Below, piece after piece: positions 1 to 64,000 of a stretch of 64,000 bases of DNA. The notes beneath the pieces are model-generated. The model made no database searches, had not been told where the DNA came from, and worked only from the letters and a program-made list of their open reading frames with translations. The number at the start of each line of letters is the position of its first letter. The first letter of the stretch is position 1. Source of the stretch: Protoeuglena noctilucae (Eukaryota); NCBI GenBank assembly GCA_958009085.1, contig OY253681.1, positions 310,001 to 374,000 on the forward strand, written 5' to 3'. Both the position numbers and the translations under genes were made by a program.

Positions 1-608
1 GGGCGATACCCGCGGCGCTGCTGCTGCTGGGGTCTGAGGACGCTTGGGTCGCAGGGGCGGGCCACGGGCTGCTGCTGAGCATCGTCACGCATGAGGGTGG
101 AGCTGGTGGCACTGAGGGTGGTAACGAGGGTGGGGGCGAGGGTGGCCGCGAGGGTGGCAGTGAGGGGGGCAAGCACTCTACAGTTCCCATCGCTGCTGCG
201 TCGGTGGTGCCTGCCTATGCGACCCGCGCCATGAAGGTGCTGGACACAGGCGAGCACGGGGCGAGGTATCAGCCGTATGTCACTGTCATGGACTGCCAAC
301 GCGCTTTAGCTTAAGCACTGTACTGTCTTGCCCCGCACGCAGTTGCCGCGGCAGACCGTCTGTCAGAGTTTCTGTGTCACGTGCTGGAACACCAAAGCAC
401 GCGTGGCATGGGTCTCGTGGCCGTCCGAGAGCTGAGCGCCGCGGCTGCCTCTGGCGACGCGCGTGCGGTGGGGGCGGGGCGCGTGCTGGGGAGCGTGCTG
501 CTTAGCGTGGCGTGGGAGTGGCTCCCTGGGGTGCTGGAGGAGCTGGGCAGGGCGCGGGGCGCGTGGGGGACGCCGGCGTGGCGGGCACTGCTGGAGGCGC
601 TGGGGTGA
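1..608 (+). CDS. Probable 3' end of an unidentified spliced gene, truncated by the window edge
   Basis: GC-rich coding-like sequence; putative intron near 266-342 (gt...cag); ORF 381-608 ends WRALLEALG*. No recognisable motif. Confidence 0.3.
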
Positions 609-1301
609 GGACGATGCAATCGTGGGGTGTGCATGGGTTTGCATGCTGGGGTGAGGACAATGCATGGGGTGTGCATATGCTGGGGTGACGGCGTGGATGG
701 TGCTGCATGCCATGTCGGGATGAGGATATGAATGGGTTGATGATGCAATCGTGACTGTCGTTGTCACCATTTGCAGTCGGCGCATGGCTGCGATGGACGA
801 CATGCGGAAGAAGCCAGCCGTGGCGGCGTGGGCGCTGCAGCACGCGGGGAGCCTGCTGTGAGAGAGGGGGAGCTGCAACAGCGCACGGATGATGGACAAG
901 CCTCTTTTTAGTGGTGGTTGGAACGGTTTGTTTTAGGTGGCTGAATGGGCATCGTTTGAATCGCACGTCACGCAGAGGGCGGCCAGAGCACGATCAATGA
1001 AGCAAATGCAAGGCGTAAGTAGTGGGCGAATCGATTTGAGAGAGAGAATGGCGCTGCGTAGAGTCGATGGGCGATCCAAACGAGGGCCGCTCTTCAGATT
1101 GTGCGGCGGCGCTTGGCCTCCCGCGCATGGCTGGCGCCCGACACACCCTTCACGAACACGCAGCTCGTGGAATCGAACCTGCGACGCAAAAGGCGGGAGA
1201 TATCAAGGATGACTCATTGCTCCCATGCGCCCCGCACATGGGCCGTCAGCGCCACAACCCACGCGCCCACCCGGCCCCAGCCAGGACCCCACCGGTGTGC
1301 C

Positions 1302-2222
1302 TCACATGAACTCCTCGCTTTCCCACGCGCGCTGCGTGCTCTCCGTGGCCTGGCGGAAGCCCAGCTTCTCCTTCCAGAGCTTGCCGTCGCCATAGTCCAC
1401 GTGCGCGAGGAACTTGTTGATGCCCAGCTTCCCCAGCGCCGGGTCCAGAATCTCCTCCAAAAAGGTCCTCACGGCCGCGTTCGCGCACCTGGGCTCGTCC
1501 AGGTGGATGGCCGCGGACAGCACGACGGCCGTGCTGGGCCCCGCGCCCGTCTTGACCACGGCCCACGAGATCGACCCGACGCAGACCACGGCTCCGCTGC
1601 GCTCCATGGTGATGGTCGCCGTGAAGCGCGGTGCATGGTCCCGCACCGGGAGGCACTTGACCATATAGTCGTGAAGGTGCAGATCGTAGAGCGTGCCGCC
1701 GGGCTCGCCGTCGTCCTGCGCGTCCCGGGGCAGCGCGACCTTGATGCGTGCCTTCAGCCCCGTCTTGAGCCGATGCGTCCCATCCGTGAGGCCGCAGAGC
1801 GCCCGGAGCGGCTCGGCCGCGGCGCCCATGCATGCCGGGCACAGGGGCAGGCGAAGCGTGGTCCGGGTGGCGTTGGCGACCACATCCAGTCCGCTTGGAG
1901 GATTGGGGAGGTCCCCGAGGCACAGGGAGCAGCGGGCGTCGCCATCCGCCGCGGGACCTGCGGGTGCGGGTCGGCCTGGTGAGGCCCACGTCCCAGCGGT
2001 GGTCCCGGCGCCCGCGGGGACACGAAACAAGCAGGCGTGGATGCGGACTGCGCGCCCACGCCGGCTGGGCCGCGTCCGGCGGTCGTAGGGGCACCGCGCA
2101 TCACGCTCTGCCGTGTCGGCCGTGCTTCGTCTGCCAGAGGCACGGTTCGTTGCACGAGAGCAAATTAGATGACGGAGACGTGAGACAGCATGCGTCGCGC
2201 GAAGGCACCGCACCCGGGGCAC
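1302..2222 (-). CDS. GNAT-like acetyltransferase-fold protein with an N-terminal Cys-pair (possible Zn finger) segment
   Basis: 306-aa ORF with CSLC...LCPAC. The C-terminal AVVCVGSI...RTFLEEILDPALGKLGINKFLAHVDYGDGKLWKEKLGFR resembles GNAT motif A/B of IDM1-type domains. Start codon uncertain. Confidence 0.5.
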   Translation of the reverse strand: MPRVRCLRATHAVSRLRHLICSRATNRASGRRSTADTAERDARCPYDRRTRPSRRGRAVRIHACLFRVPAGAGTTAGTWASPGRPAPAGPAADGDARCSLCLGDLPNPPSGLDVVANATRTTLRLPLCPACMGAAAEPLRALCGLTDGTHRLKTGLKARIKVALPRDAQDDGEPGGTLYDLHLHDYMVKCLPVRDHAPRFTATITMERSGAVVCVGSISWAVVKTGAGPSTAVVLSAAIHLDEPRCANAAVRTFLEEILDPALGKLGINKFLAHVDYGDGKLWKEKLGFRQATESTQRAWESEEFM

Positions 2223-2586
2223 CGCACGCCCCCGTGCTGAGCCTCTGCGAGCTCATCTGTGCCGCATACCCAGCCCACGCTCGCCGCCCAATCCGGGAAT
2301 CAGCCAATTAATCGCGCTGGGGCCGTGCTGGCCCGAAGCGCGCTAGCCCTCACCCGGACCCGAGCCCGTCGCCGCGCTCTGCTGCCTCCGGTCGCTCATT
2401 CGCTCCGCCAAAATCGAAGCGGTCTGTCGTTGAGTCTAGGGGGTCGTCGCGGAAGCGGCCCGGCTCTGCGTCAGAAACACCAGCGATGCGAACGGTCATC
2501 ACCCGCAAACAGCCGAGACATGGGCTAAAGGATCCGGGCCAGCTGCGCTGCCGGTGCCGCTCATCCGCCCGCCCAGCCCCCGCACC

Positions 2587-3404
2587 TCAGCCAAGCTCCC
2601 CACCCTCTTCCGCCGCCATCGCGTCGCTCGGCAGCAGCGCCAGCGCCAGCAGCAGGCCCACGGGGGCGAAAACGGCGCTGATCCCGACGCAGACGACGCA
2701 CGCCAACCGCGACAGCCTCCCCGCAAAGTACTGGAGCCACATCCAGCGCGCGGATGCGACGTTCACAGCCAGGATGTGCACCCACAGGCTCGCGGCCGTC
2801 ATCTCGCGGGCGAAAAGGCGAGAGACGCCGTTCACGGAGGGGAAGAATTGCGGACGGAATCCCCCGCGGAGGCCGTCGGCGAGCGAGCCGGGCAGGAGGA
2901 TGGGGAGCGTGTCGGGCTGCCACGACGCCGCGAGCAGCGCCGCGTAGACCAGGGCGAGCGGGGCGATCGGCAGCCAGGAGCGCACGAACGCTGGGGGAGA
3001 TGCGCGCCGGCCCCGTCCCGTCGCCATCATCGCAAGGCAGAGCGCGCCAGCGTAAAGCGTCGACCCGCCGACGGCCAACTCCATCTGCGCGGTCGACAAA
3101 GCGCGGCGGGGTCAGTCAGCGTTTGAAAGTGTTTGCATTCCCTTGCCACGTCACCACGCAGCCGGGGGAATGCGGCTACCGGGGCTCGCAAGCTCACCAG
3201 GCCACCGGCATGGCTCCTGTGGCGCTGGAAGCGACTTTGCGCAGACAATGTGCGCCGATCCGAAGTCCATGCTTCTAAGGCACCGCTACGATGCGCAGGG
3301 GGGAGGCAAGCGCGACGTGGGAGCGCCGGGGCGGGCGACATCCCAACCCCCACGCACTCCCTCGTCAAGGGCCCCAAGCTTCTCCCCGATGCGGTCAGCT
3401 GCAT
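2587..3404 (-). CDS. ABA4: ABA4-like / DUF4281 membrane protein (neoxanthin synthesis family), probably plastid-targeted
   Basis: ORF 2587-3099 has several TM helices and LALVYAALLAASWQPDTL...FFPSVNGVSRLF...ASLWVHILAVN, typical of the family. A transit-peptide-like upstream exon starts at ATG ~3404. Confidence 0.75.
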
Positions 3405-4576
3405 CTTGGCCGGCACAAAGACTCAGGAATGCCCCGATCGGTGCAGTGAGCCGGCGGAAATCGCGCACGAGACCGAGTAAGGCCCAGCAAAGCGTGGATC
3501 GCACTCACGGTCAGCCCGGAGGCCTTCCCTCGACGTTGGCGGACCCAATCGCGTCCGCAAGTCCAGCAGGACCCCTCTTCTCGGCGGCCGCGACGCCAGT
3601 TCTGGCATGACTGGCCGCTGGCGCCCGAGCGCACCTCGCGGGCCGCGCGGGGCCCTCCCCCGCAAAGCATTTAAATCGGCCCACGGGTGTGCGCGCATCG
3701 ATTCTTCCTTGGCCGAGCAGGCCCTCCTCGGGCTCGGCTGGGTCTGTTCGGGGCGACGGGGAGCCTCTGGGCCTCAGCGCCGCGCGGACGGACGCGAATC
3801 GAGGAGTTGCGGCATCGCCGGCGTTCCGGGCCACTCCGTGACGATGGGGCGGGGGAGCAAGCGCGGAGGTGGGCTTGGCGCCCAAGGGGGGCGGGGCCGG
3901 TCCCCGCGCCCCGCGTCTCCTCGCCTTCGCGCAGCGGACCGCCCGATCTCCTCCCCGACCCCGCCTTGTCGCCCGCCACGGCCCCCCTGTCCCGGGCTCC
4001 TGCCCTTTCCCAGGCCCCGCCTCACGGGCCGAGGCGCGCTCTCCCTGCGCCGGGCCCGCGGCCCTTTCCGCGCCCGACACGCTGCGCCAGATGCCGCGCA
4101 GCAGCTTTCGACCATCCGGTCCCACGGCGACCGCCCCGCCGGCGGGGGCAGTTCCTGGGTGGCCGGGGCATCGCGGCAGGGCCCCCTGCCAGCCCCGCGA
4201 CGCCCGAGGCGGGCCCCGCGCCCCGCGCGGACGTCCACCGCGCGACCTGCACCTTTCCTGCGCGGCGCGACGCGCCCCCGCGGACGCATTCCCTGGCTTT
4301 CCCGGGCGCCGGGCGACGTTGCCGCCCTCGCGCGCTGACGGCTCCCGCGCGCCCGGGGGGCTCCTTCCCCGCCATCCGCGCGATCCGCGAGTGCTTTGTT
4401 GTTCCCACATTCCGCATCAGGCCTTTCCAAGCCGGCATCAGGCCCGCAGCGCCGCCGTCAACCTTCGGCCGCAGCGCACCGCCTTGAGCGCTTGCGGGAC
4501 CCGTTTCCCCGCTTCCCTCGCGCGCGGTCCCGCAAGATTGATTGTCACGACTATCCTCGCGGATCTGCATCGTTGT

Positions 4577-7500
4577 ATGCTGCAAAAGCGGCCCTCTCGG
4601 GCGCGGACGGCCCGCCCATGTCGCTGCTGCAAAGGCGTTGCGCTTTTCCGCGATCTCGCTCCCCGCGCCCGCCCCGCAGAGTCTTCCGATGAGGAGGTCC
4701 GCGCGAGCGACGTGTCCGACGATGACGATCTGATGGCGAGCGGGGACGAGGGGGTGGTGGGCGAGGAGGGGGACGGCGGTCCGAGCGACATCGTGGGATG
4801 GCGGGAGCCCGAGAGCGACGCGGGAGGGAGCGAGGACGAGCCGATGCCCGCAGAGGTGAGGAATCGGGGGCGGGCAATGAGAGGGGAACACATCAGAAGA
4901 CATGGTGCTACAGTCATGGCTTGTCCCACTCTGCACCTCTCCATGCCTCACACGCTATTCTTACTGATCACACGTACTGATCACAGTATTGCATCATAGA
5001 ACACAATGACATCGTTCCAATGCCATGATATATGCCAGTATCCCTCCCCTGTGCCCTCAGGGCGATGCCCCCCAGAAGCACCTGCGTGTGTTGGTGGACG
5101 GCCGACGCACGCGCATCCTGGGAGAGGGGCTGGTGAAGCCCCCATCGGCGCCCTACGAGCCGCACAAGCCGCGGGGCCGCGGGCGCCCTATCGACTCCTA
5201 CTCATCTGGGGAGGATGAGGAGGACTACGACGTGCGATCGGACGCGGTTGCGCGTTTGCGCGAGTGGGACGGCGCGGGTGGGGCGGTGGGTGCGGAGGAG
5301 TTGGGATTAGCCAATCGCGATCCCGAGGTGGTGTCCCACCTGGCGTCGGCCTACTGCCTCCTTCGGGCCTTCTCGTGGCAGCTCAAGCTGTCGCCGTTCA
5401 CGTTCGCCGAGTTGGTGGAGGCCGTGCACAGCCCGGGGCCCACGGCGCTCATGGACGAAATGCACGAGGTGAGTTGATGGGGGTAGGGGGGTGAGTTGCA
5501 TGTAACTTGGTGCACTCTCGTCTCGCAAGCACCCCAGCCACACGCACTCCCTGCACACCACCACTTACGCCCCCCCATCCCCACAGTCCATTCTCCGCCT
5601 CCTCTGCGCCAATGACACCAACGCCTTCCGCCAACTACGCAAGCACAACCCGGCTTTGCTTGACTCTGTCACGTGGCCCGAGTACCTGTGGGAGTGGCTG
5701 AAGGTGATGCTCGACCCGAGTGTGCGGTACATGAAGGGGCAGGGGGGGGCAGAGGAGATGGGGGGTGTGGAGGGGGGTGCGGGCGCGGGTGCGGGTGCGG
5801 GTGCGGGTGGGGGCAGGAAGGGGGAGGAGGGTGTGCGGGGGGCGGCGGTGGCGGCGCGGGCGGCGATGCGGGCGATGGCGGATGAGGAGGGGAAGGTGAG
5901 GGGTGGAAGAGAGTGAGGGGTTGTGAGGGGTTGAGGTATGACGAGTGTAGTAGCGAGGTGACATGAGGGGTGGGGATGCGGGCGATGGCGGATGAGGTGT
6001 AGATGAGGCAGATGAGACAACAGGCATTGCTTTACATTATACATCATCTAGTACACCCTGTGCGCCACCTCTATCCAACCCACATCGTGCCCTCCCCTCC
6101 CCCCACCTCAGTTGGAAGATGATGCAAGTATGGACCTCACCCCAGAGGAGCGCGAACTGCACCGATTGCGCGTCACCGCCACCTCCGGGCCTGAGGGGGC
6201 GAGGGGGGCGGCGGCGGTGGAGTGGCACGAGCGGTGCGCGGGGGACGTGGGGGCGTGGGTGGCCAAGGTGAGGAGATGTGAAGCGGGGTGGAGAGGGGAG
6301 AGTTGAGATGAGGGGGTTGTTGGTGTGGGTGTTTGGGGTGCGGTTGCTGTTGTCGTTCATCTTTCACAGCGCTACGTCTCTCACCACCCCTCACACCATC
6401 CCACCCTTCCCCCCCCGCAGCTGCGCCACGCCCCGCACCGCCGCCCTCCCCCCGCCCGCCTCTCCACCCGCCGCCTCGAGTTCTACTCCCTTTCCCCCCT
6501 GGTCAAGGCATCGATTCTCGCCACCCTCTGCGACGACCTTTTGGACACCGGCACGATTCGCAACGAGGTGGCCAGGCGCGAGGGCGAGGGGGAGTGGCAC
6601 ACGGGGCGGGGGGGCGAGGGTGGGGCGTATGCGATGTTTCTGGCGGAGGAAAAGGCGGTGCGGAGGGCGGCGATCGACCGGGCGGACGAAGCGGAGGGGG
6701 CGGTCCCGGAGGACGGGAACGTGGAGGCGTGCGTGTTGTGCGGGCTGGGGGGGAGCCTGCTGGTGAGTGGGGGATGAATGGGGCAGGGCTCATGCATGTA
6801 AGCAAACACCCCGCTCGTCTCGCCACCACCCCCACTCCCACCGCTACCCCCCCCCCCCCCCTCACCCTCACCCCCACCCTCACTGCTACCCTCACCCCAC
6901 CCATCCCTTCCCCCACCCCAGTGCTGCGACGGCTGCCCGGCTTCCTATCACATGCGATGCCTGGGAGAGACCCAACGCACAGTGGTTGTTGATGACGAGT
7001 GGCTGTGCCCCGAATGCACGGCGGGCGGGAGGGGGCAGAGCGCGGGGCTGCGTGTGCCATTCGCGGCTCGCAATGCAATGGGGGAGACGGCCACGATTGC
7101 GCACGGGGCGGCGTTTGTGGCGGGGGTGGCGAGGGGGCGGGGGTATGAGGAGGAGGCGGGGATGCGGTGCCTGGTGGGCAAAGAGGCTCTGGGATGGATG
7201 GGGCAGGCGGGTGAGTGGGGATGGGTGGGGTAGGGGTGGTGAGGGTGTGATGGCGATAGTCTGTGCCACTGCTACCTCCACACCCATCTCAGCCTCACCA
7301 CCCCATGCAAACCACCCATTCCCTTCACACCACCACTCCCCCCCCCCCCCCCCCTCTCTCCCCCCCCCAAGCCACCCTCCCCGTCGACAGCACCCACCCT
7401 CACCCCATCACTCACCCACGCCCCCCACCCCCTCTCCCCCCCAGCCACCCTCCCCATCGACAGCGGCCGCCGCCTGCAGCGCCTCTCCCTCCTGGACCTC

Positions 7501-10500
7501 CCCCATCCACGCAAGGGCGACGGACCCGCCTGCTACCTCAACCGCTACCGCATGGGGTGGCTGGGGTACGCTCTCTTTGTCAAACAGAGCATCGACACGC
7601 TGGAGAGAATATTCAAGCGGGGCAGGAATAATCTGGGGGACATCAAGTTCGTGCCGCTGGCCGACCGGCAGGCGCCGCTGCCAGTCCTGCGGTTTCAGGT
7701 TAGTGATGATGGGGTGTGGGGGATGTGGGAAGTGTGATGTGGGGGATGTTCTCAGGATAGTATAGTAGGGACGAGCTGCCCTTGATTATGCAAAGTGGGG
7801 TGATTGTGTTTATCGACTGTGCGTGAGGCAAAGCACGATGCAACGCAAACGTGATGTCTTTGTTTGTGTGCGAGTCTCCGTCCTCCCCCCCCCCAGTGGC
7901 CCCTCACCTCGCCCGTCTCCGGCACGCACCGCCCCACCGTCAACACCCGGTGCGGCCACTGCGAGGCATGCGAGGCGAACGACGGGCTGCCGTGCATGCG
8001 ACCGGACGCGCCTTATCATTTACTATCATCAAATGCGACTGCGGGGGAGGAGGCGGGGGTGGTGGCGGCCGGGGCGATGTCGCGTTTGGGGGCGGTGGTG
8101 GCGGTGCTGATGAGGATCGAACGGGAGACCTGGGCGCTTTTGGGGGGGTTGTGGAGTGGGGACGTGGGGACGAGGGGTGAGGGGGGGGAATGGGTGATGG
8201 GGGGTGATATGGGGGGGTAGGAGTGTACATGGGTGTGGGGTGATGGTGGTGGGTATGGTTGGTGTATGCAGCAGTGGCGACTAGCTCTCTCACAACCCTC
8301 ACTGCCACCCTCAACACCACCCCCACTGCCACCCCCACTGCCACCCCCACTGCCACCCCCACTGCAACCCCCCACCCTTACCCTTACCACCACCCCCTGC
8401 CACCCTCATCACCACCCCCCCCACCCGCCATAATCCGCAGCCCTGCTGGCATCTGAGGGCGTGGACGGTCTCTTCGACGATTCCTCAATTGAGGCTCGAT
8501 CCCTGGCAGCAGCCATCTACCACAGACAGTGGCAGGGGATGGCAAAGGCGGTGGCGACGGTGGGGGGGGGCGGCGGCGGTGCTGCGGCAGCTGGAGGCGG
8601 CCATGCCGCGGGCGGTGATGCCGCCGGACTGGGAGATGGGTGAGTGGTCAGTGTATAGCAATTGATGATAACATTGATGATAATCGATGGGCAGTTGGTG
8701 ATCGCATTGGTGCACTTCCATCAGCGTGCACTTCCATCAGCCACTTCCCCACCGTCGCCCACACCCCCTCCACTCAACATTGTTACAATCAATTGTAATA
8801 TTGATAATATTATAATATTATATTAAACCCATATCACCTTTTCCCCCAGGCAACGCGGCCCCCCACGGCGTCCTGGAGCACCACCGGGCTTCCCCCCTCC
8901 GCGCCACCCCGGGCGCCCGCCTCAACCACGCCCCCGGTCCATTCAAATCCGCACTGGCGAAGGAAGGACTTTCAGTCATTCGATCCGAACGAGGGCGCTC
9001 CGAGGCTCGGCAAGCGCCACACGGGCAGCGGGGAGCGCAAGCGGCAGCAGGCCCGCGCTCCCCCCGGCTTTGTGGTGGTGCACGGGTATCGGTGCGGCAA
9101 GTGCGGCCCTTGTCTCAACCCGCACTGGAAGCAGGGGTGCAAGCAGCGGTTCGTGCCGGAGGGACAGGGCGGACGAGGTCAAGGCGCAGGTGAGGGGGGT
9201 GTGGGCGGGGTGGGGTGGGGGTTTGTGGTTGGTGGGGTGGGGGGTGTTGTTTTGTACTGATGGGGGTGGGCAGTGGGGGTGGCAGTGAGGGCGGCAGTGG
9301 GGGTGGCAGTGGGGGTGGTTGAAGGGTGGCAGTGGGGGTGGCAATGAGCGTGCGAGTGACTGTCAATCATATATCATAATATAACATCTACACTGATACA
9401 CCATTATCAACCAATGTCTATTATTTAAATCTAATATTCCAACTCCCACACATCCCAAGTCCCCCATCGATTCCCCCCAGGTGGCGGCAGAGAAGGCGGC
9501 CGAAAAGGGACTCCCCCCCGCGCCCCCGCCCCTCACCACGCGCCGGTCTGCCCGCGCGCCCACCACCCCGCGGCGCCGGATATTCCAACGACGGATCCTA
9601 TTCCGGGGATGAGGGGGGTGGGGGTGGCATGGGGGGTGGTCACGGTACCCGGTCATCAAGAGCGGCGGCGGCGGCCGCAGCTGCTGCCTTCCGGCTCACT
9701 CCCGGCCCGGTCGTGCCTGTCGCGAATGGGCTGATCGCCGCGGTGTTGCGGGTGCAGGGGAGGGATGAGGGGGAGGGGGAGGCGGGGGTGCGGAGGGGTG
9801 GCGGGGGCGGGCGGCAGTGGGGTGACGCTGCCAATGCGGGTGTTGGTGATAACAACAACAACAACGCCGGTGATAACGCGGGTGTCGTCGCGACGGTGGC
9901 AGCGGGGGCGTGCGTAGCGCGTGGCCGCCGCACTCCCCGCCTGCGTGCCACCGGCAGCGCCCGCCGCAAGCCCATCGCCCCGTTCCGCTTTCACCCCTCT
10001 CGCTATCTCCCCACGCGCCCCGCTTTCGTGGATTACGGCGAAGTGGCGGCGGCGGCGGAGGCGGCCAAAGCGGAGGCGGCAAAGGCGGCGGCGGCACGTG
10101 CGGGGCCGCCCCCCCGCACTGGCCCAGTCAAGAAATCCAAAGATGGATTGGAGCTGGTGGACGATCTGGGAGCAGAAGCACTCGTGCCGCTGGTAAGTTT
10201 GAATATGGGTGTATGGTATATAAGTGGAGGGTATATGGGTGGGATGTGTGAGGGGGGGCTATATCTCACTCCCCCTTCCAAGCCAATCTAATGTACCAAC
10301 TCTTTGACTCACTCCCCCCCATCCTTCCCAGGCCATGCGCCGCGGCAAGCGCGCTCGCAAGGAGGTGCGGCGGCGCGAGGCTCCCGGCTACGAGGACGAG
10401 CGCAAGGAGGGGGGGGTGGCGGTGATGCCCATGGCCAGCGCGGCGGAGGTGGAGGCGGCGCAGCGGTGAGGATGAGTGGGAGNNNNNNNNNNNNNNNNNN

Positions 10501-13500
10501 NNNNNNNNNNNNNNNNNNNNNNNNNNNNNNNNNNNNNNNNNNNNNNNNNNNNNNNNNNNNNNNNNNNNNNNNNNNNNNNNNNNNNNNNNNNNNNNNNNNN
10601 NNNNNNNNNNNNNNNNNNNNNNNNNNNNNNNNNNNNNNNNNNNNNNNNNNNNNNNNNNNNNNNNNNNNNNNNNNNNNNNNNNATGCCTCACCATATCACA
10701 CATATACTAATTCTTACTCTCTCTTTATCCCTCCCAGGTCCTTCTGGCCGACCAGCTCAGGCCCTACCACCGCCGCTGGCTGCCGGCCTCGGAAGTCCCC
10801 CCCTGGTCGGCCCGCGCCTTCGAGGAGCAGACGAAAACGCGTACTGGCACTCAAAACACTGACACTGGCGGAGGGTAATGACGCTCACGGCGTGGGGTGT
10901 GCCGGGGTCGGTGCGGACCTGCTGGGGCTGGAGGGCGATGAGGGGCGCGTGCATTACCGACGCGCGAGAGGGATGCGATGGAGAGGGGGAGGGGGGGGGG
11001 ACGAGGGGGACGAGGGTGAGTGGGAGGGATAGATATGATTGGTAAGAATGATAGTGTGTGTGTGACCGTGTGTTGGCATTGCTCACGTGCTGCGCTGTGA
11101 GATGTGATATTTACCATACATAATATCATCATATCCCACCGCATCTCCCCCGCAGTGCCCGACAGCGAGGAGGGCCGCGTGTCGAGGGAAGGGGCGGAGA
11201 GGCCGGCCAGGGGGGGGAGGGGGAGGCCCAGGGTGTTCGACCCGGAGGTGATCAGGGATTGGATTGATCTGAGTGGGTGTTGGGAGACGATGACTGCAAG
11301 ACAATTGGTTAACTGTCACTCCTATCTCTGACACAAGAAGTGGAGATATAATTATGAACCATATTCACATGAACATCACATGTCCTCTCTCCCGTCCCCC
11401 CCCCCAGACCGGCGAGCGCCTGCTTTGCGTGTGCCGCACCGTCGACGACCCCTCGCGCCCCACCGCCCCATGCGCGACGTGCGGGGAGCAATACCATTTG
11501 GATTGCCTGGGTTTGACCGATACGGGGCCTTTCGAATGCCCGCGATGCGAGCGGCGGGCAGCGGCGGGGAGGGGGAGGGGCAGGGGGAGGGGGAGGGGGA
11601 GGGGGAGGGGGCGGAAGCGGGCGCGGGGCAGCGACAGCGACGGCGGGGACTCGGAGGTGAGGGGTCGCGGGTTCGAGTCATACGTGGCGGTGCGGGGTTT
11701 TTGTTGCGGGGGCTGCTTGTGTGTTGGGAGGGGGGACTTGGCAATGCGCTTGCAGGCCCGCAGCGCCCGGTCTGTTCAATAGTCACCATCATGTAACAAC
11801 AGATGTTACCAAGTCGCTCATAACTATAATATAATGATAACAATACAACAAATATCTCTCTATCTCCTCCCCCCTCAGTCCGACTGGTCCGGCATGGACG
11901 CCCCCTCCTCCCACCCCCGCTCTTACAATGCAAATGCGAATTTGAATGGGGGAGAGGGGGTGGGGGTGGCGGTGTCGATGGAGGGGCCGGGGAGCTCCGC
12001 GGAGGATCTGAGCAAGGCGCTGGAGTGCGTGAGGTGAGAGGGAGAGAGAGAGAAGGGGGGATGGGTTGTATATGCGATGCGTGTGACCGTCATTGTTTGA
12101 TTGCGACCGTCACATCGTTTGGTTGTATGTCGCTGAATGGGTATGTGCGTATCTGTATATCTGATATATCGACGATAAATATCCTATTCCCGTCCCCCAC
12201 AGGCACGTGATGGAGCTGCCCGAGGCGGAGGCGTTCATCGACCCTGTCCCGGAGGACGTGCCCGGCTACTACGCGGCCACGCGGCACCCCATGGACCTGG
12301 GCACGGGTGAGGGGGGGGGGGGGGGGGGGGGGGGACGGTGGTTGCGCTTCTATAATAGTAATGCATGTTATTATCTGACTGTGTATAATTAACACTCTGT
12401 GTATAGTTAACACGTTTCCTATTCCCACTCCCCCATCCACCGCAGTCGAGACCAACCTTTTGAATGGCAACTACAACCACGTCGCTATTGATATTGATCC
12501 CACAACACCACCTCCCCACTCCCCCAATCGCAGTGGAGCTCAATTTGCTGAACGGCAACTACAACCACGTGAGCGAGGTGCTTCGGGACGTGGAGGTCAT
12601 CTGGCGCAACTGCCGCGGCTTCAACGACCCTGGCAGCGATCTGGCGTCAGACGCGGACGCCTGTAAGGAGGCCATGGACGCCGCGTGGGGGAGGGCGGGG
12701 CTGCCGAGGCAGGCGAGTGTTGGTGATGGGGATTGGATATGATATATATGTTAAAGATGTTATAATCCACTTGCACGTGGTGTGATGTGAGGCCATGGAC
12801 GCCGCCTGGGGGCATGAACCCATCCATCCCTCTCACGCCATCCCATCAATGTTCATCACCACTTCCATTTCATCATTTTTAATTATTCTTTCTCTCATAA
12901 CTGCAGATGGCCCCCTTCGGCAAGCCCTGCATGAACCCGGCCGTGGTGGCGGGGCTGGACGTGGCGGCCGAGGTCATTGATCAAATCCTGGCGATGGAGG
13001 AGGCGCCGCCTTTTTCGGAACCAGGTGAGCGATTTTTGGCATTACTGATATTATTGTTGTTACTGTTACTATTACTGCTGTTATTACTGTCACACTCACT
13101 GCTGTCGTCCCTCGTCACTACCGACTCCACGCTACAGCGCGATTCAATTACATATAATTACGATTATCATCATTAAATAAATACAAATTCTTAAATATAG
13201 TCCCCATAACACCTCCCGCCCGCAGTGACCGACGCGGTGGCCCCCGGCTACAGCGCAGTGGTGCGCCACCCCAGAGACCTGGGCACCATCGCACGGCATT
13301 TGCGACGGGGCAGATACGGTTTCTCCTACGAAGCGTGGCACGACCTGCGCACTGTGTGGGCCAACTGCAGATTGTACAACGAGGGGGGCACGCCCATTGT
13401 CGATATGTGCGACGCGTTGGAGGCAAAAGCACAGGCGGCATGGGATGAGAAGGGGTTGCCGCACTCGGGTGAGGGATTGCGATGGTATGGTTATGGTAAT

Positions 13501-14922
13501 AGTAATATATATATGGATGGATGCGGTGGGGGGACGAGAGGGGGCTGCCGCACTCGGGTGAGGGGTGTGTTGTTGTGGCGTTATTGTGATAGTGATAAGC
13601 AGGTAGTAAATATACAAACGAGCGAGCTGACAGTTACAGACAGTAACTGAACCGCTAGCAGCCTGCCGCACTCCCTCGCTCCCTCGCTCCCCCCAAAGCA
13701 ACCCTCTCCCCCACACCCACACCCCAACCCTCCACACATTCCAACTCCATTCCATTCCAATTTCCCATATCCCATATAAATATATCCCTTTATACATACA
13801 TTTATTACCCTCCTCTCCCCCCCAGCCCGCGAGCACGCCGCCATGCACCGTCGCTGCGTGGCAGTGGAGAGGCCGCCCCCCGCACCCCCCGTGCAACCCA
13901 CGCCGCCCGGGCCGGGCCTGGCGCCCGCGGGGGAGGGAGACGCGGGGATGGGGGGCGATGATGAGGGGGGCAGTGATCTGGAGGAGGGGGTGGAGGCGGC
14001 GCTAGATGTGGTGCAGAAGTGAGGAATGGTGGGGTTGTGGTTGTTGTGTGTTATTGTTCGTTTGTTACTGGGTGTTACTATGTTGTTTGTTGTTACTGTG
14101 TGTTGCTGTGTGGAAGTGTGCTTACTGTGTTGCTTGGAGTGTTAGTATGACTTCTTGCCCCCACTGCCACCCCCACCGCACCCCACCCACCCCTCACTCA
14201 CACCCATGCCACCCCCACGGCACCCCACCCCCACTCACCCCACTCACCCATCTCCACCCCCCCAGGCTCTCCCGAGACCCCTCGTCCGTTTGGTTCCGCC
14301 GCCCCGTCACCGCTGACGAGGCCCCCGATTACGCCACCGTCATTGCGCGCCCGATGGATTTGGGCACGCTCAGGGACGGGGTGCGCAGGGGCCAGTACCC
14401 CGACACGAGCGCGATATGGGCCGACCTGTCGCTGATATGGGACAACTGCCTGGCGTATAATGGGAGCGACCACGACATTATTCCCGTGATGCGCAAGCTG
14501 CGTGCAAAGGCGGAAAGGCTCTGGGACCAGGCGGGGCTGGAGAGGCCCAGGGGTGGCGGTGGCGGTGGCGGTGGTGGGGGTGGCGGGAGGGGCGGGAGGG
14601 GGGGTAGGGTGAGTGGTGGGGTGGGGGTGGGGGTTTGGATGGGGTAGTGTGCACTAGTGTGAAGTGGAGTAATACCCTACTTTGTTTCATGCGACTGTCG
14701 CTTGGTCGGTACATGAAACGATCCTATTATTTTGTGCCACATGATCTTTTACGTTTGCTATACCACGACACCTCACTCCATCTCCCCATCCCCTCTGCAC
14801 AGGGCGGTGGCCGCCGCGGCAGGCGCCGTGGATCGGATGGGTCAATGAGTGAGGGGGAGTGGGGAGGGGTGAGGGGTGGGGGGGGGTCGGGGAGCGACGA
14901 CGGGCAGTCCGATTCAGACTGA
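4577..14922 (+). CDS. Multi-exon BPTF/NURF301/PTM-like chromatin reader: DDT, WHIM1, PHD, CXXC-like, PHD, three bromodomains
   Basis: DDT AYCLLRAFSWQLKLSPFTFAELVEAV (~5340-5430) and LDSVTWPEYL; WHIM1 FYSLSPLVKASILATLCDDLLDT (~6480-6550); PHD CVLCGLGGSLL|CCDGCPASYHMRC..WLCPEC (6730-7020); PHD CVC..CATCGEQYHLDC..FECPRC (11420-11550); bromodomains at ~12203-12712, ~12907-13468 and ~14266-14550. Spans the N gap, so it could be two genes. Confidence 0.75.
10483..10682. other. Assembly gap (200 N)
   Basis: Run of N inside an intron-like stretch of the chromatin-reader gene. Confidence 0.99.
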
Positions 14923-15700
14923 AGGGCTGGGTGGATGGCTGGGTAGAGAGAGAAAGGGAAGGGGAGAAGGGTTGTTTGATTGCGAGCGGATGGCTGGCTG
15001 GGTAGAGAGCGGGAGTGATGGGAGAAGGGTTGTCTGGTTGGGAGCGGATGGCCGGTTCTGCTGAAAAGCGGGAGTGGGGGGGGTGGGAATGGGGTTAGTC
15101 AGACTGTGAGTGAGAGCGGGGTGGATCGTGAGCGACGGGCGGCTGCAACTATCGGGGCTGCTGTGAGCGCCGGCAGCTATCACGACTGTCCCAACTGCTG
15201 TGTCCCGGACCATAAGAGCTGGCATGGGAGACTGTGGGGTAGCAGCTACCGTTGACGGTCGCAGTGGGGTGGTGCTTGACGAGTGAAATAGCGAGCGGGC
15301 CCGTGCATGGATGGCTGTCAATCGTTGCGGCTGTGGTGTGGCTGCGGTGGGCAGGTGTCGCGGCAGCTGCTAGTGGCCGCCAGAGCGGTGCGCGGACCAG
15401 TCCAGACTGTCTAAGCGAAGCGTGGTGGTTTGAATTGAGAGGCGTGGTGGTTGGGATTGGCTGCTTGCGTAGCGTACGGACACATGGACACAAAACACAC
15501 ACCGACACAAGCGTGTGCTAATTGCGTCGCGCTAGTTCCAACGACGTCATTCAAATCACACCCGCGCCTTTACCAGGCCCTCAGCGGCAGCTCGTGGGAT
15601 CGCATAGACCCTTTCCATGGCACAGCGTTCCGACACAAGCGCTTACTAGACATGTTACGCGACGCCGAACCATTCAAATCACAAAGACCCCCTGCCCCCT

Positions 15701-17412
15701 TCACCATGCCCTCAGCGGCAGTTCGTGGGATCGCATAGACCCCTGCCCCCGAATGACGATACGGTCAGCATAGAGCTCCACCACCCCGTGACACGGGGCA
15801 CCCACGGGGGCCTCCAGTGCGCCCTCTACGGTCACGAAGTGACGGCCGTCCTGATATGGGGGGGACACGGGGGTGGGGGATGAGGTCATGGCAGGTGGGT
15901 CAAGGATGGGTCGCTAGTGTGACTGTGACTGATGGATTAGTATGGGTCAGTATGGATGGATATTATGAGTGATGAAAGCAGCGACAGGTTGAGAAGACAT
16001 GGACCAGCAGCAGTACCGCAGCCCCACCCCACAAACGCCCACCCCATTACACACCCCATCGTACCGCTCTCACCCTGCACGCCTATCCCCCCAGGTGGTC
16101 GTGCCCGCACAGCAGCATTGGAAATGCAGACTATGCAAAACATCAGAAATGCAAATCATGCAGTCATATAATTATGCAATCAGTTCTCACCATGCACGCG
16201 TATCCCCCCAGGTGGTCGTGCCCGCACAACAGCACCGCAAAGGCGGGGGAAGCGAGGAGCGTGGATGCCACTGCCTCCCCGTCCCACGCGCGGTGCATGG
16301 AGCGGCTCTGGCCATCCATCACTGCAAGAAACGAAGATCACGAGGTGGATGAATGATTAGGGGATTGGAGCATGATGCAGTGGCATGTGCACGCGCGGTG
16401 CATGGAGCGACTCTGGCCATCTACAGGGCAGTGCTTGCTTTGCAAACTGACAATGCAGAGTGGCTGTGCATAGCGGCGTCGGCATCCACATCATCCACGT
16501 CAACCTCAGCTCGCGAGAGATGCTCATGGCACTTTGCTCCTCGCCTGGGTGGTGAATAGTAACGAGTACACGGTCTCGGTGCGCCTCCGCCTGACTCAGC
16601 TCCTCTTTCAACCAAACAAGCTGAGCACGGCCCACGCCACCGTTGTACGGCTGCCTGCGTCGGTGGAGAGACGAACTCAGGGTCACTTGCAAGACGCTGT
16701 AGCAGGGCGTTGCGGCATCTACATGTGGCACAGTGGGTGAGGGACATACACCGTTTAATAGGTGTATGCGCCACAATGTGCTATGACTCGACAGCACGTA
16801 CATGCCCCCTCGCCTGTGCACCTCCCCCTCGTGCGCGTCCCACCACTCCTTCCACTCCCCATCCTCCACGTCGTGCGTGCGGAAGGGCTCCATCAGAGGG
16901 TGACTCAGCGCGGTGCTATCGAGGACAATCAACCGCCAGCCGGGGCACAGCTGCTGGCTGAAGTAACACCGCTCCATGCCCAGCCGCGTCATCACGGCCT
17001 CGCGCGGGGCCTGCAGGCAGTGGTTCCCGAACACAAAGACCTTCGGGTGCCGGATACGGTCGAAGAGGGCCGCGGATACCTCCAGGTCGGCCAAACTGCG
17101 CCGTTTCCGCTCCTCCAGGGGCATCGCGGGGTCCCAGTGGCCGTCGATGATGTCGCCCAGGTGCAGCACCACTTTCAAATCCTCCTGTGAGTGTCGAAAA
17201 ATCGCGCGATGATTGAACGGGCGGGCCCGCTGCGGCCCGCGCGTCGAGATTCCCCGTCCCGCACGCACCTTGGCATTCAGGTCATCGACGGCGCGCTCGA
17301 GGACGTGGCGGGCCTCGCGGAAACGAAAGACCGACCCTTCCCACTCGCGGTCGTCCTTGTCCGCATACTGCACGTCGGTCAGGAGGCCCAAACGGGCCTG
17401 CAGACCGGACAT
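15701..17412 (-). CDS. ADPRM: Mn-dependent ADP-ribose/CDP-alcohol diphosphatase (calcineurin-like metallophosphoesterase)
   Basis: GLLTDVQYAD, LHLGDIIDG, FGNHC, YNGGVGRAQLVWL, HHP, LCGHDHLGGY (16200-16236) and HFVTVEGALEAP motifs across about 6 exons. Confidence 0.85.
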
Positions 17413-17632
17413 GGCTCTCGAGTCGTCGCGAGCAAGCTAAAACGCCTCTCAAGATCACGCTGCACCTAGAATTGCGGACGAAGAGCATGATGAGGGCGAA
17501 CAGGAAGCTTCAAGCGCAGCGGGGGCGTGAAATGCATGCCAGTTTTATTTGCGCCAGCACATTGCACGAGAAGCGCGCAGCGGCAAGCAGCCGCGACACT
17601 GTGAGCATGCGCTGCTAGTTGTAATCTTCCCA

Positions 17633-19362
17633 TCACATGCTCTTCTCGCCGCCCCGGTTACGCGCGCCCCTCGGAGGGGCACGCCTCCTCCCTGCCTCTG
17701 GGCGCGGCCCGCGCTCCTGCACGCTGAAGCTCTGCCCCGCGAACAGATCCATCACGTCCTCGTCCAGGTCCTCCTGGTCAGCTCTGCGCGTGCGGGGAGG
17801 ACTTGCCGTGTGAGAGCGAACAGAGCGTCCTTGCAATGCCGCTGCATGGATATATAACAAAGAGAATGCATCGCCTGACTTCCGTCATGCGCATGCGCAC
17901 CTGTCCGTGGGCAAGCTGCCGCGCATCGGATCGATGGACGCGCGCTTGGGCGACGTGTAGGCCGCCTTCCCCTCCGTGCCCTCCGTCCAGTCCTCATTCA
18001 CGCCGCCGATGGCTGCGAGCAAAAGAATAGCGCGCAATTAGTCGCTTTTGCAAGGTAAAAAGAGGCATCGGACACCTCGCGAGGCGCAGGGCACCCGCAG
18101 CATGCGCCCTCACCGAGGGTGCGTATGCCCGAATACTCCTGGCTGAAGTGCGACATGGCGTTGATGAGCACGTCCAGCGCCATCTCGTCCGCGGTGCCCA
18201 TGTCCACCCAGAAGCGGCACCACTCCCCCCGCGTCTCCACCTCCGACACCTCGTGCATGAACCCTGGGGGCACAGCAGGGCAGCAGAGAGGCGTCATAAA
18301 TTTGCATGATATGCGCTCATCGCAGCGAACCCGCACAGTCCACTGAGCGTCTCTGGTAGCCAGCCAGCCTCGTCGGCATCACCACTGCAAGGCTCGCGCC
18401 CCTTGCAGCTGCCCTGTGATGTACACAGCCTCCTGCGCAGCTGCCCTCGCCTGGCAGCTTGCGGTCGAGGTCGTTCATGTCGTAGCGCGTGTGGCTGATG
18501 TCCTCGGACGCGCGGAAGAAGAGCTGCAGGTTGGAAGAGTTGAAGCCCCCGAGCTTGCCCAGCATAAACCAGGACTCGACCACCGCCGAGAGCATCTCCA
18601 CTTCCTGCGATGCGATACGCGGGTAAAGCACGCATAAGCGGAGGTTATTGCGCGCACGGGACCGCGGACGTTTCATTGCTGAGCATTATTCTCGCCTTCT
18701 CGCTGGGGGCGTTCCACATCCGCAGCCAGATCCACAGATTCATCGTGTCAACCTCTCGAATGATGACCTCGGTGGGCTCATCCGTCCCCTTCCGCGCCTG
18801 CTCAAGCCGCTGGGCCGCCCTGAGGGGCGAAAAGAGAGGCATGATGTCTGCGGTCCTGCCGCGCCAGCCTAAAGCTCCGTCGCGCACGATTCGCGCGTCC
18901 ACACCTGTCGTTGGCGTCCCTCATCTTGGCGCGGATCTTCTCAGGGTCCCCGTCCGTGCCAATCAGCACCTGCGGGCCCGGCCAACGATGTGCACGTCGG
19001 TCATCCCCCGGACCGCCCGTAGACACGACGGCTCGAGCATTCCGGCACCTCCGCACCTCCTTGACCTCTTCGTCGAACTCCGCGTCCTGGTAAAGGTCCT
19101 TGACCCAGTCGGGGGCGTTGGCAGGCGGCACGCCCAGCTCGGGTGGGGGAACCGGCCCAAACTCCGCGCCCTGGCCGCTCAGGGATTGCACAGGAAACGG
19201 AGAGGAAGCCTGACGCCCGTGGGTGTCGCGCACGGGAATGGAAGCGAAGAAACGCGAAGTCGCTGGGGGCGGCAAGGACCGGCCGCCAACGACAGTGGGG
19301 CGGAGCGAAGGCGCGGGCGTGCGGCCCGACGTCGAGCACAGCGCTGCACAACAGCTCGTCAT
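17633..19362 (-). CDS. DUF3531-family protein (cyanobacterial/plant), with transit peptide
   Basis: Spliced segments EVIIREVDTMNLWIW, VVESWFMLGKLGGFNSSNLQ and MHEVSEVETRGEWCRFWVDMGTADEMALDVLINAM. Confidence 0.8.
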
Positions 19363-19754
19363 AGCAGACGGGAAGGTTGGCAGGCCCAGAGGGAGGGGCA
19401 AACGCGGCCTGGGCGCCGTCAAGCAGCGAGAAAAAGGACGACAAAAAGTACGGGATGCGCGGGCTGCAGCGGGGTGCCGATGCGATGTTACGAGGTCGAT
19501 GAATGAGGTAGTGCATGCGGGACCGCCATTCGACTCGACTTGGTCGCCGCCAGCGGAGGTGCACCAACACACGCTGCCTGGCACGCGTCAGCGCCTCCAT
19601 TTGGGGCTGTTCTCACGGCCATTTCCGCTCTTCGGGGACGTCGTCACTGACATCAGCGCGCACCACCCTTTCGGCGCCACCTACGCTCAGGCTCGCGTCC
19701 TTTGCCCAGTGGACGTCCGCGCAGTAGGGCGCGCTGCGCCCGCCCCTGCCGACC

Positions 19755-22700
19755 ATGGCCTGCGCCACCCAGGCGTTGGGCCGGCTATCTCTCTCGTCCA
19801 GGACTCGCCGACCTCTCGGCACGCGGAGCTTCGGCCAGCGCGCCAGCAGCCGTCGCGCGGAGGATGGCGAGTGCCTTGGTCCTGTGCCTGCTCGATGTCG
19901 CGGGTCCTGCCCCACCATGGCTGGCGATCGCGCTGTCGCTATCGATCAGTCACGCCGAACGCTGCGCCGGCGCAGTCCCTGCTTTCCATCGCGCGGATTC
20001 CTGCGATCCATTGCGTGTGCGTCTTCCCTCGCAGCACGCGGGCCGATGAGGGCGGATCCTCACGCCCGCTCGCGCATCCGATTGCCGCCGTCGCGCTCCG
20101 TCAGCGGGACCGCGGACATACCCGGCATGGAGGGCACCGCGCTGTGCACCTCGCTCACGGCTACGACGGTCGACGGGCAGGCGAGGGGCGGCCCGACGCC
20201 CATGATTCTCCGTGCGCGAGCTGTATATGCTAGCCATAAACGTGCTGCGCCACGTCGCGGCCCGCGAGGAGTGGCTCGCAGGCTACGGCCTGGCGCCATC
20301 GCCCGCAAGCTGCGTCGGCTTGAGGGCGCGCGCCCGCGGGCTCCGCAGATCGCGGAGATGAAGGAGGCGATTCAGAATGGCGCGGATATTGTGGAGATTC
20401 GTCTGGATTTCATCCAGGACCTGGACGCGGCGGGGGACATCCCGCGTCTGGTGCAAGCGAGCGACCTTCCCTGCATCGTCACGTTCCGGCCTTCCTGGGA
20501 GGGCGGGCGCTACGAGGGGGACGAGGCGGAGCGTCTCGCTGCGCTCCGGTGGGCCTGCGAGGCCGGTGAGCGTCTGCTAGCTTCGCAGACGGCAGCGATG
20601 CGAGCGATGTGCGAGGTGCAAGCGCCACGCATGGCTTGCCACCCACGCTCCCGGCCACTCCGCCTCGCTACGCAGGCGCCGAGTTCGTCGATGTGGAGCT
20701 CCGCGTCGCTCAAGTGTTCTTCCGCGCCCCGGGCGACATGCCAGAGACGACGGCAGTCATCGTCTCCCATCACGACTACGAGGGCACGCCAGAGGACCCG
20801 GTGACAGTGTGTGTGGGTGTATGGGTATGTGGGTGTGGATATGTGGGTGCGGGGGTGTGGATGCATGTGTGGGTGTGTGGGTGTGGGTGTGACTGTGGGG
20901 GCATTAGTGTAAGTAGTACTACTCTCACCCTGCCCTCTCACCCTGCCCCTCTCCACTCTGACTCACTCACGCCCGCCACCGCCTGCCCTGAAGGTCCTGC
21001 AAGCACTGCTCCAGGCGATGTGGTCTGTGGGCGCCGACGTGGTGAAGATCGCCACCACCGCCCGCGACGTTTCTGACGCCCGGCGTGTTCTGGCGCTGCT
21101 GGAGGGCCGGCAGGGCCCGACCATCGCGCTGGCGATGGGGGAGCGGGGGGTCGCCACGCGCATCCTGGCGCCCAAGTTCGGGGGATTTCTGACGTTTGGG
21201 GCGCTGTCTCCCGAGAGGCAGAGCGCCCCGGGGCAGCCCACCATCGCCGAGCTGAGGTGAGGGGGGCATGGTTGGGATGCGATGGGGTGTATAGGGTGGG
21301 GTGGCTTGAGCTGAGGTGAGGGGGGATGGATGGGGTGGATGGGGTGTATGGGATGTGTGGGGTGGGGTGGCTTGAGTGTGGTGCATGCGTGTCTGCTTAG
21401 ACCCATGCTGCCTCGCATTCATCCACACCATGCCACAGCCCTATGTCATTTGCTTTGCATCGTTATGCTCAACATTCCCCTCAATCCATGCGCATCTCTG
21501 CAGGGACCTGTACCGCCTCAAGTCGATGAATGCCGACACGCGCGTCTACGGCGTGGTGGGCAACCCCGTGTCGCAGTCCAAGTCTCCCGCCATCCACAAC
21601 CCCGCGTTTGCGAAGGAGGGAGTCAATGCGGTGTACCTGCCTTTCTTAGTCGACGATTTCGGTGCTTTCCTCCAAGCCTACTCCGACCCACACTTCGCCG
21701 GTGAGTGGTGGCAAGTAGCCTCAAAATTGCAGCCGGCGATGCGGCATAGCGGCCCCATGTGATGATCCCAACCATTATGTAACATCTGCCAACACATGTA
21801 TCACTCAAGTACTGCATTGCAGTATCCAGTACCACCCATCCTTCTTCAACCCCCCCAGGCTTCTCCGTGACCATTCCCCACAAAGAAGTGGCGCTGCGGG
21901 GCGCGGATCGCATGGACGAGGTGGCGACGAGGATTGGGGCATGCAACACGCTCGTGAGACAGCCAGACGGGGGACTGCAGGGGTACAACACCGATTGGGC
22001 GGCGGCGCTGGATGCCATTGAGAGGGCTGCGAGGCGAAAGGTGAGGGAGATGGGGTGTGGGTGTGGGGGTGTGTGGGTGCAGGGTGGGGGTTGGGGTGTG
22101 GGTGTGGGTGTGGGTGAGGGTGTGGGTGGGGGTGTGGGGTGTGGGTGAGCATGTGGGTGAGATGGGAGGTGGCCATGCATAAGCCATGAATGGTCCATGG
22201 CTGGTGTCATAAACACACCGTATGATAAGACACAAAGTCCTCTCATCATCCCCACCCATTCCGCACCCCCAGTGGGGCGACTCGCCTCGCCCGCTCGAGG
22301 GCCGCACGGTGGTGGTGCTAGGGGCGGGGGGTGCGGCGCGCGGCATCGTGTTTGGGGCGGCCAGCCGTGGCGCTGCCAAAGTGATCGTGGTCAATCGTAC
22401 GCGCGAGAGAGCGGAGGCGCTGGCGGCGGAGGTGGAGCCGGCCGGGGTGTGCACCGCCGCGAGCCCAGAGGACCTGGACTCTGGCGGCGTCACTGGCGAC
22501 GTTCTGGCAAACACAACGTCGGTGGGTATGACCCCCAAAGTGGACGACTCGCCGGTTCCTGCGGGCGTGGCGGCGCGGTTCGGTGTGGTGTTTGATGCGG
22601 TGTACAACCCCCGGTTCACGCGGCTGCTGCGGGAGGCAAAAGAGGGGGGGGCGGAGGTGGCGGACGGGGTGGAGATGTTTGTGGGGCAGGTGAGGGGGGG

Positions 22701-23026
22701 TGGAGAAGGGAGGGGGTGTGATGGAAACGATAAGTGTGAGGGTGGAGATGTTTGTGGGGCAGGTGAGGGGGGTAGGGGGTGGGGGATGATGTACGAGAAG
22801 GTAGAAATGCACTGGTGAGGGTCTGTTGCAGTCTATCTAGGGCAGTGTGGAGGGGCTGGGGTTGTCGATGACTGATGGCAGAACCGACCATATTGCCTGT
22901 TGCATCACACAAACAACCGTGTGTTTTTGACCCCCCCAGGCCGCTGCTCAGTTCAAGTACTTCACCGGGAAGGATGCCCCCGTGGATCTGATGACAAGGG
23001 TCGTTGAGGAGTCGCTGGCCAAGTGA
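19755..23026 (+). CDS. aroDE: Bifunctional 3-dehydroquinate dehydratase / shikimate dehydrogenase
   Basis: GADIVEIRLDFI, TFRPSWEGG, IVSHHDY, VKIAT, LAMGERG, SAPGQPT (type I DHQase); GNPVSQSKSPAIHN, SVTIPHK, GACNT, GYNTDW, GAGGAARG, NTTSVGM, DAVYNP, GVEMFVGQ|AAAQF (SDH). Stop TGA at 23024-23026. Confidence 0.95.
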
Positions 23027-23639
23027 CGCTCTTTGTGTCACTTTGATCGAGATCCATGGTGGGGTTTGTAATGGGATATCAGAAAGGGAGTAGGAGAGGG
23101 GTATGGGGTGTGGGGAGGGTTGACCTAGTGACGGGGGCTGTTGTTTGGCGTGGGTGGGAGTGGGTCGGTTGAACGAGAGGGGTGACACGAATGAATCGAT
23201 ATCGACGGGTGTCCGCGCTTCAACAGCGACGCTCGGGGAATGGTCAGTCACACTGCGCCCATCACGCGTGAAATGCCCAGAGCCGCTTCTAGAGTTGCAT
23301 GGCCAACCGCTTTGCGTGCCCAATGCAGCATCGCCGGCCCCACCACCGCCACACACCAGCCCTCATGCTATGCCCTTCTCACCCCATCCCTCAAGATCCT
23401 GCACCTTTTAGATGAGCACGAAGCTGTGCACGCATCACACTCCCCAACACCCCCACGCCCTCGCTCCTGCACCCTCCCATCACCACACACCGACACCTTC
23501 ACACCCGAACCATCCCACCCACTCCCCTCACGCATGCACCTTTCATAACCTCACACGGACCCCCTCACTCCTGCACCACTCCCTCACTCCTGCACCTTCC
23601 CACCCCACCCCACCACCCCGTCACTCCTGCACCACTCCC

Positions 23640-26211
23640 TCACTCTTGCACCTTCTTAATGAGCATGAAGCTGTGCACGTAGTCCATCCCGAAGTTCTCC
23701 GGGTCTTTGGCCGCCTCCGCCTCCATCCTCTTAAACAGCTCGTCGCTCAAGGCGCGGCGCTGGTCGGGGGAGCGGGAAGAATCCAAGGCAGACTCGAAGG
23801 TGGAGTTGGACCAGGTGCTGCGAGGATAATAATGAGAATTACTATCATTGGGATCTGAGAAAGTAGAGTTGGACCAGATGCTGCGAGGATAATAATGAGA
23901 ATTACTATTATTGGGATCTGAGAAAGTAGAGTTGGACCAGATGCTGCGAGTGAGTGGTAGTGGTGAGAGTTAGTATCAATACCAACATAGCCAATGGTAG
24001 TAGCGGTAAGGGTTGGTATCGATACCACGGTAACCAACTCAACTCAGCAATGCCGCCATAGTCAAATCAACATCCCATTCCATACACAGCCACATCCCTA
24101 CCCTATCACTCGCAACGCACCGGAACGTGGGGATCATCCACTTGGCGTGTGCCGCGGGGTCTCCCTTGTTAGCCCGGTAAGCCTCTCGGAAGGGGCAAGG
24201 CGTGACCACGAAGGAGTGGTGGAGCAGGCGCAAACCCGCATTATGCACGGCGCCGCCTGCAGTGAGATGAGAGGGTTGGGATGTGCTGTGCGGGGGGATG
24301 AGACGTGATGTGCTGCGCTGTGTGTGTGGGAATGAGACGACCCAAGCCCCACATTCCCCACTACCCATCACCCCACCCATCCCTACCCCCCTCACCGTCC
24401 GCAAAAACCCCCACTACCCACCGCACCTCATCCCACCCAGTCCCCGCCCACACCCAACTCCCCTCACCCTCCGCGAACGCCCCCACCGCCTCCTCCTCCG
24501 TCCGGTAGTGGTTGCAGAAGGTCGTCCTCTCATACTCCTCTTTGCTAATCAACCCCTCCTCCGCCATGCCACGCCACAGACGGTCCATCGTGTCATACAT
24601 CCCGGGACCGATGTCGGTCTTGCCCAGCCACCACCCGCGGGGATCCTCGGCGAAGTTGGCGATGACGAGGTGACCCCCCGGGCGCAGCTCGCGGGCGCGG
24701 GAGAGGAGAATGGACTCGAAGTCACGGGCCGCCTGCTCCTTGAACTTGGCCTTCTCGGTGCCCGTCGCCTGCGGGGGTGTGTGTGTGGGTGTTGGGCGTC
24801 GGTTGGACATCGGTAGTGCGCTGTGTGCAGCTTGGCCTTCTCGGTGCCCGTGGCCTGCGGGGGTGCGTGCGTGTGTTGTGTGGGTGTGTGGGTGTGTGTT
24901 GAGGGTTTCAGCATCGATGCTGACTTATGTGCAACGTGGCATGCTCGGTGCCTGTGGCCTGCGGGTGTGTGTGGAGGTGGGGGTGTCTGGCGTTGAGTGC
25001 TTGAGCATCGATGCTGAACTATATGCAGCTTGGCCTTCTCGGTGCCCGTCGCCAGGTGCAGTGGCTTAGTACTACCAAGCGTATGCAGTACCTACATGTA
25101 ACGACATGTATACTCGCCTGCGTGGAGTGGATGCCGGTGGAGATGGTGCAGGGGAGCTTGGAGAGCCAGTGCATGGCCGTGAAGGAGACAGAGAGGTCGA
25201 CGGAAGAAGAGGGGAAGGCCTGCTGGAAGAAACTGGTGCCGCTGCGAGGGTGGAGTGGTTGTGGCATGTGAGTGGGTGATGTAAGGGAGGTTGATGATAG
25301 CTGTAGCTGCCGTGGGTGGCAGTGGCATGTAAGAGGTGAGGGAGGCGATGGCGCTTGTATGAGAGGGTGAGGACGGCTAAGGCAGGCTGTGATGCGAAAG
25401 CAGTGCTGAGCGACCACACAGTACATAGTCTATCGTCGCTGCTCCCCGCATCTCACCTGGCCACCACAAATACCCCGGGGTGCTTGGTCAGCGGATCCAC
25501 GCCCCCCTTGACGCCCTCCACAGGCCGGATGCCCTGCGGCGGTGGGAAAAGGCTTGGCTTTGCAATTGCCATGCTCGCACCGAAGCATGCTGAAGTGCAC
25601 TGCCGCCATCCGTCGCGCCGCCCGGCGCCGCGGGCGGATAGCACGATGAATGCCTCGCCTGGGTGTGGAAGAACAGGCTCTTGAAATCGCCGTTCGGCTG
25701 GTCCTCGTAGCAAATGCAAATCTCCTTGCTGGGACCCGCCTTGGCCCGCACCGCCTCCACCACGCGGTGCATCAGGGGCAGCGAGGTGCCGCCGTCTGCA
25801 GTGCCGAAATCCGCGATCGTGAAGGGACCGGCGCCGGCGAGCGGGGTCTGCGGGGAGCCGCGGGGGGAGGGCTATCGGCTTCGCGGCCACTTCGGGAGCC
25901 GCTGCGCGTCCGGCTGAAGCCCGCCGCGCTCGCGCGGTCAGCGCCGGGTGCAAGATAACATGGTGGTTTGCAGACGCTCCGAATCGCCGGCTCATCTCGC
26001 GAGGCCAGGCGCGCCGACGGTGCTGAGTGGGCATGAGTGGCCCCCTACACACGGCGAGCGCACACCGCGGTCGTACCTCCTCCAGGGCGCGCATCACGAG
26101 CTGCGTTGCATTCTCGATCACAGTGAAGCATCCGCGAGTGGCGATGGAGTAGAGGCCTTCTCCGTCCGCGCCAAGCGGCACGTGAACTTTTCCGAAGGCG
26201 TCCTGCGTCAT
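23640..26211 (-). CDS. SABATH (Methyltransf_7) SAM-dependent methyltransferase
   Basis: Spliced model: MTQDAFG...GEGLYS, FTIADFGTADGGTS, YEDQPNGDFKSLF, SGTSFFQQAFPSSSVDLSVSFTAMHWLS, QAARDFESILLSRARELRPGG, IPTFRTWSNSTF, GMDYVHSFMLIKKVQE*. These are the hallmark SABATH motifs. Confidence 0.9.
23803..23950. repeat. 63-bp tandem repeat (~2.3 copies) overlapping the last splice acceptor of the SABATH gene
   Basis: gagttggaccag(g/a)tgctgcgag starts at 23803, 23866 and 23929; the first two copies continue gataataatgagaattactat..tgggatctgagaaagta. Confidence 0.9.
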
Positions 26212-26451
26212 GACGAACCCGTGGTGGCTACCGACCGCCGAGACGACGTGCTATCGACCCAAGCGTGTCTGCAGATGGAGGAGGGGCGGCGCGGTATCTC
26301 AGCAAGCAAGATCCCCCAGGTCAGACAGCCAGTGTGCCCGTGTGCCCGAGATGCGATCCACCCGTTGCGCTTTCCCTTCCCCAGTCGGGTCCCACGCCTC
26401 GAAACCCACCTGATTTCCATAGGTGGGTGATCGAACCGCCTCAAGATCATC
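26212..26451. promoter_or_regulatory. Putative bidirectional promoter between the SABATH gene and the dehydrogenase-oxidase fusion gene
   Basis: Only 240 bp separate the two divergent ATGs (26211 on -, 26452 on +). No specific motif identified. Confidence 0.5.
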
Positions 26452-29400
26452 ATGCACGCGCGCCTGCTAACGGTTTGCGGGGCTGGGCCCGCCCCGGGGG
26501 CACGCGCGGACGGCCGGGCGGCCGTGCCAAAGCGTAGCCGCTTACTCGGTCGCCCAGTGAGTCCGTTAGTGCTATCGTACGACACTCCGCAAGGACGGCT
26601 CCTCGTTGGGTGTGATGGCCCGCTGCAGACGAGTTTGCCGGGTAATGGAGGCCTCAGGTGTGGCATGTCATGCGTGTGGCTCGAGTGGGCGCCGACCGGG
26701 CCTCGGTCGCGCGCGCGTAGTGGGCACAACCCCTGCCACACCCACACATGCCCGCACTCCCCGCCCGCTGCTTCTCCAGCAATGATACTTTGCTGTCCAC
26801 ATTGTTTACCCTATCAAGAAACGGCGAGAGCGCCACGATCACACGTACAGCTGCCCTTGCGCGCATCCCGGGTGCCTTGGGATGCGCGGGGATGCGTGGC
26901 CCCGCGCGCGCGTCCCGGGCCTCGCTGCGCGGAGGAAAGCATTTGGCGTCCTCCAGTTTCATCCTTTCTCCTCGTCAGCATCGATGGCGGCGATATTTTT
27001 CGTCGCATGGGACGCCGCGCGGCCCTGCATACGGGCGCCACCCGCAATTCCCGTGTTCGCGCCTGCTCGCAGGCTCTGGAAATACGCGAGCCCCGAGGAC
27101 GCCATCAAGGAATGCTGTGCCCTGAGCTCGGGGATGTCAAAGAAGGTGAGCTGCACCACGCGCGGCTCCGCCCGACCCCTTGCAAGCCCCGTGGCGGCGC
27201 AGGTGCCCGGCCCTCGCGCGCGGCTCGGCGCCGTGCCATGGGGCGCCCGGCCGCCGCATCGCACGTATCTTATCAACACATTCCGATCCCCCTGCGCAGC
27301 ACACGGTATATAACACGGGCTTCAGCGGCGCCAAGCTTGTGGTGGATGCGATCGGCGACCCAAGTGATGTGGACGAGATTCGGCTGATGGACAGCGTGGC
27401 CAAGGCGCTCGCGGAGCTGCAGGGTGCGATTTACACGGGCTGCGACTTGGGCACGACCGAGGAGGACATGACGTACCTGTCGAGCTTGACGCCCTACGTG
27501 CTCGCGTCCATCGAGAACCCAGTCGGTGCGTGCGTTGGCAGATGCGACGAACTGGCAGATGCGATGAGCAGCCCCAGATGGTCTCTACAAGGGGTGGCAA
27601 ACCCCTTCAGCCGTTACTCGCACAGCGGATGGCACCAGTGCTAGGACAGCGCTGTCTGCCTGCCATGTGATTGTGCGATCCACCTATGCCATCCGACTGC
27701 CCCGTCCCGTGACCCTGCCCCCCGCAGACGCCAACGCCTCGACGGGCCACGGGGTGTTCGGGTCCATCCAGGGCGCGCTCGACAGCCGCGGGGGCGTGGC
27801 GGGCAAGACCTTCCTCGTCAAGGGGACCGGCAAGGTCGGGAGCGTGACGGCGCAGCTCCTGGCCGGCGCGGGCGGGCGCGTGCTGACCTACGACATCAAC
27901 GCCGCCGCCGCCGACATCCCCGGCTGCGAGAACGTGAGCCACATGGACTGGCGGGACGTGGAGTGCGACGTGTTCGTGCCGTGCTCCGTGTCGGGGTTCA
28001 TCAACGAGGACGTCGCAAGCCGGCTCAAGTGCTCCCTGGTCATCGGAGCGTCGAACGTCCCCTTCGCCGACGGCGCGGCCCTCTCGGCGCTCCTGGCCCG
28101 TGGCATCGACTTTGTGCCCGAGGCCGTCTCCTCCGCCGGGGCGGTCCTGGGCGACAGCATCGAGCTCTACGCGGCGGACGCCTACCGTCACGCGCGACCC
28201 AGCCAGGTGTACGCCTTCGTGCGCTCCCTGACCCGCCAGAAGACGCGCGAGCTGTTCGAGGCGGCGGCGGAGCGCGGGCGACCCGCCGCGCTGTGCCTGG
28301 GGGACGTGGAGGAGGACCCCTCGTCTGAGCCGTGCGGGACGAGGTTCCGGGCGTTTGTGGAGGATGCGACGGAGGAGGTGGACACGCTGGTCATCGGTGC
28401 CGGGATGGCCGGCACGGCGGCGGCGTACTACCTCACCAAGGACGCGCCGGGTCACCGGGTGGCGGTGGTCGAGAGCCGCTCGGTGGCGAACCAGTGGGCC
28501 TCCAGCCATGGGCAGTCGCGGATGTACCGCCGGATGTACAGCGACGCGTACTTTTCCCAGATGCAGTCGCGCGCGCTCGAGCTGTGGCGCGAGATTGAGG
28601 CGGAGCGCGGCGTGGCGCTGCTGCGGGAGAACGGGCTGCTGTTCTACGGCGAGACGGATACGGGCGAGACGGTCGAGGGGTCCGTGCCGGGCGCGAGGGC
28701 GGTCATGGAGGAGCTGGGCATCCCGCACGAGTACTTCGACACGGGGGCGGCCATGGCCGAGCGCTGGCCGGACATGAAGGCGGACGAGGCGTTCCAGGGG
28801 GTGTTCGAGGCCACGGCGGGCAAGATCGATAGCTCGCTGGCGTGCCGGGCCATGGTGGACGGCGCGGTGGAGCGCGGGGCGCGTCTGTACGAGAACGAGG
28901 CGGTGGTGGACCTTTGGATCGACCGGAAGGGCGCCATGCACGCCGCCACCTCCCAGGGGCGCTTCTTCCGGGCCGGCAAGGTCGTGGTGGCGGCGGGCGG
29001 GTGGACGCGGCGCGTGCTGCAGCACCTCAACGTGGATATGGACCTGGAGGTGCACAGCGTCGCGTACGGCCACTACCGCGTGCGGGACGTGGAGACTGCG
29101 GCGCGCATGCCGCAGTGGTTCTGTTTCCGCAAGAAGCGAGGGGAGCTCGACGGGGGTCTGTACTTTGGATTCCCTCCCGAGGTGACGAGCGCGGGAGCTG
29201 GGCGTGGCTGCGGCTGGCACAGAGCCTGGTTGCGCTCGTTGCGCATGGATGTGACGATTGCGTGGCTGGCAGCGCGGGTCAGGTCGCGTGTTGCGGGTAG
29301 CAAGCAGCTGCACCAGGTAACAGCTGCACCCGCTCGGCTCGTCGTCGCAGGACCCGAGCGTGCCCGTCATCAAGTGCGGCATCGACTTCACCCCCGATGC

Positions 29401-29968
29401 CATGGGCCTCATCCGCGACTCGATGTCGGGATTCAAATACCAGACGGAGAAGGAGATCGCCAAGCTCATGGACGACTTCTTCTTCGAGGCGAGTCCCGTT
29501 ATGTTCCCCACTTACATTCTCTCATAATTTGCAGCGGTGGACGTGCTGACTCAGTGCGACGCTCCAGCCAGGTCAGCTCGCCTTCGCTTGTCGACCGTCG
29601 CCGATGCATGGCTCGCCACCCGCGCGCAGAACTGGCCGTGCATCGAGGAGCGCCTCGACATCCAGTGCTCGCCCTACACCATGACGCGCGACCAGTACTT
29701 CGTGTTGGGCGAGATCCCCGACATGCCGCAAGTGATCGTATTCAGCGGCGGGTGCGGGCGCGCGTTCAAGTTCGGGCCGCTGCTGGGGCAGTGCCTCGCG
29801 GACCTGGCCCTCGGCAAGGAGCCAAGCTACGACATCGCGCCCCTCTCGCCCTCCCGGCCGGCCGTCGGCCTCCAGGTCACGCCCGTGACGCCGCACACGG
29901 CCTCGCTCAGCCCGGCTGCGGCAGCACGGCGCGCGGCCGTGCAGAGGGACCTGGCGCGCACGGCCTGA
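26452..29968 (+). CDS. Fusion protein: Glu/Leu/Phe/Val-family amino-acid dehydrogenase + MSOX/NikD-type FAD-dependent oxidase
   Basis: Exons 26452-26657, 27073-27145, 27300-27525, 27728-29181, 29351-29488, 29630-29968. Dehydrogenase motifs GNGGLR|LWKY, GMSKK|H, GFSGAK, YTGCDLGT, TGHGV, GTGKVG, GASN. In the same exon follow VIGAGMAG and SSHGQSRMYR, and later CSPYTMTRDQYFVLG and SGGCGRAFKFGPLLG. Confidence 0.9.
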
Positions 29969-30256
29969 GGGATCGGATTGCGATTAGAGTGCCTTTTTCG
30001 CGTTAGGTTTTCCCCCATGGCGCCTGACAGGGCCTCCTGCCCTGCTCTTCTGCAGCATCGCGATGCTGCTATGCATACATAGCGCTGCCCTAAAAGTAGC
30101 GGTCCAGCTGGTGCCGTCGTGTGACACTGCAGTTCTCGAGACCTCGACTTGACCAACGCTGCGTGCGCTGCTGCGCGTAGTTAGTGAACCTCTCGGCGTT
30201 CCCGCGACAGCACGCAAGCGCATGGGGCTCGTGCGACCCTGGGGCCGGCCACAAAC

Positions 30257-31621
30257 ATGCTAGCGTCGCGCAGGGGCGTGGCTGCCCTGATGGAGGCGGT
30301 TTGTCGTGGGACGCCTGCCGCGGTGGGATTAGGGGAGGGCGCGGGTCAGTCCCTGACAGGCGCAAACGAGCGCAACATGTCGAACGCATCGTCGTCGGGT
30401 TCCCTCGACGCGGCGCAGGCGCTCGGCAGGCCCCTGCCCCGTCGAGCACAAACTCCAGCGCTGCAGCCGGGCCCCCCGGGCGCGCGCTCGAATTCGGAGT
30501 TCCCCGCGTTACAGAGGAGGTACTCCAGCACTCCGGAGTCCGTCGACGTCAGCCCGGCCTCCTTCTACGACGTGGGCATGTCGACGAACATACGGTGGCA
30601 AGCCACCGCCGTGACGCGGGCGCAGAAGGCGAGGCCGCGCGGGATCGCCGCGCAGACTCCTTGGCGACAGTATCAGCTGCGCCACGAACGCGGGGCTCGC
30701 TCTTTCGCTCGCAGGAGAGGATTTTGGGCCAGAAGGGCTGCGTCGTTTGGTTCACGGGCCTGAGCGGTTCGGGCAAGTCCACGGTGGCCGCCATCGCCGA
30801 GAACATGCTTTCGTCCATGGGTCGCGCCACGGCGCTTCTCGACGGCGATAACGTGCGGCACGGGCTGAACAGGCGAGCCCTCGGGGGATGCAGCACGGCT
30901 CCCCTCCGCGCGCCGCGCGCCAACCGGGACGCGCCATCTCCCCGCAGCAACCTCGGGTTCTCGGCCACGGACCGGGAGGAGAACATCCGGCGCGTCAGCG
31001 AGGTGGCCAAGCTGATGGCGGACGCGGGCCTCATCACGCTGGTCGCTTTCATCTCTCCATACCAGGTGAGGCGGCGACGGGAGGCCGCGGGCGCAGCGCA
31101 GACATCCCTGCGATCGCCGGCGCGACGTCCTCGCGCCAACTGCGCCGCAGAAGGACCGGCGCCGGGCGCGAGGCATCATGGACCCAGGGCGCTTCATTGA
31201 GGTCTATATGAAGACCCCGCTGTCCGTCTGCGAGACGTGCGACCCCAAGGGACTCTACAAGGCGGCCCGGGCCGGCAAGATCCGCGGCTTCACAGGCATT
31301 GACGACCCGTACGAGGAGCCCGAGGTGGGTGAGCGCGTGCTGCGTGATGTGTGCTGTGATTTCGCGCCGTTGCCCCTGCCACTCCTTTCGATCGGCTGCG
31401 AATGAGATGCTGCGAAAGGTATGCATTGTGCACGTTTGCTCCTCTCAGCACAACCCTGGTAGGGCTGCGTTAGCATGGCTCCGCATACACGACCGCATGT
31501 GCAGGCACCTGAGGTCGTGCTGGAGCACAAGTGCCCCAAGGGCACCGACCACTCCCCCGCGGAGCTCGCCCAGATGCTGGTGGACCACCTGGGACGGCAG
31601 GGCCTGCTCCAAGCTGACTAA
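30257..31621 (+). CDS. APK: Adenylyl-sulfate (APS) kinase
   Basis: [18 protein letters not shown] (P-loop), [68 protein letters not shown]. Confidence 0.95.
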
Positions 31622-31777
31622 TGATGTCGAGCCATGTGCGTAATCGCCCTGACACCCCCTGTTCGCTACCCGCGGCGCCATGACATGTCTACGATTCTGC
31701 ACGTTCTCTCTGAGTGTTTGAAAGGCGCCCACGAACGGGCTAGTGCTCCCTAGAGCGTCACAGTCTCCATGGCATGC

Positions 31778-31803
31778 GTCCTAAGCACGGCCGTGCTTAG
31801 GAC
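31778..31803. repeat. Perfect 26-bp palindrome between the convergent APK and psbQ 3' ends
   Basis: gtcctaagcacggccgtgcttaggac equals its own reverse complement. Confidence 0.9.
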
Positions 31804-31853
31804 CCTTATCCTATGAAAAGCGAGTGCCAGAGGGGCCCCCGCGACCCCGGTGC

Positions 31854-33314
31854 TTAGAGCACGGCGGCCGTCACGGCGTCCAGGGCCGCCAGGGCCTTGG
31901 CGAAGGCCTTCTCGGCCTTGGCGCCGTCCTTCTTCTGCACCCACAGGTCCGTCTCCTCGATGGCGCGGATGAAGTCGTTCTTCAGGGCCTGGGCCTTGGC
32001 GCGCTCAGCCTTGGGCTTGACCTCCGCGAGCGTGTTGAGGTCGAAGCGGAGGGTGCCGAGCTGGCGGCGGAGCTGCTCCTTGGCCTCGGTCCAGTACGCC
32101 TTCTTGATGTAGGGGAGCACGTCGTTCTTGATGCGCTTGGTCGACTCCGTCACGCGCGTCTTGGTCAGGGCCAGGTCGCCGCGGGGCTGCGCGAGGCCGT
32201 CGCGCACCGCCTGGGGCAGCGACAGGTCGCGGGCCTCGTAGATGATGTCGAAGCCGTTCTTCTTGGCCTTGCGGTCATCGAAGATGTCCACGGGCGTCTG
32301 CAAGCACGCGGGGGCAGTCACGCTCAGGCTCGCAGGCTTGTGGCTCGGGTCGGCCCCGATGGGCGCATGAGAGGACACAGAAGCGATGCAGCGCGGCAAC
32401 GCACCACGGCGAACGCGGGGGCCGCGATCGTGAGCGCCAGCAGGCCAGCAGCGATCGACTTCTTGTCGAACGCGCGGGCAGCCACCGCCTTGCGCCTGCG
32501 TGCGAGGTAAGGGAACGTCTGAGATCAGACAGCGCGCTCGGCAGGGGCCAAAGTGAGCAGCGGACCCGGAAACGGTCGCCGAACTCGGCCCCGCGCACAG
32601 CGAGCCCAGTTGCGCCGGACGCCGCGGTGACAACTCGTCGAAATTGAGCGATGCGGGACCGTGCGATCCCCAACCGAGGCCGCCCGGCGCGGGACGGCCT
32701 GCTAGATGACGCCCGGGATCCACACCAAATCTGGCCCGCGCGCGCGTGATGCGGGCGAAAGGGGCCCGCGCGCGGCCCATCTGAAGATTAAGGAGCCAGG
32801 AAATCAGGGCGGACGGTCCCGGGACCGCGCGACACTCACGTAGCGGGGGCGACGGGGGCTGCGAGCAAGAGAGGGCAGGGGGACGCGTCAGCGACGATGG
32901 GGCCGCCCGAGCACATCCCATCCGATGCATGAAGCAAATCGGCGATCGGCACGAGCTCCCGGAGGGTCAGGCGCCCCCGCACGAGCCGGGGTCCAGCCTC
33001 GGCGCGATTTCCCCGCCCGATGCGCGGCGGGGGCGGGCCAATCGACTGCCCCAGGCATCCGAACGCAACAAACAAGCCCTCGGCTCACCCTTGACGGACG
33101 CGGCCGAGAAAGCGACAGCGCTGCGGGCAGCGAGGGGGACAGGTCGGTGAGGCAACGGCCCGCGCGCGCGCCGACGCTCTCAGACACGCGAGGGCGCGTA
33201 TTCGAGCTAGAGATGCACGGATACGGCCCAGGGCCCCGAGACTCGGCGCGGGGCGACCCCCTCGCGCGCGGGGCCCGGGATCGACAGCCCAGCCCCTGCC
33301 GCTAACCTCTGCAT
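31854..33314 (-). CDS. psbQ: Photosystem II oxygen-evolving enhancer protein 3 (OEE3)
   Basis: TPVDIFDDRKAKKNGFDIIYEARDL...YIKKAYWTEAKEQLRRQLGTLRFDLNTL. Upstream exons give a bipartite transit peptide (AVAFSAASVK...AAGLLALTIAAPAFA). Confidence 0.93.
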
Positions 33315-34219
33315 GTTCGCCACGAGTTGCAGGTGCCTCCGGGAGTCGGGGGATTCACAAATCAGCCCAACGGTGGGGCCCGCGGGGCCCGAAGGCCCGC
33401 GTCGCGCGGGATCCGGTCGCGTTTCTGGCAGCAGATAACGCCAGACAGCGGTGCATTCACCACAGCCTTCAATAGCGCGAGTCACGGCTACGCAGCATCG
33501 GCCCGTCCGCTGGCGAGTCGTGCCGGTGCGCCGCGTCGTGCGGAGACCACCTCCGGAGCTGCGGCGACTCGCCCCCATCGACCGGGCCCCGCGAGGGGTC
33601 CCCCGGCGTGTGCCGCGGACTCCCTGCAGCCAGAGCACGGGTCTCGAGTCATCCAACCCCGAGCGAGCGAGCCTTGATGCCCCCCAGCGTTCAGATTAGC
33701 GCGGCCCGCGGGGCTCACCGCCGACGCTGCGCGACAGGCCCACGTCGTCCAATCGCCGCCGCACGTGGTCCATCTCAGGGGACGCGACGTGGTCGTTGGC
33801 CTGCGGACGCGACCGGTCCGACCATCGCGCCATCCACTGGACCGGCGCGACGTACCCGGTGGGTGCAGCACTTAGCCCAGACAAGACACAAGGCACAGAC
33901 AAGACAGGCTCCGCACCCTGTATGGCGAGGAGCTGGCCACGTCCGGCACATGGCCCAGCGTCTTCGTCCTCAAGTCGAATCGCTGCGCAGTCGTCTGCGA
34001 GGGGCGTGGGGTTCAGCGAAGCCTTACGCCGAGCCCATGCATGCGAGCGCTGCGGCACGGCACGAGCACGCCATAGGTGGGCACCTTGACAACTCGGGGC
34101 ACCGGGAGACCTCCGCTGCGAGCGAGGAGAGAGGAGGGCGATGAGAGGGACACGCGGCACGGGGTTGCTGGCACCCCACCGTGTGCGAGCCCCGTACTGC
34201 GCCCTCTGGACAGACGGAC

Positions 34220-35043
34220 TCACAGGATGCCCAGCCACTGCAACAGTGGACGGAGCTGGGGCATACCCCACAGCTTGTTGAAGTGGGGGAAGAAGAGGGT
34301 GGACAGGGTCAGGCTAGCGACGTTGACGCGGTGGCGGTGCGCGATGGGCGGCGGGGGTGATGCATGGCCCCCGGGCTGCCACGTCGACCTGCGGGGCGGG
34401 AGAGGGAAGTGCGTTGGTATTGATGCGCGCCGCGCGGAAGCTGGCGGGCGGCAGCCTGGTGCCAGGAGCATCGTCGGTCCCCGCCGCTCACTTGCGCGTC
34501 TTCTCCGGCCATTGGAAGGGGAACCACAGCGCCACGTAGCACGCGATGTGAACGAGGGGCCAGAGTCTTCCCAAGAGCGCGAACAGGGGGACCACAGTCA
34601 GGTAGGACACGATCCATCTCACGATCGGACCCAGCACTGCCTGCGGATGGAATTGGCATGCGGGCATTCCCGACCCATCGATCGGCTCCGCGCTGTCCAC
34701 GGAGTGCAAGTTCCAGCGCATGCATGGGAAGAGCGAGCGCGGTCAGGGCCGTGGCCACAGCCTGCACTCGCCTTGAAAATGCGCTCCAGGAAGGGCGCGA
34801 AGACGAGAACGACCCAGTACGACAGCCACAGGTTCTTCTCGTGCTCAACATGAGTCATGCTAGCCACTGCGGAGGGTCGCGCGGGACGGGCGCGATCGGT
34901 TCGGGTCCAACAAGATGTCAACACTTGAACCAAACACTTAAGCTGCTTGGCGGTCGGGGCGCGGCGATGGCCTCTCATAACCTTGCCTGACATAAAAGCA
35001 GGAAGAACGTACACCCCCAGGAGCCGTAGCAGGCGCCCCATGA
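34220..35043 (-). CDS. TB2/DP1/HVA22 (REEP/Yop1)-like membrane protein
   Basis: LLGVYVLPAFMSGK..., NLWLSYWVVLVF and further hydrophobic exons (LWPLVHIACYVALWFP, TLFFPHF). Boundaries approximate. Confidence 0.5.
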
Positions 35044-35275
35044 GGCTGAATAGGGGCAGGGACCCTGCTGCAGGCGCGGCTGCAGCCACGGCCGCAGCTG
35101 GCGTCGGCACCATCTCACGGCCGCTCGGAGCCCGTCGGGCTCCCAATCATATGCACGTCGCCAGGTGCGGGGACGGCCGATAAACGACGCCCTGTGCGTA
35201 TCAGGCAAGCTGTGTTCAGCCGAGTGAGGAATTGCGTACTCCACGCTGGCCACCCACAGCTGAGCCGCGTAAGAG

Positions 35276-38039
35276 ATGCAGGTGGCAGCCACGTCTCTGG
35301 GTCGCTTCACTCCATGCCAGGCCACGCAACGTCAGGCTCCTGCGCCTGCCCCTGCGCCGTTCCTGCGTATGACGCTGCATCGCGCCCCGTTTGTGCAGAC
35401 TTGCGATTCGTCGACGAATTGTAGAAGCCATCCAGGATGCCGCTCAGCGCCCCACAGGCGGCATTCATTGAGGACAAGTTCAGTGACAGCGCAGACAAGT
35501 ACTGGGAGCTCTTTTACCGCCAGAACGGCAACCGATTATACAAGGACAGACACTACTTTGCCCGGGAGTTTCCGGAGCTCGTCTCCCGGCCCGGCTGCGC
35601 GGTGCTCGAGTGCGGCTGCGGCGCCGGCAACTCGGCGTACCCTCTGGTCGAGGAGAACCCGACCTGCCGCGTCTACGCGTGCGACTTTTCGCCGCGCGCC
35701 GTCGAGCTCGTCAAGCGTCATCCCCTGTACGCTTCGGGACGCGTCACGGCCTTCGTCGCCGACATCACGCGGCCCGACCACCTCCCGGGCAGCCATGTCC
35801 CTCCTGGGACCGTCGACTTCGCCACCTGCGTGGTGACCGTCTGCTCGCGATGCCTCTGCCCTGCCGCTGCGACGGACGCTCTGCAGCGAAGGAAACCTGC
35901 ACGGTTGCACCCGCACGCAGTTTGTTCTGTCGGCCATCCACCCGGATCGGATTGCTGAGGCGGTCGCCAACATCAAGGCGACGCTGAAGCCGGAGAGCGG
36001 GACGGTGTGCTTCCGTGACTATGCAGAGGGCGACCTGGCTCACGTGAGGCGACGCACAGCACGATAGCGATGGCCCTGCCGACGGTGCAGGTCAGCGTGC
36101 GAGGGACCGGTCACTGCTACGTCACCGCTTCGCACGCAGAAAAAGCTGGCTGGCATGGATGGCAGGGACCGTGGCCGCATGCTGTCCGGTGAGGGCTTGT
36201 GGATAAGGGCGCGGGCTTTGCCCGTCATGCACACAGCCCTTATGCCCCTCTCACCACAACCCGCCCCGCAGATTCCTTCTACGTTCGCGGCGACGGCACG
36301 TGCTGCTACTTCTTCAGCGAGGACGCGGCGCTGCGTCTGTTCGAAAATGCGGGGTTCAAATGCCGCAGCCTGGTGGTGCAGGAGCGATGGGTCGACAACC
36401 GGGCGCGGGGCATCCGCATGCACCGGCGGTGGATCCAGGCGAGCCACAAGCGAGGGTGCTGTGTGCTTTGTGCTGTGTCGCCATCGCTTGGCTGTGTCTG
36501 CTGCGCTCGCGACTTCGACTTGCGATGCGGCATGTCAGCGCTGCACGTCAGCCCCAGGAGTGCCTTGCGCCATGGCTTGCTTGTCTTACCATTCATTGAC
36601 ATGTTCAACCAGTGCTTTTTCGTCACCCCAGGGCGTCTTCTCCCTCGACCCCTCGACTGTGAGAGAGGCGTACCGCATCACCATCAAAGAGACAGAGACA
36701 GGCGAGAGCACGTATTATGGAGCATATTATCGTGCTTTGTGTGTGCCTCACTCACAGCTGCTGGTGGACTGCTGCTTGACTGTCTCTGACCTCTTCCCTT
36801 TGACAGTCTCTGACCTCTTTCCTTTACTCGCAGTGCGGGTGCCTGAGGGATGGGACCCGGAGCGGGGCGGCACGGGGGAGTCGAGGGGCGCTTTCTGGCT
36901 ATTGGAGAGGTCGGGAGATGAGACAAATCGCGATGTTGAAGGACCGAACGCAGCCGGGCCGGTGAGGCATCGCAGCGTGGTCGGCGTGCTTGGGGCTTGA
37001 TGCGCGTGACGCTTGACTGAGGCGGTGCGGCCGAGGTACTGAGACTTAACTTGACTGAATGAGTCGATTGCAGGACTGGCGGACGTTTCAGCTGCCGGAA
37101 GAGAGCGCGGAGGGCAAGAGGGCCAGGCGGATGCAGACGGTGGAGGCTGCCAGGGGCGCACGCAAGAGACTGCGCGAGAGGGGAGTGCAAGTGGCTGCGA
37201 GCGTGGGGGCAGGCAGACAGGCGACGGAGCAGGGCTGCGACAGTGTGGGAGGCATGGCAGGGGCTGCACTGGACGCCACCGCTGGTCTGCTCAGGTGGGT
37301 GCGACGGTGACTGGTCACACTCAGCGCTGCGTGCATGCGTGTCGAACATGCTGTGATGCCAACCCATTTTAATCATAGTGGTCACGTGTTTGGTTTTGAT
37401 CCCAGGCATTGGGGACGGGCCGCTGAGTCAAGGGATGCGGGCGCGGGTGTCACGTCACCATCCAGCCCATCCGCTGCCGTCGTCTGCGTCATTTGCCACC
37501 GACAAACATCCGAGGCCGCGATATCGGATGCGGAGGCGACGCACGGGGTGCCCGTGAGCGCGCTGCTGGAGCGGGGGGTGGAGGGTCACGAGAGGGGCGC
37601 GGTGGTGGTGGTGGTGGTATCGCTGCCAATCGAGGCCGCATGCGAGCGCTCGACTGGCGATGCGTCTGCGTCTGCATTCGGGCGAGGTCAAGAAGACGAT
37701 AGCTACCTCGACGACGTGCTGCTGGCCTGTGCTGGGCTCATGCACGCCCGCCCAGACGCACGCATCGTGCTGTTGCGGTGGGATGGGGAGGGTAGGGTGA
37801 CGGGCGAGCTGAGTCGCGTAGTGCAACTGCACAGCGCTCCGTCCCGTCCCTGGCGCCTCAAATCGCCTGGGGCGGGTGCGGAGGTCCGGGCTGTGGCGTT
37901 GTCGGGTGCCGAGAGCCAAGCGCTGCTGGCAGGGCGGGGTGCGCGGCAGGAGGGTGCCGGGCCTGCGCAGGGGGCTGATTTCGTGCTGATGGGCGTGTTC
38001 CAGCAACAGAGCCGCGGGCTGAGGGACGTCTGCGCTTAA
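35276..38039 (+). CDS. METTL6: METTL2/6 (Trm140)-like tRNA N3-methylcytidine methyltransferase with a C-terminal extension
   Basis: KYWELFYRQNGNRLYKDRHY, VLECGCGAGNS, YACDFSPRAV, FVLSAIHP, FRDYAEGDLA, FYVRGDGT, RRWIQ. Further exons continue to ~38039; this 3' part is less certain. Confidence 0.8.
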
Positions 38040-38202
38040 ACAGTGGGCGCCATGTTGGCTAGTCGTGACGTGACGCGTTGAAGGTTGAAATCGGTGGCAG
38101 TAGACACAGATAGGCAGCCCACATGCAGCAAAAGACACGAGCTCTCAGGAATCTCTCTGCACGAAAATAACCCCGCGACACGACCACCATAAGGGCGCCC
38201 TC

Positions 38203-39608
38203 CTAGTAGTAACCCCCGAAAGTTTTCTCCGCAAATTCCCCGAACGTCATGCCTGGCTCCCACGGCCCCGCCCGGCATCGCTCAGGGGGCACCCCGGGTG
38301 GCCCCGCGAGCACCCGGTCCCAGCTGGGCTGCATGAACACCGCGAACGTGCTGCGGGAGACCCCCGCGGCGCCCCGGGGCGCCCGGACGTAGTGCGGGGT
38401 GGCCATGAGCGTGCCGCCGGACTCGATCTGGATACTCTGGCCCAGCTGGAACCCCAAATGGTCCTCCGGGATGCGCACCTGCACGTGCGTATCGCCCGAT
38501 GCCACCACATACAGTCCCGCCGCGGGGTCCGGGCAGGGCACTTCGCGACCGTCCGCGTCCTCCCACAATGCCGACGTGAGCCCCGTCAAGCTCCCGTGGT
38601 CTGCGGATGAGGTAAAGATAGGTCGACGCGCTAGAGGTATACGATGATCGTAGTGTGCCTTGAGACTTGCCGTGGCTGGGGCAGGTGGATGGGTGACACC
38701 TGTGCAGCAACCCAGCGGAAGCTTCGGCACAATGCACGCCGCTGCCCCTCCTGACCCCTCCTGTCCCCCTGACCCCCACAGCACTGTGCCTCAGTGACTT
38801 TCCTCCGTAGCGCAGCGCAGAGCTCTCTCACCCGTGTGCACGGAGCACCAGTTGGCGTCGTCGCCCTCGCCCCCAGTCGTCGGGTAGTAGTGCAGGAGTC
38901 GCGCCTTGGGGTTGCGAGAGTCGCGCACAGCTGACTCCAGCGCCCCACCCCGGCCCTCCTGCACCTCCTCCACGTACGCGTCGCACGCCCTGGCCACGAG
39001 AGCGCCGACTTGGATCACGAGGGTGCCCAGGGATCGAAACGCCTCCCGCATCTCTGGCACATGCGCGTCGGGCCAGATGTTGGCGCGCAGCATCCCCGGG
39101 TAGCGCGCCTGCAAAGCCACGTCGTCCGTTACCGCGTCGTCCGTCAACGGATTGTTGTACCAAGAGCCCTTATGCACGTCAGCCCGGTCCCCGTCCAGCC
39201 GCTCCTTGCCCCGACTCCAGCCGAACGAGTAGCGGCTGGGGGCGTCCTCGTATGTCCTTTCGGGACGTGCGGATGGGAACGTTAGTCGCCATGCAGTCCT
39301 CGCTGCAGCCCAGAGTGGCCATCGCAGCCGCATGGGCAACGCAATCACCGCAAGACCTCGTCAGGCAGGTGCGCCACCCTGCGCGCCAGAGGGAGCAGCG
39401 CCCGGCGGCGGCGTTGAAGGTCCGGGACGCCGCTGACGGTCAGAAAGCCCAGCTGATCGGGACCGAAGGCCTGCCGGATCGCATCGCGCAAACCATGCGG
39501 GTTCGTCACGAGGTCGTGGTGCGTGACAGTTACCACGCTCCTCGCCGCCGCATGCGCATGCGCCCACGTCGCCTGTGACAAGAAGTCGGACCGCTGTCCT
39601 GAGAGCAT
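38203..39608 (-). CDS. 2-oxoglutarate/Fe(II)-dependent oxygenase (DIOX_N / IPNS-like)
   Basis: QAFGPDQLGFLTVSGVP, YSFGWSRGKE, KGSWYNNP, KARLLHYYP, WCSVHT|DHGSLTGL (HxD), ATPHYV, RSTFAVF. Confidence 0.85.
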
Positions 39609-40020
39609 GACGGCGGGTCCGCCTGGGCAGGGCGCGGGCGCCGGTAGCGTTTAAATACGCACCAGCCGTCGCGCGCGCTGGACGAACGAGCCCGGGCAGC
39701 AGGAAGCACAGCCGAGTCCCGTGGGTCTCAAAGACACCGGCGGACTCATGGCGACCCTCCCCCACGATCCAACGGAGCTACTGCACCAGCCGGCTGGAGC
39801 GTAATGGCATATGGAATGCGTCCGCAACGGCCAAGGCAGGCGCTCGGCGGGGCATGGAACCAGCACCCACTTGTGGCGCTTGGAGGTGACGGGGCCTCCA
39901 AGCATTCTTTCTGATGCAGCGCAGGATGCCAGAGCTTGTGTCCCCGGTGGCCGGATCAGTTGGCCTCCGCCGCGAATGCTCCCATCAGTGATCGGGACGC
40001 GTCTTTGTCACGTGTCACTG

Positions 40021-41109
40021 ATGCTGTCTGCTCGCATCGCCTTGCGCGCTGGACTGCTGGGCCGCGACACACTTGGGGCGAGGGGACGCGCGCTGCGGTC
40101 GCCCATCATGGCGGCCAACCCGAACAAGGGGGCGATCAGCAAAGTCGTCTTCGTGACGGGGAACGAGAAGAAGCTTCGGGAGGTGCGCAGCAGCGAGCTC
40201 GTCGAGTGGAACGCGCTGCGCATCGGTCGTGCCACCCCGTGGGGGGCGGACCACGGCTGCGAGTGCCAAAGCGTTGACTGCGATGGACACGTACTGCCTC
40301 CCGCAGGTGGTGGCGATCCTCAGCGAAGGGCATCCGCTGCCGTTCGCGGTGGACAAGCAGTCGGTGGACCTCCCCGAGCTCCAGGTGCCGCCCTGCAGGG
40401 CGCACGCCATCCACCGCAGCGCCATTCGCCGCAAATGTCGATCGCGCTCGTCTCCGCCGGCATCGGACCGCTGCTCTCTCGTCGCAGGGGGAGCCGGAGG
40501 ACATTGCCAAGGAGAAGTGCCGCCTGGCCGCCAAAGCCGTGGGCGGGCCGTGCATGACCGAGGACACGTCGCTTTGCTTCAATGCGCTCAAGGTGCGGCC
40601 CGCTCCGTCTCGGGCAGGCCCTCGACACTACCCGCACTTGTTGCACCGAAGTTCAGCCCAGCTCGTGCATCGCAGGGGTTGCCGGGCCCGTACATCAAGT
40701 GGTTCCTTGAGAAGCTCGGACACGACGGGCTCAATCGGATGCTGGACGGCTTCCCGGACCGCTCGGCCTACGCGCAGTGCATCTTTGCGTTCTCTGAGGG
40801 CCCTGGCCACGAGCCCGTGACGTTCGTGGGGAGGACGCAGGTGACGGGCGATCATCCGGAATAAAGTTAACGCCATCGCGGCGATGCCCGTCGTCTCATC
40901 GCTGCGCTGGCGCTGCCTCGCAGGGCAGGATCGTGGCGGCGCGCGGGGACAACCAGTTCGGGTGGGACCCGGTGTTTGAGGTGACGGAGGAGGGGCCGGG
41001 CAAGGGATCGACGTACGCGGAGATGGACGCGGCGGTGAAGAACGGACTCAGCCATCGGTACCGTGCCCTCGACGCCCTCCGCCAGCACCTACTGGCGACC
41101 TACAGCTGA
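40021..41109 (+). CDS. ITPA: Inosine triphosphate pyrophosphatase (Ham1 family)
   Basis: [63 protein letters not shown]. Confidence 0.95.
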
Positions 41110-41318
41110 GCTGGCGGTCCGTCTTCCGCCCAGCTGTCATCTCCTCGCACCACTTCGCTTCTGTACCTAGAAAGCGTGACGCAACAGTGTATTGAACACC
41201 AGTACATCCACAGTAGGCCTTAGCAACTGTCCCTCGTCCCTTGTTGTTCCCTAGTCCACGTTCCTCAGCAAGCCTTGCCACCGTCTCTTGCTGCCGCATC
41301 GGTGGGAGTGCTAGTCTC

Positions 41319-44300
41319 ATGCCATGTCTCATGGCATGGCGATAAATCCCCCGGCGGAGCTGGAGGACCTGGAGAAATGCGTCCAGGTGCCGTGTGCGCG
41401 TCCTCGCTGCGTCAAATCGCCGCCTGTGGCAATCACGCGGATCGTTCGTGACTTGATGTGGCGTGGACGCGTCGCTGGCCTGTAGGAAGCTGGCGTCGGC
41501 TCGCACGGTGCCAATGTCGGTTGCCCCCTTTGCTCCAAAGCAGGTGGCGCAGGTGGCCTTGGCAGACATCCTCGACTGCCGCCATGGAGAGGACTTGATC
41601 CATAGATTGCGCGAGACGTGCGGGGACGGAGGACCATGCGCCCGCGTGTGGAGCCCAGGTCAGCAAGCCCCCTGCCGCTGCAAATTCCATTTTTTCTACA
41701 AAAACGTCGCCTCCGAGGCCTTGATGGTCGTGCTCATCTCAGCAAGCACTCATCCGCGCCACGACATGCCTCCCGGCCGCAGGCGCGATCGCATACCGCT
41801 GTCGCACGTGCCAAGTCCTCTCGCAGAGCGCCATTTGCGTGGAGTGCTTCCTCGCTGGCGATCACAGAGGCCATGATTTCAGCATGTACAGGTGTGGGTG
41901 CGCTCAGTTGGCACATACAGCCGCGGCCGGCGCGACACGCGCACGCCTCGTGGCGCTCAACCGTGCCTGTCCTTTCAAGCCCGCAGGTCCGACGGCGGCG
42001 GGTGCTGCGACTGCGGCGACCTCGCTTCGTGGGCCAAGGACGGATGCTGCCCCGCGCACGCCCCCGTGGACACCAGCGGCCGCCCGGCGGTGCCTGCGCG
42101 CGTCGAGCGCCGCGTCGCCAGCGTCTTTGACTGGGTGCTGCACGTCCTGCTCTGGACTCTCATGCGCCTCGGGAGCGCCAACGTACCCTCCCTCATGTCC
42201 AGCACGACAGGCGAGAACGCTGTTGTTACCATCGCGCGTGCCGGAACAAGCATCTTGTCATCTTCGCAGAGGTGTCATGCACAAGAACGCACTTGGCTGC
42301 CGTATAGCTTCCAACAATTCCTCGCCATCCGCGCAGTGCTCCAGTGTTTCGAGTGGCTGGCTGCGGTGAGCGTCGTCAGCGCAGTGCGTAAGGGCATCTG
42401 CGCATCGCTGTCCAACGACGGGGTCGCCCCGCTCGAGGCATTGGGGATCGATCGGGATGACAATGGCGATGGTCCCGAGGAGCTGTCGCCCGTCTCGGTG
42501 CTCATGGTGCAGGCGCTGGGGAGGCGAGACGACCCACGGCCGGACTCCCTCGGGTCGGTGAGGGAAAGGCATGCATAAGTTATTGATTATATAACTGTTG
42601 ATCATAGTTGCTACGTGGTGGGAGTCGATGGGATGGGACGTGTTGCGGTACTACTCACCTTACAGGACCTGCCACGTGCTTTGGGCGAAGCACGTTACAA
42701 GCACGTTTTATCCAAAGCACGTCCTCTGCGCTGGGATGTCCCCTCAGGTCCTGGGTCGTTTATGGGAGGGCGGCAATCTGGTGAAAGCCGCGAAGGAAGG
42801 GTTGGGCAGCGTCCGGCGCCACTTGCACGACAGCTGGGCTGGGAGCCTGCCCCCGGGGCGATGCAGGGAGGGATGCTGTGCTATGCCGAGCTGAGCAAGG
42901 AGGTGAGGGGGCGTGTGAGTGTTGAGTGCTGTGCTATGCACAGCTGAGCAAGGAGTGGGGTGATGAGCACAGCCGAGCTGAGCAAGGAGGTGAGGGGGTG
43001 TGTGGGTGTGGGGTGCTTAGCTTTGCACAGCTGAGCAAGGCTGTCTGCAAACCATATCGCCCATTTTTAACTCCCATAATACCCGCATGTCTTCCTCTTC
43101 ACCATGTCCCCCATTCGCTGGCTCTTGCCATCCCCTCAGGTGGTGGACCAGCCCCCCTGGTCCCCCGTGCCCCGCGCTGCGACGTCTGCTGCCACCACCG
43201 CCGAGCCCAGGCGCAACCTGCCGCCCATGCGCTTCTCTTTGGCGTCCCTGGTGAGTTTTATAACTACTAGCATCGTTGTAAGTTTGATGCTCACCCATGC
43301 ACGTCGCCCATGGTCTTGTCTTTAACCAAGTCTCCCACCCCATGCCTCACGTTACGCCGCTCGCTGCCCTTGCCCCCGCCCCTGCCCAGCTACCGTCCTC
43401 ACCTCACCCCCGCCACCCCTCCCTTCCTCCCCTCCAGGCCCTCCGCTGCCTCCCCCACATGTCCTCGAGCGCGGCAGACAGGATCACGTCGCTGTTTTTG
43501 AAGCTCCTGTACGACGCGGAATTCAAATCGGCCTTCACCGTCTGCCTGGTGCCCCTCTACGCGGGAATCGTGCTACGGTCCCAGCGCGCCCTCCACCTCG
43601 GGGCCTTCCTCGAGAAAGTCACCGTGCAGCTATTCAACGTGCCACAGGTGACATGCAAATGAAGCGACGTTTAGATGGAGAGAGAGGTGCCTGTTGCTGC
43701 TGGGAGGAGAGTTGGTGGGAAGTAAGAGGACACACACACTCACCGTTTATGCTTACGGCGAAGTACCACTGCTCGCACCTCCTCTCGCTTGTCTTCGCGT
43801 CCCCACCCATTGTCTCATACCCATTGTCTCATCTTATCATATTTCTATTCAATGTCATCTCCTCATCCCCCCAGGTCACGCTGGCCCTGGTCCGGCAGCA
43901 CACGGTGGTGGAGGCGGTGGTGGACACGTGCCTGGCAGGCATATCACACGTGTCGGTGAGTTGCCTATAATAGCAGAACGACAAATACATGTCTAGTGTT
44001 GTCGATGAGCTGCCAGTGATGGTAGCATACGCGCGCACCGACATGTGTGGTGGGTGCATTGTCAGTTGTTCATTTGCGGTGCTTGGCTGCTTGTGAACGT
44101 CTCTCGCCCACTCTCGCTGCGTCATCCAATGCAGAGCCCCTCTCCCTCGCTCACCGACGCCTGGCCCATCGTAGATGATCTCACCCACTAAAACTTAATC
44201 TTTCATCCACAGGACCCCTCTTCCTCCCTCACGGGCGCCTGGCCCATCGTGGATGTGTCGCGGTCCGACATCCGCAGCCGAAGACCGGCCTACCAGAGAG

Positions 44301-47300
44301 CCTTCCACGACCTCCGCATGCTGCTGATGCACACGGGGGGTGAGTGCGATTAGTGCTAGTCTTGTTGCACTATCGGTGATAGCAGTGACCCATGCATGCA
44401 TGCTCCTCATGCACACGGGGGGTGAGTGGGTGTGCTTACTCTATCCATGACCCATGCGTGCTCCTAGCGGTGCCTGGACAGCCCAAGTCAGGGACCCGAT
44501 TCCTGTTACAAATGCAAGCAGCTGTCATTGCATCGATCCCCTCGCCCGCAGTGCTGGAGTGGTGCCTGGACAGCCCTGGGTCATATGTTCTGACGTCCCT
44601 GGCCGGGTGCGTGGGCCGCGCGCAGTTCCTGTGCCCTTGTGAGCGGCGGACGGGGAGCCACGTGGAGATGGAGGACACCTCGTGGACGTCGGGGCATGCC
44701 GGTGAGGGATGAGTGAGTCAGAATGAGCATGGTATGGGTTTTGGATCTGAGCGTGAATGGTGAGATGGAAGCACCTGATGGGTGCATGAGAGCATGGGTG
44801 TGCTGGTGAGCAATGTGTGTGTAACTAAGAGCTTGGCTGTGCTGACAACCCGATACTGCCCAGTGGCAGCAACACGTCCACTCCTCAGCCCCACTCATTA
44901 CCTCCCCACACCCTTCACTACAACTTCCAGTACAGGCCGTGCTGCTCCACTTGATCATCAACACCCTCCAGTCTGCCGTGTTCGAAACACCTGACTCAGG
45001 CGCACGTTTCATGCGCGAGGGCCAGGCAGGGGCTGGGGCTGAGGAGGCGATGGGGGTGGGGGCGAGGGCGATTGCGGGGAAAACGGTCGGTCAGCTCACG
45101 GCGGCCCTCTGCTGGGCGTCGCTGGTGAGCGGCGGAGTGGGTGGCTGTTAGTAACCACGTGCAGTGTTTATTGACTTGGCGTGTGTGATGAGTGGGTGGA
45201 TGGGTGGCTGTGAGTAGATGCGTGACGGGCAGCGAGACTCAAAAAAAAACCACCCTTTACAAACACACCGTGGCTTAAGTGTAACCTTACAACACCCCAA
45301 ATCACAACACCAACGCCCCTCTCTCCCTCTCTCAGGCGTTTGCATCCGAGGCGTCCCGCTGGGCTTCCCTGCTCCCCATAAGACTGGGACCGGCGATGAT
45401 GCTCGGACCAAGAGGGTCGCGATATCCCCCACCCCCCACGGTCCTCGCTAACCTCAACCCCCGTGCCATTTTCGAGGACCTGCTGTTAGGAGGGTGGGCG
45501 TCCGCGCAGCTGCCCCTGCAGCGGTGTGCGGCGGGGTGCATGGCGCTGGCGGTCGCGTCGGCGTGTGCAGAGGTGAGGGGTTGGGGGGTGTGTGGGGTGG
45601 GGTGTGTGGGGGGTGCATGGCTGGATGGTAGTGGCGCGTGCGGAGGTGCGGGGTGTGAGATCACATTACCACCCCACTCTTTCCACCCACTGTAAATCCC
45701 CCCAGGCCCGCGACGCCACCCCCACCCCCGCCACCGCCGCCCACTCCGCCCACGCCTTCCTCACCCGCTGCCTCGCCTCCCGCCCTGCTCTGTGGGCCAC
45801 CGTGGCATTCGACGTCCTGAGACACGCCGTGTGGATGGCGCAGATACGGCACAGGTGAGAGGAGATGGGGGGTGATGGGGTGTGTGGGGGATGATGGGGT
45901 GAATGGGAAATGATGGGGTGAATGGGGGGGTGGCTGGGTGCAAGGAGGTTAATTTGGGTTTCGGGGGGGGGGGGGTGCGCTGTGCTGTATGGTTAATGCG
46001 CTGCTGTCACACATCAAACCCCCCTCTCTCTTGCTCCCCCCCAGGCTCTGGGTCCGCAACGGTGCTTCCGTGGCGAGGATCGAGTTCCATTCCCGGTCAT
46101 CCATCCGAGCCGAGCTGTGCCTGGACCCGGACATGTTCGCACTGCAGGCGTGGATAGCTACTGCGCAGGACACGGACGGTGAGTATTGGGGATCGTGAAA
46201 TCATATTGTGTCGAGTCCTATGTGCTGCGTATCGCATACTTTCATTGTGATGAAATTTTGTCACCCACCCCACCCCTTCCACCTTTCTCACCCGCAGCCG
46301 CCCTCATCGACTGGCTCTGCGCCTTCGCCGGTCGCCGCCTCGAGTCAGCACTGCGCCGCCCTTCTACTGACACGCATCCCATCCCACCCCACACCAATGC
46401 TACCCACGCTACCCCACCCCACCCCCCTGCCGCCACCACCGCCTCCGGCCCTCCCCGCCCCCCCTCCTGGTCCCACAGCCTCGTCTCCCACGTGCTGCGA
46501 TTCTGGCCGGGATCTGGCACGGGTACTAACACCAACACTGGCACCAACACTGGCGGGGGTACGGCAGCCGGCGACCCCTCTGGACATGTCATCGCTGCGC
46601 AGAGCAGTGGCCGTCGCGACCAGGGATCCGCGGAATCAATCCCATTACCATTACCCATTGTCAACAGTCACAGTCGCAGTCACAGTCACGGTCAGGCTCT
46701 GCGGGCGTGGGAGGTCGAGACGGACAGCGACTCTGACATGGGGTCTGACGTTTCGTCCACTGACGCAGGGGCAGTACCCGTGTCAGGGGATGGGGTGGGA
46801 GAGGGGGCGGTGGAGGGATGGAGAGGGGCGGGCGAGGGTGCTGGGGAAGGGAGCGGAAGCGTGGCGGGGGCTCGTGGGGGTGACGAGATCGGTGTGGGGG
46901 CGGGGGTGGGGGTGGTATTGAAGACGGCTGGGAGTGCGATAGTGGCGGTGCGGGTGGCGATGTCGCGAGTGGCAACTCTCTCTGCGGCGTTGGGGACTCT
47001 GGGCAGTGAGGATGATGGGCGGAGGCTTCAGTGTTTGACGGACGGGGCGCGTCTGCTGGCGGCGTGTGTGCGGGACCGGGGGCTGTGGGGGATGACGCTG
47101 GACCAGAGGGTGCGATACGAGCTCGTGCAGAGGTGAGGGATGAGTGATGGTGGGAGCGAGTTATGGGGAGTATGATATGAGATATGAGGGTGGGTGAGCG
47201 GCATTAAGTTAATCGTGAATGTCGAGCCTCCTCCTTTAACCTTCACCCTCGCCCATCCCCACCTGCTCATCTCAACCCCACAACACCCTCACCCCACCCC

Positions 47301-50300
47301 CCTCTCCCTCACTGCACCACCCTCACCCTCACCCACCCCCACCACACCCCCGCCCCCCCCCCCCCCCCCCGCAGCCTGGCCTCGGGCCCCCTCAGTCATT
47401 TGGCCATCGTGGAGGACTGCCTGGGCATCGTGGCAGGGCAGCACGAAGGCCTAGACACAGCACTGAGAGACGTCGCTGATTACCAAGAGCCCACGCTCAG
47501 TCGGGGCGGGCTGTTTCTGCTCAAGCCCCATCTCATGAGGCACTACGATCCGTACTTCACGCACCGGGGGGTGCAGAATCAGGTGAGGGGGGTGGTGAGG
47601 TGGGTGTGGTGGGTAGAGCTGGGTGAGGGGGTTGGTGGGATTGGTTGTTGGTGGGCAGAGATAGGTGCGAGAGGGGTGGGGTGTCGGGCAGAGATAGGCA
47701 AAGGTGTGTTTGTTGTGCATGCGCATGAGCATGTCGATACTCACTTGCAGTGCCAATCCTTCCCACAAGTCACCACGCCCTCACCTCCACCACCCTCCCT
47801 TACCTTTGCCACCCACGCAACACCCACTTAACACCCACTTAACAACCCCCACCCTTCCTCTCATCGCAGGAAGAGAGCCAAGAGAAGGCCCGGCTGTCCC
47901 GCTTCTACCGCGGCCGGGACCAGCTGAGCCGCCCCTGGCCCCTTCCCCCACCCCTCAGCACCCTCACCCGCATCGCCCACACCCCCACCCTCGTCGCCCT
48001 CACATCCGCCGCCCTCAGTCACGCCATGGCAACCCGACTCGCAGGCACCGACGGACTGCTATGTGCTTGTCTATCGCTGCTATCTGTGGCAATACACGAC
48101 GTCATTGAGTTGGCACAGGGGCTTGATAGCAGTAATGGTGGTACTGTTATCACTGGTACTGACGAGCCCAGCGTTGCTGGTGCATGTGGGGACAGGGAGG
48201 CTGGGCAGGCAGAGGCGCGAGGTGGGGCGGGGGCTGAGGGTGAGGGTGGTGGGGTGGGCGCGAGTGCAAGCGAGGGTGGTAGTCCATACATGCAAAGCGC
48301 GGGGTGGGACGATGGGCTAGACACGGCACTGTGGCGACTGGGAGGGGAGCGGTGGGCGTGCGATCCCCGCGTGGTCGCGCTGGTGGGGGCAGCGGAGGGG
48401 CGCGTGTGGGTGTTGGGAAGTGAGGGCAGTGGGGGTGGTGTTGAGGGTGGCAGTGGGGGTGATAGTAAGGGTGGCAGTGGGGGTGGTGCAGGTGCAGGTG
48501 GGGTGGCAATAGAGGTGGGAGTATGCCCCCGGGAGGAGGGCCTGGTGTCGGTGCTGTCGCGTTTCGTGGAGTGGTGCGACGAGGAGTGGGACGAGGAGCT
48601 CACGTGGGAAGTGGCAGACTGCGGTGAGTCAGTGAGCATGTATAGTCATTACAATACAGTGCTTCCGAGTACATGCAACTATTCCATCAGAGCACCGCAA
48701 TTAGAGCATCGACTGCTTCGCCAGTCTTCCATTCACTCATGTAATATGTAATATAACCAATCATCCATTTATTTCTTTTCGCACCCCCCCCCCGCAGCTC
48801 GCTGGACCCTCCAGGCTTTGTGTGCCATTGCCTCCGCCCACCGCCGCACCGTCCGCGTCGCCGACCGACGCTCTGCCAAAGCCCACGCCACCCCAGCCGA
48901 GCCAGGCACACCCAGCCGCGAACGCACTCCGCGCAGCTCACCCCGCGCACCTGCCCACGCCGACAATACCACCGTGGCTTCAAACCTAGGCCGAGTCACA
49001 ACCACCACCTCCGCCCCCGCCCCTCCCGCCCCATCACACGGTGCCATCCCCACTGCCCCCCTGGGTTCAAGTGACCCCATCCCCGCGTCCCGACCGCCTC
49101 TGTCGATATCCCCCGCACCGCCGCTTGGACAGAGCGTGGATCTGAGCTCAGGAGGGTCCACCCCCATGTCACTTGGTGCATCGCCCAGTCGTGTCGCACC
49201 TAGCCGCAAGGCACGTGCCAGCCGCATTCAAGCACAGCTGCTGAAGCGATTGGGCGAGCGACAGAGGGCGGCGCTGGAGCGATTGGATGCGGAGGGCGGG
49301 AGGGGCGGGGACGGGGGAGGTGGGGAAGAGGGGCCGGGTGCGGGGGTGGGGGAGGAGATGGGTGTGGATGGGGGGGTGGGTGCTGTGGTTGGGGCGGGAG
49401 AGGGGGATGAAAGGGATGTGAAGAGGCGGATTGAGGATCTGTTGGCTCAGGTAAGGGTGGAATGAGGGCGGTGTTGCGATGTGCGTGGGGTGCGGGTCAG
49501 TGCGTGCGGTGCTTGTGGGATTTCTGAGACTTGTCATACGTACACAAGCAAAGGAACGCCTGAGATGTCACAGAGAGTATATCTTCGATGGCATTGTAAC
49601 ATTGTGACTTGCTTCCCTTTTCAAATCCCTGCAGGACGCAGCTGCGTGGGTGTCGCGAGTGACGGACTGGGACGCGCTGCCTCAGCAGTGCGTGATATGC
49701 CAGGGGTCCCATGCAACCACCGACGACGCAGATACTCAAAATCAAGGATTATCACAGGACCGATCGCCGATGTGCCTGCTCGCCCACCTGCAAGTGACCG
49801 ACGTCCTCTGCACCACCCTCGCTCCCCTCCCCGCCGCCACTGCTGTCCCTGCCACCGCCGATGCAGCCGCGGGCAGCCAGCCCCACGACGCGACACGCGC
49901 GAGACTGCGCCTGCGAGTGGCACCCGCACCTGCACCCGCACCTGCACCTTTACCCGCACCTGCACCCACACCTGCACCCGCACCCGCACCCGCACCCGCA
50001 CCCGCACCCGCACCCGCACCCGCACCCGCACCCGCACCCGCACCCGCACCCGCACCCGCACCCGCACCCGCACCCGCACCCGCACCCGCACCCGCACCCC
50101 AGCACGGCACCCCACCTGTCACTTTATCTGACACGCTTAGTGCAACGTGCGACGTCGCGCCCCACCCCACCGGTCCGATGGCCAGCTGGGCCGACGAGCT
50201 CCCGGGGGTGCACCTGCGGGCGTGCGGCCACGCAGCGCACGCCTCCTGCCTGCGCAAGTACCGAGAATCTCTGCTGTCTCGCGTACTGGCGAGGATGCCC

Positions 50301-53300
50301 TATGACGGAATCGAGGTGGCGGACGTGGCGGCGGACGAGATGCTCTGCCCCGCCTGCCGGAGATTCGTCAATTGCGAAATCCCGCTCGCGTGCCCGGCGC
50401 CAGATCCCCGCGGGGCTCACGTGGCGGCGGTGGACATACCAGCAAACACTCACGCATGCACGGGTGATGGTGGGAGCACCAATGCCGGTGGAGTCGCGGG
50501 GGTGGGGTCTCCCGTCGAGTGTCCCCCGGTGCGGACCGTCGCGGCCATCGCTCGCGCCGCGGGGGTGAGCTGCGCGCCCGGGGAGGCAGTGAGCTGCGCT
50601 GAGCTGCTGCGGTCGGTGGCGGTGGCGGAGGGCGGAGGTAGCGGTGGGAACGTGACAGAATGGGATCGACTCTCAGCGTCTCCCGGCATCTCCTGGCCCG
50701 CGGACGCTGTCCCGGATGCCCTGCGGGGGTTGCTGGGCCCCTGGGCGCATGCGGTGGTGTCGGCTGTGAGGGCGGTGCAGCGGGCGATGTCTGGGCCGAC
50801 GGTGGCGGGCAGCAGGAGGCTCAGGTGAGGGAATGGGCGGTGATGGGGTGGTGAGTGAACAGCACGCCTAAGCGAGTGATGGTGGGTGTAAATGACAGCG
50901 TTGAATAGGTGTAACACCGTACTACGTACCCATGCACGCCCCCCTGACACACATCACATCACCCTCCCTTTGCATCACCCTCTCCTCTCTTGCTCATCTC
51001 CGCAGAGGCCTGGCCGCGTCCCTGCGTCGCAAGCTGTCAGCAGAACTGGACAACTTCATGTCTGGGTCACCATCGCCACAACCACCCAACACCTCCACCG
51101 CCCACGACCCCACCTCACCATCTCTCAACATGCCATGGCTACCCCTGCATATTAGCGAGGTCGTGTCGGGCAGGGATGTGCCAGAAACGCAGCAGGGGAT
51201 GCCGAGGGGTGATAATGCCACACCGACGCCGCCTGTCGCCTCGCAAGAGCCCTCCCCAGAGCGCATTCCCTGGGCTGAGGTGTACGCCCCGTCCGTCCTG
51301 ACTCAGGCCCCGATCGCAGTGGTGTGCTCGTGGCCCAATCAGGGCGCGCCTGCGGTGGTGCGGCCCACCGCCCGCCCCGTGCATTGGCAGCGGGGTGCGG
51401 CGAGCGTCACGGCTGCGTTGGGGGCCGTGGTGGCGCACTGGGAGGCGCTGCACCGCCCGCAGCTGCCCTTTGCTGGTACTGCCGACGTGGGCGCAATGCT
51501 GGCGATGGGAGCGGTGTGTGCGAGCGACGGTGCGGGTGCGAGGGAGGGGCGGGAGTCCGGGCCAGCTGTGGCGGGCGCGGCGGGGCTGCTGTCCTCTGCC
51601 AACGCGGGGCAGTGGCTGGGCATGAAGGCGATGGCGTGCGTGTGGGCGGCGTTGGCTCTGGGGACCAGGGCAGCTCGCAAGGAGCCGCCCTCAGCAGTGG
51701 CGGGGGCAGCGGCTGGGGCGGGGGCGGGCGGGGAGGGTTTGCGTGGTGGGATCGTAGGAGATGGGGTGGATGCGGCACTGCTGCAGCTGCTGCGGGGTGC
51801 GGCGGCAGAGGAGGGTGGGGATGGCGCGAGTGGGAGCGGGAGTGGGAGTGGGGATGAAGCGGGTGCTGGAGCGGGGGTGTCGTGGGAGGGGCGGCGGCCC
51901 GGGTCACGGCGGATCGTGGAGACTTGCACACTCTTCGCGAGATGGGTGGTGGATCCGGCGGGGAGGGTGCCAGAGGGCGGTGTCGGGGATAGTACTAGTG
52001 GGGTTGGCGAGGGTACCGGGGCTGATGGGGCGGGGAGCGGGGTGGGAGTGAGCGGGGTGGGAGAGAGCGGTGCGGGGTCGGACGAGGAGTGGGCGCGTGT
52101 GGCGGCGGGGGTGCGTGCGTGTGATGCGGGCGTTCCCTGGGGCACGCGGCGGGTGTGGTCGGCGCTGGTGCAGGACCCGTGGCTCATGTTTCTTACACTG
52201 ACGCACGGGGTGTGGACGAGGGCGGCGGACGGGGCGGGGGCGCTGGGGCGGATGGCGGCGGCAGCGGGGCTGGGGCCAGACATCAACGATGGCGGGATTG
52301 TTGGTGGCTGTGCGGGTGTGGCGAGTGGTGACACAGCGGCTGGTGCTGGCAGCGAGGCTCCCGTGGCTGCCGGCACGCACCCCCTGGCGGCGGCGTGGGC
52401 ATCAGCGCGGTTGTCGCTGTGTGTAGCGGCTGGGCAGGCGTTGGCTCACGCCGTGGGTGCGGGTGCGGCGGACGGCGAGACGGGGAGCGGCGAGGGGGGT
52501 GTTGGCAGTGTTGGGGTAGTGACTGCGGCGACGCATGCGGATGTGGAGATGGGAGGAGAGGAGGGGAGTGCGGATGGTGTTACTGGCAAAGGTGCCAAGA
52601 CGGTGTCGATGGAGGGCCTGACCAGGTGATCGGGTAATAGGAAGACATGCGATGCCATCTGTGTATATGAACTCAACTCACTGAGTGACTCCTTCGCTCT
52701 TCGCCACCCCAGGGCGTGCGCGGAGGCAGCGGCTGCGATGCGCGGCGACCCGGGCAGCCCACTCGACGCATCGACGACGGCGCTGCTGCGATTCTCCGTG
52801 GCAGTGCAGCTGCTGCCCCTGATAAGGCGCATCCGGTGAAAGCTATGACACTTGTTTGCTAGTGTTAACAATGCCGTTGGTGTCGCGTCACCCACTCCTC
52901 ACTCCTCTCATTCCCGCCATGGTTGCTCCCGGCCCTCTCTCGCAGCGTCGTCTTCGCGCTGCTCTGCCAAGCGGGGCAGCCCGACGACCTCCCGCCCCTC
53001 CCGGACCCCTCCACTCTCCCCACCGCCCTCACCGCCACCGACCTCGCCGCCACCCCCGCCGCCGTTGACGCCGCCCTCTCTGACATGGGTATGCCCCCCA
53101 TCGCGGCCCTGACGTCAATTCCCTTCGTCTCTGGCGCAACAGCGGCGGAGTGCCGGGCTCTGCTGGCCCGATGGGCGTGCGGGGATGCCCTGGCTGACGC
53201 GGTGGCTTTGCCAGATTCCCAAACGCTGCGGCGCGACCGTGCCCCGGCGAGATTCGATGCGCTGAGGGGGCGGCGGGCGGGGTGCAGGGAGCTGTGGCGC

Positions 53301-54172
53301 GGGTGGGGGTGCGGGTGCGGGTGCCGGCATTGCCACGGGCGCCCCAGGTGAGAGCGAGAGAAGGGGCTATGAGCTTAATTGTGGTAGTTGATCATGATAA
53401 TGACGCATGGGACGTTCGTCAGTCTCACTCTCACTCCCGACCCATCCCTCTACACTGCCCGCAGCTCCTTCAGCTGCCCCCCGTGTACCAGAACCTGTTT
53501 CTGGCGCTCTCCCGCCAGCCGTGTCACGCGTGCGGGCAGCGTCGGTCCGAGCTGGCCCTCTGCCTCGTGTGCGGGCTCACCATGTGCGTGGGGGAGGGCA
53601 ACTGCAGCGACCCGGCAGGTGAGTGTTTGTGGGTGTGGGTGTGGTTGTGCGTGTGCATGTGTGTGCGTGTGAACCGCAGGCGTATCCCAACACCCCACCT
53701 TACCATACCCCATCCCACTTTACCTCTTTCAGAACGCCGCGGGCGTTGCTCGGCCCACGCGGCCCATTGCGGCGCCAGCGCGGGCGTCTTCCTTCTGGCC
53801 GAACACACGCAGCTGCTGGCCCTGCGCAGCCACCGCGCCTGCTTCATGCCCAGCCCGTACCTGGACAGCTACGGGGAGGAGGACCAGGGGCTGAGGCGGG
53901 GGCGGCTGCTTAGCCTCAGGTGAGGGGTGGATGGGCGTGGGGTGTGCGAAGTACGGTGTGACGTTCCCTGGTGCCAACATGGTTCTGTTCCACAGTCTCT
54001 TCACTCCGCAGTGCCCCACATTCTCACCCCCGTGTGTTGTCTCCTCTGCAGCCGCGCCCGCTTCGCCCAGGCGTCGCAGCTGTGGGCCGCCGCAGCCGTG
54101 GACCACGACACGCGCCTCCTGGCCACGTCGCACGGGCGAATGACGCTCTTTAACGGGGCAGCCGCGTTCTGA
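41319..54172 (+). CDS. PRT6: UBR-box/RING N-degron E3 ubiquitin ligase (PRT6/UBR1-like), many exons
   Basis: UBR box CVECFLAGDHRGHD..GGGCCDCGD..W..CPAH (41830-42060); RING CVIC...CGHAAHASC...CPACRR (49690-50362); C-terminal LALCLVCG...CSAHAAHCG...PSPYLDSYGEEDQGLRRG. Start approximate. Confidence 0.85.
49920..50100 (+). repeat. Exonic (GCACCC)n hexamer microsatellite encoding a Pro-Ala tract
   Basis: About 30 near-perfect gcaccc/gcacct units in frame within the PRT6 RING-containing exon. Confidence 0.95.
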
Positions 54173-55149
54173 GACTGGGCGAGTGTCGATTGGCTCATCT
54201 CTCCTGACACCCTTGTTCGAGGCAACAGGACAGCAACAGGACAGCAGCGGCCTTCTGAGGGGTGGTGCCGCAGCGCGCTCTGAGCTGTCAGCTAGTTTGT
54301 TTCTAAGACAACGTAGCACAGCAGGATGTAATACATATGCCGCTGGGAAGGGGCAGACGCAGTGCAGTGCACTGCATTACCCATCATCGCTTGCGCCGCC
54401 GGCTGCAAGCGTAGGCTCTGCGTTGGCCGGCCTCGCTGGCGCATGAAATCAATGCAAGAGACACTTATGCTGCTGCAGGGCGGCCAGATGCATGTCGGGC
54501 CCGGGCTCAGCTGCGCGCTGTGGTGCAAAGCAAAGATATTATGAAGGGAAAACCGCAGTCAAAAGCATTTACTAAGTACACATTCTCAATCAGCTTATTT
54601 TATGACTTTATGATAATATTTGTAATGGAAAGCCGCGCAACAAAATACACGACATCTAATCCACTCCCGCCGCCCGTCTGAAGTGATGAGGTCGGTGATG
54701 AGTGTTGGCTAAACATGAGCAAAAATATCTTGGGGCAACTCCGCTTGACTTTCCATCCCGCAAACCAGCCGCGTCTAACTTTACATCGGCGCTGCGGGTG
54801 GGTCTAAGAAAATAGCAAAAACATTGTAACACATTTGCATGATTTTTCAGCACCACCTTGGCATATGGTGTATATGTCTATGCATTATCAAAAACATGCA
54901 TACCTGATGCGCTGGGTACACGCGCAACCTTACACGCATCAACACAGGTATACCTACGTCGGCAATGCATGGGCATGGCCACGGACGGCGAGGCCTCTTA
55001 ATAGTGCCCGGAACAAGGATAATTTGGCCAGTCCTTATCCGATAAAACCCTCACTAGCTGTCCTGCATTCAACAAAACATAGAGGAGGTACCTTAGCTAA
55101 CATCGATTACTGTTAAAACAAAAACGACCAGAGTTTTATGCAATATATT

Positions 55150-57560
55150 GAGTCACACCGCCGCACCTCATTATCATCATCCTCGTAGCTTAAGCTTTTG
55201 TCAAGGTCCCCAGCGGGTGCCCCTCCGTCACCACCCGCAGGCACCTGCGTTTGAAATGTAAGACGAGTTCACAGAATGTGGCTGTGAGTGCAAGCTTCAC
55301 ATTTACTAGCTTGACATGTGTCACTCACTTCGTACACCATCAGCGTCCCGTTGTTCCAGCCGTGGGGCGTCCCAAACTTTGGTCCAAAAAGCCACTCGTA
55401 ATATCCCTCCCTGTTTTTTGTCGGTACGCGGTAAATCTGATATCCCACTGCTTTTGTTGGTATTCTTCTTTGAACTCGTCGTCTCTTTTGACCTTCTCAA
55501 TCTTATATTCCATGTCAACTTTCTTTGCCACCTCGTAGGGCACACGCTGCAACCAAGGGTAGGGGGCAACAACTCTTGTCTATCTCTTTCCTTTCTCTCG
55601 TCTGCTGCGTGCGTGACTTGTTGTAAAGCGTGCCGTGCACAAGGTACTCACCATCTTCATCAACCGTGCCTGCAGGGCAGTGATGATGTGACTCCCATGC
55701 TCGTCCTCGTAATGCACCGAAGCCTTGTCTTCCAGCGTTTTAGTCGGTTGTGCTTCATCAAGCGTTAGCGCGCTTTTGTCTAAGATCACGTTTGCTTTTA
55801 TCAAAAATGTCAGCGTCACGTCCTCCGCTGGCTTCAGAGTATACAGAAGCGCATCGTGCAAGCTCAAACCCTGCGTAAGTAACGAATAACAATTGTAAAT
55901 TCATTTTGTTATGTAAAACTGGCTGGAAACTTTTAATGGAGCATACGTGTTCCAAAGTCATGCATCAGGACTCTGTGACAAGGCGGTTCCTTACCAGCAA
56001 GATTAGGCGTGCTGCTTTCTCTGCCTCTGTTTCATTCAGAGCCCGGATGGGCACACCACTCTCCCTCTTTATGTATCTTTTGACCAAAACTATGTTTTCC
56101 GCCAGTTCATCCATGTCATCAATGCCTGGCTTGGATCTTGACTCCATTGCCACTGCAGGCAAAGGGACTAGATTTATTTTATTATGCTCAGTGTATTGAT
56201 TAATAAATTTGTCGGAAACACGCAAACGGCGTTGATCTCCACCTCATGCCAATCAAAGATATCCGCACCTGGTATGGGGGCCCCTTCAGCACGCACGAAC
56301 GCGATCTCGTCAGTTGGGTGCGATGCTGAGCAGCTGACCCGCCCGCATTTCGCTTCCCACAGGTTCTTTTCCTTAGTCTTCACGTGGCAATGCGAGCGTG
56401 AAAGTTTCACCGTTGCCAGCAGGGCGTCGTGGGAGAAAACTTTGTTCGCCGAATTCAGGTCTTCTTCATCCGAATACTCAAGGAACTCGACACCCTCGAT
56501 GCTGACGTGGGGTGCAGGAGTATTTCTTTTGGACGCAATGATTTTGGGGCACAGTGAGCCGATGAAGTCAATGACCCCAAGCTCGTGCCCTTCGAGATTG
56601 GAGCCTTCTGGAGCGGCGCCCCTCCTGTACGGCTTATATACTTGGACGTGCACGCGGTTCCAAGGGTCAAGGTGCTCCGCAAGCCCTCTGAAGTTGTCGA
56701 GCTTGATGTTTGCGTCGCATCCGATCACCACTGGCAGCTTAAGCGTATCGGCAATAGCTGCCCACATCCTGCATGCCACCGTCCAGAGCCTGGGAGCAGG
56801 GACGGATAAAGTCGGGGTAAATTGATTATTTAAAATGTAGTTATTACTTATAAATAATTACTACAAAGAAATAGCAATTAAGTATTGGTTTGAAAGTCAA
56901 AGTTACTAGTAAAAATAACACCAAAAAACAAAAAATTTACTAGAGACGTATACAGTACATCAAGTTGTATTAGGTCAGCCTCAGCACTTGCCTGCATCGC
57001 TTTTCGTCATTGAGGTTTCTGTTAATACCATGATAATTGATCGCCAAAAAGGCATGGTCGTTGTCCCTTTCGTCGCCATTCTTAGGTGTGCACTTGACCA
57101 CGAGCATCCTTCCAAACAGGTCGACCAAATAGCCTCGGAGGTCCCTTCCAGCTTTCCCCCTCATTTTTCCACCCAACTTGTCCAATTCTTTTTTGGCATC
57201 TTCGTCCGCGTCCAGGATGAGTTTAAAATCTGCAATAATCGTAGTTTATGTCAGAATTTTTGTTTACTTCAGTCAAAACTCTGCTCATACCGTGGCACCA
57301 GCGCACAGGTTTGCACAGGCTCACCGGAAAGTCCCATGCAGCGCTCATCATTGTACTCTCTAACGGCGTACTTGTCTTTCCGCACCATGATCGCCAGATG
57401 AACTTCGGACCTGCCTTCGTTCTTCATCACGATTTCGTACTCGTCGTTCACGAGACAAGTAAACCCCCCCTTGCCAGATCTGTGCTGCAAGGCCCTCCAG
57501 GCAGCCTCGGCTTTGCATTCATGTACTTGGTCTTCAAGCAGAACAGCAGCTAGCTATCTG
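55150..57560 (-). CDS. Divergent endonuclease/exonuclease/phosphatase (EEP)-fold-like protein in a low-GC island; spliced or partly degenerate
   Basis: Collinear minus-strand ORFs carry HLAIMVRK, FLAINYHG, LPVVIGCDAN, VIDFI and FSHDALLATV, matching the order of EEP motifs (N-x-H, GDxN, IDxI, SDH-like). AT-rich intron-like breaks separate them. Confidence 0.45.
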
Positions 57561-58039
57561 TCAAACGAGGGGGGTTGCAGGCAATCATTCACTCCAGGGA
57601 GTCTCGAGACGCAGCATCGAGCGAGGACGTCGATGCAGCGACGGGACAGGACAGAACATAGGAAGTGCCAAATCGCTCACAGTGTGTGTGTCTGGGAAGC
57701 GACGCACCGCACGGCGAAATCGAGGTGCTAGGGTGCTGGGGGCGCCCAAGAGCGCCACAGAGCGAGCGCGGGCTGCTGGAACACGATAAGGCCTTGCGGG
57801 TCGCGAAATGCGCCCCAAGGCAGGGAGGGAGGGGGGGAGGCCAGCGGGACTGAAACGGCGCTGGAACGCAAAGCGGGGGCTGGCCCGCGCACGCTGTTGC
57901 ACATGCATGCTGGAAATGGGCATGGAGGCAGCCCATGAAGCGGGGGTGGCATAACGCAGGTGCTACGAAACAAAAACTCACGACAACATCGGCCCGTCAA
58001 GCTGAGAATCAGATCTAGAAACAAGCAGGAAGGGGTCTG

Positions 58040-58780
58040 TCACTGTCGGAGGAAACACAGGAGCCTGCGCATGCCACGGCGCAGCGACCCCGAGTCGCCC
58101 GGCGGTACCCTCACGACCTCCTCGCCGTGCAGCGGCAGGTCGGGCATCATCACTGCGGTGGTGCCGTCGCTGGGGCGCCACCCCTCCATCGCCTCGTGCC
58201 GCGCGTGGCGCCGGGAGCGAGGGGTGTCCGCGACACTCCCGAGGTCCGATCCCCGCGCGCCGCTGCCGCCGTGAAAGAGTTCCGTGCACGGCAGCGGGGC
58301 GGGGCTGGCAGATGTGCATGTCCCGCCGCCATCGACGGAGGCACGGCGGTGGCCAGTAGTTAGCGCCTCCGCGGGTTGCAGGTCCGGAAACTCGGATTCC
58401 GCGACAATCCTGGAGTGGCAGAGCGCCGAGGGGTGGCGGTGGGAGCCGTCCCAGGACGCGGCGGGGGGCCGCGAGGGGATGCGTGCGCTGACGAGGCGCG
58501 AGTGGTCATTGCCGGCGGCCGCGACCTTGGCGCCGAACATCGTGGCGGGGTCCGCGTCGGCCTGGGGGAATCGACCGGGAACAGGGTTTTGCGATGTGAT
58601 ATATTATCAGCCCGATGTGCCAGGCGCGCTGGGCCCATCCATGCGCTGCTGCCTCCGCCGCTGCCGCATCGCACCCACTGGCTCGGGATGACGGTCGTCC
58701 TTCTCAGGTCCGAAGACTGCATGTCCGTGTCCATGTCGAGAAGGGGCGCGAGGGCGCTGTTGTCTTGCATGTCCGTCCCA
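58040..58780 (-). CDS. Hypothetical low-complexity protein
   Basis: GC-rich ORF 58040-58540 plus a possible upstream exon (MQDNSALAPLLDMDTD). No domain recognised. Confidence 0.3.
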
Positions 58781-59360
58781 CGCGGTGTGGAGGGATATTT
58801 GCCGACGATTCCGATGGTACGCCACAGAATACGTACACTTGCCCGGGGGGTTTCTCTGCGTGCGCATTGGGCGTGGACTTTTATTGAAGTTTGACGCTCC
58901 CCAAACGGGCCCGCAAAGCCGATGGGTTGGGCCACGCTGCACGGAATGCGACGCACCTGCTTATCTGTGATATCTTGAAGTGGTGATGGATGCATTGCAT
59001 GGCAGATGAACGCGAGCGACGAGGCAGCGGTTGAGTCGGACCATCGTCCTGCGTCACAGAGTGTAGATCATTCGGTCCCCAGCCGTCTGCACATTTAATA
59101 TGTTATTCGTAAGCGCGAGGCCTGAGCAGAGGGCAAAATGTGAATCCCGGCGGCCAAGAGGAGCATATATTCCCCCGCTGGCCTTTTTCTCGGACACGGC
59201 CCACACCGCTCACCATCCACGCCAGAACGGCCCTCCCCCGTCGTTATTGGTCTCGTGTCATCGCGCAGTAGCTCCGTGCGGGCCCGGCTCCTCGCATTCG
59301 GCCCCGCGCCGGGCTCATGCTGGCGAGGGCAACGCACTCTCACGTTTCACATGGTTGACT

Positions 59361-62300
59361 TCAAGCCGCGCGCCCATCCTTGCGTGCGATCCGGGCTTTC
59401 CACTTGCCTAGCGCCACGGACGCCGCTCCGGACACCGCGGCGGGCACTGCTGCCCCAGGCCTCCCCGTTTGGGCCACCTCCCCTGGCGACTCTAGACGGC
59501 CCTTGGCCCAGGCCTTGAGCGCCTTTCCCACCCCCGACTCGGCCAGCGCCGTCAGCGACGCGGTCTCGTCGCCCAGCGCAACCACGGCCCCGGTCGCCCC
59601 CTCGGCGTCCCCCCGCGCCACGCACGCGGCCACCTCGGCCCACATCGCGCGCAGCCTCGCGCTCTCGCTCCCCGCTTCCATCTTCCCGCCCCGCAACGCA
59701 GCCGCTGCGGCAGCGAACTCTGGCGGCACGGCGCCCGGCGCCTGGCTCCCCGCGCACGCCCTCGCGAACCGCACCAGCGCCCCCGCCCTCGGCTGGTACG
59801 CCTCCCTCTTGCTACTAGACGCGTGCAACGCCGCCTCCACCGCCCCCGCGAGTGCCTGCGGACTCACTGCCGCGGGCAGCAAGCCCACCCGGGCCTGCAC
59901 GCTGCCCCCGCCGTCGTCAATCGCCTGGGCCAGGCGCTCCCTCAGCCGCTCTCTCAGGGCATCCTCCGCCTCAGTCAGGGCCGGGCGAGCCGCGCCTGAT
60001 CGGCTCGCGCGACCGTCCAGCACGTCCCTTAGCCGCGGCCGGCGCTGCTGCAGCCACGAGTTTGCACCAACAGTCGCCCCAACCCCATCCGGACACCTCA
60101 CGTTCTCACCATCCACCTCTCCTGGCTTCCCCCCGCAAGCGCCACTCAGGTCACCTGGAAGGAGGCGGCAGTCGGACCGGTGACTCCCGCGGCCTCCTGC
60201 TGTGCCAGAATCTCCAGGGCCTTCAGAACATCGCCCCCCGCCGCCTCGCATGCCGCGTCAAACACCGCCCTCCCGCCATCATACTCGCTGACGTCAGACT
60301 CTGCAGAGTAGAGATGCGAACGGGGATGTGTGTGCTATGTGGAGTACCTCTACAAAGCACAACGCCAACGTGTGTGCCTGAAGCACACATCACACTGCAC
60401 CAACGGGGTTAAACGACATGCCACGCATGAGCTCTCGCCTCCGGAGCTCGACTTGTCTTTGTCGCCCACGATCTCCACCTCGTCGTCGGACCACCCTCGC
60501 CTGGGACGTTTTGAGCCCGCGGGTGTCGCCCCCAGGGTCACCCGTCTCTGCCTGCAATGCAGCAGGGTCACAGTCACAGTCGCAATCACAGTCTCGCGTG
60601 CTGTTGGCTGCGTGAGTTGCAATCGCGATGAGCGCCTCTGCCCCACGCTCCCACCCACAGCTCCTCACACCTGGCCGCCAGTGCCGCCGCCGCCGCCCTC
60701 GCCGCCGCCACCACTCCTTCCGGATCCCCACACACGTCGCAGCACGCCGCCCCGCCTCGGCCCCCGCCCCTCACGATCCGCCAGTCCTCCTCCGTCCCCC
60801 ACACCCGGTCATCCTCCCCTCTCTGCCCCAGAAAGTGCGTCAGCACCGTTCGCCGGCGGCACTTGACCCCGCACAACGCCCCCACCATCGTCTCAAACGC
60901 CCCCACCCGGTCCCTGACGGCGCGCCCTCCCGCCTCCGCCCCGCCCCTGCCCTCGGCACCCCACGCTTTGCGTCGGGACCGCCTGTTCTCCTTCCCCACC
61001 AAAAATGCCCGGGTCCTCTTGTCCCTGTCACTGTAAAAGACCACGCTCTGGCTGGGGCGGCCGTCGCGCCCCGCTCGGCCCGACTCCTGATAAAAGCTCT
61101 CTGCACGCCACGTACCGACGAGCGAGCGGTCAGGCCACAGCAGCCGAGTCATGTCAATGCATGCCCATGATGGGTGCCACGGCTGCACGGTAGACTGGCT
61201 CCCACGAACCCCCGCCTTGCATACATCATCACCGCTCTCACCGATGTCCTTTGGGAGGGACCAGTGCACGACGATCCTGACGTCGGGCTTGTCGATGCCC
61301 ATACCGAACGCGATGGTCGCGACGGCGCATGAGACCTCGCTCCCCAGCCACAGCCGCAGGGCCGTCTCACGCGCAGCGTCGCGCAACCCAGCGTGGTACG
61401 CCACGCTGGGAATGCCCTTGCTTGACAGGGAGGCGGCCAGACGGTCGGCGTCGATGCGGCGGTGGACATACACGAGAGCAGAGCCACCGGCCGCCTGGGG
61501 GGGCGACGTAAGGGGTGGGTGCATGGTTGGTTGGTTGTCAAGCGATCATGTGGCAGAGGCACACCAGGGACTGGGAGTACTCACCAGGGCGTTCGTGAGG
61601 ACTTCTCGTAGCCTCTGCTCGGCTCTGTCCTCGGTCGAATATGCGTCGACATATTCGGTGGAGTATGCGATGTTGGGCCTTCAGGAAACAACCAGGAGCG
61701 TCAGGTCGGTCAGTGCAAGGGTGGACTGGAGCATTTATGTCTGCAGCCAGCAATGGCCACCACAAAGTAACTGACTAAGCAAACTCACCTGTTGAAAGAG
61801 CCGAGGACGGCGACGGGGTCTTGGAGGCGCAGGTGGGTGCAGATGGAGGAGTACACTTCGCGGGTGGCCGTGGCGGTCAAGGCCATGACGGGGAGGCCGG
61901 GGAGGTGCCGGCGGAAGGGCCCGAGCGCAAGGTACGCGGGGCGGAAGTCGTGGCCCCAGGTGCTGATGCAGTGGGCCTCGTCGACGGCCAGCATCTGCAC
62001 GTGGCCCTCCGCGTGCGCTGCCTGAAGCGCTGCACGGAAGGCAGTCACGCCGAGGGACTCCGGGGTCACGAAGAGGACTCGGAACGTCGGCGATTTCGAT
62101 CGGAGATCGCTGATGATCGCGGCTCGTTCTGATTCCGTCCTGCGGGCGCGCGCCATAGCGCAGTGGGGAGCCAGCAGCGCAAGCGTGTACCGATGCCGCG
62201 CCAGGCCGTCCGCTTCGGCACCTGGATGAGCAGAAATAGTCCGCGGCGATCCCCTTCGTGCGCAGCTGTTGAGTCTGGCTCGTCATCAGCGCGATGAGGG

Positions 62301-62517
62301 GGGAAATCACGAGCGTGAGTTTCCCCGTGACACAGCTCGGCACCGTGAAGCACAGTGACTTCCCTGCGCCTGTCGGCATGAGAACGAACACATCGCGGCG
62401 CTGCAAGGCTGCTAGGATGGCATCTTCCTGCCCAGGGCGCCACGCCGTGTGCCCCAATTCCGACCGGACACGCTGGGCTCGGCTGCGCAAAACAGCGAGC
62501 CCCTCGCCGCCAGACAT
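59361..62517 (-). CDS. RECQ: RecQ-family DNA helicase (RECQL3/RECQL5-like) with TFIIS-like C-terminal helical domains
   Basis: MPTGAGKSLCF, ISPLIALM, VDEAHCISTWGHDFRPAY, ALTATAT, SFNR, YHAGL, ATIAFGMGIDKPDVR, YQESGRAGRDG and RQC Zn ligands CRR..CCDVC. Confidence 0.92.
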
Positions 62518-62744
62518 TGGCGAGAGCTTAGGTCAGGCGCCATGGGCGGCGCTGAGACTGCGCCGTGCGTCCTCGCGGCTAGCCCTGTGAGGGCTGGCGC
62601 GACGTGTCGTCAGTAGGTTTCACCTCTGTGCTGCACGCCGACGCCTGCCGTCACTTTAGCCACCTCTGATTCATCCTTGCGCCTATTGTGTCCCGTGACA
62701 CATCTCCTGCGACGGTGGCGACGGGCAGGACTGCATCGCGCGCG

Positions 62745-64000
62745 ATGGGCGACCGCGTGCCGTTCCGCCGGCCCCGCGCCGTGATTTTCGACCTGGACGG
62801 CCTTCTCGTGGACACGGAGAGCCTCTGCAGGGAGGTGGCGCAACAGATTTGCGAGGAGCATGGCCGCACGCTTACGCCCGAGGTCCATGCGCAATGCGTG
62901 GGCCTGCGGCCGGTGGAGTCGTGGCGGAGCCTCGCCGAGCGTCTCCAGATCCCGATGACGGGGGAGGTGCTGTACGAGCAGACGGAGGCGACGCTATACG
63001 ACAGGTTCACGGAGGCCAAGACGCTCCCGGGATCCGCCAGGCTCGTCCACCATCTCAAGGCCGCGGGCATCCCCCTGGGCTTGGCCACGAGCTCGTCCCG
63101 GAGAGGAGCGGAGCGGAAGCTGGCGGGCCGGGGGCTGCTGGAGGCCTTTGACGCCGTGGGTGAGGACCGCCGCTTGCCTTGCAGCGGAAACCGCATCCGC
63201 ATCAATAATGCAGTGTGGCACTCACCCACGTCCTCCCTTCGTCTCGATACGCAGTGTGCGGAGACGACGTGCCGCAGTCCAAGCCGTCCCCGGACGTGTA
63301 TCTCGCTTGCGCGGAGGCCCTCGGCGTCGATCCTCGAGACGCCCTCGCCTTTGAGGACGCGCCGAGCGGGGTGACAGCAGCCACGGCAGCGGGGATGCGC
63401 GTGGTGGTGGTGCCGAGCGTGCGGCAGAGGGGTGAGGATGGGACAGCGATGGTGCATAGGGCTGTGTTTGCATCTCCGCCATGCTTTGTCACTCAGCGTC
63501 ACTTCTTACAACACCCACGCGCACCCACGCTCGCCATGCACGTCGCACGCCATGCTACTGCGCCCCGCCCCCGCAGACTCGTACCCAGAGGCGGACGCGA
63601 CTGCGGACATCGGTGCCGTTCTCACGCTGACGTCACTGCTGGATTTCTTGCCAGAGGACTTCGGCCTCCCGCGATTCGATGACCTCGTCTGCGGGACGGT
63701 GCCGCTGCTGCCGCCCTGGGAGCTGCGGGGGACCGTTGTGAAGGGCTTCGGGAGGGGCTCTAAGGTCCTGGGCATCCCCACTGCGAACCTCGACCCCGCT
63801 GCCCTCAAGGCGAGAGCAACACGCATGCATGCTGGTCGCTGTGCACAGTGCCCAGTGCCTAACTCTGACCCATGGCTTCATGCTGCTGGGCTAGGGGCAC
63901 GCGTGACACGTGTCCCCATATTTGCCTTGCTTGGCACCTCACTCAGTGGCCTTGCTTGTCGCCTCACGCAGGGCACTGAGGTGGGCGACGCAGTGTGCGG
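62745..64000 (+). CDS. FHY: Bifunctional FMN hydrolase (HAD) / riboflavin kinase, truncated at the window end
   Basis: AVIFDLDGLLVDTE, LATSS, KPSPDVY, FEDAPSG (HAD), followed by GTVVKGFGRGSKVLGIPTANL (flavokinase). Confidence 0.92.

Follow-up and report, generated by a model that had tools for sequence, protein, structure and literature searches.

Homarine (N-methylpicolinate) is described, in the sources as far as they were available, as one of the most abundant nitrogen-containing small molecules of surface-ocean particles and as a currency between phytoplankton and bacteria. Its pathway is referred to as uncharacterised in the accessible part of Heal et al. (2021), where the missing synthesis genes are said to have kept homarine out of gene-based surveys. 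Our literature search found no homarine biosynthesis genes in print and no paper naming the genes considered here, in agreement with the original prediction, whose author knew of no characterised algal cluster of this kind.

Two pathways are among the closest described systems. The first, homABCDER, is an operon by which marine bacteria break down homarine, and was described in 2026 (Nat Microbiol 2026, PMC13236597); according to the available portion of that paper it has the metabolite and a betaine-type transporter in common with the module proposed below, but it serves degradation in heterotrophs, with ring opening to N-methylglutamate, whereas the present module would serve synthesis, and, as far as that portion goes, no gene families are common to both. 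The second is NikC/NikD from nikkomycin biosynthesis in Streptomyces (L-lysine to piperideine-2-carboxylate, hereafter P2C, to picolinate), in which NikD turns P2C into picolinate following a lysine 2-aminotransferase step, as stated in the accessible text of PMC4021061. As in nikkomycin synthesis, an MSOX-family flavoenzyme would act here after the α-deamination of lysine. However, the first step here would be carried out by an NAD(P)-dependent ELFV dehydrogenase instead of a PLP aminotransferase, both enzymes are fused here in eukaryotes, and the product would be an N-methylated osmolyte, whereas the picolinate of the nikkomycin pathway goes into the antibiotic.

The locus described here lies in the window, i.e. 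the whole 64,000-nucleotide stretch of Protoeuglena noctilucae DNA that was analysed, and consists of two divergent genes which may encode a three-enzyme pathway from L-lysine to the compatible solute homarine. The ELFV-type dehydrogenase domain would deaminate the α-amino group of lysine oxidatively, with spontaneous cyclisation of the keto acid to P2C; the fused flavin oxidase domain, judging by its likeness to NikD, would aromatise P2C to picolinate by removing four electrons; and the Methyltransf_7 enzyme, whose gene would share its promoter with the fusion gene, would move the methyl group of SAM onto the ring nitrogen. With the substrates, the product and the N-methylation all read from sequence, it is reasonably probable that the module makes homarine from lysine. 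This interpretation, which is that of the original prediction, is supported by the linkage of the genes, the triple fusion, the BCCT transporter, the range of carriers, the likeness to NikD and the dehydrogenase pocket.

The divergent gene pair and its transcripts

A Methyltransf_7 gene on the minus strand and an ELFV-dehydrogenase::NikD-like-oxidase gene on the plus strand were confirmed to stand head to head (Table 1). The exon structure was taken from spliced contigs of marine metatranscriptomes from two studies, which show no differing letters from the two genes and skip all the introns; both genes are spliced and expressed in the sea. The assembled coding sequences contain independent database models letter for letter, namely P0002 for the fusion and P0049 for the methyltransferase, and the N-terminal exons of the fusion match the models P0003 and P0004. 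Of the 11 introns, eight have GT-AG borders and three have GC-AG borders (four and two, respectively, in the methyltransferase gene, four and one in the fusion gene).

The start codons at 26211 and 26452 are 241 bp apart, and the 240 bases between them bear out the predicted start of two genes 240 bp apart on opposite strands. RNA contigs extend up to ~26256 on the methyltransferase side and begin at or before 26392 on the fusion side, which leaves a gap of ~135 bp free of contig coverage, so the shared promoter region would be only ~135 bp long. A 63-bp tandem repeat begins in the last methyltransferase exon, extends into the last intron and repeats the acceptor-side exon edge (23817).

Table 1. 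Features of the locus, in positions of the window.
Feature	Position	Strand	Description	Basis
Methyltransferase gene CDS	23640..26211	-	7 exons, 379 aa	Pfam, spliced RNA contigs, CDS assembly
Methyltransferase exons 1-4	26211-26077, 25847-25659, 25533-25457, 25241-25118	-		spliced RNA contigs
Methyltransferase exons 5-7	24768-24468, 24256-24121, 23817-23640	-	stop codon included	spliced RNA contigs
63-bp tandem repeat	23796..23950	.	2.5 copies, 95% matches	exon edge from spliced RNA contigs
Intergenic stretch	26212..26451	.	240 bp between both start codons, putative shared bidirectional promoter region
Dehydrogenase::oxidase fusion CDS	26452..29968	+	6 exons, 811 aa	Pfam, spliced RNA contigs, CDS assembly
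Fusion exons 1-3	26452-26657, 27073-27145, 27300-27525	+		spliced RNA contigs
Fusion exons 4-6	27728-29181, 29351-29488, 29630-29968	+	stop codon included	spliced RNA contigs
ELFV-type amino-acid dehydrogenase domain	26551..28368	+	residues ~34-382, 3 introns inside	Pfam PF00208
Asn65 codon	26644..26646	+	LeuDH Leu40 / GluDH Lys89 specificity position	alignment to 1leh
Asp311 codon	28153..28155	+	LeuDH Val294 / GluDH Ser380 specificity position	alignment to 1leh
NikD-like flavin amine oxidase domain (MSOX family)	28369..29866	+	residues ~383-778, 2 introns inside	Pfam DAO
Glu485 codon	28675..28677	+	aligned with NikD Glu101	alignment
Asp665 codon	29384..29386	+	aligned with NikD Asp276	alignment
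Arg743 codon	29759..29761	+	aligned with NikD Trp355, departure point from NikD	alignment

Conservation of the linkage and the neighbouring transporter

The linkage was studied in a set of 80 metagenome loci, each with a relative of the dehydrogenase::oxidase fusion. The methyltransferase is encoded alongside in 34 of these loci, which group into 24 clusters when their oxidases are clustered at 90% identity and into 11 at 70%. Where the upstream flank is 1.5 kb or longer, it is found next door in 23 of 24 loci, the sole exception (L038) being an oxidase-only match. A head-to-head order of the genes is seen in the green-alga-like loci L001-3 and in six that are diatom-like (L016, L031, L044, L046, L057 and L064). 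In prokaryote-type loci the genes form a same-strand methyltransferase-dehydrogenase-oxidase operon, and in L007, L008 and L021 they are joined in a triple fusion, which is a single ORF of 1177-1237 aa with the domain order dehydrogenase, DAO, Methyltransf_7. The linkage is kept in green-alga-like, diatom-like and picocyanobacterial sequences, so that the check proposed along with the original prediction, for the three domains as neighbours in other algae and marine cyanobacteria, gave a positive result. The module of three enzymes is conserved and inherited together; algae encode it by neighbouring genes, picocyanobacteria by an operon, and a further eukaryotic lineage as a single polypeptide. 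If these are forms of one pathway, the operon, the divergent pair and the triple fusion together would be a clean Rosetta-stone case.

Head-to-head pairs are common in the window according to the original prediction, in which adjacency alone was called weak evidence, and a chance pair of unrelated genes would fit that observation. The caveat no longer applies and chance adjacency, the probability of which is practically negligible, was rejected, since the pair recurs in the 34 linked loci and 23 of the 24 flank-tested ones, in three arrangements and in 11 clusters at 70% identity, spanning cyanobacteria to diatom-like algae, in addition to the triple fusion.

Directly after the oxidase gene, a gene for a BCCT betaine transporter was found in 7 of the 80 loci, including both Synechococcus loci. 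The BCCT scores are 431.9 bits in L051 and 424.7 bits in L072. The operon of picocyanobacteria (Synechococcus and Prochlorococcus-like contigs) often has this gene behind it. In these seven loci a betaine-class transporter, as a candidate cognate transporter, is part of the same operon; among the 80 loci it is absent from the eukaryotic ones and from the cyanobacterial ones with a GC content of 26-27%. The glycine betaine synthesis genes gbmt1/2 of marine Synechococcus reportedly adjoin the betaine transporter genes proVWX. In both clusters the genes for an osmolyte would stand beside those for the uptake of its solute class, but the enzymes and the solute differ, and the transporter here is a BCCT and not an ABC transporter.

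Candidate reactions of the three enzymes

The Pfam ELFV_dehydrog model scores 59.7 bits with the large fusion exon (cut-off 23.4), and the best solved relatives of the dehydrogenase domain are PheDH and LeuDH. The catalytic residues Lys93 and Lys105 of the window protein correspond to LeuDH Lys68 and Lys80 in the alignment to 1leh; in the ELFV family Lys80 is catalytic and Lys68 carboxylate-binding. Among the related loci Lys68 is kept in 61 of 61, Lys80 in 63 of 63 and Asp115 in 65 of 67 (LeuDH numbering). Leucine, phenylalanine and tryptophan dehydrogenases (1leh, 1c1d, ScyB) have the fold, the Pfam family, the GG.R motif and the catalytic lysines in common with this domain, but at the specificity positions Leu40 and Val294 (LeuDH) every relative read here has Asn (59/59 loci) and Asp (74/74), respectively. 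In LeuDH and GluDH these two positions decide which side chain is accepted, as given in the available part of PMC2723916. The replacement of Leu40 by Asn and of Val294 by Asp, which reverses the charge compared to the GluDH Lys, fits a cationic (lysine-type) side chain, and the two invariant residues suggest that the substrate is basic. Due to the loss of the hydrophobic specificity residues, the LeuDH/PheDH label of the source annotations was rejected. No NCBIfam model reached its cut-off with any of the three proteins, and for the dehydrogenase no equivalog was reached: the ScyB model has a cut-off of 600 bits and gave 61-90. We know of no lysine-α-deaminating member of the ELFV family; if the proposed reaction is true, ELFV dehydrogenases gain a new substrate class.

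The Asn/Asp pocket suits any cationic side chain, and the linkage, fusion and operon data show coupling only, so the pathway might instead lead from a basic amino acid to an N-heterocyclic or N-methylated compound other than homarine. One such compound could be a pyrrole-2-carboxylate derivative, with ornithine yielding a five-membered ring via pyrroline-2-carboxylate; another could be a modified picolinate or pipecolate betaine. A different product of this kind is unlikely in our opinion but deserves some weight. The ring nitrogen of a pyrrole-type product is a poor methyl acceptor, and such a product is no betaine, which would make the BCCT neighbour hard to explain.

Pfam DAO scores 121.3 bits with the large fusion exon (cut-off 27.9), and the oxidase domain has the N-terminal FAD-binding GxGxxG of the DAO/MSOX fold and can be aligned over the full length to NikD (residues 2-387). 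Among PDB entries the window oxidase matches NikD best (137 bits versus 117 bits for the best MSOX), and with the Synechococcus oxidase, too, NikD scores above the best MSOX (116.9 versus 108.5 bits). The NikD positions kept among the related loci include Arg50 (79/79), Arg53 (80/80), Glu101 (80/80), Tyr258 (79/79), Asp276 (77/78) and Lys358 (77/77), and the window protein has Phe at the Tyr258 position. Arg53 and Lys358, the carboxylate-binding residues of NikD, are present in the window protein as Arg436 and Lys746, while Glu101 and Asp276, the acidic pair of the active site, are aligned with Ala and Lys in MSOX. At the position of Trp355, which in NikD stacks over the flavin as a FAD-Trp charge-transfer pair, none of the 77 loci read has Trp, the residue being Arg in 43, Gln in 32 and His in two. 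The covalent-flavin Cys321 is Cys in 23 of 77 relatives and in the window protein (Cys712), and is replaced by Val, Ile, Leu or Thr in the cyanobacterial oxidases. The predicted likeness to NikD thus holds for the best solved match and for Arg53, Glu101, Asp276 and Lys358, but not for Trp355, and Cys321 is variable and mostly absent. These two departures and the Phe at the Tyr258 position count against the homarine reading, and the absence of Trp355 from all relatives read would fit a different product, against which it can be said that NikD, the closest solved relative, aromatises a six-ring.

The oxidase is named 'sarcosine oxidase' in source annotations, and its top NCBIfam model is N-methyl-L-tryptophan oxidase (186-204 bits, below the cut-off of 257). 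Both would be in line with a catabolic module performing sarcosine-oxidase-type demethylation of an N-methyl amino acid and then deamination, with possible import of the substrate via the BCCT transporter and with an unrelated or regulatory methyltransferase. Such a module is hardly credible, as NikD scores above MSOX and MTOX, the dehydrogenase pocket suits a charged side chain and not glycine or tryptophan, the main carriers are photoautotrophs (Synechococcus, diatoms, green algae), and a SAM-dependent methyltransferase fused behind both oxidoreductases makes little sense for demethylation.

Exon 5 of the methyltransferase gene alone gives 36.2 bits with Pfam Methyltransf_7 (PF03492, cut-off 29.8), and full-length relatives give 72-102 bits, the cyanobacterial proteins reaching 72.5 and 75.5 bits and the triple fusions 84.9-101.8 bits. 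The best solved relative is 5f2k, a Mycobacterium fatty-acid O-methyltransferase acting on the carboxyl (82.6 bits); plant enzymes among the solved relatives reach at most 52 bits, and the ring-N methyltransferases CkTbS, CkTcS, DXMT and XMT are among these relatives. In the FastTree tree of 84 rows, plant JMT is a long outgroup branch. The SABATH assignment in the original prediction therefore stands at the level of the Pfam family, which includes the plant SABATH N-methyltransferases (coffee caffeine and trigonelline synthases) and the bacterial fatty-acid O-methyltransferase, but membership in the plant SABATH clade was rejected based on the tree and the nearest structure, the methyltransferase here being a separate deep clade.

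Coffee trigonelline synthase N-methylates a pyridine carboxylate, and we know of no residue diagnostic for ring-N versus carboxyl-O methylation; the sequence leaves the two undecided, with both kinds among the solved relatives. The carboxyl specificity of 5f2k counts against the homarine reading, and since the Pfam family is also named for carboxyl methyltransferases, picolinate might be methylated on the carboxyl to give the ester methyl picolinate and no betaine. This outcome is very unlikely, given that an uncharged volatile ester would leave the betaine transporter in the operon without a reason and that the family contains proven ring-N methyltransferases; furthermore, methyl picolinate has to our knowledge not been reported in phytoplankton, whereas homarine is abundant there.

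The methyltransferase family is much wider than the module, with 376 bacterial relatives, and in the 80 of these that were kept no dehydrogenase or oxidase was found by tblastn within 10 kb, which counts against homarine as the product. Unlinked bacterial members adjoin Ldh_2 genes, a family linked to piperideine- and pyrroline-2-carboxylate reductases; this neighbourhood suggests that the methyltransferase family handles several cyclic imino acids and would be consistent with another product. Members are also present in Branchiostoma and Lingula.

Carriers of the module and reported homarine producers

L072 is a marine Synechococcus locus, whose oxidase falls in a 90% cluster with the 'sarcosine oxidase' WP_007100843.1 of Synechococcus sp. 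RS9909, and the cluster also lists the protein of the following accession, WP_007100844.1, which is the BCCT transporter. Loci of low GC content are cyanobacterial, and the operon was also found on Prochlorococcus-like contigs. Carriers of the fusion that could be named or grouped include Pseudo-nitzschia multistriata, Corethron hystrix, Chloropicon (Chloropicon mariensis having both genes), Pedinophyceae and an Atlas cluster with Haptophyta as the commonest phylum.

In the sources as far as available, homarine was reported from Synechococcus WH8102 and WH7803, four of six diatoms, E. huxleyi and Platymonas; in WH8102 its de novo synthesis was reported to start from nitrate and bicarbonate. 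The groups reported as homarine producers overlap those that carry the module (Synechococcus, diatom-like algae, haptophytes and green algae), so the predicted tracking of producers is observed at the level of groups. We know of no other abundant metabolite with a Synechococcus, diatom and haptophyte distribution, which makes a different product less attractive.

Several reports point the other way. In the accessible part of the culture survey by Heal et al. (2021), homarine was found only in Synechococcus, diatoms and E. huxleyi, and the Prochlorococcus-like carriers thus count against the homarine reading. Prasinophytes were not seen making homarine, according to the available text of the 2026 paper (PMC13236597). 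This counts against it as well, the window being from a green alga. Netherton and Gurin are said to have found that homarine in animals is formed via glycine and succinyl-CoA. Quinolinate from tryptophan is a further animal precursor mentioned in the part of Heal et al. (2021) that was available, and these animal studies with other precursors count against a lysine route.

By a narrow balance, we lean towards a further-reaching reading: the missing homarine route of marine phytoplankton may consist of a novel ELFV dehydrogenase of lysine type, an oxidase like NikD and an N-methyltransferase of the Methyltransf_7 family that is not of the plant kind, present as one module in picocyanobacteria, diatoms, haptophytes and green algae. 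If so, the three-gene marker would map homarine producers in metagenomes and metatranscriptomes, strain differences such as those between WH8102 and WH7803 would be explained, and new producers would be predicted, e.g. Chloropicon-type green algae and Prochlorococcus-like populations, some wild Prochlorococcus populations then making homarine. Animals can obtain picolinate from tryptophan breakdown, and the lone methyltransferases of Branchiostoma and Lingula could in that case be animal picolinate N-methyltransferases.

Gene pair and its transcripts in the window

The methyltransferase (MT) gene and the gene coding for the fusion, a protein with an ELFV-type amino-acid dehydrogenase (DH) as its N-terminal half and a DAO/MSOX-type flavin oxidase as its C-terminal half, are flanked by genes for shikimate dehydrogenase and APS kinase in a window rich in GC (56–70%, 2-kb windows). 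The DNA is that of a photosynthetic eukaryote of the green lineage, with introns in its genes. The two start codons lie 241 bp apart, which bears out the head-to-head pair with nearly adjacent starts described in the original prediction. Both gene models rest on spliced marine metatranscriptome contigs from two studies, with no differing letters and all introns skipped, and two independent database models are found letter for letter in the assembled CDSs, P0049 in that of the MT and P0002 in that of the fusion. The alga is marine and expresses both genes in the sea; shares below 0.3 (runs X5 and X6) and rows of 0.00 were left out of the habitat evidence, and contig depths were left out of any ranking of expression. 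The RNA contigs of the two genes have ends about 135 bp apart, so the pair has a compact bidirectional promoter in common. From 26805 to 27031, where RNA cover is missing, the DNA belongs to intron 1 of the fusion gene.

Coordinates of the genes and RNA elements discussed
Feature	Sequence	Position	Strand	Details
MT gene, Methyltransf_7	Window	CDS 26211..23640	-	7 exons, 379 aa
DH::oxidase fusion gene	Window	CDS 26452..29968	+	6 exons, 811 aa
PsbQ gene	Window	31854-32930		
Glutamine-II riboswitch	L051	7088-7150	+	65.8 bits; 1.4 kb upstream of MT-DH-oxidase-BCCT operon, same strand
sRNA Yfr8 (cyanobacterial)	L048	13040-13243	+	56.3 bits; same contig as operon

Of the 11 introns that the pair contains (23818-29629), three have GC-AG instead of GT-AG borders, which is a high share. 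A 63-bp tandem repeat (23796-23950, 2.5 copies, 95% matches) extends from inside the last MT exon into the last intron and, as it spans the exon edge, provides extra copies of the acceptor-side edge readable as pseudo-exon peptides; the edge at 23817 is the only one used in the RNA contigs. More copies of the start of exon 5 (peptide 'ATGTEKAK..') are present in the GC-AG intron of the MT gene at 24769-25117, with a repeat flagged at 24871-24902, and an unspliced contig from an RNA library (24744-25054, depth 5) spanning an MT exon-intron edge could be retained intron or DNA. The CA/CT-rich low-complexity tracts at 21900-22150 and 23400-23655, which give His-Pro and Thr-Pro runs in ORF lists, are located in intron or intergenic DNA, by the shikimate dehydrogenase gene and past the MT stop codon.

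Association of the three enzymes in other genomes

Full-length relatives of the fusion (39–67% identity) are found, among others, in Pedinophyceae sp. YPF-701, Pseudo-nitzschia multistriata, Corethron hystrix, Chloropicon roscoffensis and Chloropicon mariensis, and Haptophyta is the commonest phylum in the 68-member Atlas cluster of fusion relatives. An alignment of 19 fusions, used to scan metagenome contigs, brought up 80 loci, in 34 of which an MT of the same family adjoins the DH and oxidase, the remaining 46 being mostly short contigs without flank. An MT is present in 29 of the 31 loci whose upstream flank reaches 1000 bp and in 23 of the 24 whose flank reaches 1500 bp, the one exception among these 24 being L038, an oxidase-only match. 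Clustered by oxidase identity, the 34 MT-linked loci make up 24 groups at 90% and 11 at 70%.

Neighbouring homologues in other algae and marine cyanobacteria, for which the original prediction proposed a check, were found in three arrangements. The head-to-head pair occurs in a GC-rich relative (L001-3, 66–67% identical to the window's) and in the diatom-like L016, L031, L044, L046, L057 and L064. Prokaryote-type loci carry MT, DH and oxidase, in that order, as three genes on one strand, spaced by -36 to 114 bp (measured between tblastn match edges) or with overlapping stop and start codons. In L007, L008 and L021, single ORFs of 1200, 1237 and 1177 aa, respectively, contain ELFV_dehydrog, DAO and Methyltransf_7 domains in that order. 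Chance adjacency of MT and fusion is ruled out by the 23 of 24 flanked loci together with these triple fusions. The occurrence of the same module as a pair, an operon or a single polypeptide depending on the lineage comes close to the strongest support that genome comparison can give to a common pathway, and the three enzymes are almost certainly functionally coupled, judging by gene order and domain fusion.

Two loci with a GC content of 67–69%, L039 and L056, carry DH and oxidase, and L038 the oxidase only, with His or Gln in the column of NikD Trp355; no MT lies within the short flanks of these three. The DH-oxidase pair may also occur without MT in other bacteria.

Two further loci with a GC content of 67%, L072 and L077, belong to marine Synechococcus. 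At 90% identity the L072 oxidase clusters with "sarcosine oxidase [Synechococcus sp. RS9909]" (WP_007100843.1), the listing of that cluster also has a BCCT transporter with an adjacent accession number and a BCCT protein from WH 8101, and the FabI adjoining the L072 module clusters with Synechococcus FabI. The many low-GC loci (26–33%) likewise belong to cyanobacteria, and probably to Prochlorococcus because of their GC content. The three Atlas clusters nearest to their DH have Cyanobacteriota as the commonest phylum, and an ORF flanking a low-GC module scores above the NCBIfam threshold of ssr1528, a cyanobacterial family. The Yfr8 sRNA of L048 and the glutamine-II riboswitch of L051 also point to cyanobacteria. 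Seven of the 80 loci, L072 and L077 among them, have a gene for a BCCT betaine/choline/carnitine transporter directly after the oxidase gene.

Substrate indications from the oxidase and dehydrogenase domains

Among solved structures NikD is the best match of the window oxidase (137 bits), ahead of monomeric sarcosine oxidase (117 for the best one) and N-methyltryptophan oxidase (90). It ranks first again for the Synechococcus oxidase (116.9 versus 108.5) and when just a portion of the oxidase domain is compared with the PDB (74.7 bits versus 56.4). NikD, an MSOX-like enzyme, is described as converting piperideine-2-carboxylate (P2C), formed from lysine, into picolinic acid (PMC4021061). Most of the NikD positions compared are kept across the 80 loci, namely Arg50 (79/79), Arg53 (80/80), Glu101 (80/80), Tyr258 (79/79), Asp276 (77/78) and Lys358 (77/77), with MSOX having Ala and Lys in the Glu101 and Asp276 columns of the alignment. 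The NikD-type oxidase of the original prediction thus holds for the best solved match and for most positions but not for Trp355, which is kept in none of 77 relatives (Arg in 43, Gln in 32, His in two). Since, in addition, no more than 23 of 77 relatives retain Cys321, the residue of the covalent flavin link, and the window's own oxidase has Phe at the Tyr258 position, the domain should be regarded as NikD-like and not filed as NikD. A catabolic sarcosine oxidase was considered as well and rejected; against it are the MT fused behind DH and oxidase and the higher scores of NikD compared to MSOX and N-methyltryptophan oxidase.

The best solved relatives of the DH are phenylalanine, leucine and tryptophan dehydrogenases, and in an alignment to B. 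sphaericus LeuDH the carboxylate-binding Lys68 is present in 61/61 loci and the catalytic Lys80 in 63/63. Side-chain specificity positions are reported to be Leu40 and Val294 in LeuDH versus Lys89 and Ser380 in GluDH (PMC2723916). In the loci these sites are occupied by Asn (59/59, Leu40 site) and Asp (74/74, Val294 site), and the DH was therefore rejected as LeuDH or ScyB, no NCBIfam cut-off being reached either. GluDH holds the anionic side chain of its substrate by a lysine; an invariant Asp in the partner site speaks for a cationic side chain, as in lysine or ornithine, as far as two positions can indicate. MT, DH and oxidase all stay below the NCBIfam cut-offs, MT matching no model at all.

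The main rival to homarine (N-methylpicolinate) as the product is a related compound made from a basic amino acid, or ornithine as the substrate. This is possible, as the Asn and Asp positions would suit lysine and ornithine alike, and the missing Trp355 also speaks for it.

Homarine as candidate product and the methyltransferase family

Homarine is the best-supported reading of the module product, and we consider it moderately probable. The proposed route would join the NikC/NikD picolinate route to an N-methylation of the trigonelline-synthase type, the combination being new and the underlying chemistry known. The BCCT transporter encoded in the operon is in keeping with a betaine as product.

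Module carriers belong to the same groups as homarine producers, the match being at group level: Synechococcus, diatoms (diatom-like algae), haptophytes (the haptophyte-rich cluster) and marine green algae are found in both, a positive outcome of the check on homarine producers proposed in the original prediction. Heal et al. (2021, PMC8269262) reported homarine in four of six diatoms, one E. huxleyi and both Synechococcus strains tested, at a high level in WH8102 and about 100-fold lower in WH7803, the concentrations having later been corrected downwards. Homarine accumulates in T. pseudonana (PMC12817926), serves E. huxleyi as an osmolyte regulated by salinity and takes part in osmoregulation in the green alga Platymonas (PMC3721227). 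Fully labelled homarine was obtained in WH8102 from nitrate and bicarbonate. No homarine report matching the operon on Prochlorococcus-like contigs was found in the portions of the sources available.

Heal et al. describe the biosynthetic or degradation pathway for homarine as uncharacterised, and in animal studies other precursors were favoured, which speaks against the homarine route proposed here (PMC8269262). Full-text searches, with thin coverage of subscription journals, returned neither homarine synthesis genes nor an MT/DH/oxidase cluster in print, as the original prediction, aware of no such characterised algal cluster, had supposed; the listed matches among homarine papers since 2023 include none on synthesis genes, and nothing relevant was found on a cyanobacterial operon or a lysine origin. 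If the homarine reading is true, a long-open question of ocean biochemistry becomes directly testable.

The MT belongs to Pfam Methyltransf_7, which agrees with the SABATH assignment proposed initially, but its nearest solved structure is bacterial, a Mycobacterium fatty-acid O-methyltransferase (82.6 bits), with plant O- and N-methyltransferases at 52 bits or below. Its sequence appears compatible with either N- or O-methylation and does not decide between them. In the MT tree (FastTree, 84 rows, with a random 55 of the 80 bacterial ones omitted, SH-like support only), the linked enzymes of cyanobacteria make up one clade (support 100) and unlinked proteobacterial enzymes another. Eukaryotes form the third (96), within which a subclade (98) unites the window MT, all diatom-like linked enzymes and the triple fusions, with Branchiostoma and Lingula proteins outside it.

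The MTs of Branchiostoma belcheri and Lingula anatina (P0070, P0076, P0084) are 42–45% identical to that of the alga, and no animal DH-oxidase fusion is present among 48 fusion matches. Marine invertebrates are the classic homarine accumulators.

A genome-contig scan with the MT found 376 bacterial relatives, widespread in Proteobacteria; 80 were kept, all non-cyanobacterial, and in none of these 80 loci did tblastn detect DH or oxidase nearby. The MT family is far wider than the module, and MT alone is therefore no marker of it. At L083, one of the 80, an unrelated gene of the DAO family lies 1.3 kb from the MT. Among 57 neighbouring ORFs scanned from 29 loci, of 132 listed, Ldh_2 dehydrogenases recur in four loci and the TRAP transporter DctP in seven, along with an amidase in three Arenicellales loci and a luciferase-like monooxygenase in two Mesorhizobium loci. 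Ldh_2 is the family of piperideine- and pyrroline-2-carboxylate reductases, and the unlinked bacterial MTs next to its members may serve some other pathway that handles cyclic imino acids.

Follow-up and report, generated by a model that had tools for sequence, protein, structure and literature searches.

A gene for a fused amino acid dehydrogenase and flavin oxidase lies head-to-head with a SABATH methyltransferase gene in the window, which is the whole 64,000-nucleotide stretch of Protoeuglena noctilucae DNA analysed here. On balance, we think that the missing pathway to homarine is encoded, in its algal form, by these two genes. Included in this claim, and held jointly with it, are three further points: that the pathway is an operon in marine Synechococcus, some Prochlorococcus, filamentous cyanobacteria and myxobacteria; that its first enzyme would be a Leu/Phe/Val-family protein with a new activity, that of an NAD(P)-dependent L-lysine 2-dehydrogenase; and that the genes would be ocean-wide markers for homarine production. 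The gene structures, the expression of both genes, the co-occurrence, the fusions and the residue patterns given below are observed.

The proposed route starts with an NAD(P)-linked dehydrogenase that would remove the alpha-amino group of L-lysine, with the epsilon-ammonium placed at D311 and N65. The keto acid would close spontaneously to piperideine-2-carboxylate (P2C). Judging from NikD chemistry, the flavin domain would then use O2 for a four-electron oxidation of P2C to picolinate, and the SABATH enzyme would N-methylate the ring with SAM, yielding homarine (N-methylpicolinate). Methylation might also precede aromatisation, and the present data are compatible with either order. The fusion would keep the reactive imine close to its consumer, and the cyclic imine that an earlier note on this DNA had suggested as the intermediate fits well, as P2C. 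Conversion of lysine to picolinate is a likely candidate activity for the fusion. Homarine is a strong candidate for the end product of the three-enzyme module, held somewhat less firmly.

The fusion gene (26452..29968, plus strand) has six exons, at 26452-26657, 27073-27145, 27300-27525, 27728-29181, 29351-29488 (with a GC donor) and 29630-29968. This gene model encodes an open protein of 811 amino acids, identical to P0048 in JGI/Logan. Transcripts were checked in assembled contigs from four marine metatranscriptome runs. All six exons and five joints are found in one 2709-nt contig of run X1, and again in one 2751-nt contig of run X3 from the same study. Run X5, from a second study, contains four of the five joints. 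The exons are thus joined in single contigs and not spread over two separate mRNAs.

Residues 1-34 (26452..26553, plus strand) are a basic extension, rich in Ser, Thr and Ala and with low pLDDT, that is probably an organelle transit peptide, perhaps for the plastid. The dehydrogenase domain of the Leu/Phe/Val fold follows at residues 35-369 (26554..28329, plus strand, exons 1-4), and then the flavin oxidase domain of the MSOX/NikD fold at residues 383-783 (28369..29881, plus strand, exons 4-6). The 1454-bp exon 27728-29181 by itself matches both PF00208 (E 1.5e-16) and PF01266 (E 3.7e-36). The junction is therefore genuine and no artefact of the gene model, as the earlier note had held. An AlphaFold model of the fusion has a pLDDT of 88.5 and a pTM of 0.86.

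Searching with the same exon gives 47 matches, 21 of which span nearly all of it. Two of these 21 are the same gene, and the other 19 are further proteins with the same fusion, at 39-67% identity. Named carriers are found in Pedinophyceae, the source of the closest named homologue, and in Chloropicon, Pseudo-nitzschia multistriata and Corethron. In the ESM Atlas, a eukaryotic cluster of 68 members has the same two domains, and Haptophyta is the commonest phylum among the nine members that have one. The fusion is real and belongs to a family; it is not a one-off. The window DNA is GC-rich and intron-bearing, with PsbQ and other ordinary genes near the fusion, and belongs to a photosynthetic eukaryote. 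Given the Pedinophyceae homologue, this is probably a green alga.

The methyltransferase gene (23640..26211, minus strand) codes for 380 amino acids in seven exons: 26211-26077, 25847-25659, 25533-25457, 25241-25118, 24768-24468, 24256-24121 and 23817-23640. Its PF03492 (SABATH) score is above the Pfam cut-off, and all six joints are found in RNA contigs. The product is a homologue of the methyltransferase found in the bacterial operons and the triple fusions described below. The 240 bp between the two start codons (26212..26451) are probably a bidirectional promoter. RNA contigs of the two genes occur in the same runs. The earlier note had overlooked this gene, which turns the fusion into part of a three-enzyme pathway shared with marine cyanobacteria.

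That the three enzymes form one pathway is shown by their repeated linkage, and by their fusion in varying orders. The oxidase was found at 35 bacterial genome loci, from Prochlorococcus, Okeania, Dapis, Scytonema, other filamentous cyanobacteria and Myxococcota. All three genes are present in 26 of these. Three more have dehydrogenase and oxidase, and there the contig ends. The remaining six have the oxidase with neither partner in the locus DNA; in four of these six an ABC importer lies alongside.

Among 401 sampled genomes of the Cyanobiaceae, the Prochlorococcus family, the dehydrogenase is found in 74 and the methyltransferase in 71. Every one of these 71 also carries the dehydrogenase, and three genomes have the dehydrogenase only. 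A methyltransferase query, run without a positive control, found none in five genomes without the cluster. The order methyltransferase (MT), dehydrogenase (DH), oxidase (OX) holds in 29 of 29 newly retrieved Cyanobiaceae loci and in all three Myxococcota matches. At 55-65% GC, 27 of these 29 loci would come from Synechococcus-type genomes. Frameshifts affect one dehydrogenase and one methyltransferase among 31 picocyanobacterial loci. The oxidase-only and dehydrogenase-only genomes count against the homarine reading.

A profile search found triple DH-OX-MT fusions in P0137, P0138 (Shewanella surugensis WP_248942631.1) and P0139. There are also pairwise fusions: OX-MT in Porphyridium purpureum, DH-MT with a degenerate middle in Pterosperma, and MT-DH forms. 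Plasmid searches returned distant relatives only, the best rows being at most 34% identical. The APS kinase and shikimate genes neighbouring the module were considered as parts of it, and rejected.

For the dehydrogenase, 162 family sequences were aligned with six controls, and the register was set by the glutamate dehydrogenase control (where K and S show). The family was picked by similarity to the window protein, and counts are after reduction to 70% identity. Passages of PMC2723916 name L40, A113, V291 and V294 as the specificity residues of leucine dehydrogenase (LeuDH). K89 and S380 of glutamate dehydrogenase (GluDH) are given there as the counterparts of L40 and V294, and as setting specificity, and catalytic roles are assigned to K68, K80 and D115 (LeuDH numbering). 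The catalytic residues are conserved here, as K93 (78/79), K105 (78/80) and D142 (81/82). Together with PF00208 and the two-domain fold, this makes the protein a member of the Glu/Leu/Phe/Val dehydrogenase superfamily. The domain matches phenylalanine dehydrogenase with a Z of 41.4, and also shares with Leu/Phe/Trp dehydrogenases (PF00208/PF02812; 1LEH, 1BW9, ScyB) the Rossmann Gly motif followed by an acidic residue.

The pocket is another matter. At the L40 position, 70 of 72 non-redundant family members have Asn (N65 in the fusion, codon 26644), and at the V294 position 80 of 82 have Asp (D311, codon 28153). The six controls have L/L/A/K/M/M and I/V/V/S/V/V at these two positions. In place of the hydrophobic pocket of leucine and valine dehydrogenases we find N65, G140, V308 and D311, and N and D also replace the Lys and Ser of glutamate dehydrogenase. 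Set against LeuDH, the full list of changes is L40 to N, A113 to G, T134 to L, G290 to A and V294 to D. An Asp at the site that binds a carboxylate in GluDH suggests that the enzyme may bind a cationic side chain, for example that of lysine.

The motifs quoted in the earlier note (GMSKK, SGAK, YTGCDLGT, SSAGAV, GRAFKF and CSPYT) are all present in the fusion protein. From the altered ones it had argued for a non-standard substrate. This idea survives by way of N65 and D311, the telling changes, which were absent from its motif list. The Gly in TGxD is not peculiar, since it also occurs in two cyanobacterial dehydrogenases among the controls.

An Asp-lined pocket could also bind a sulfonium. 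In such a route the methyltransferase would make S-methylmethionine, whose cation would sit in the acidic pocket on the way to DMSP or a related compound. The APS kinase gene next door in the window would suit this, but that gene is not among the recurring neighbours at the 35 bacterial loci. An amine oxidase of this fold would have no clear role in it, and the link of the dehydrogenase to NikD orthologues, given below, points to lysine. We consider the sulfonium route very improbable.

Separate trees were made for the two domains, using quick or LG+G4 models and leaving out short or divergent rows, including five named outer rows. The dehydrogenase forms a distinct clade with support 100/100, and against ScyB it scores 86 bits, where the cut-off is 600. 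The oxidase also has its own clade (100/99), which is not inside the NikD-orthologue clade. In this unrooted tree, where NikD is represented by the near-orthologue L119, the oxidase, NikD-side and MSOX clades meet at one node, and the oxidase is placed no nearer to NikD than to MSOX.

Database names for these proteins are leucine dehydrogenase and sarcosine oxidase. It could thus be that two ordinary enzymes, a leucine or phenylalanine dehydrogenase and a sarcosine oxidase, were simply joined with no shared pathway. This is largely refuted, and we give it next to no credence: both domains score under every curated NCBIfam cut-off and sit in separate clades, the pocket is remodelled, and the three genes are linked and repeatedly fused.

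The earlier note had also proposed horizontal acquisition. Close bacterial relatives do exist, but the unrooted trees give neither a direction of transfer nor a donor. A Shewanella protein sits among the algal oxidases in the tree.

For the oxidase, the resemblance to NikD proposed in the earlier note holds by sequence, with NikD as the best PDB match (136 bits, versus 117 for MSOX). It does not extend to the tree, nor to structure, where MSOX (Z 49.5) and NikD (Z 48.7) score about equally. The conserved residues in the fusion are R436, E485, K661, D665, Y715 and K746. Counted over 52 non-redundant relatives, the columns of NikD R53, E101, D276 and K358, all of which we take to have roles in NikD, are conserved in 52, 49, 52 and 51 sequences. 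Y258, a residue named in a PDB title, has Tyr in 50 of 52, and the window protein has Phe. The column of W355, which we assume to be the NikD residue there, holds R or Q in all 52. C273 is presumably the site of covalent FAD in NikD; its column has Cys in two of 52, one of them the window protein.

With MSOX and N-methyltryptophan oxidase (MTOX) the protein shares the fold and the equivalents of R49, R52, K265, Y317 and K348. Unlike MSOX, it has no H269 (D here) or H345, GHGFK becomes G[RQ]AFK, and the C315 column has Cys in 5/52. It also falls below the MSOX/MTOX cut-offs (soxA_mon, 204 vs 257; PRK11259, 180 vs 480). The cysteine in CSPYT, earlier placed near the covalent-FAD site, was rejected as a conserved flavin anchor: C712 is one residue before the MSOX-type flavin Cys column, and is shared by 27 of the 52.

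The oxidase may work like NikD, though it is not a NikD member. Its standing as a subfamily of its own, and the change of W355 to R or Q, count against the lysine-to-picolinate reading.

The MSOX features fit another reading, in which the module serves the synthesis or turnover of a saturated cyclic betaine (N-methylpipecolate, or pipecolate or proline betaine). The dehydrogenase would then be an imine reductase or a deaminase, and the oxidase would act on a secondary amine, like MSOX or a pipecolate oxidase. K265 and Y317 equivalents and the structural tie with MSOX are in keeping with this, as are the oxidase-only loci beside ABC importers and the second oxidase type found at many eukaryotic loci. 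However, the two MSOX histidines are missing and the NikD-type E101 and D276 equivalents are there, and elsewhere the same dehydrogenase is paired with a near-orthologue of NikD. Moreover, if the oxidase were an oxidative demethylase, its fusion with the methyltransferase would set up a futile cycle. A saturated betaine is therefore unlikely.

Lysine-to-picolinate chemistry has known precedents. According to passages of two papers, in nikkomycin and caerulomycin biosynthesis a lysine 2-aminotransferase supplies P2C to the oxidase (PMC4021061; PMC8149447). The pairs are NikC/NikD (SanL) and CaeP1/CaeP2, with picolinate as the product. The fusion would share this chemistry, and shares the oxidase fold and the R53/E101/D276/K358 equivalents. 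The entry enzyme here is an NAD(P)-type dehydrogenase, and there a PLP aminotransferase. Here the two enzymes are fused and are partnered by a methyltransferase instead of a CoA ligase or NRPS. The oxidase is about 27% identical to NikD, and has no conserved flavin cysteine.

Metagenomes supply an independent connection. Of 46 metagenome loci with the dehydrogenase, the oxidase is the same one in five, a more distant one from the NikD side in nine and of a second type in 19. The locus DNA of the other 13 shows none, and the methyltransferase is present in ten of the 46. The L119 oxidase is a near-orthologue of NikD, with 411 bits to NikD versus 94 to MSOX; another metagenome oxidase has 246 versus 103. 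The dehydrogenase in the L119 cluster is 37% identical to that of the window, with the same pocket motifs and in the same clade. Locus L097 has a dehydrogenase, a NikD-like oxidase and a permease whose best model, below cut-off, is PRK10836, which we take to be the lysine permease LysP. No aminotransferase was found in the 6 kb flanks of the NikD-orthologue clusters L119, L121 and L125. There are also proteins in which an L-amino acid oxidase is fused to a NikD homologue.

It thus appears that the dehydrogenase takes the place of the lysine 2-aminotransferase beside a NikD-type oxidase, and this pairing points to lysine. The second oxidase type at 19 of the 46 loci counts against it.

The acceptor of the methyl group would be the pyridine ring nitrogen. 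Solved relatives of the methyltransferase include both carboxyl-O and N types. Six of its seven PDB matches are named carboxyl or O-methyltransferases, the best being a fatty acid O-methyltransferase, and one xanthine N-methyltransferase is among the matches. The SABATH family has salicylate and fatty acid O-methyltransferases as well as xanthine N-methyltransferases, and shares PF03492 and the PDB matches with our protein. What sets the present branch apart is that it is marine, algal and bacterial, and tied to the dehydrogenase-oxidase module.

That the relatives are mostly carboxyl O-methyltransferases counts against N-methylation, and thus against homarine. The first two steps, or a five-ring analogue of them, could lead to another product. 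One is methyl picolinate, given that methyl esters are the main products of SABATH enzymes. The other is pyrrole-2-carboxylate, methylated or not, which would be formed from ornithine, since the acidic pocket suits ornithine as well as lysine. Some dehydrogenase-oxidase pairs without the methyltransferase adjoin EamA/MatE exporters, in line with such a product. The N-methyltransferase in the family weighs on the other side, and so does the six-membered ring that NikD oxidises, as stated in passages of PMC4021061, which argues against the five-ring analogue. The operons, too, have betaine transporter neighbours: a BCCT transporter is downstream of the operon in L070, and a ProX-type binding protein is upstream of the dehydrogenase in three filamentous-cyanobacterial loci and in L087. 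These neighbours point to a betaine-type product. Together with salt induction, they fit a zwitterion and not a volatile ester. Either alternative product is rather unlikely.

The salt data come from Synechococcus WH8102, a strain that produces homarine. Passages of PMC2874817 list the operon SYNW0229-0233 as BetT, a putative sarcosine oxidase, a hypothetical, a possible leucine dehydrogenase and a hypothetical; gene order and annotation alone tie these tags to our loci. SYNW0230, SYNW0232 and SYNW0233 are there among 102 genes changed after salt shock, and all three are up, with log2 values of 0.45, 0.40 and 0.47 and a q of 0. SYNW0231 and SYNW0232 are both mapped to Val/Leu/Ile metabolism (PMC2874817), and these two ORFs, where one dehydrogenase is expected, may mean that the stronger producer has this gene in two pieces. 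This possible split, and the frameshifted loci, count against homarine.

Heal et al. state that no homarine biosynthetic pathway has been characterised (PMC8269262). Our literature search, at abstract level and mostly outside subscription journals, found no paper naming homarine biosynthetic genes. Genes for its breakdown, homABCDER, were published in 2026 (PMC13236597), and the passages and Discussion of that paper name no biosynthetic ones. If our reading holds, they concern the same compound, but they degrade it in heterotrophs. Heal et al. also cite a quinolinate-to-homarine route from animal work (PMC8269262), and this older route counts against one from lysine.

The same paper and its correction report homarine in both tested Synechococcus strains, four of six diatoms and one Emiliania strain, with corrected Synechococcus levels of as much as 18 mM (PMC8269262). 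The green alga Platymonas has it too, according to a passage of PMC3721227. The dehydrogenase module occurs in each broad group of known producers, matched by group and not by strain. Passages of PMC13236597 count dinoflagellates and prasinophytes as non-producers, yet Pterosperma has the DH-MT fusion.

The best reading of this system is that of a known lysine-to-picolinate route, altered by a dehydrogenase at the entry and a methyltransferase at the exit. Homarine is a ubiquitous marine metabolite, and a common ocean osmolyte made by phytoplankton. If the reading is true, the three enzymes are markers for homarine producers in ocean metagenomes, and Chloropicon, Pedinophyceae, Porphyridium and some Prochlorococcus are predicted to be new producers. 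Given its acidic pocket, such a dehydrogenase would also be of use as a biocatalyst on basic amino acids.

The two genes of the module, the dehydrogenase-oxidase fusion and its head-to-head methyltransferase, lie among genes of other kinds. Next to them are a dehydroquinase-shikimate dehydrogenase (19728-22815, forward strand), an APS kinase (30181-31618, forward) and PsbQ (31857-32966, reverse), all three absent among the recurring neighbours of the bacterial loci. Ordinary genes at 2590-17466, 35425-35955, 47208-53920 and 60589-63998 encode an ABA4-like protein, a DDT/bromodomain protein, a class I methyltransferase, a PRT6/UBR1 ligase, a DEAD-box helicase and a HAD-riboflavin kinase. A Ham1-family gene (40157-41106, forward) is found 10 kb from the gene pair, and a Ham1-like gene likewise sits at the border of the picocyanobacterial operon. 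This is probably a coincidence.

Across both module genes, 3 of the 11 introns have GC donors (29489, 25658 and 25117). In two methyltransferase introns, 23818-24120 and 24769-25117, the start of the next exon is repeated in several copies. RNA shows that splicing joins the exon at the last of these copies.

The module-type dehydrogenase is also fused to another oxidase. In many metagenome loci, probably eukaryotic, the partner is a second, distant PF01266 oxidase (L091, L103, L107, L109-L118, L123, L124 and L127; proteins P0162 and P0165), for which a PDB search at 1e-15 returned no match. The methyltransferase is placed head-to-head in L092 and L124, and in P0162 it is part of the same fused protein as the dehydrogenase and second oxidase. 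This oxidase type is possibly a convergent replacement.

In P0251, P0258, P0269, P0272 and P0274 a NikD-like oxidase is joined to a flavin L-amino acid oxidase (PF01593). In P0138, the Shewanella surugensis triple fusion, the oxidase clusters with algal, not cyanobacterial, oxidases. Four loci from filamentous cyanobacteria (L001, L002, L010, L035) have the module's oxidase without its partners, adjoining a branched-chain/urea-type ABC importer; here its role may be catabolic.

Elsewhere, dehydrogenase and NikD-like oxidase occur together in other company. Locus DNA of L090, L095 and L097 contains no methyltransferase match, and the pair is accompanied by EamA and MatE exporters; free picolinate may be made and exported here. 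Besides the dehydrogenase and a NikD near-orthologue, a bacterial cluster (L119:162-8106, L121, L122, L125) contains a PLP enzyme similar to cysteine synthase, a barrel protein resembling allene oxide cyclase, and a one-module PKS. It appears to be a so far undescribed cluster for a pyridine natural product.
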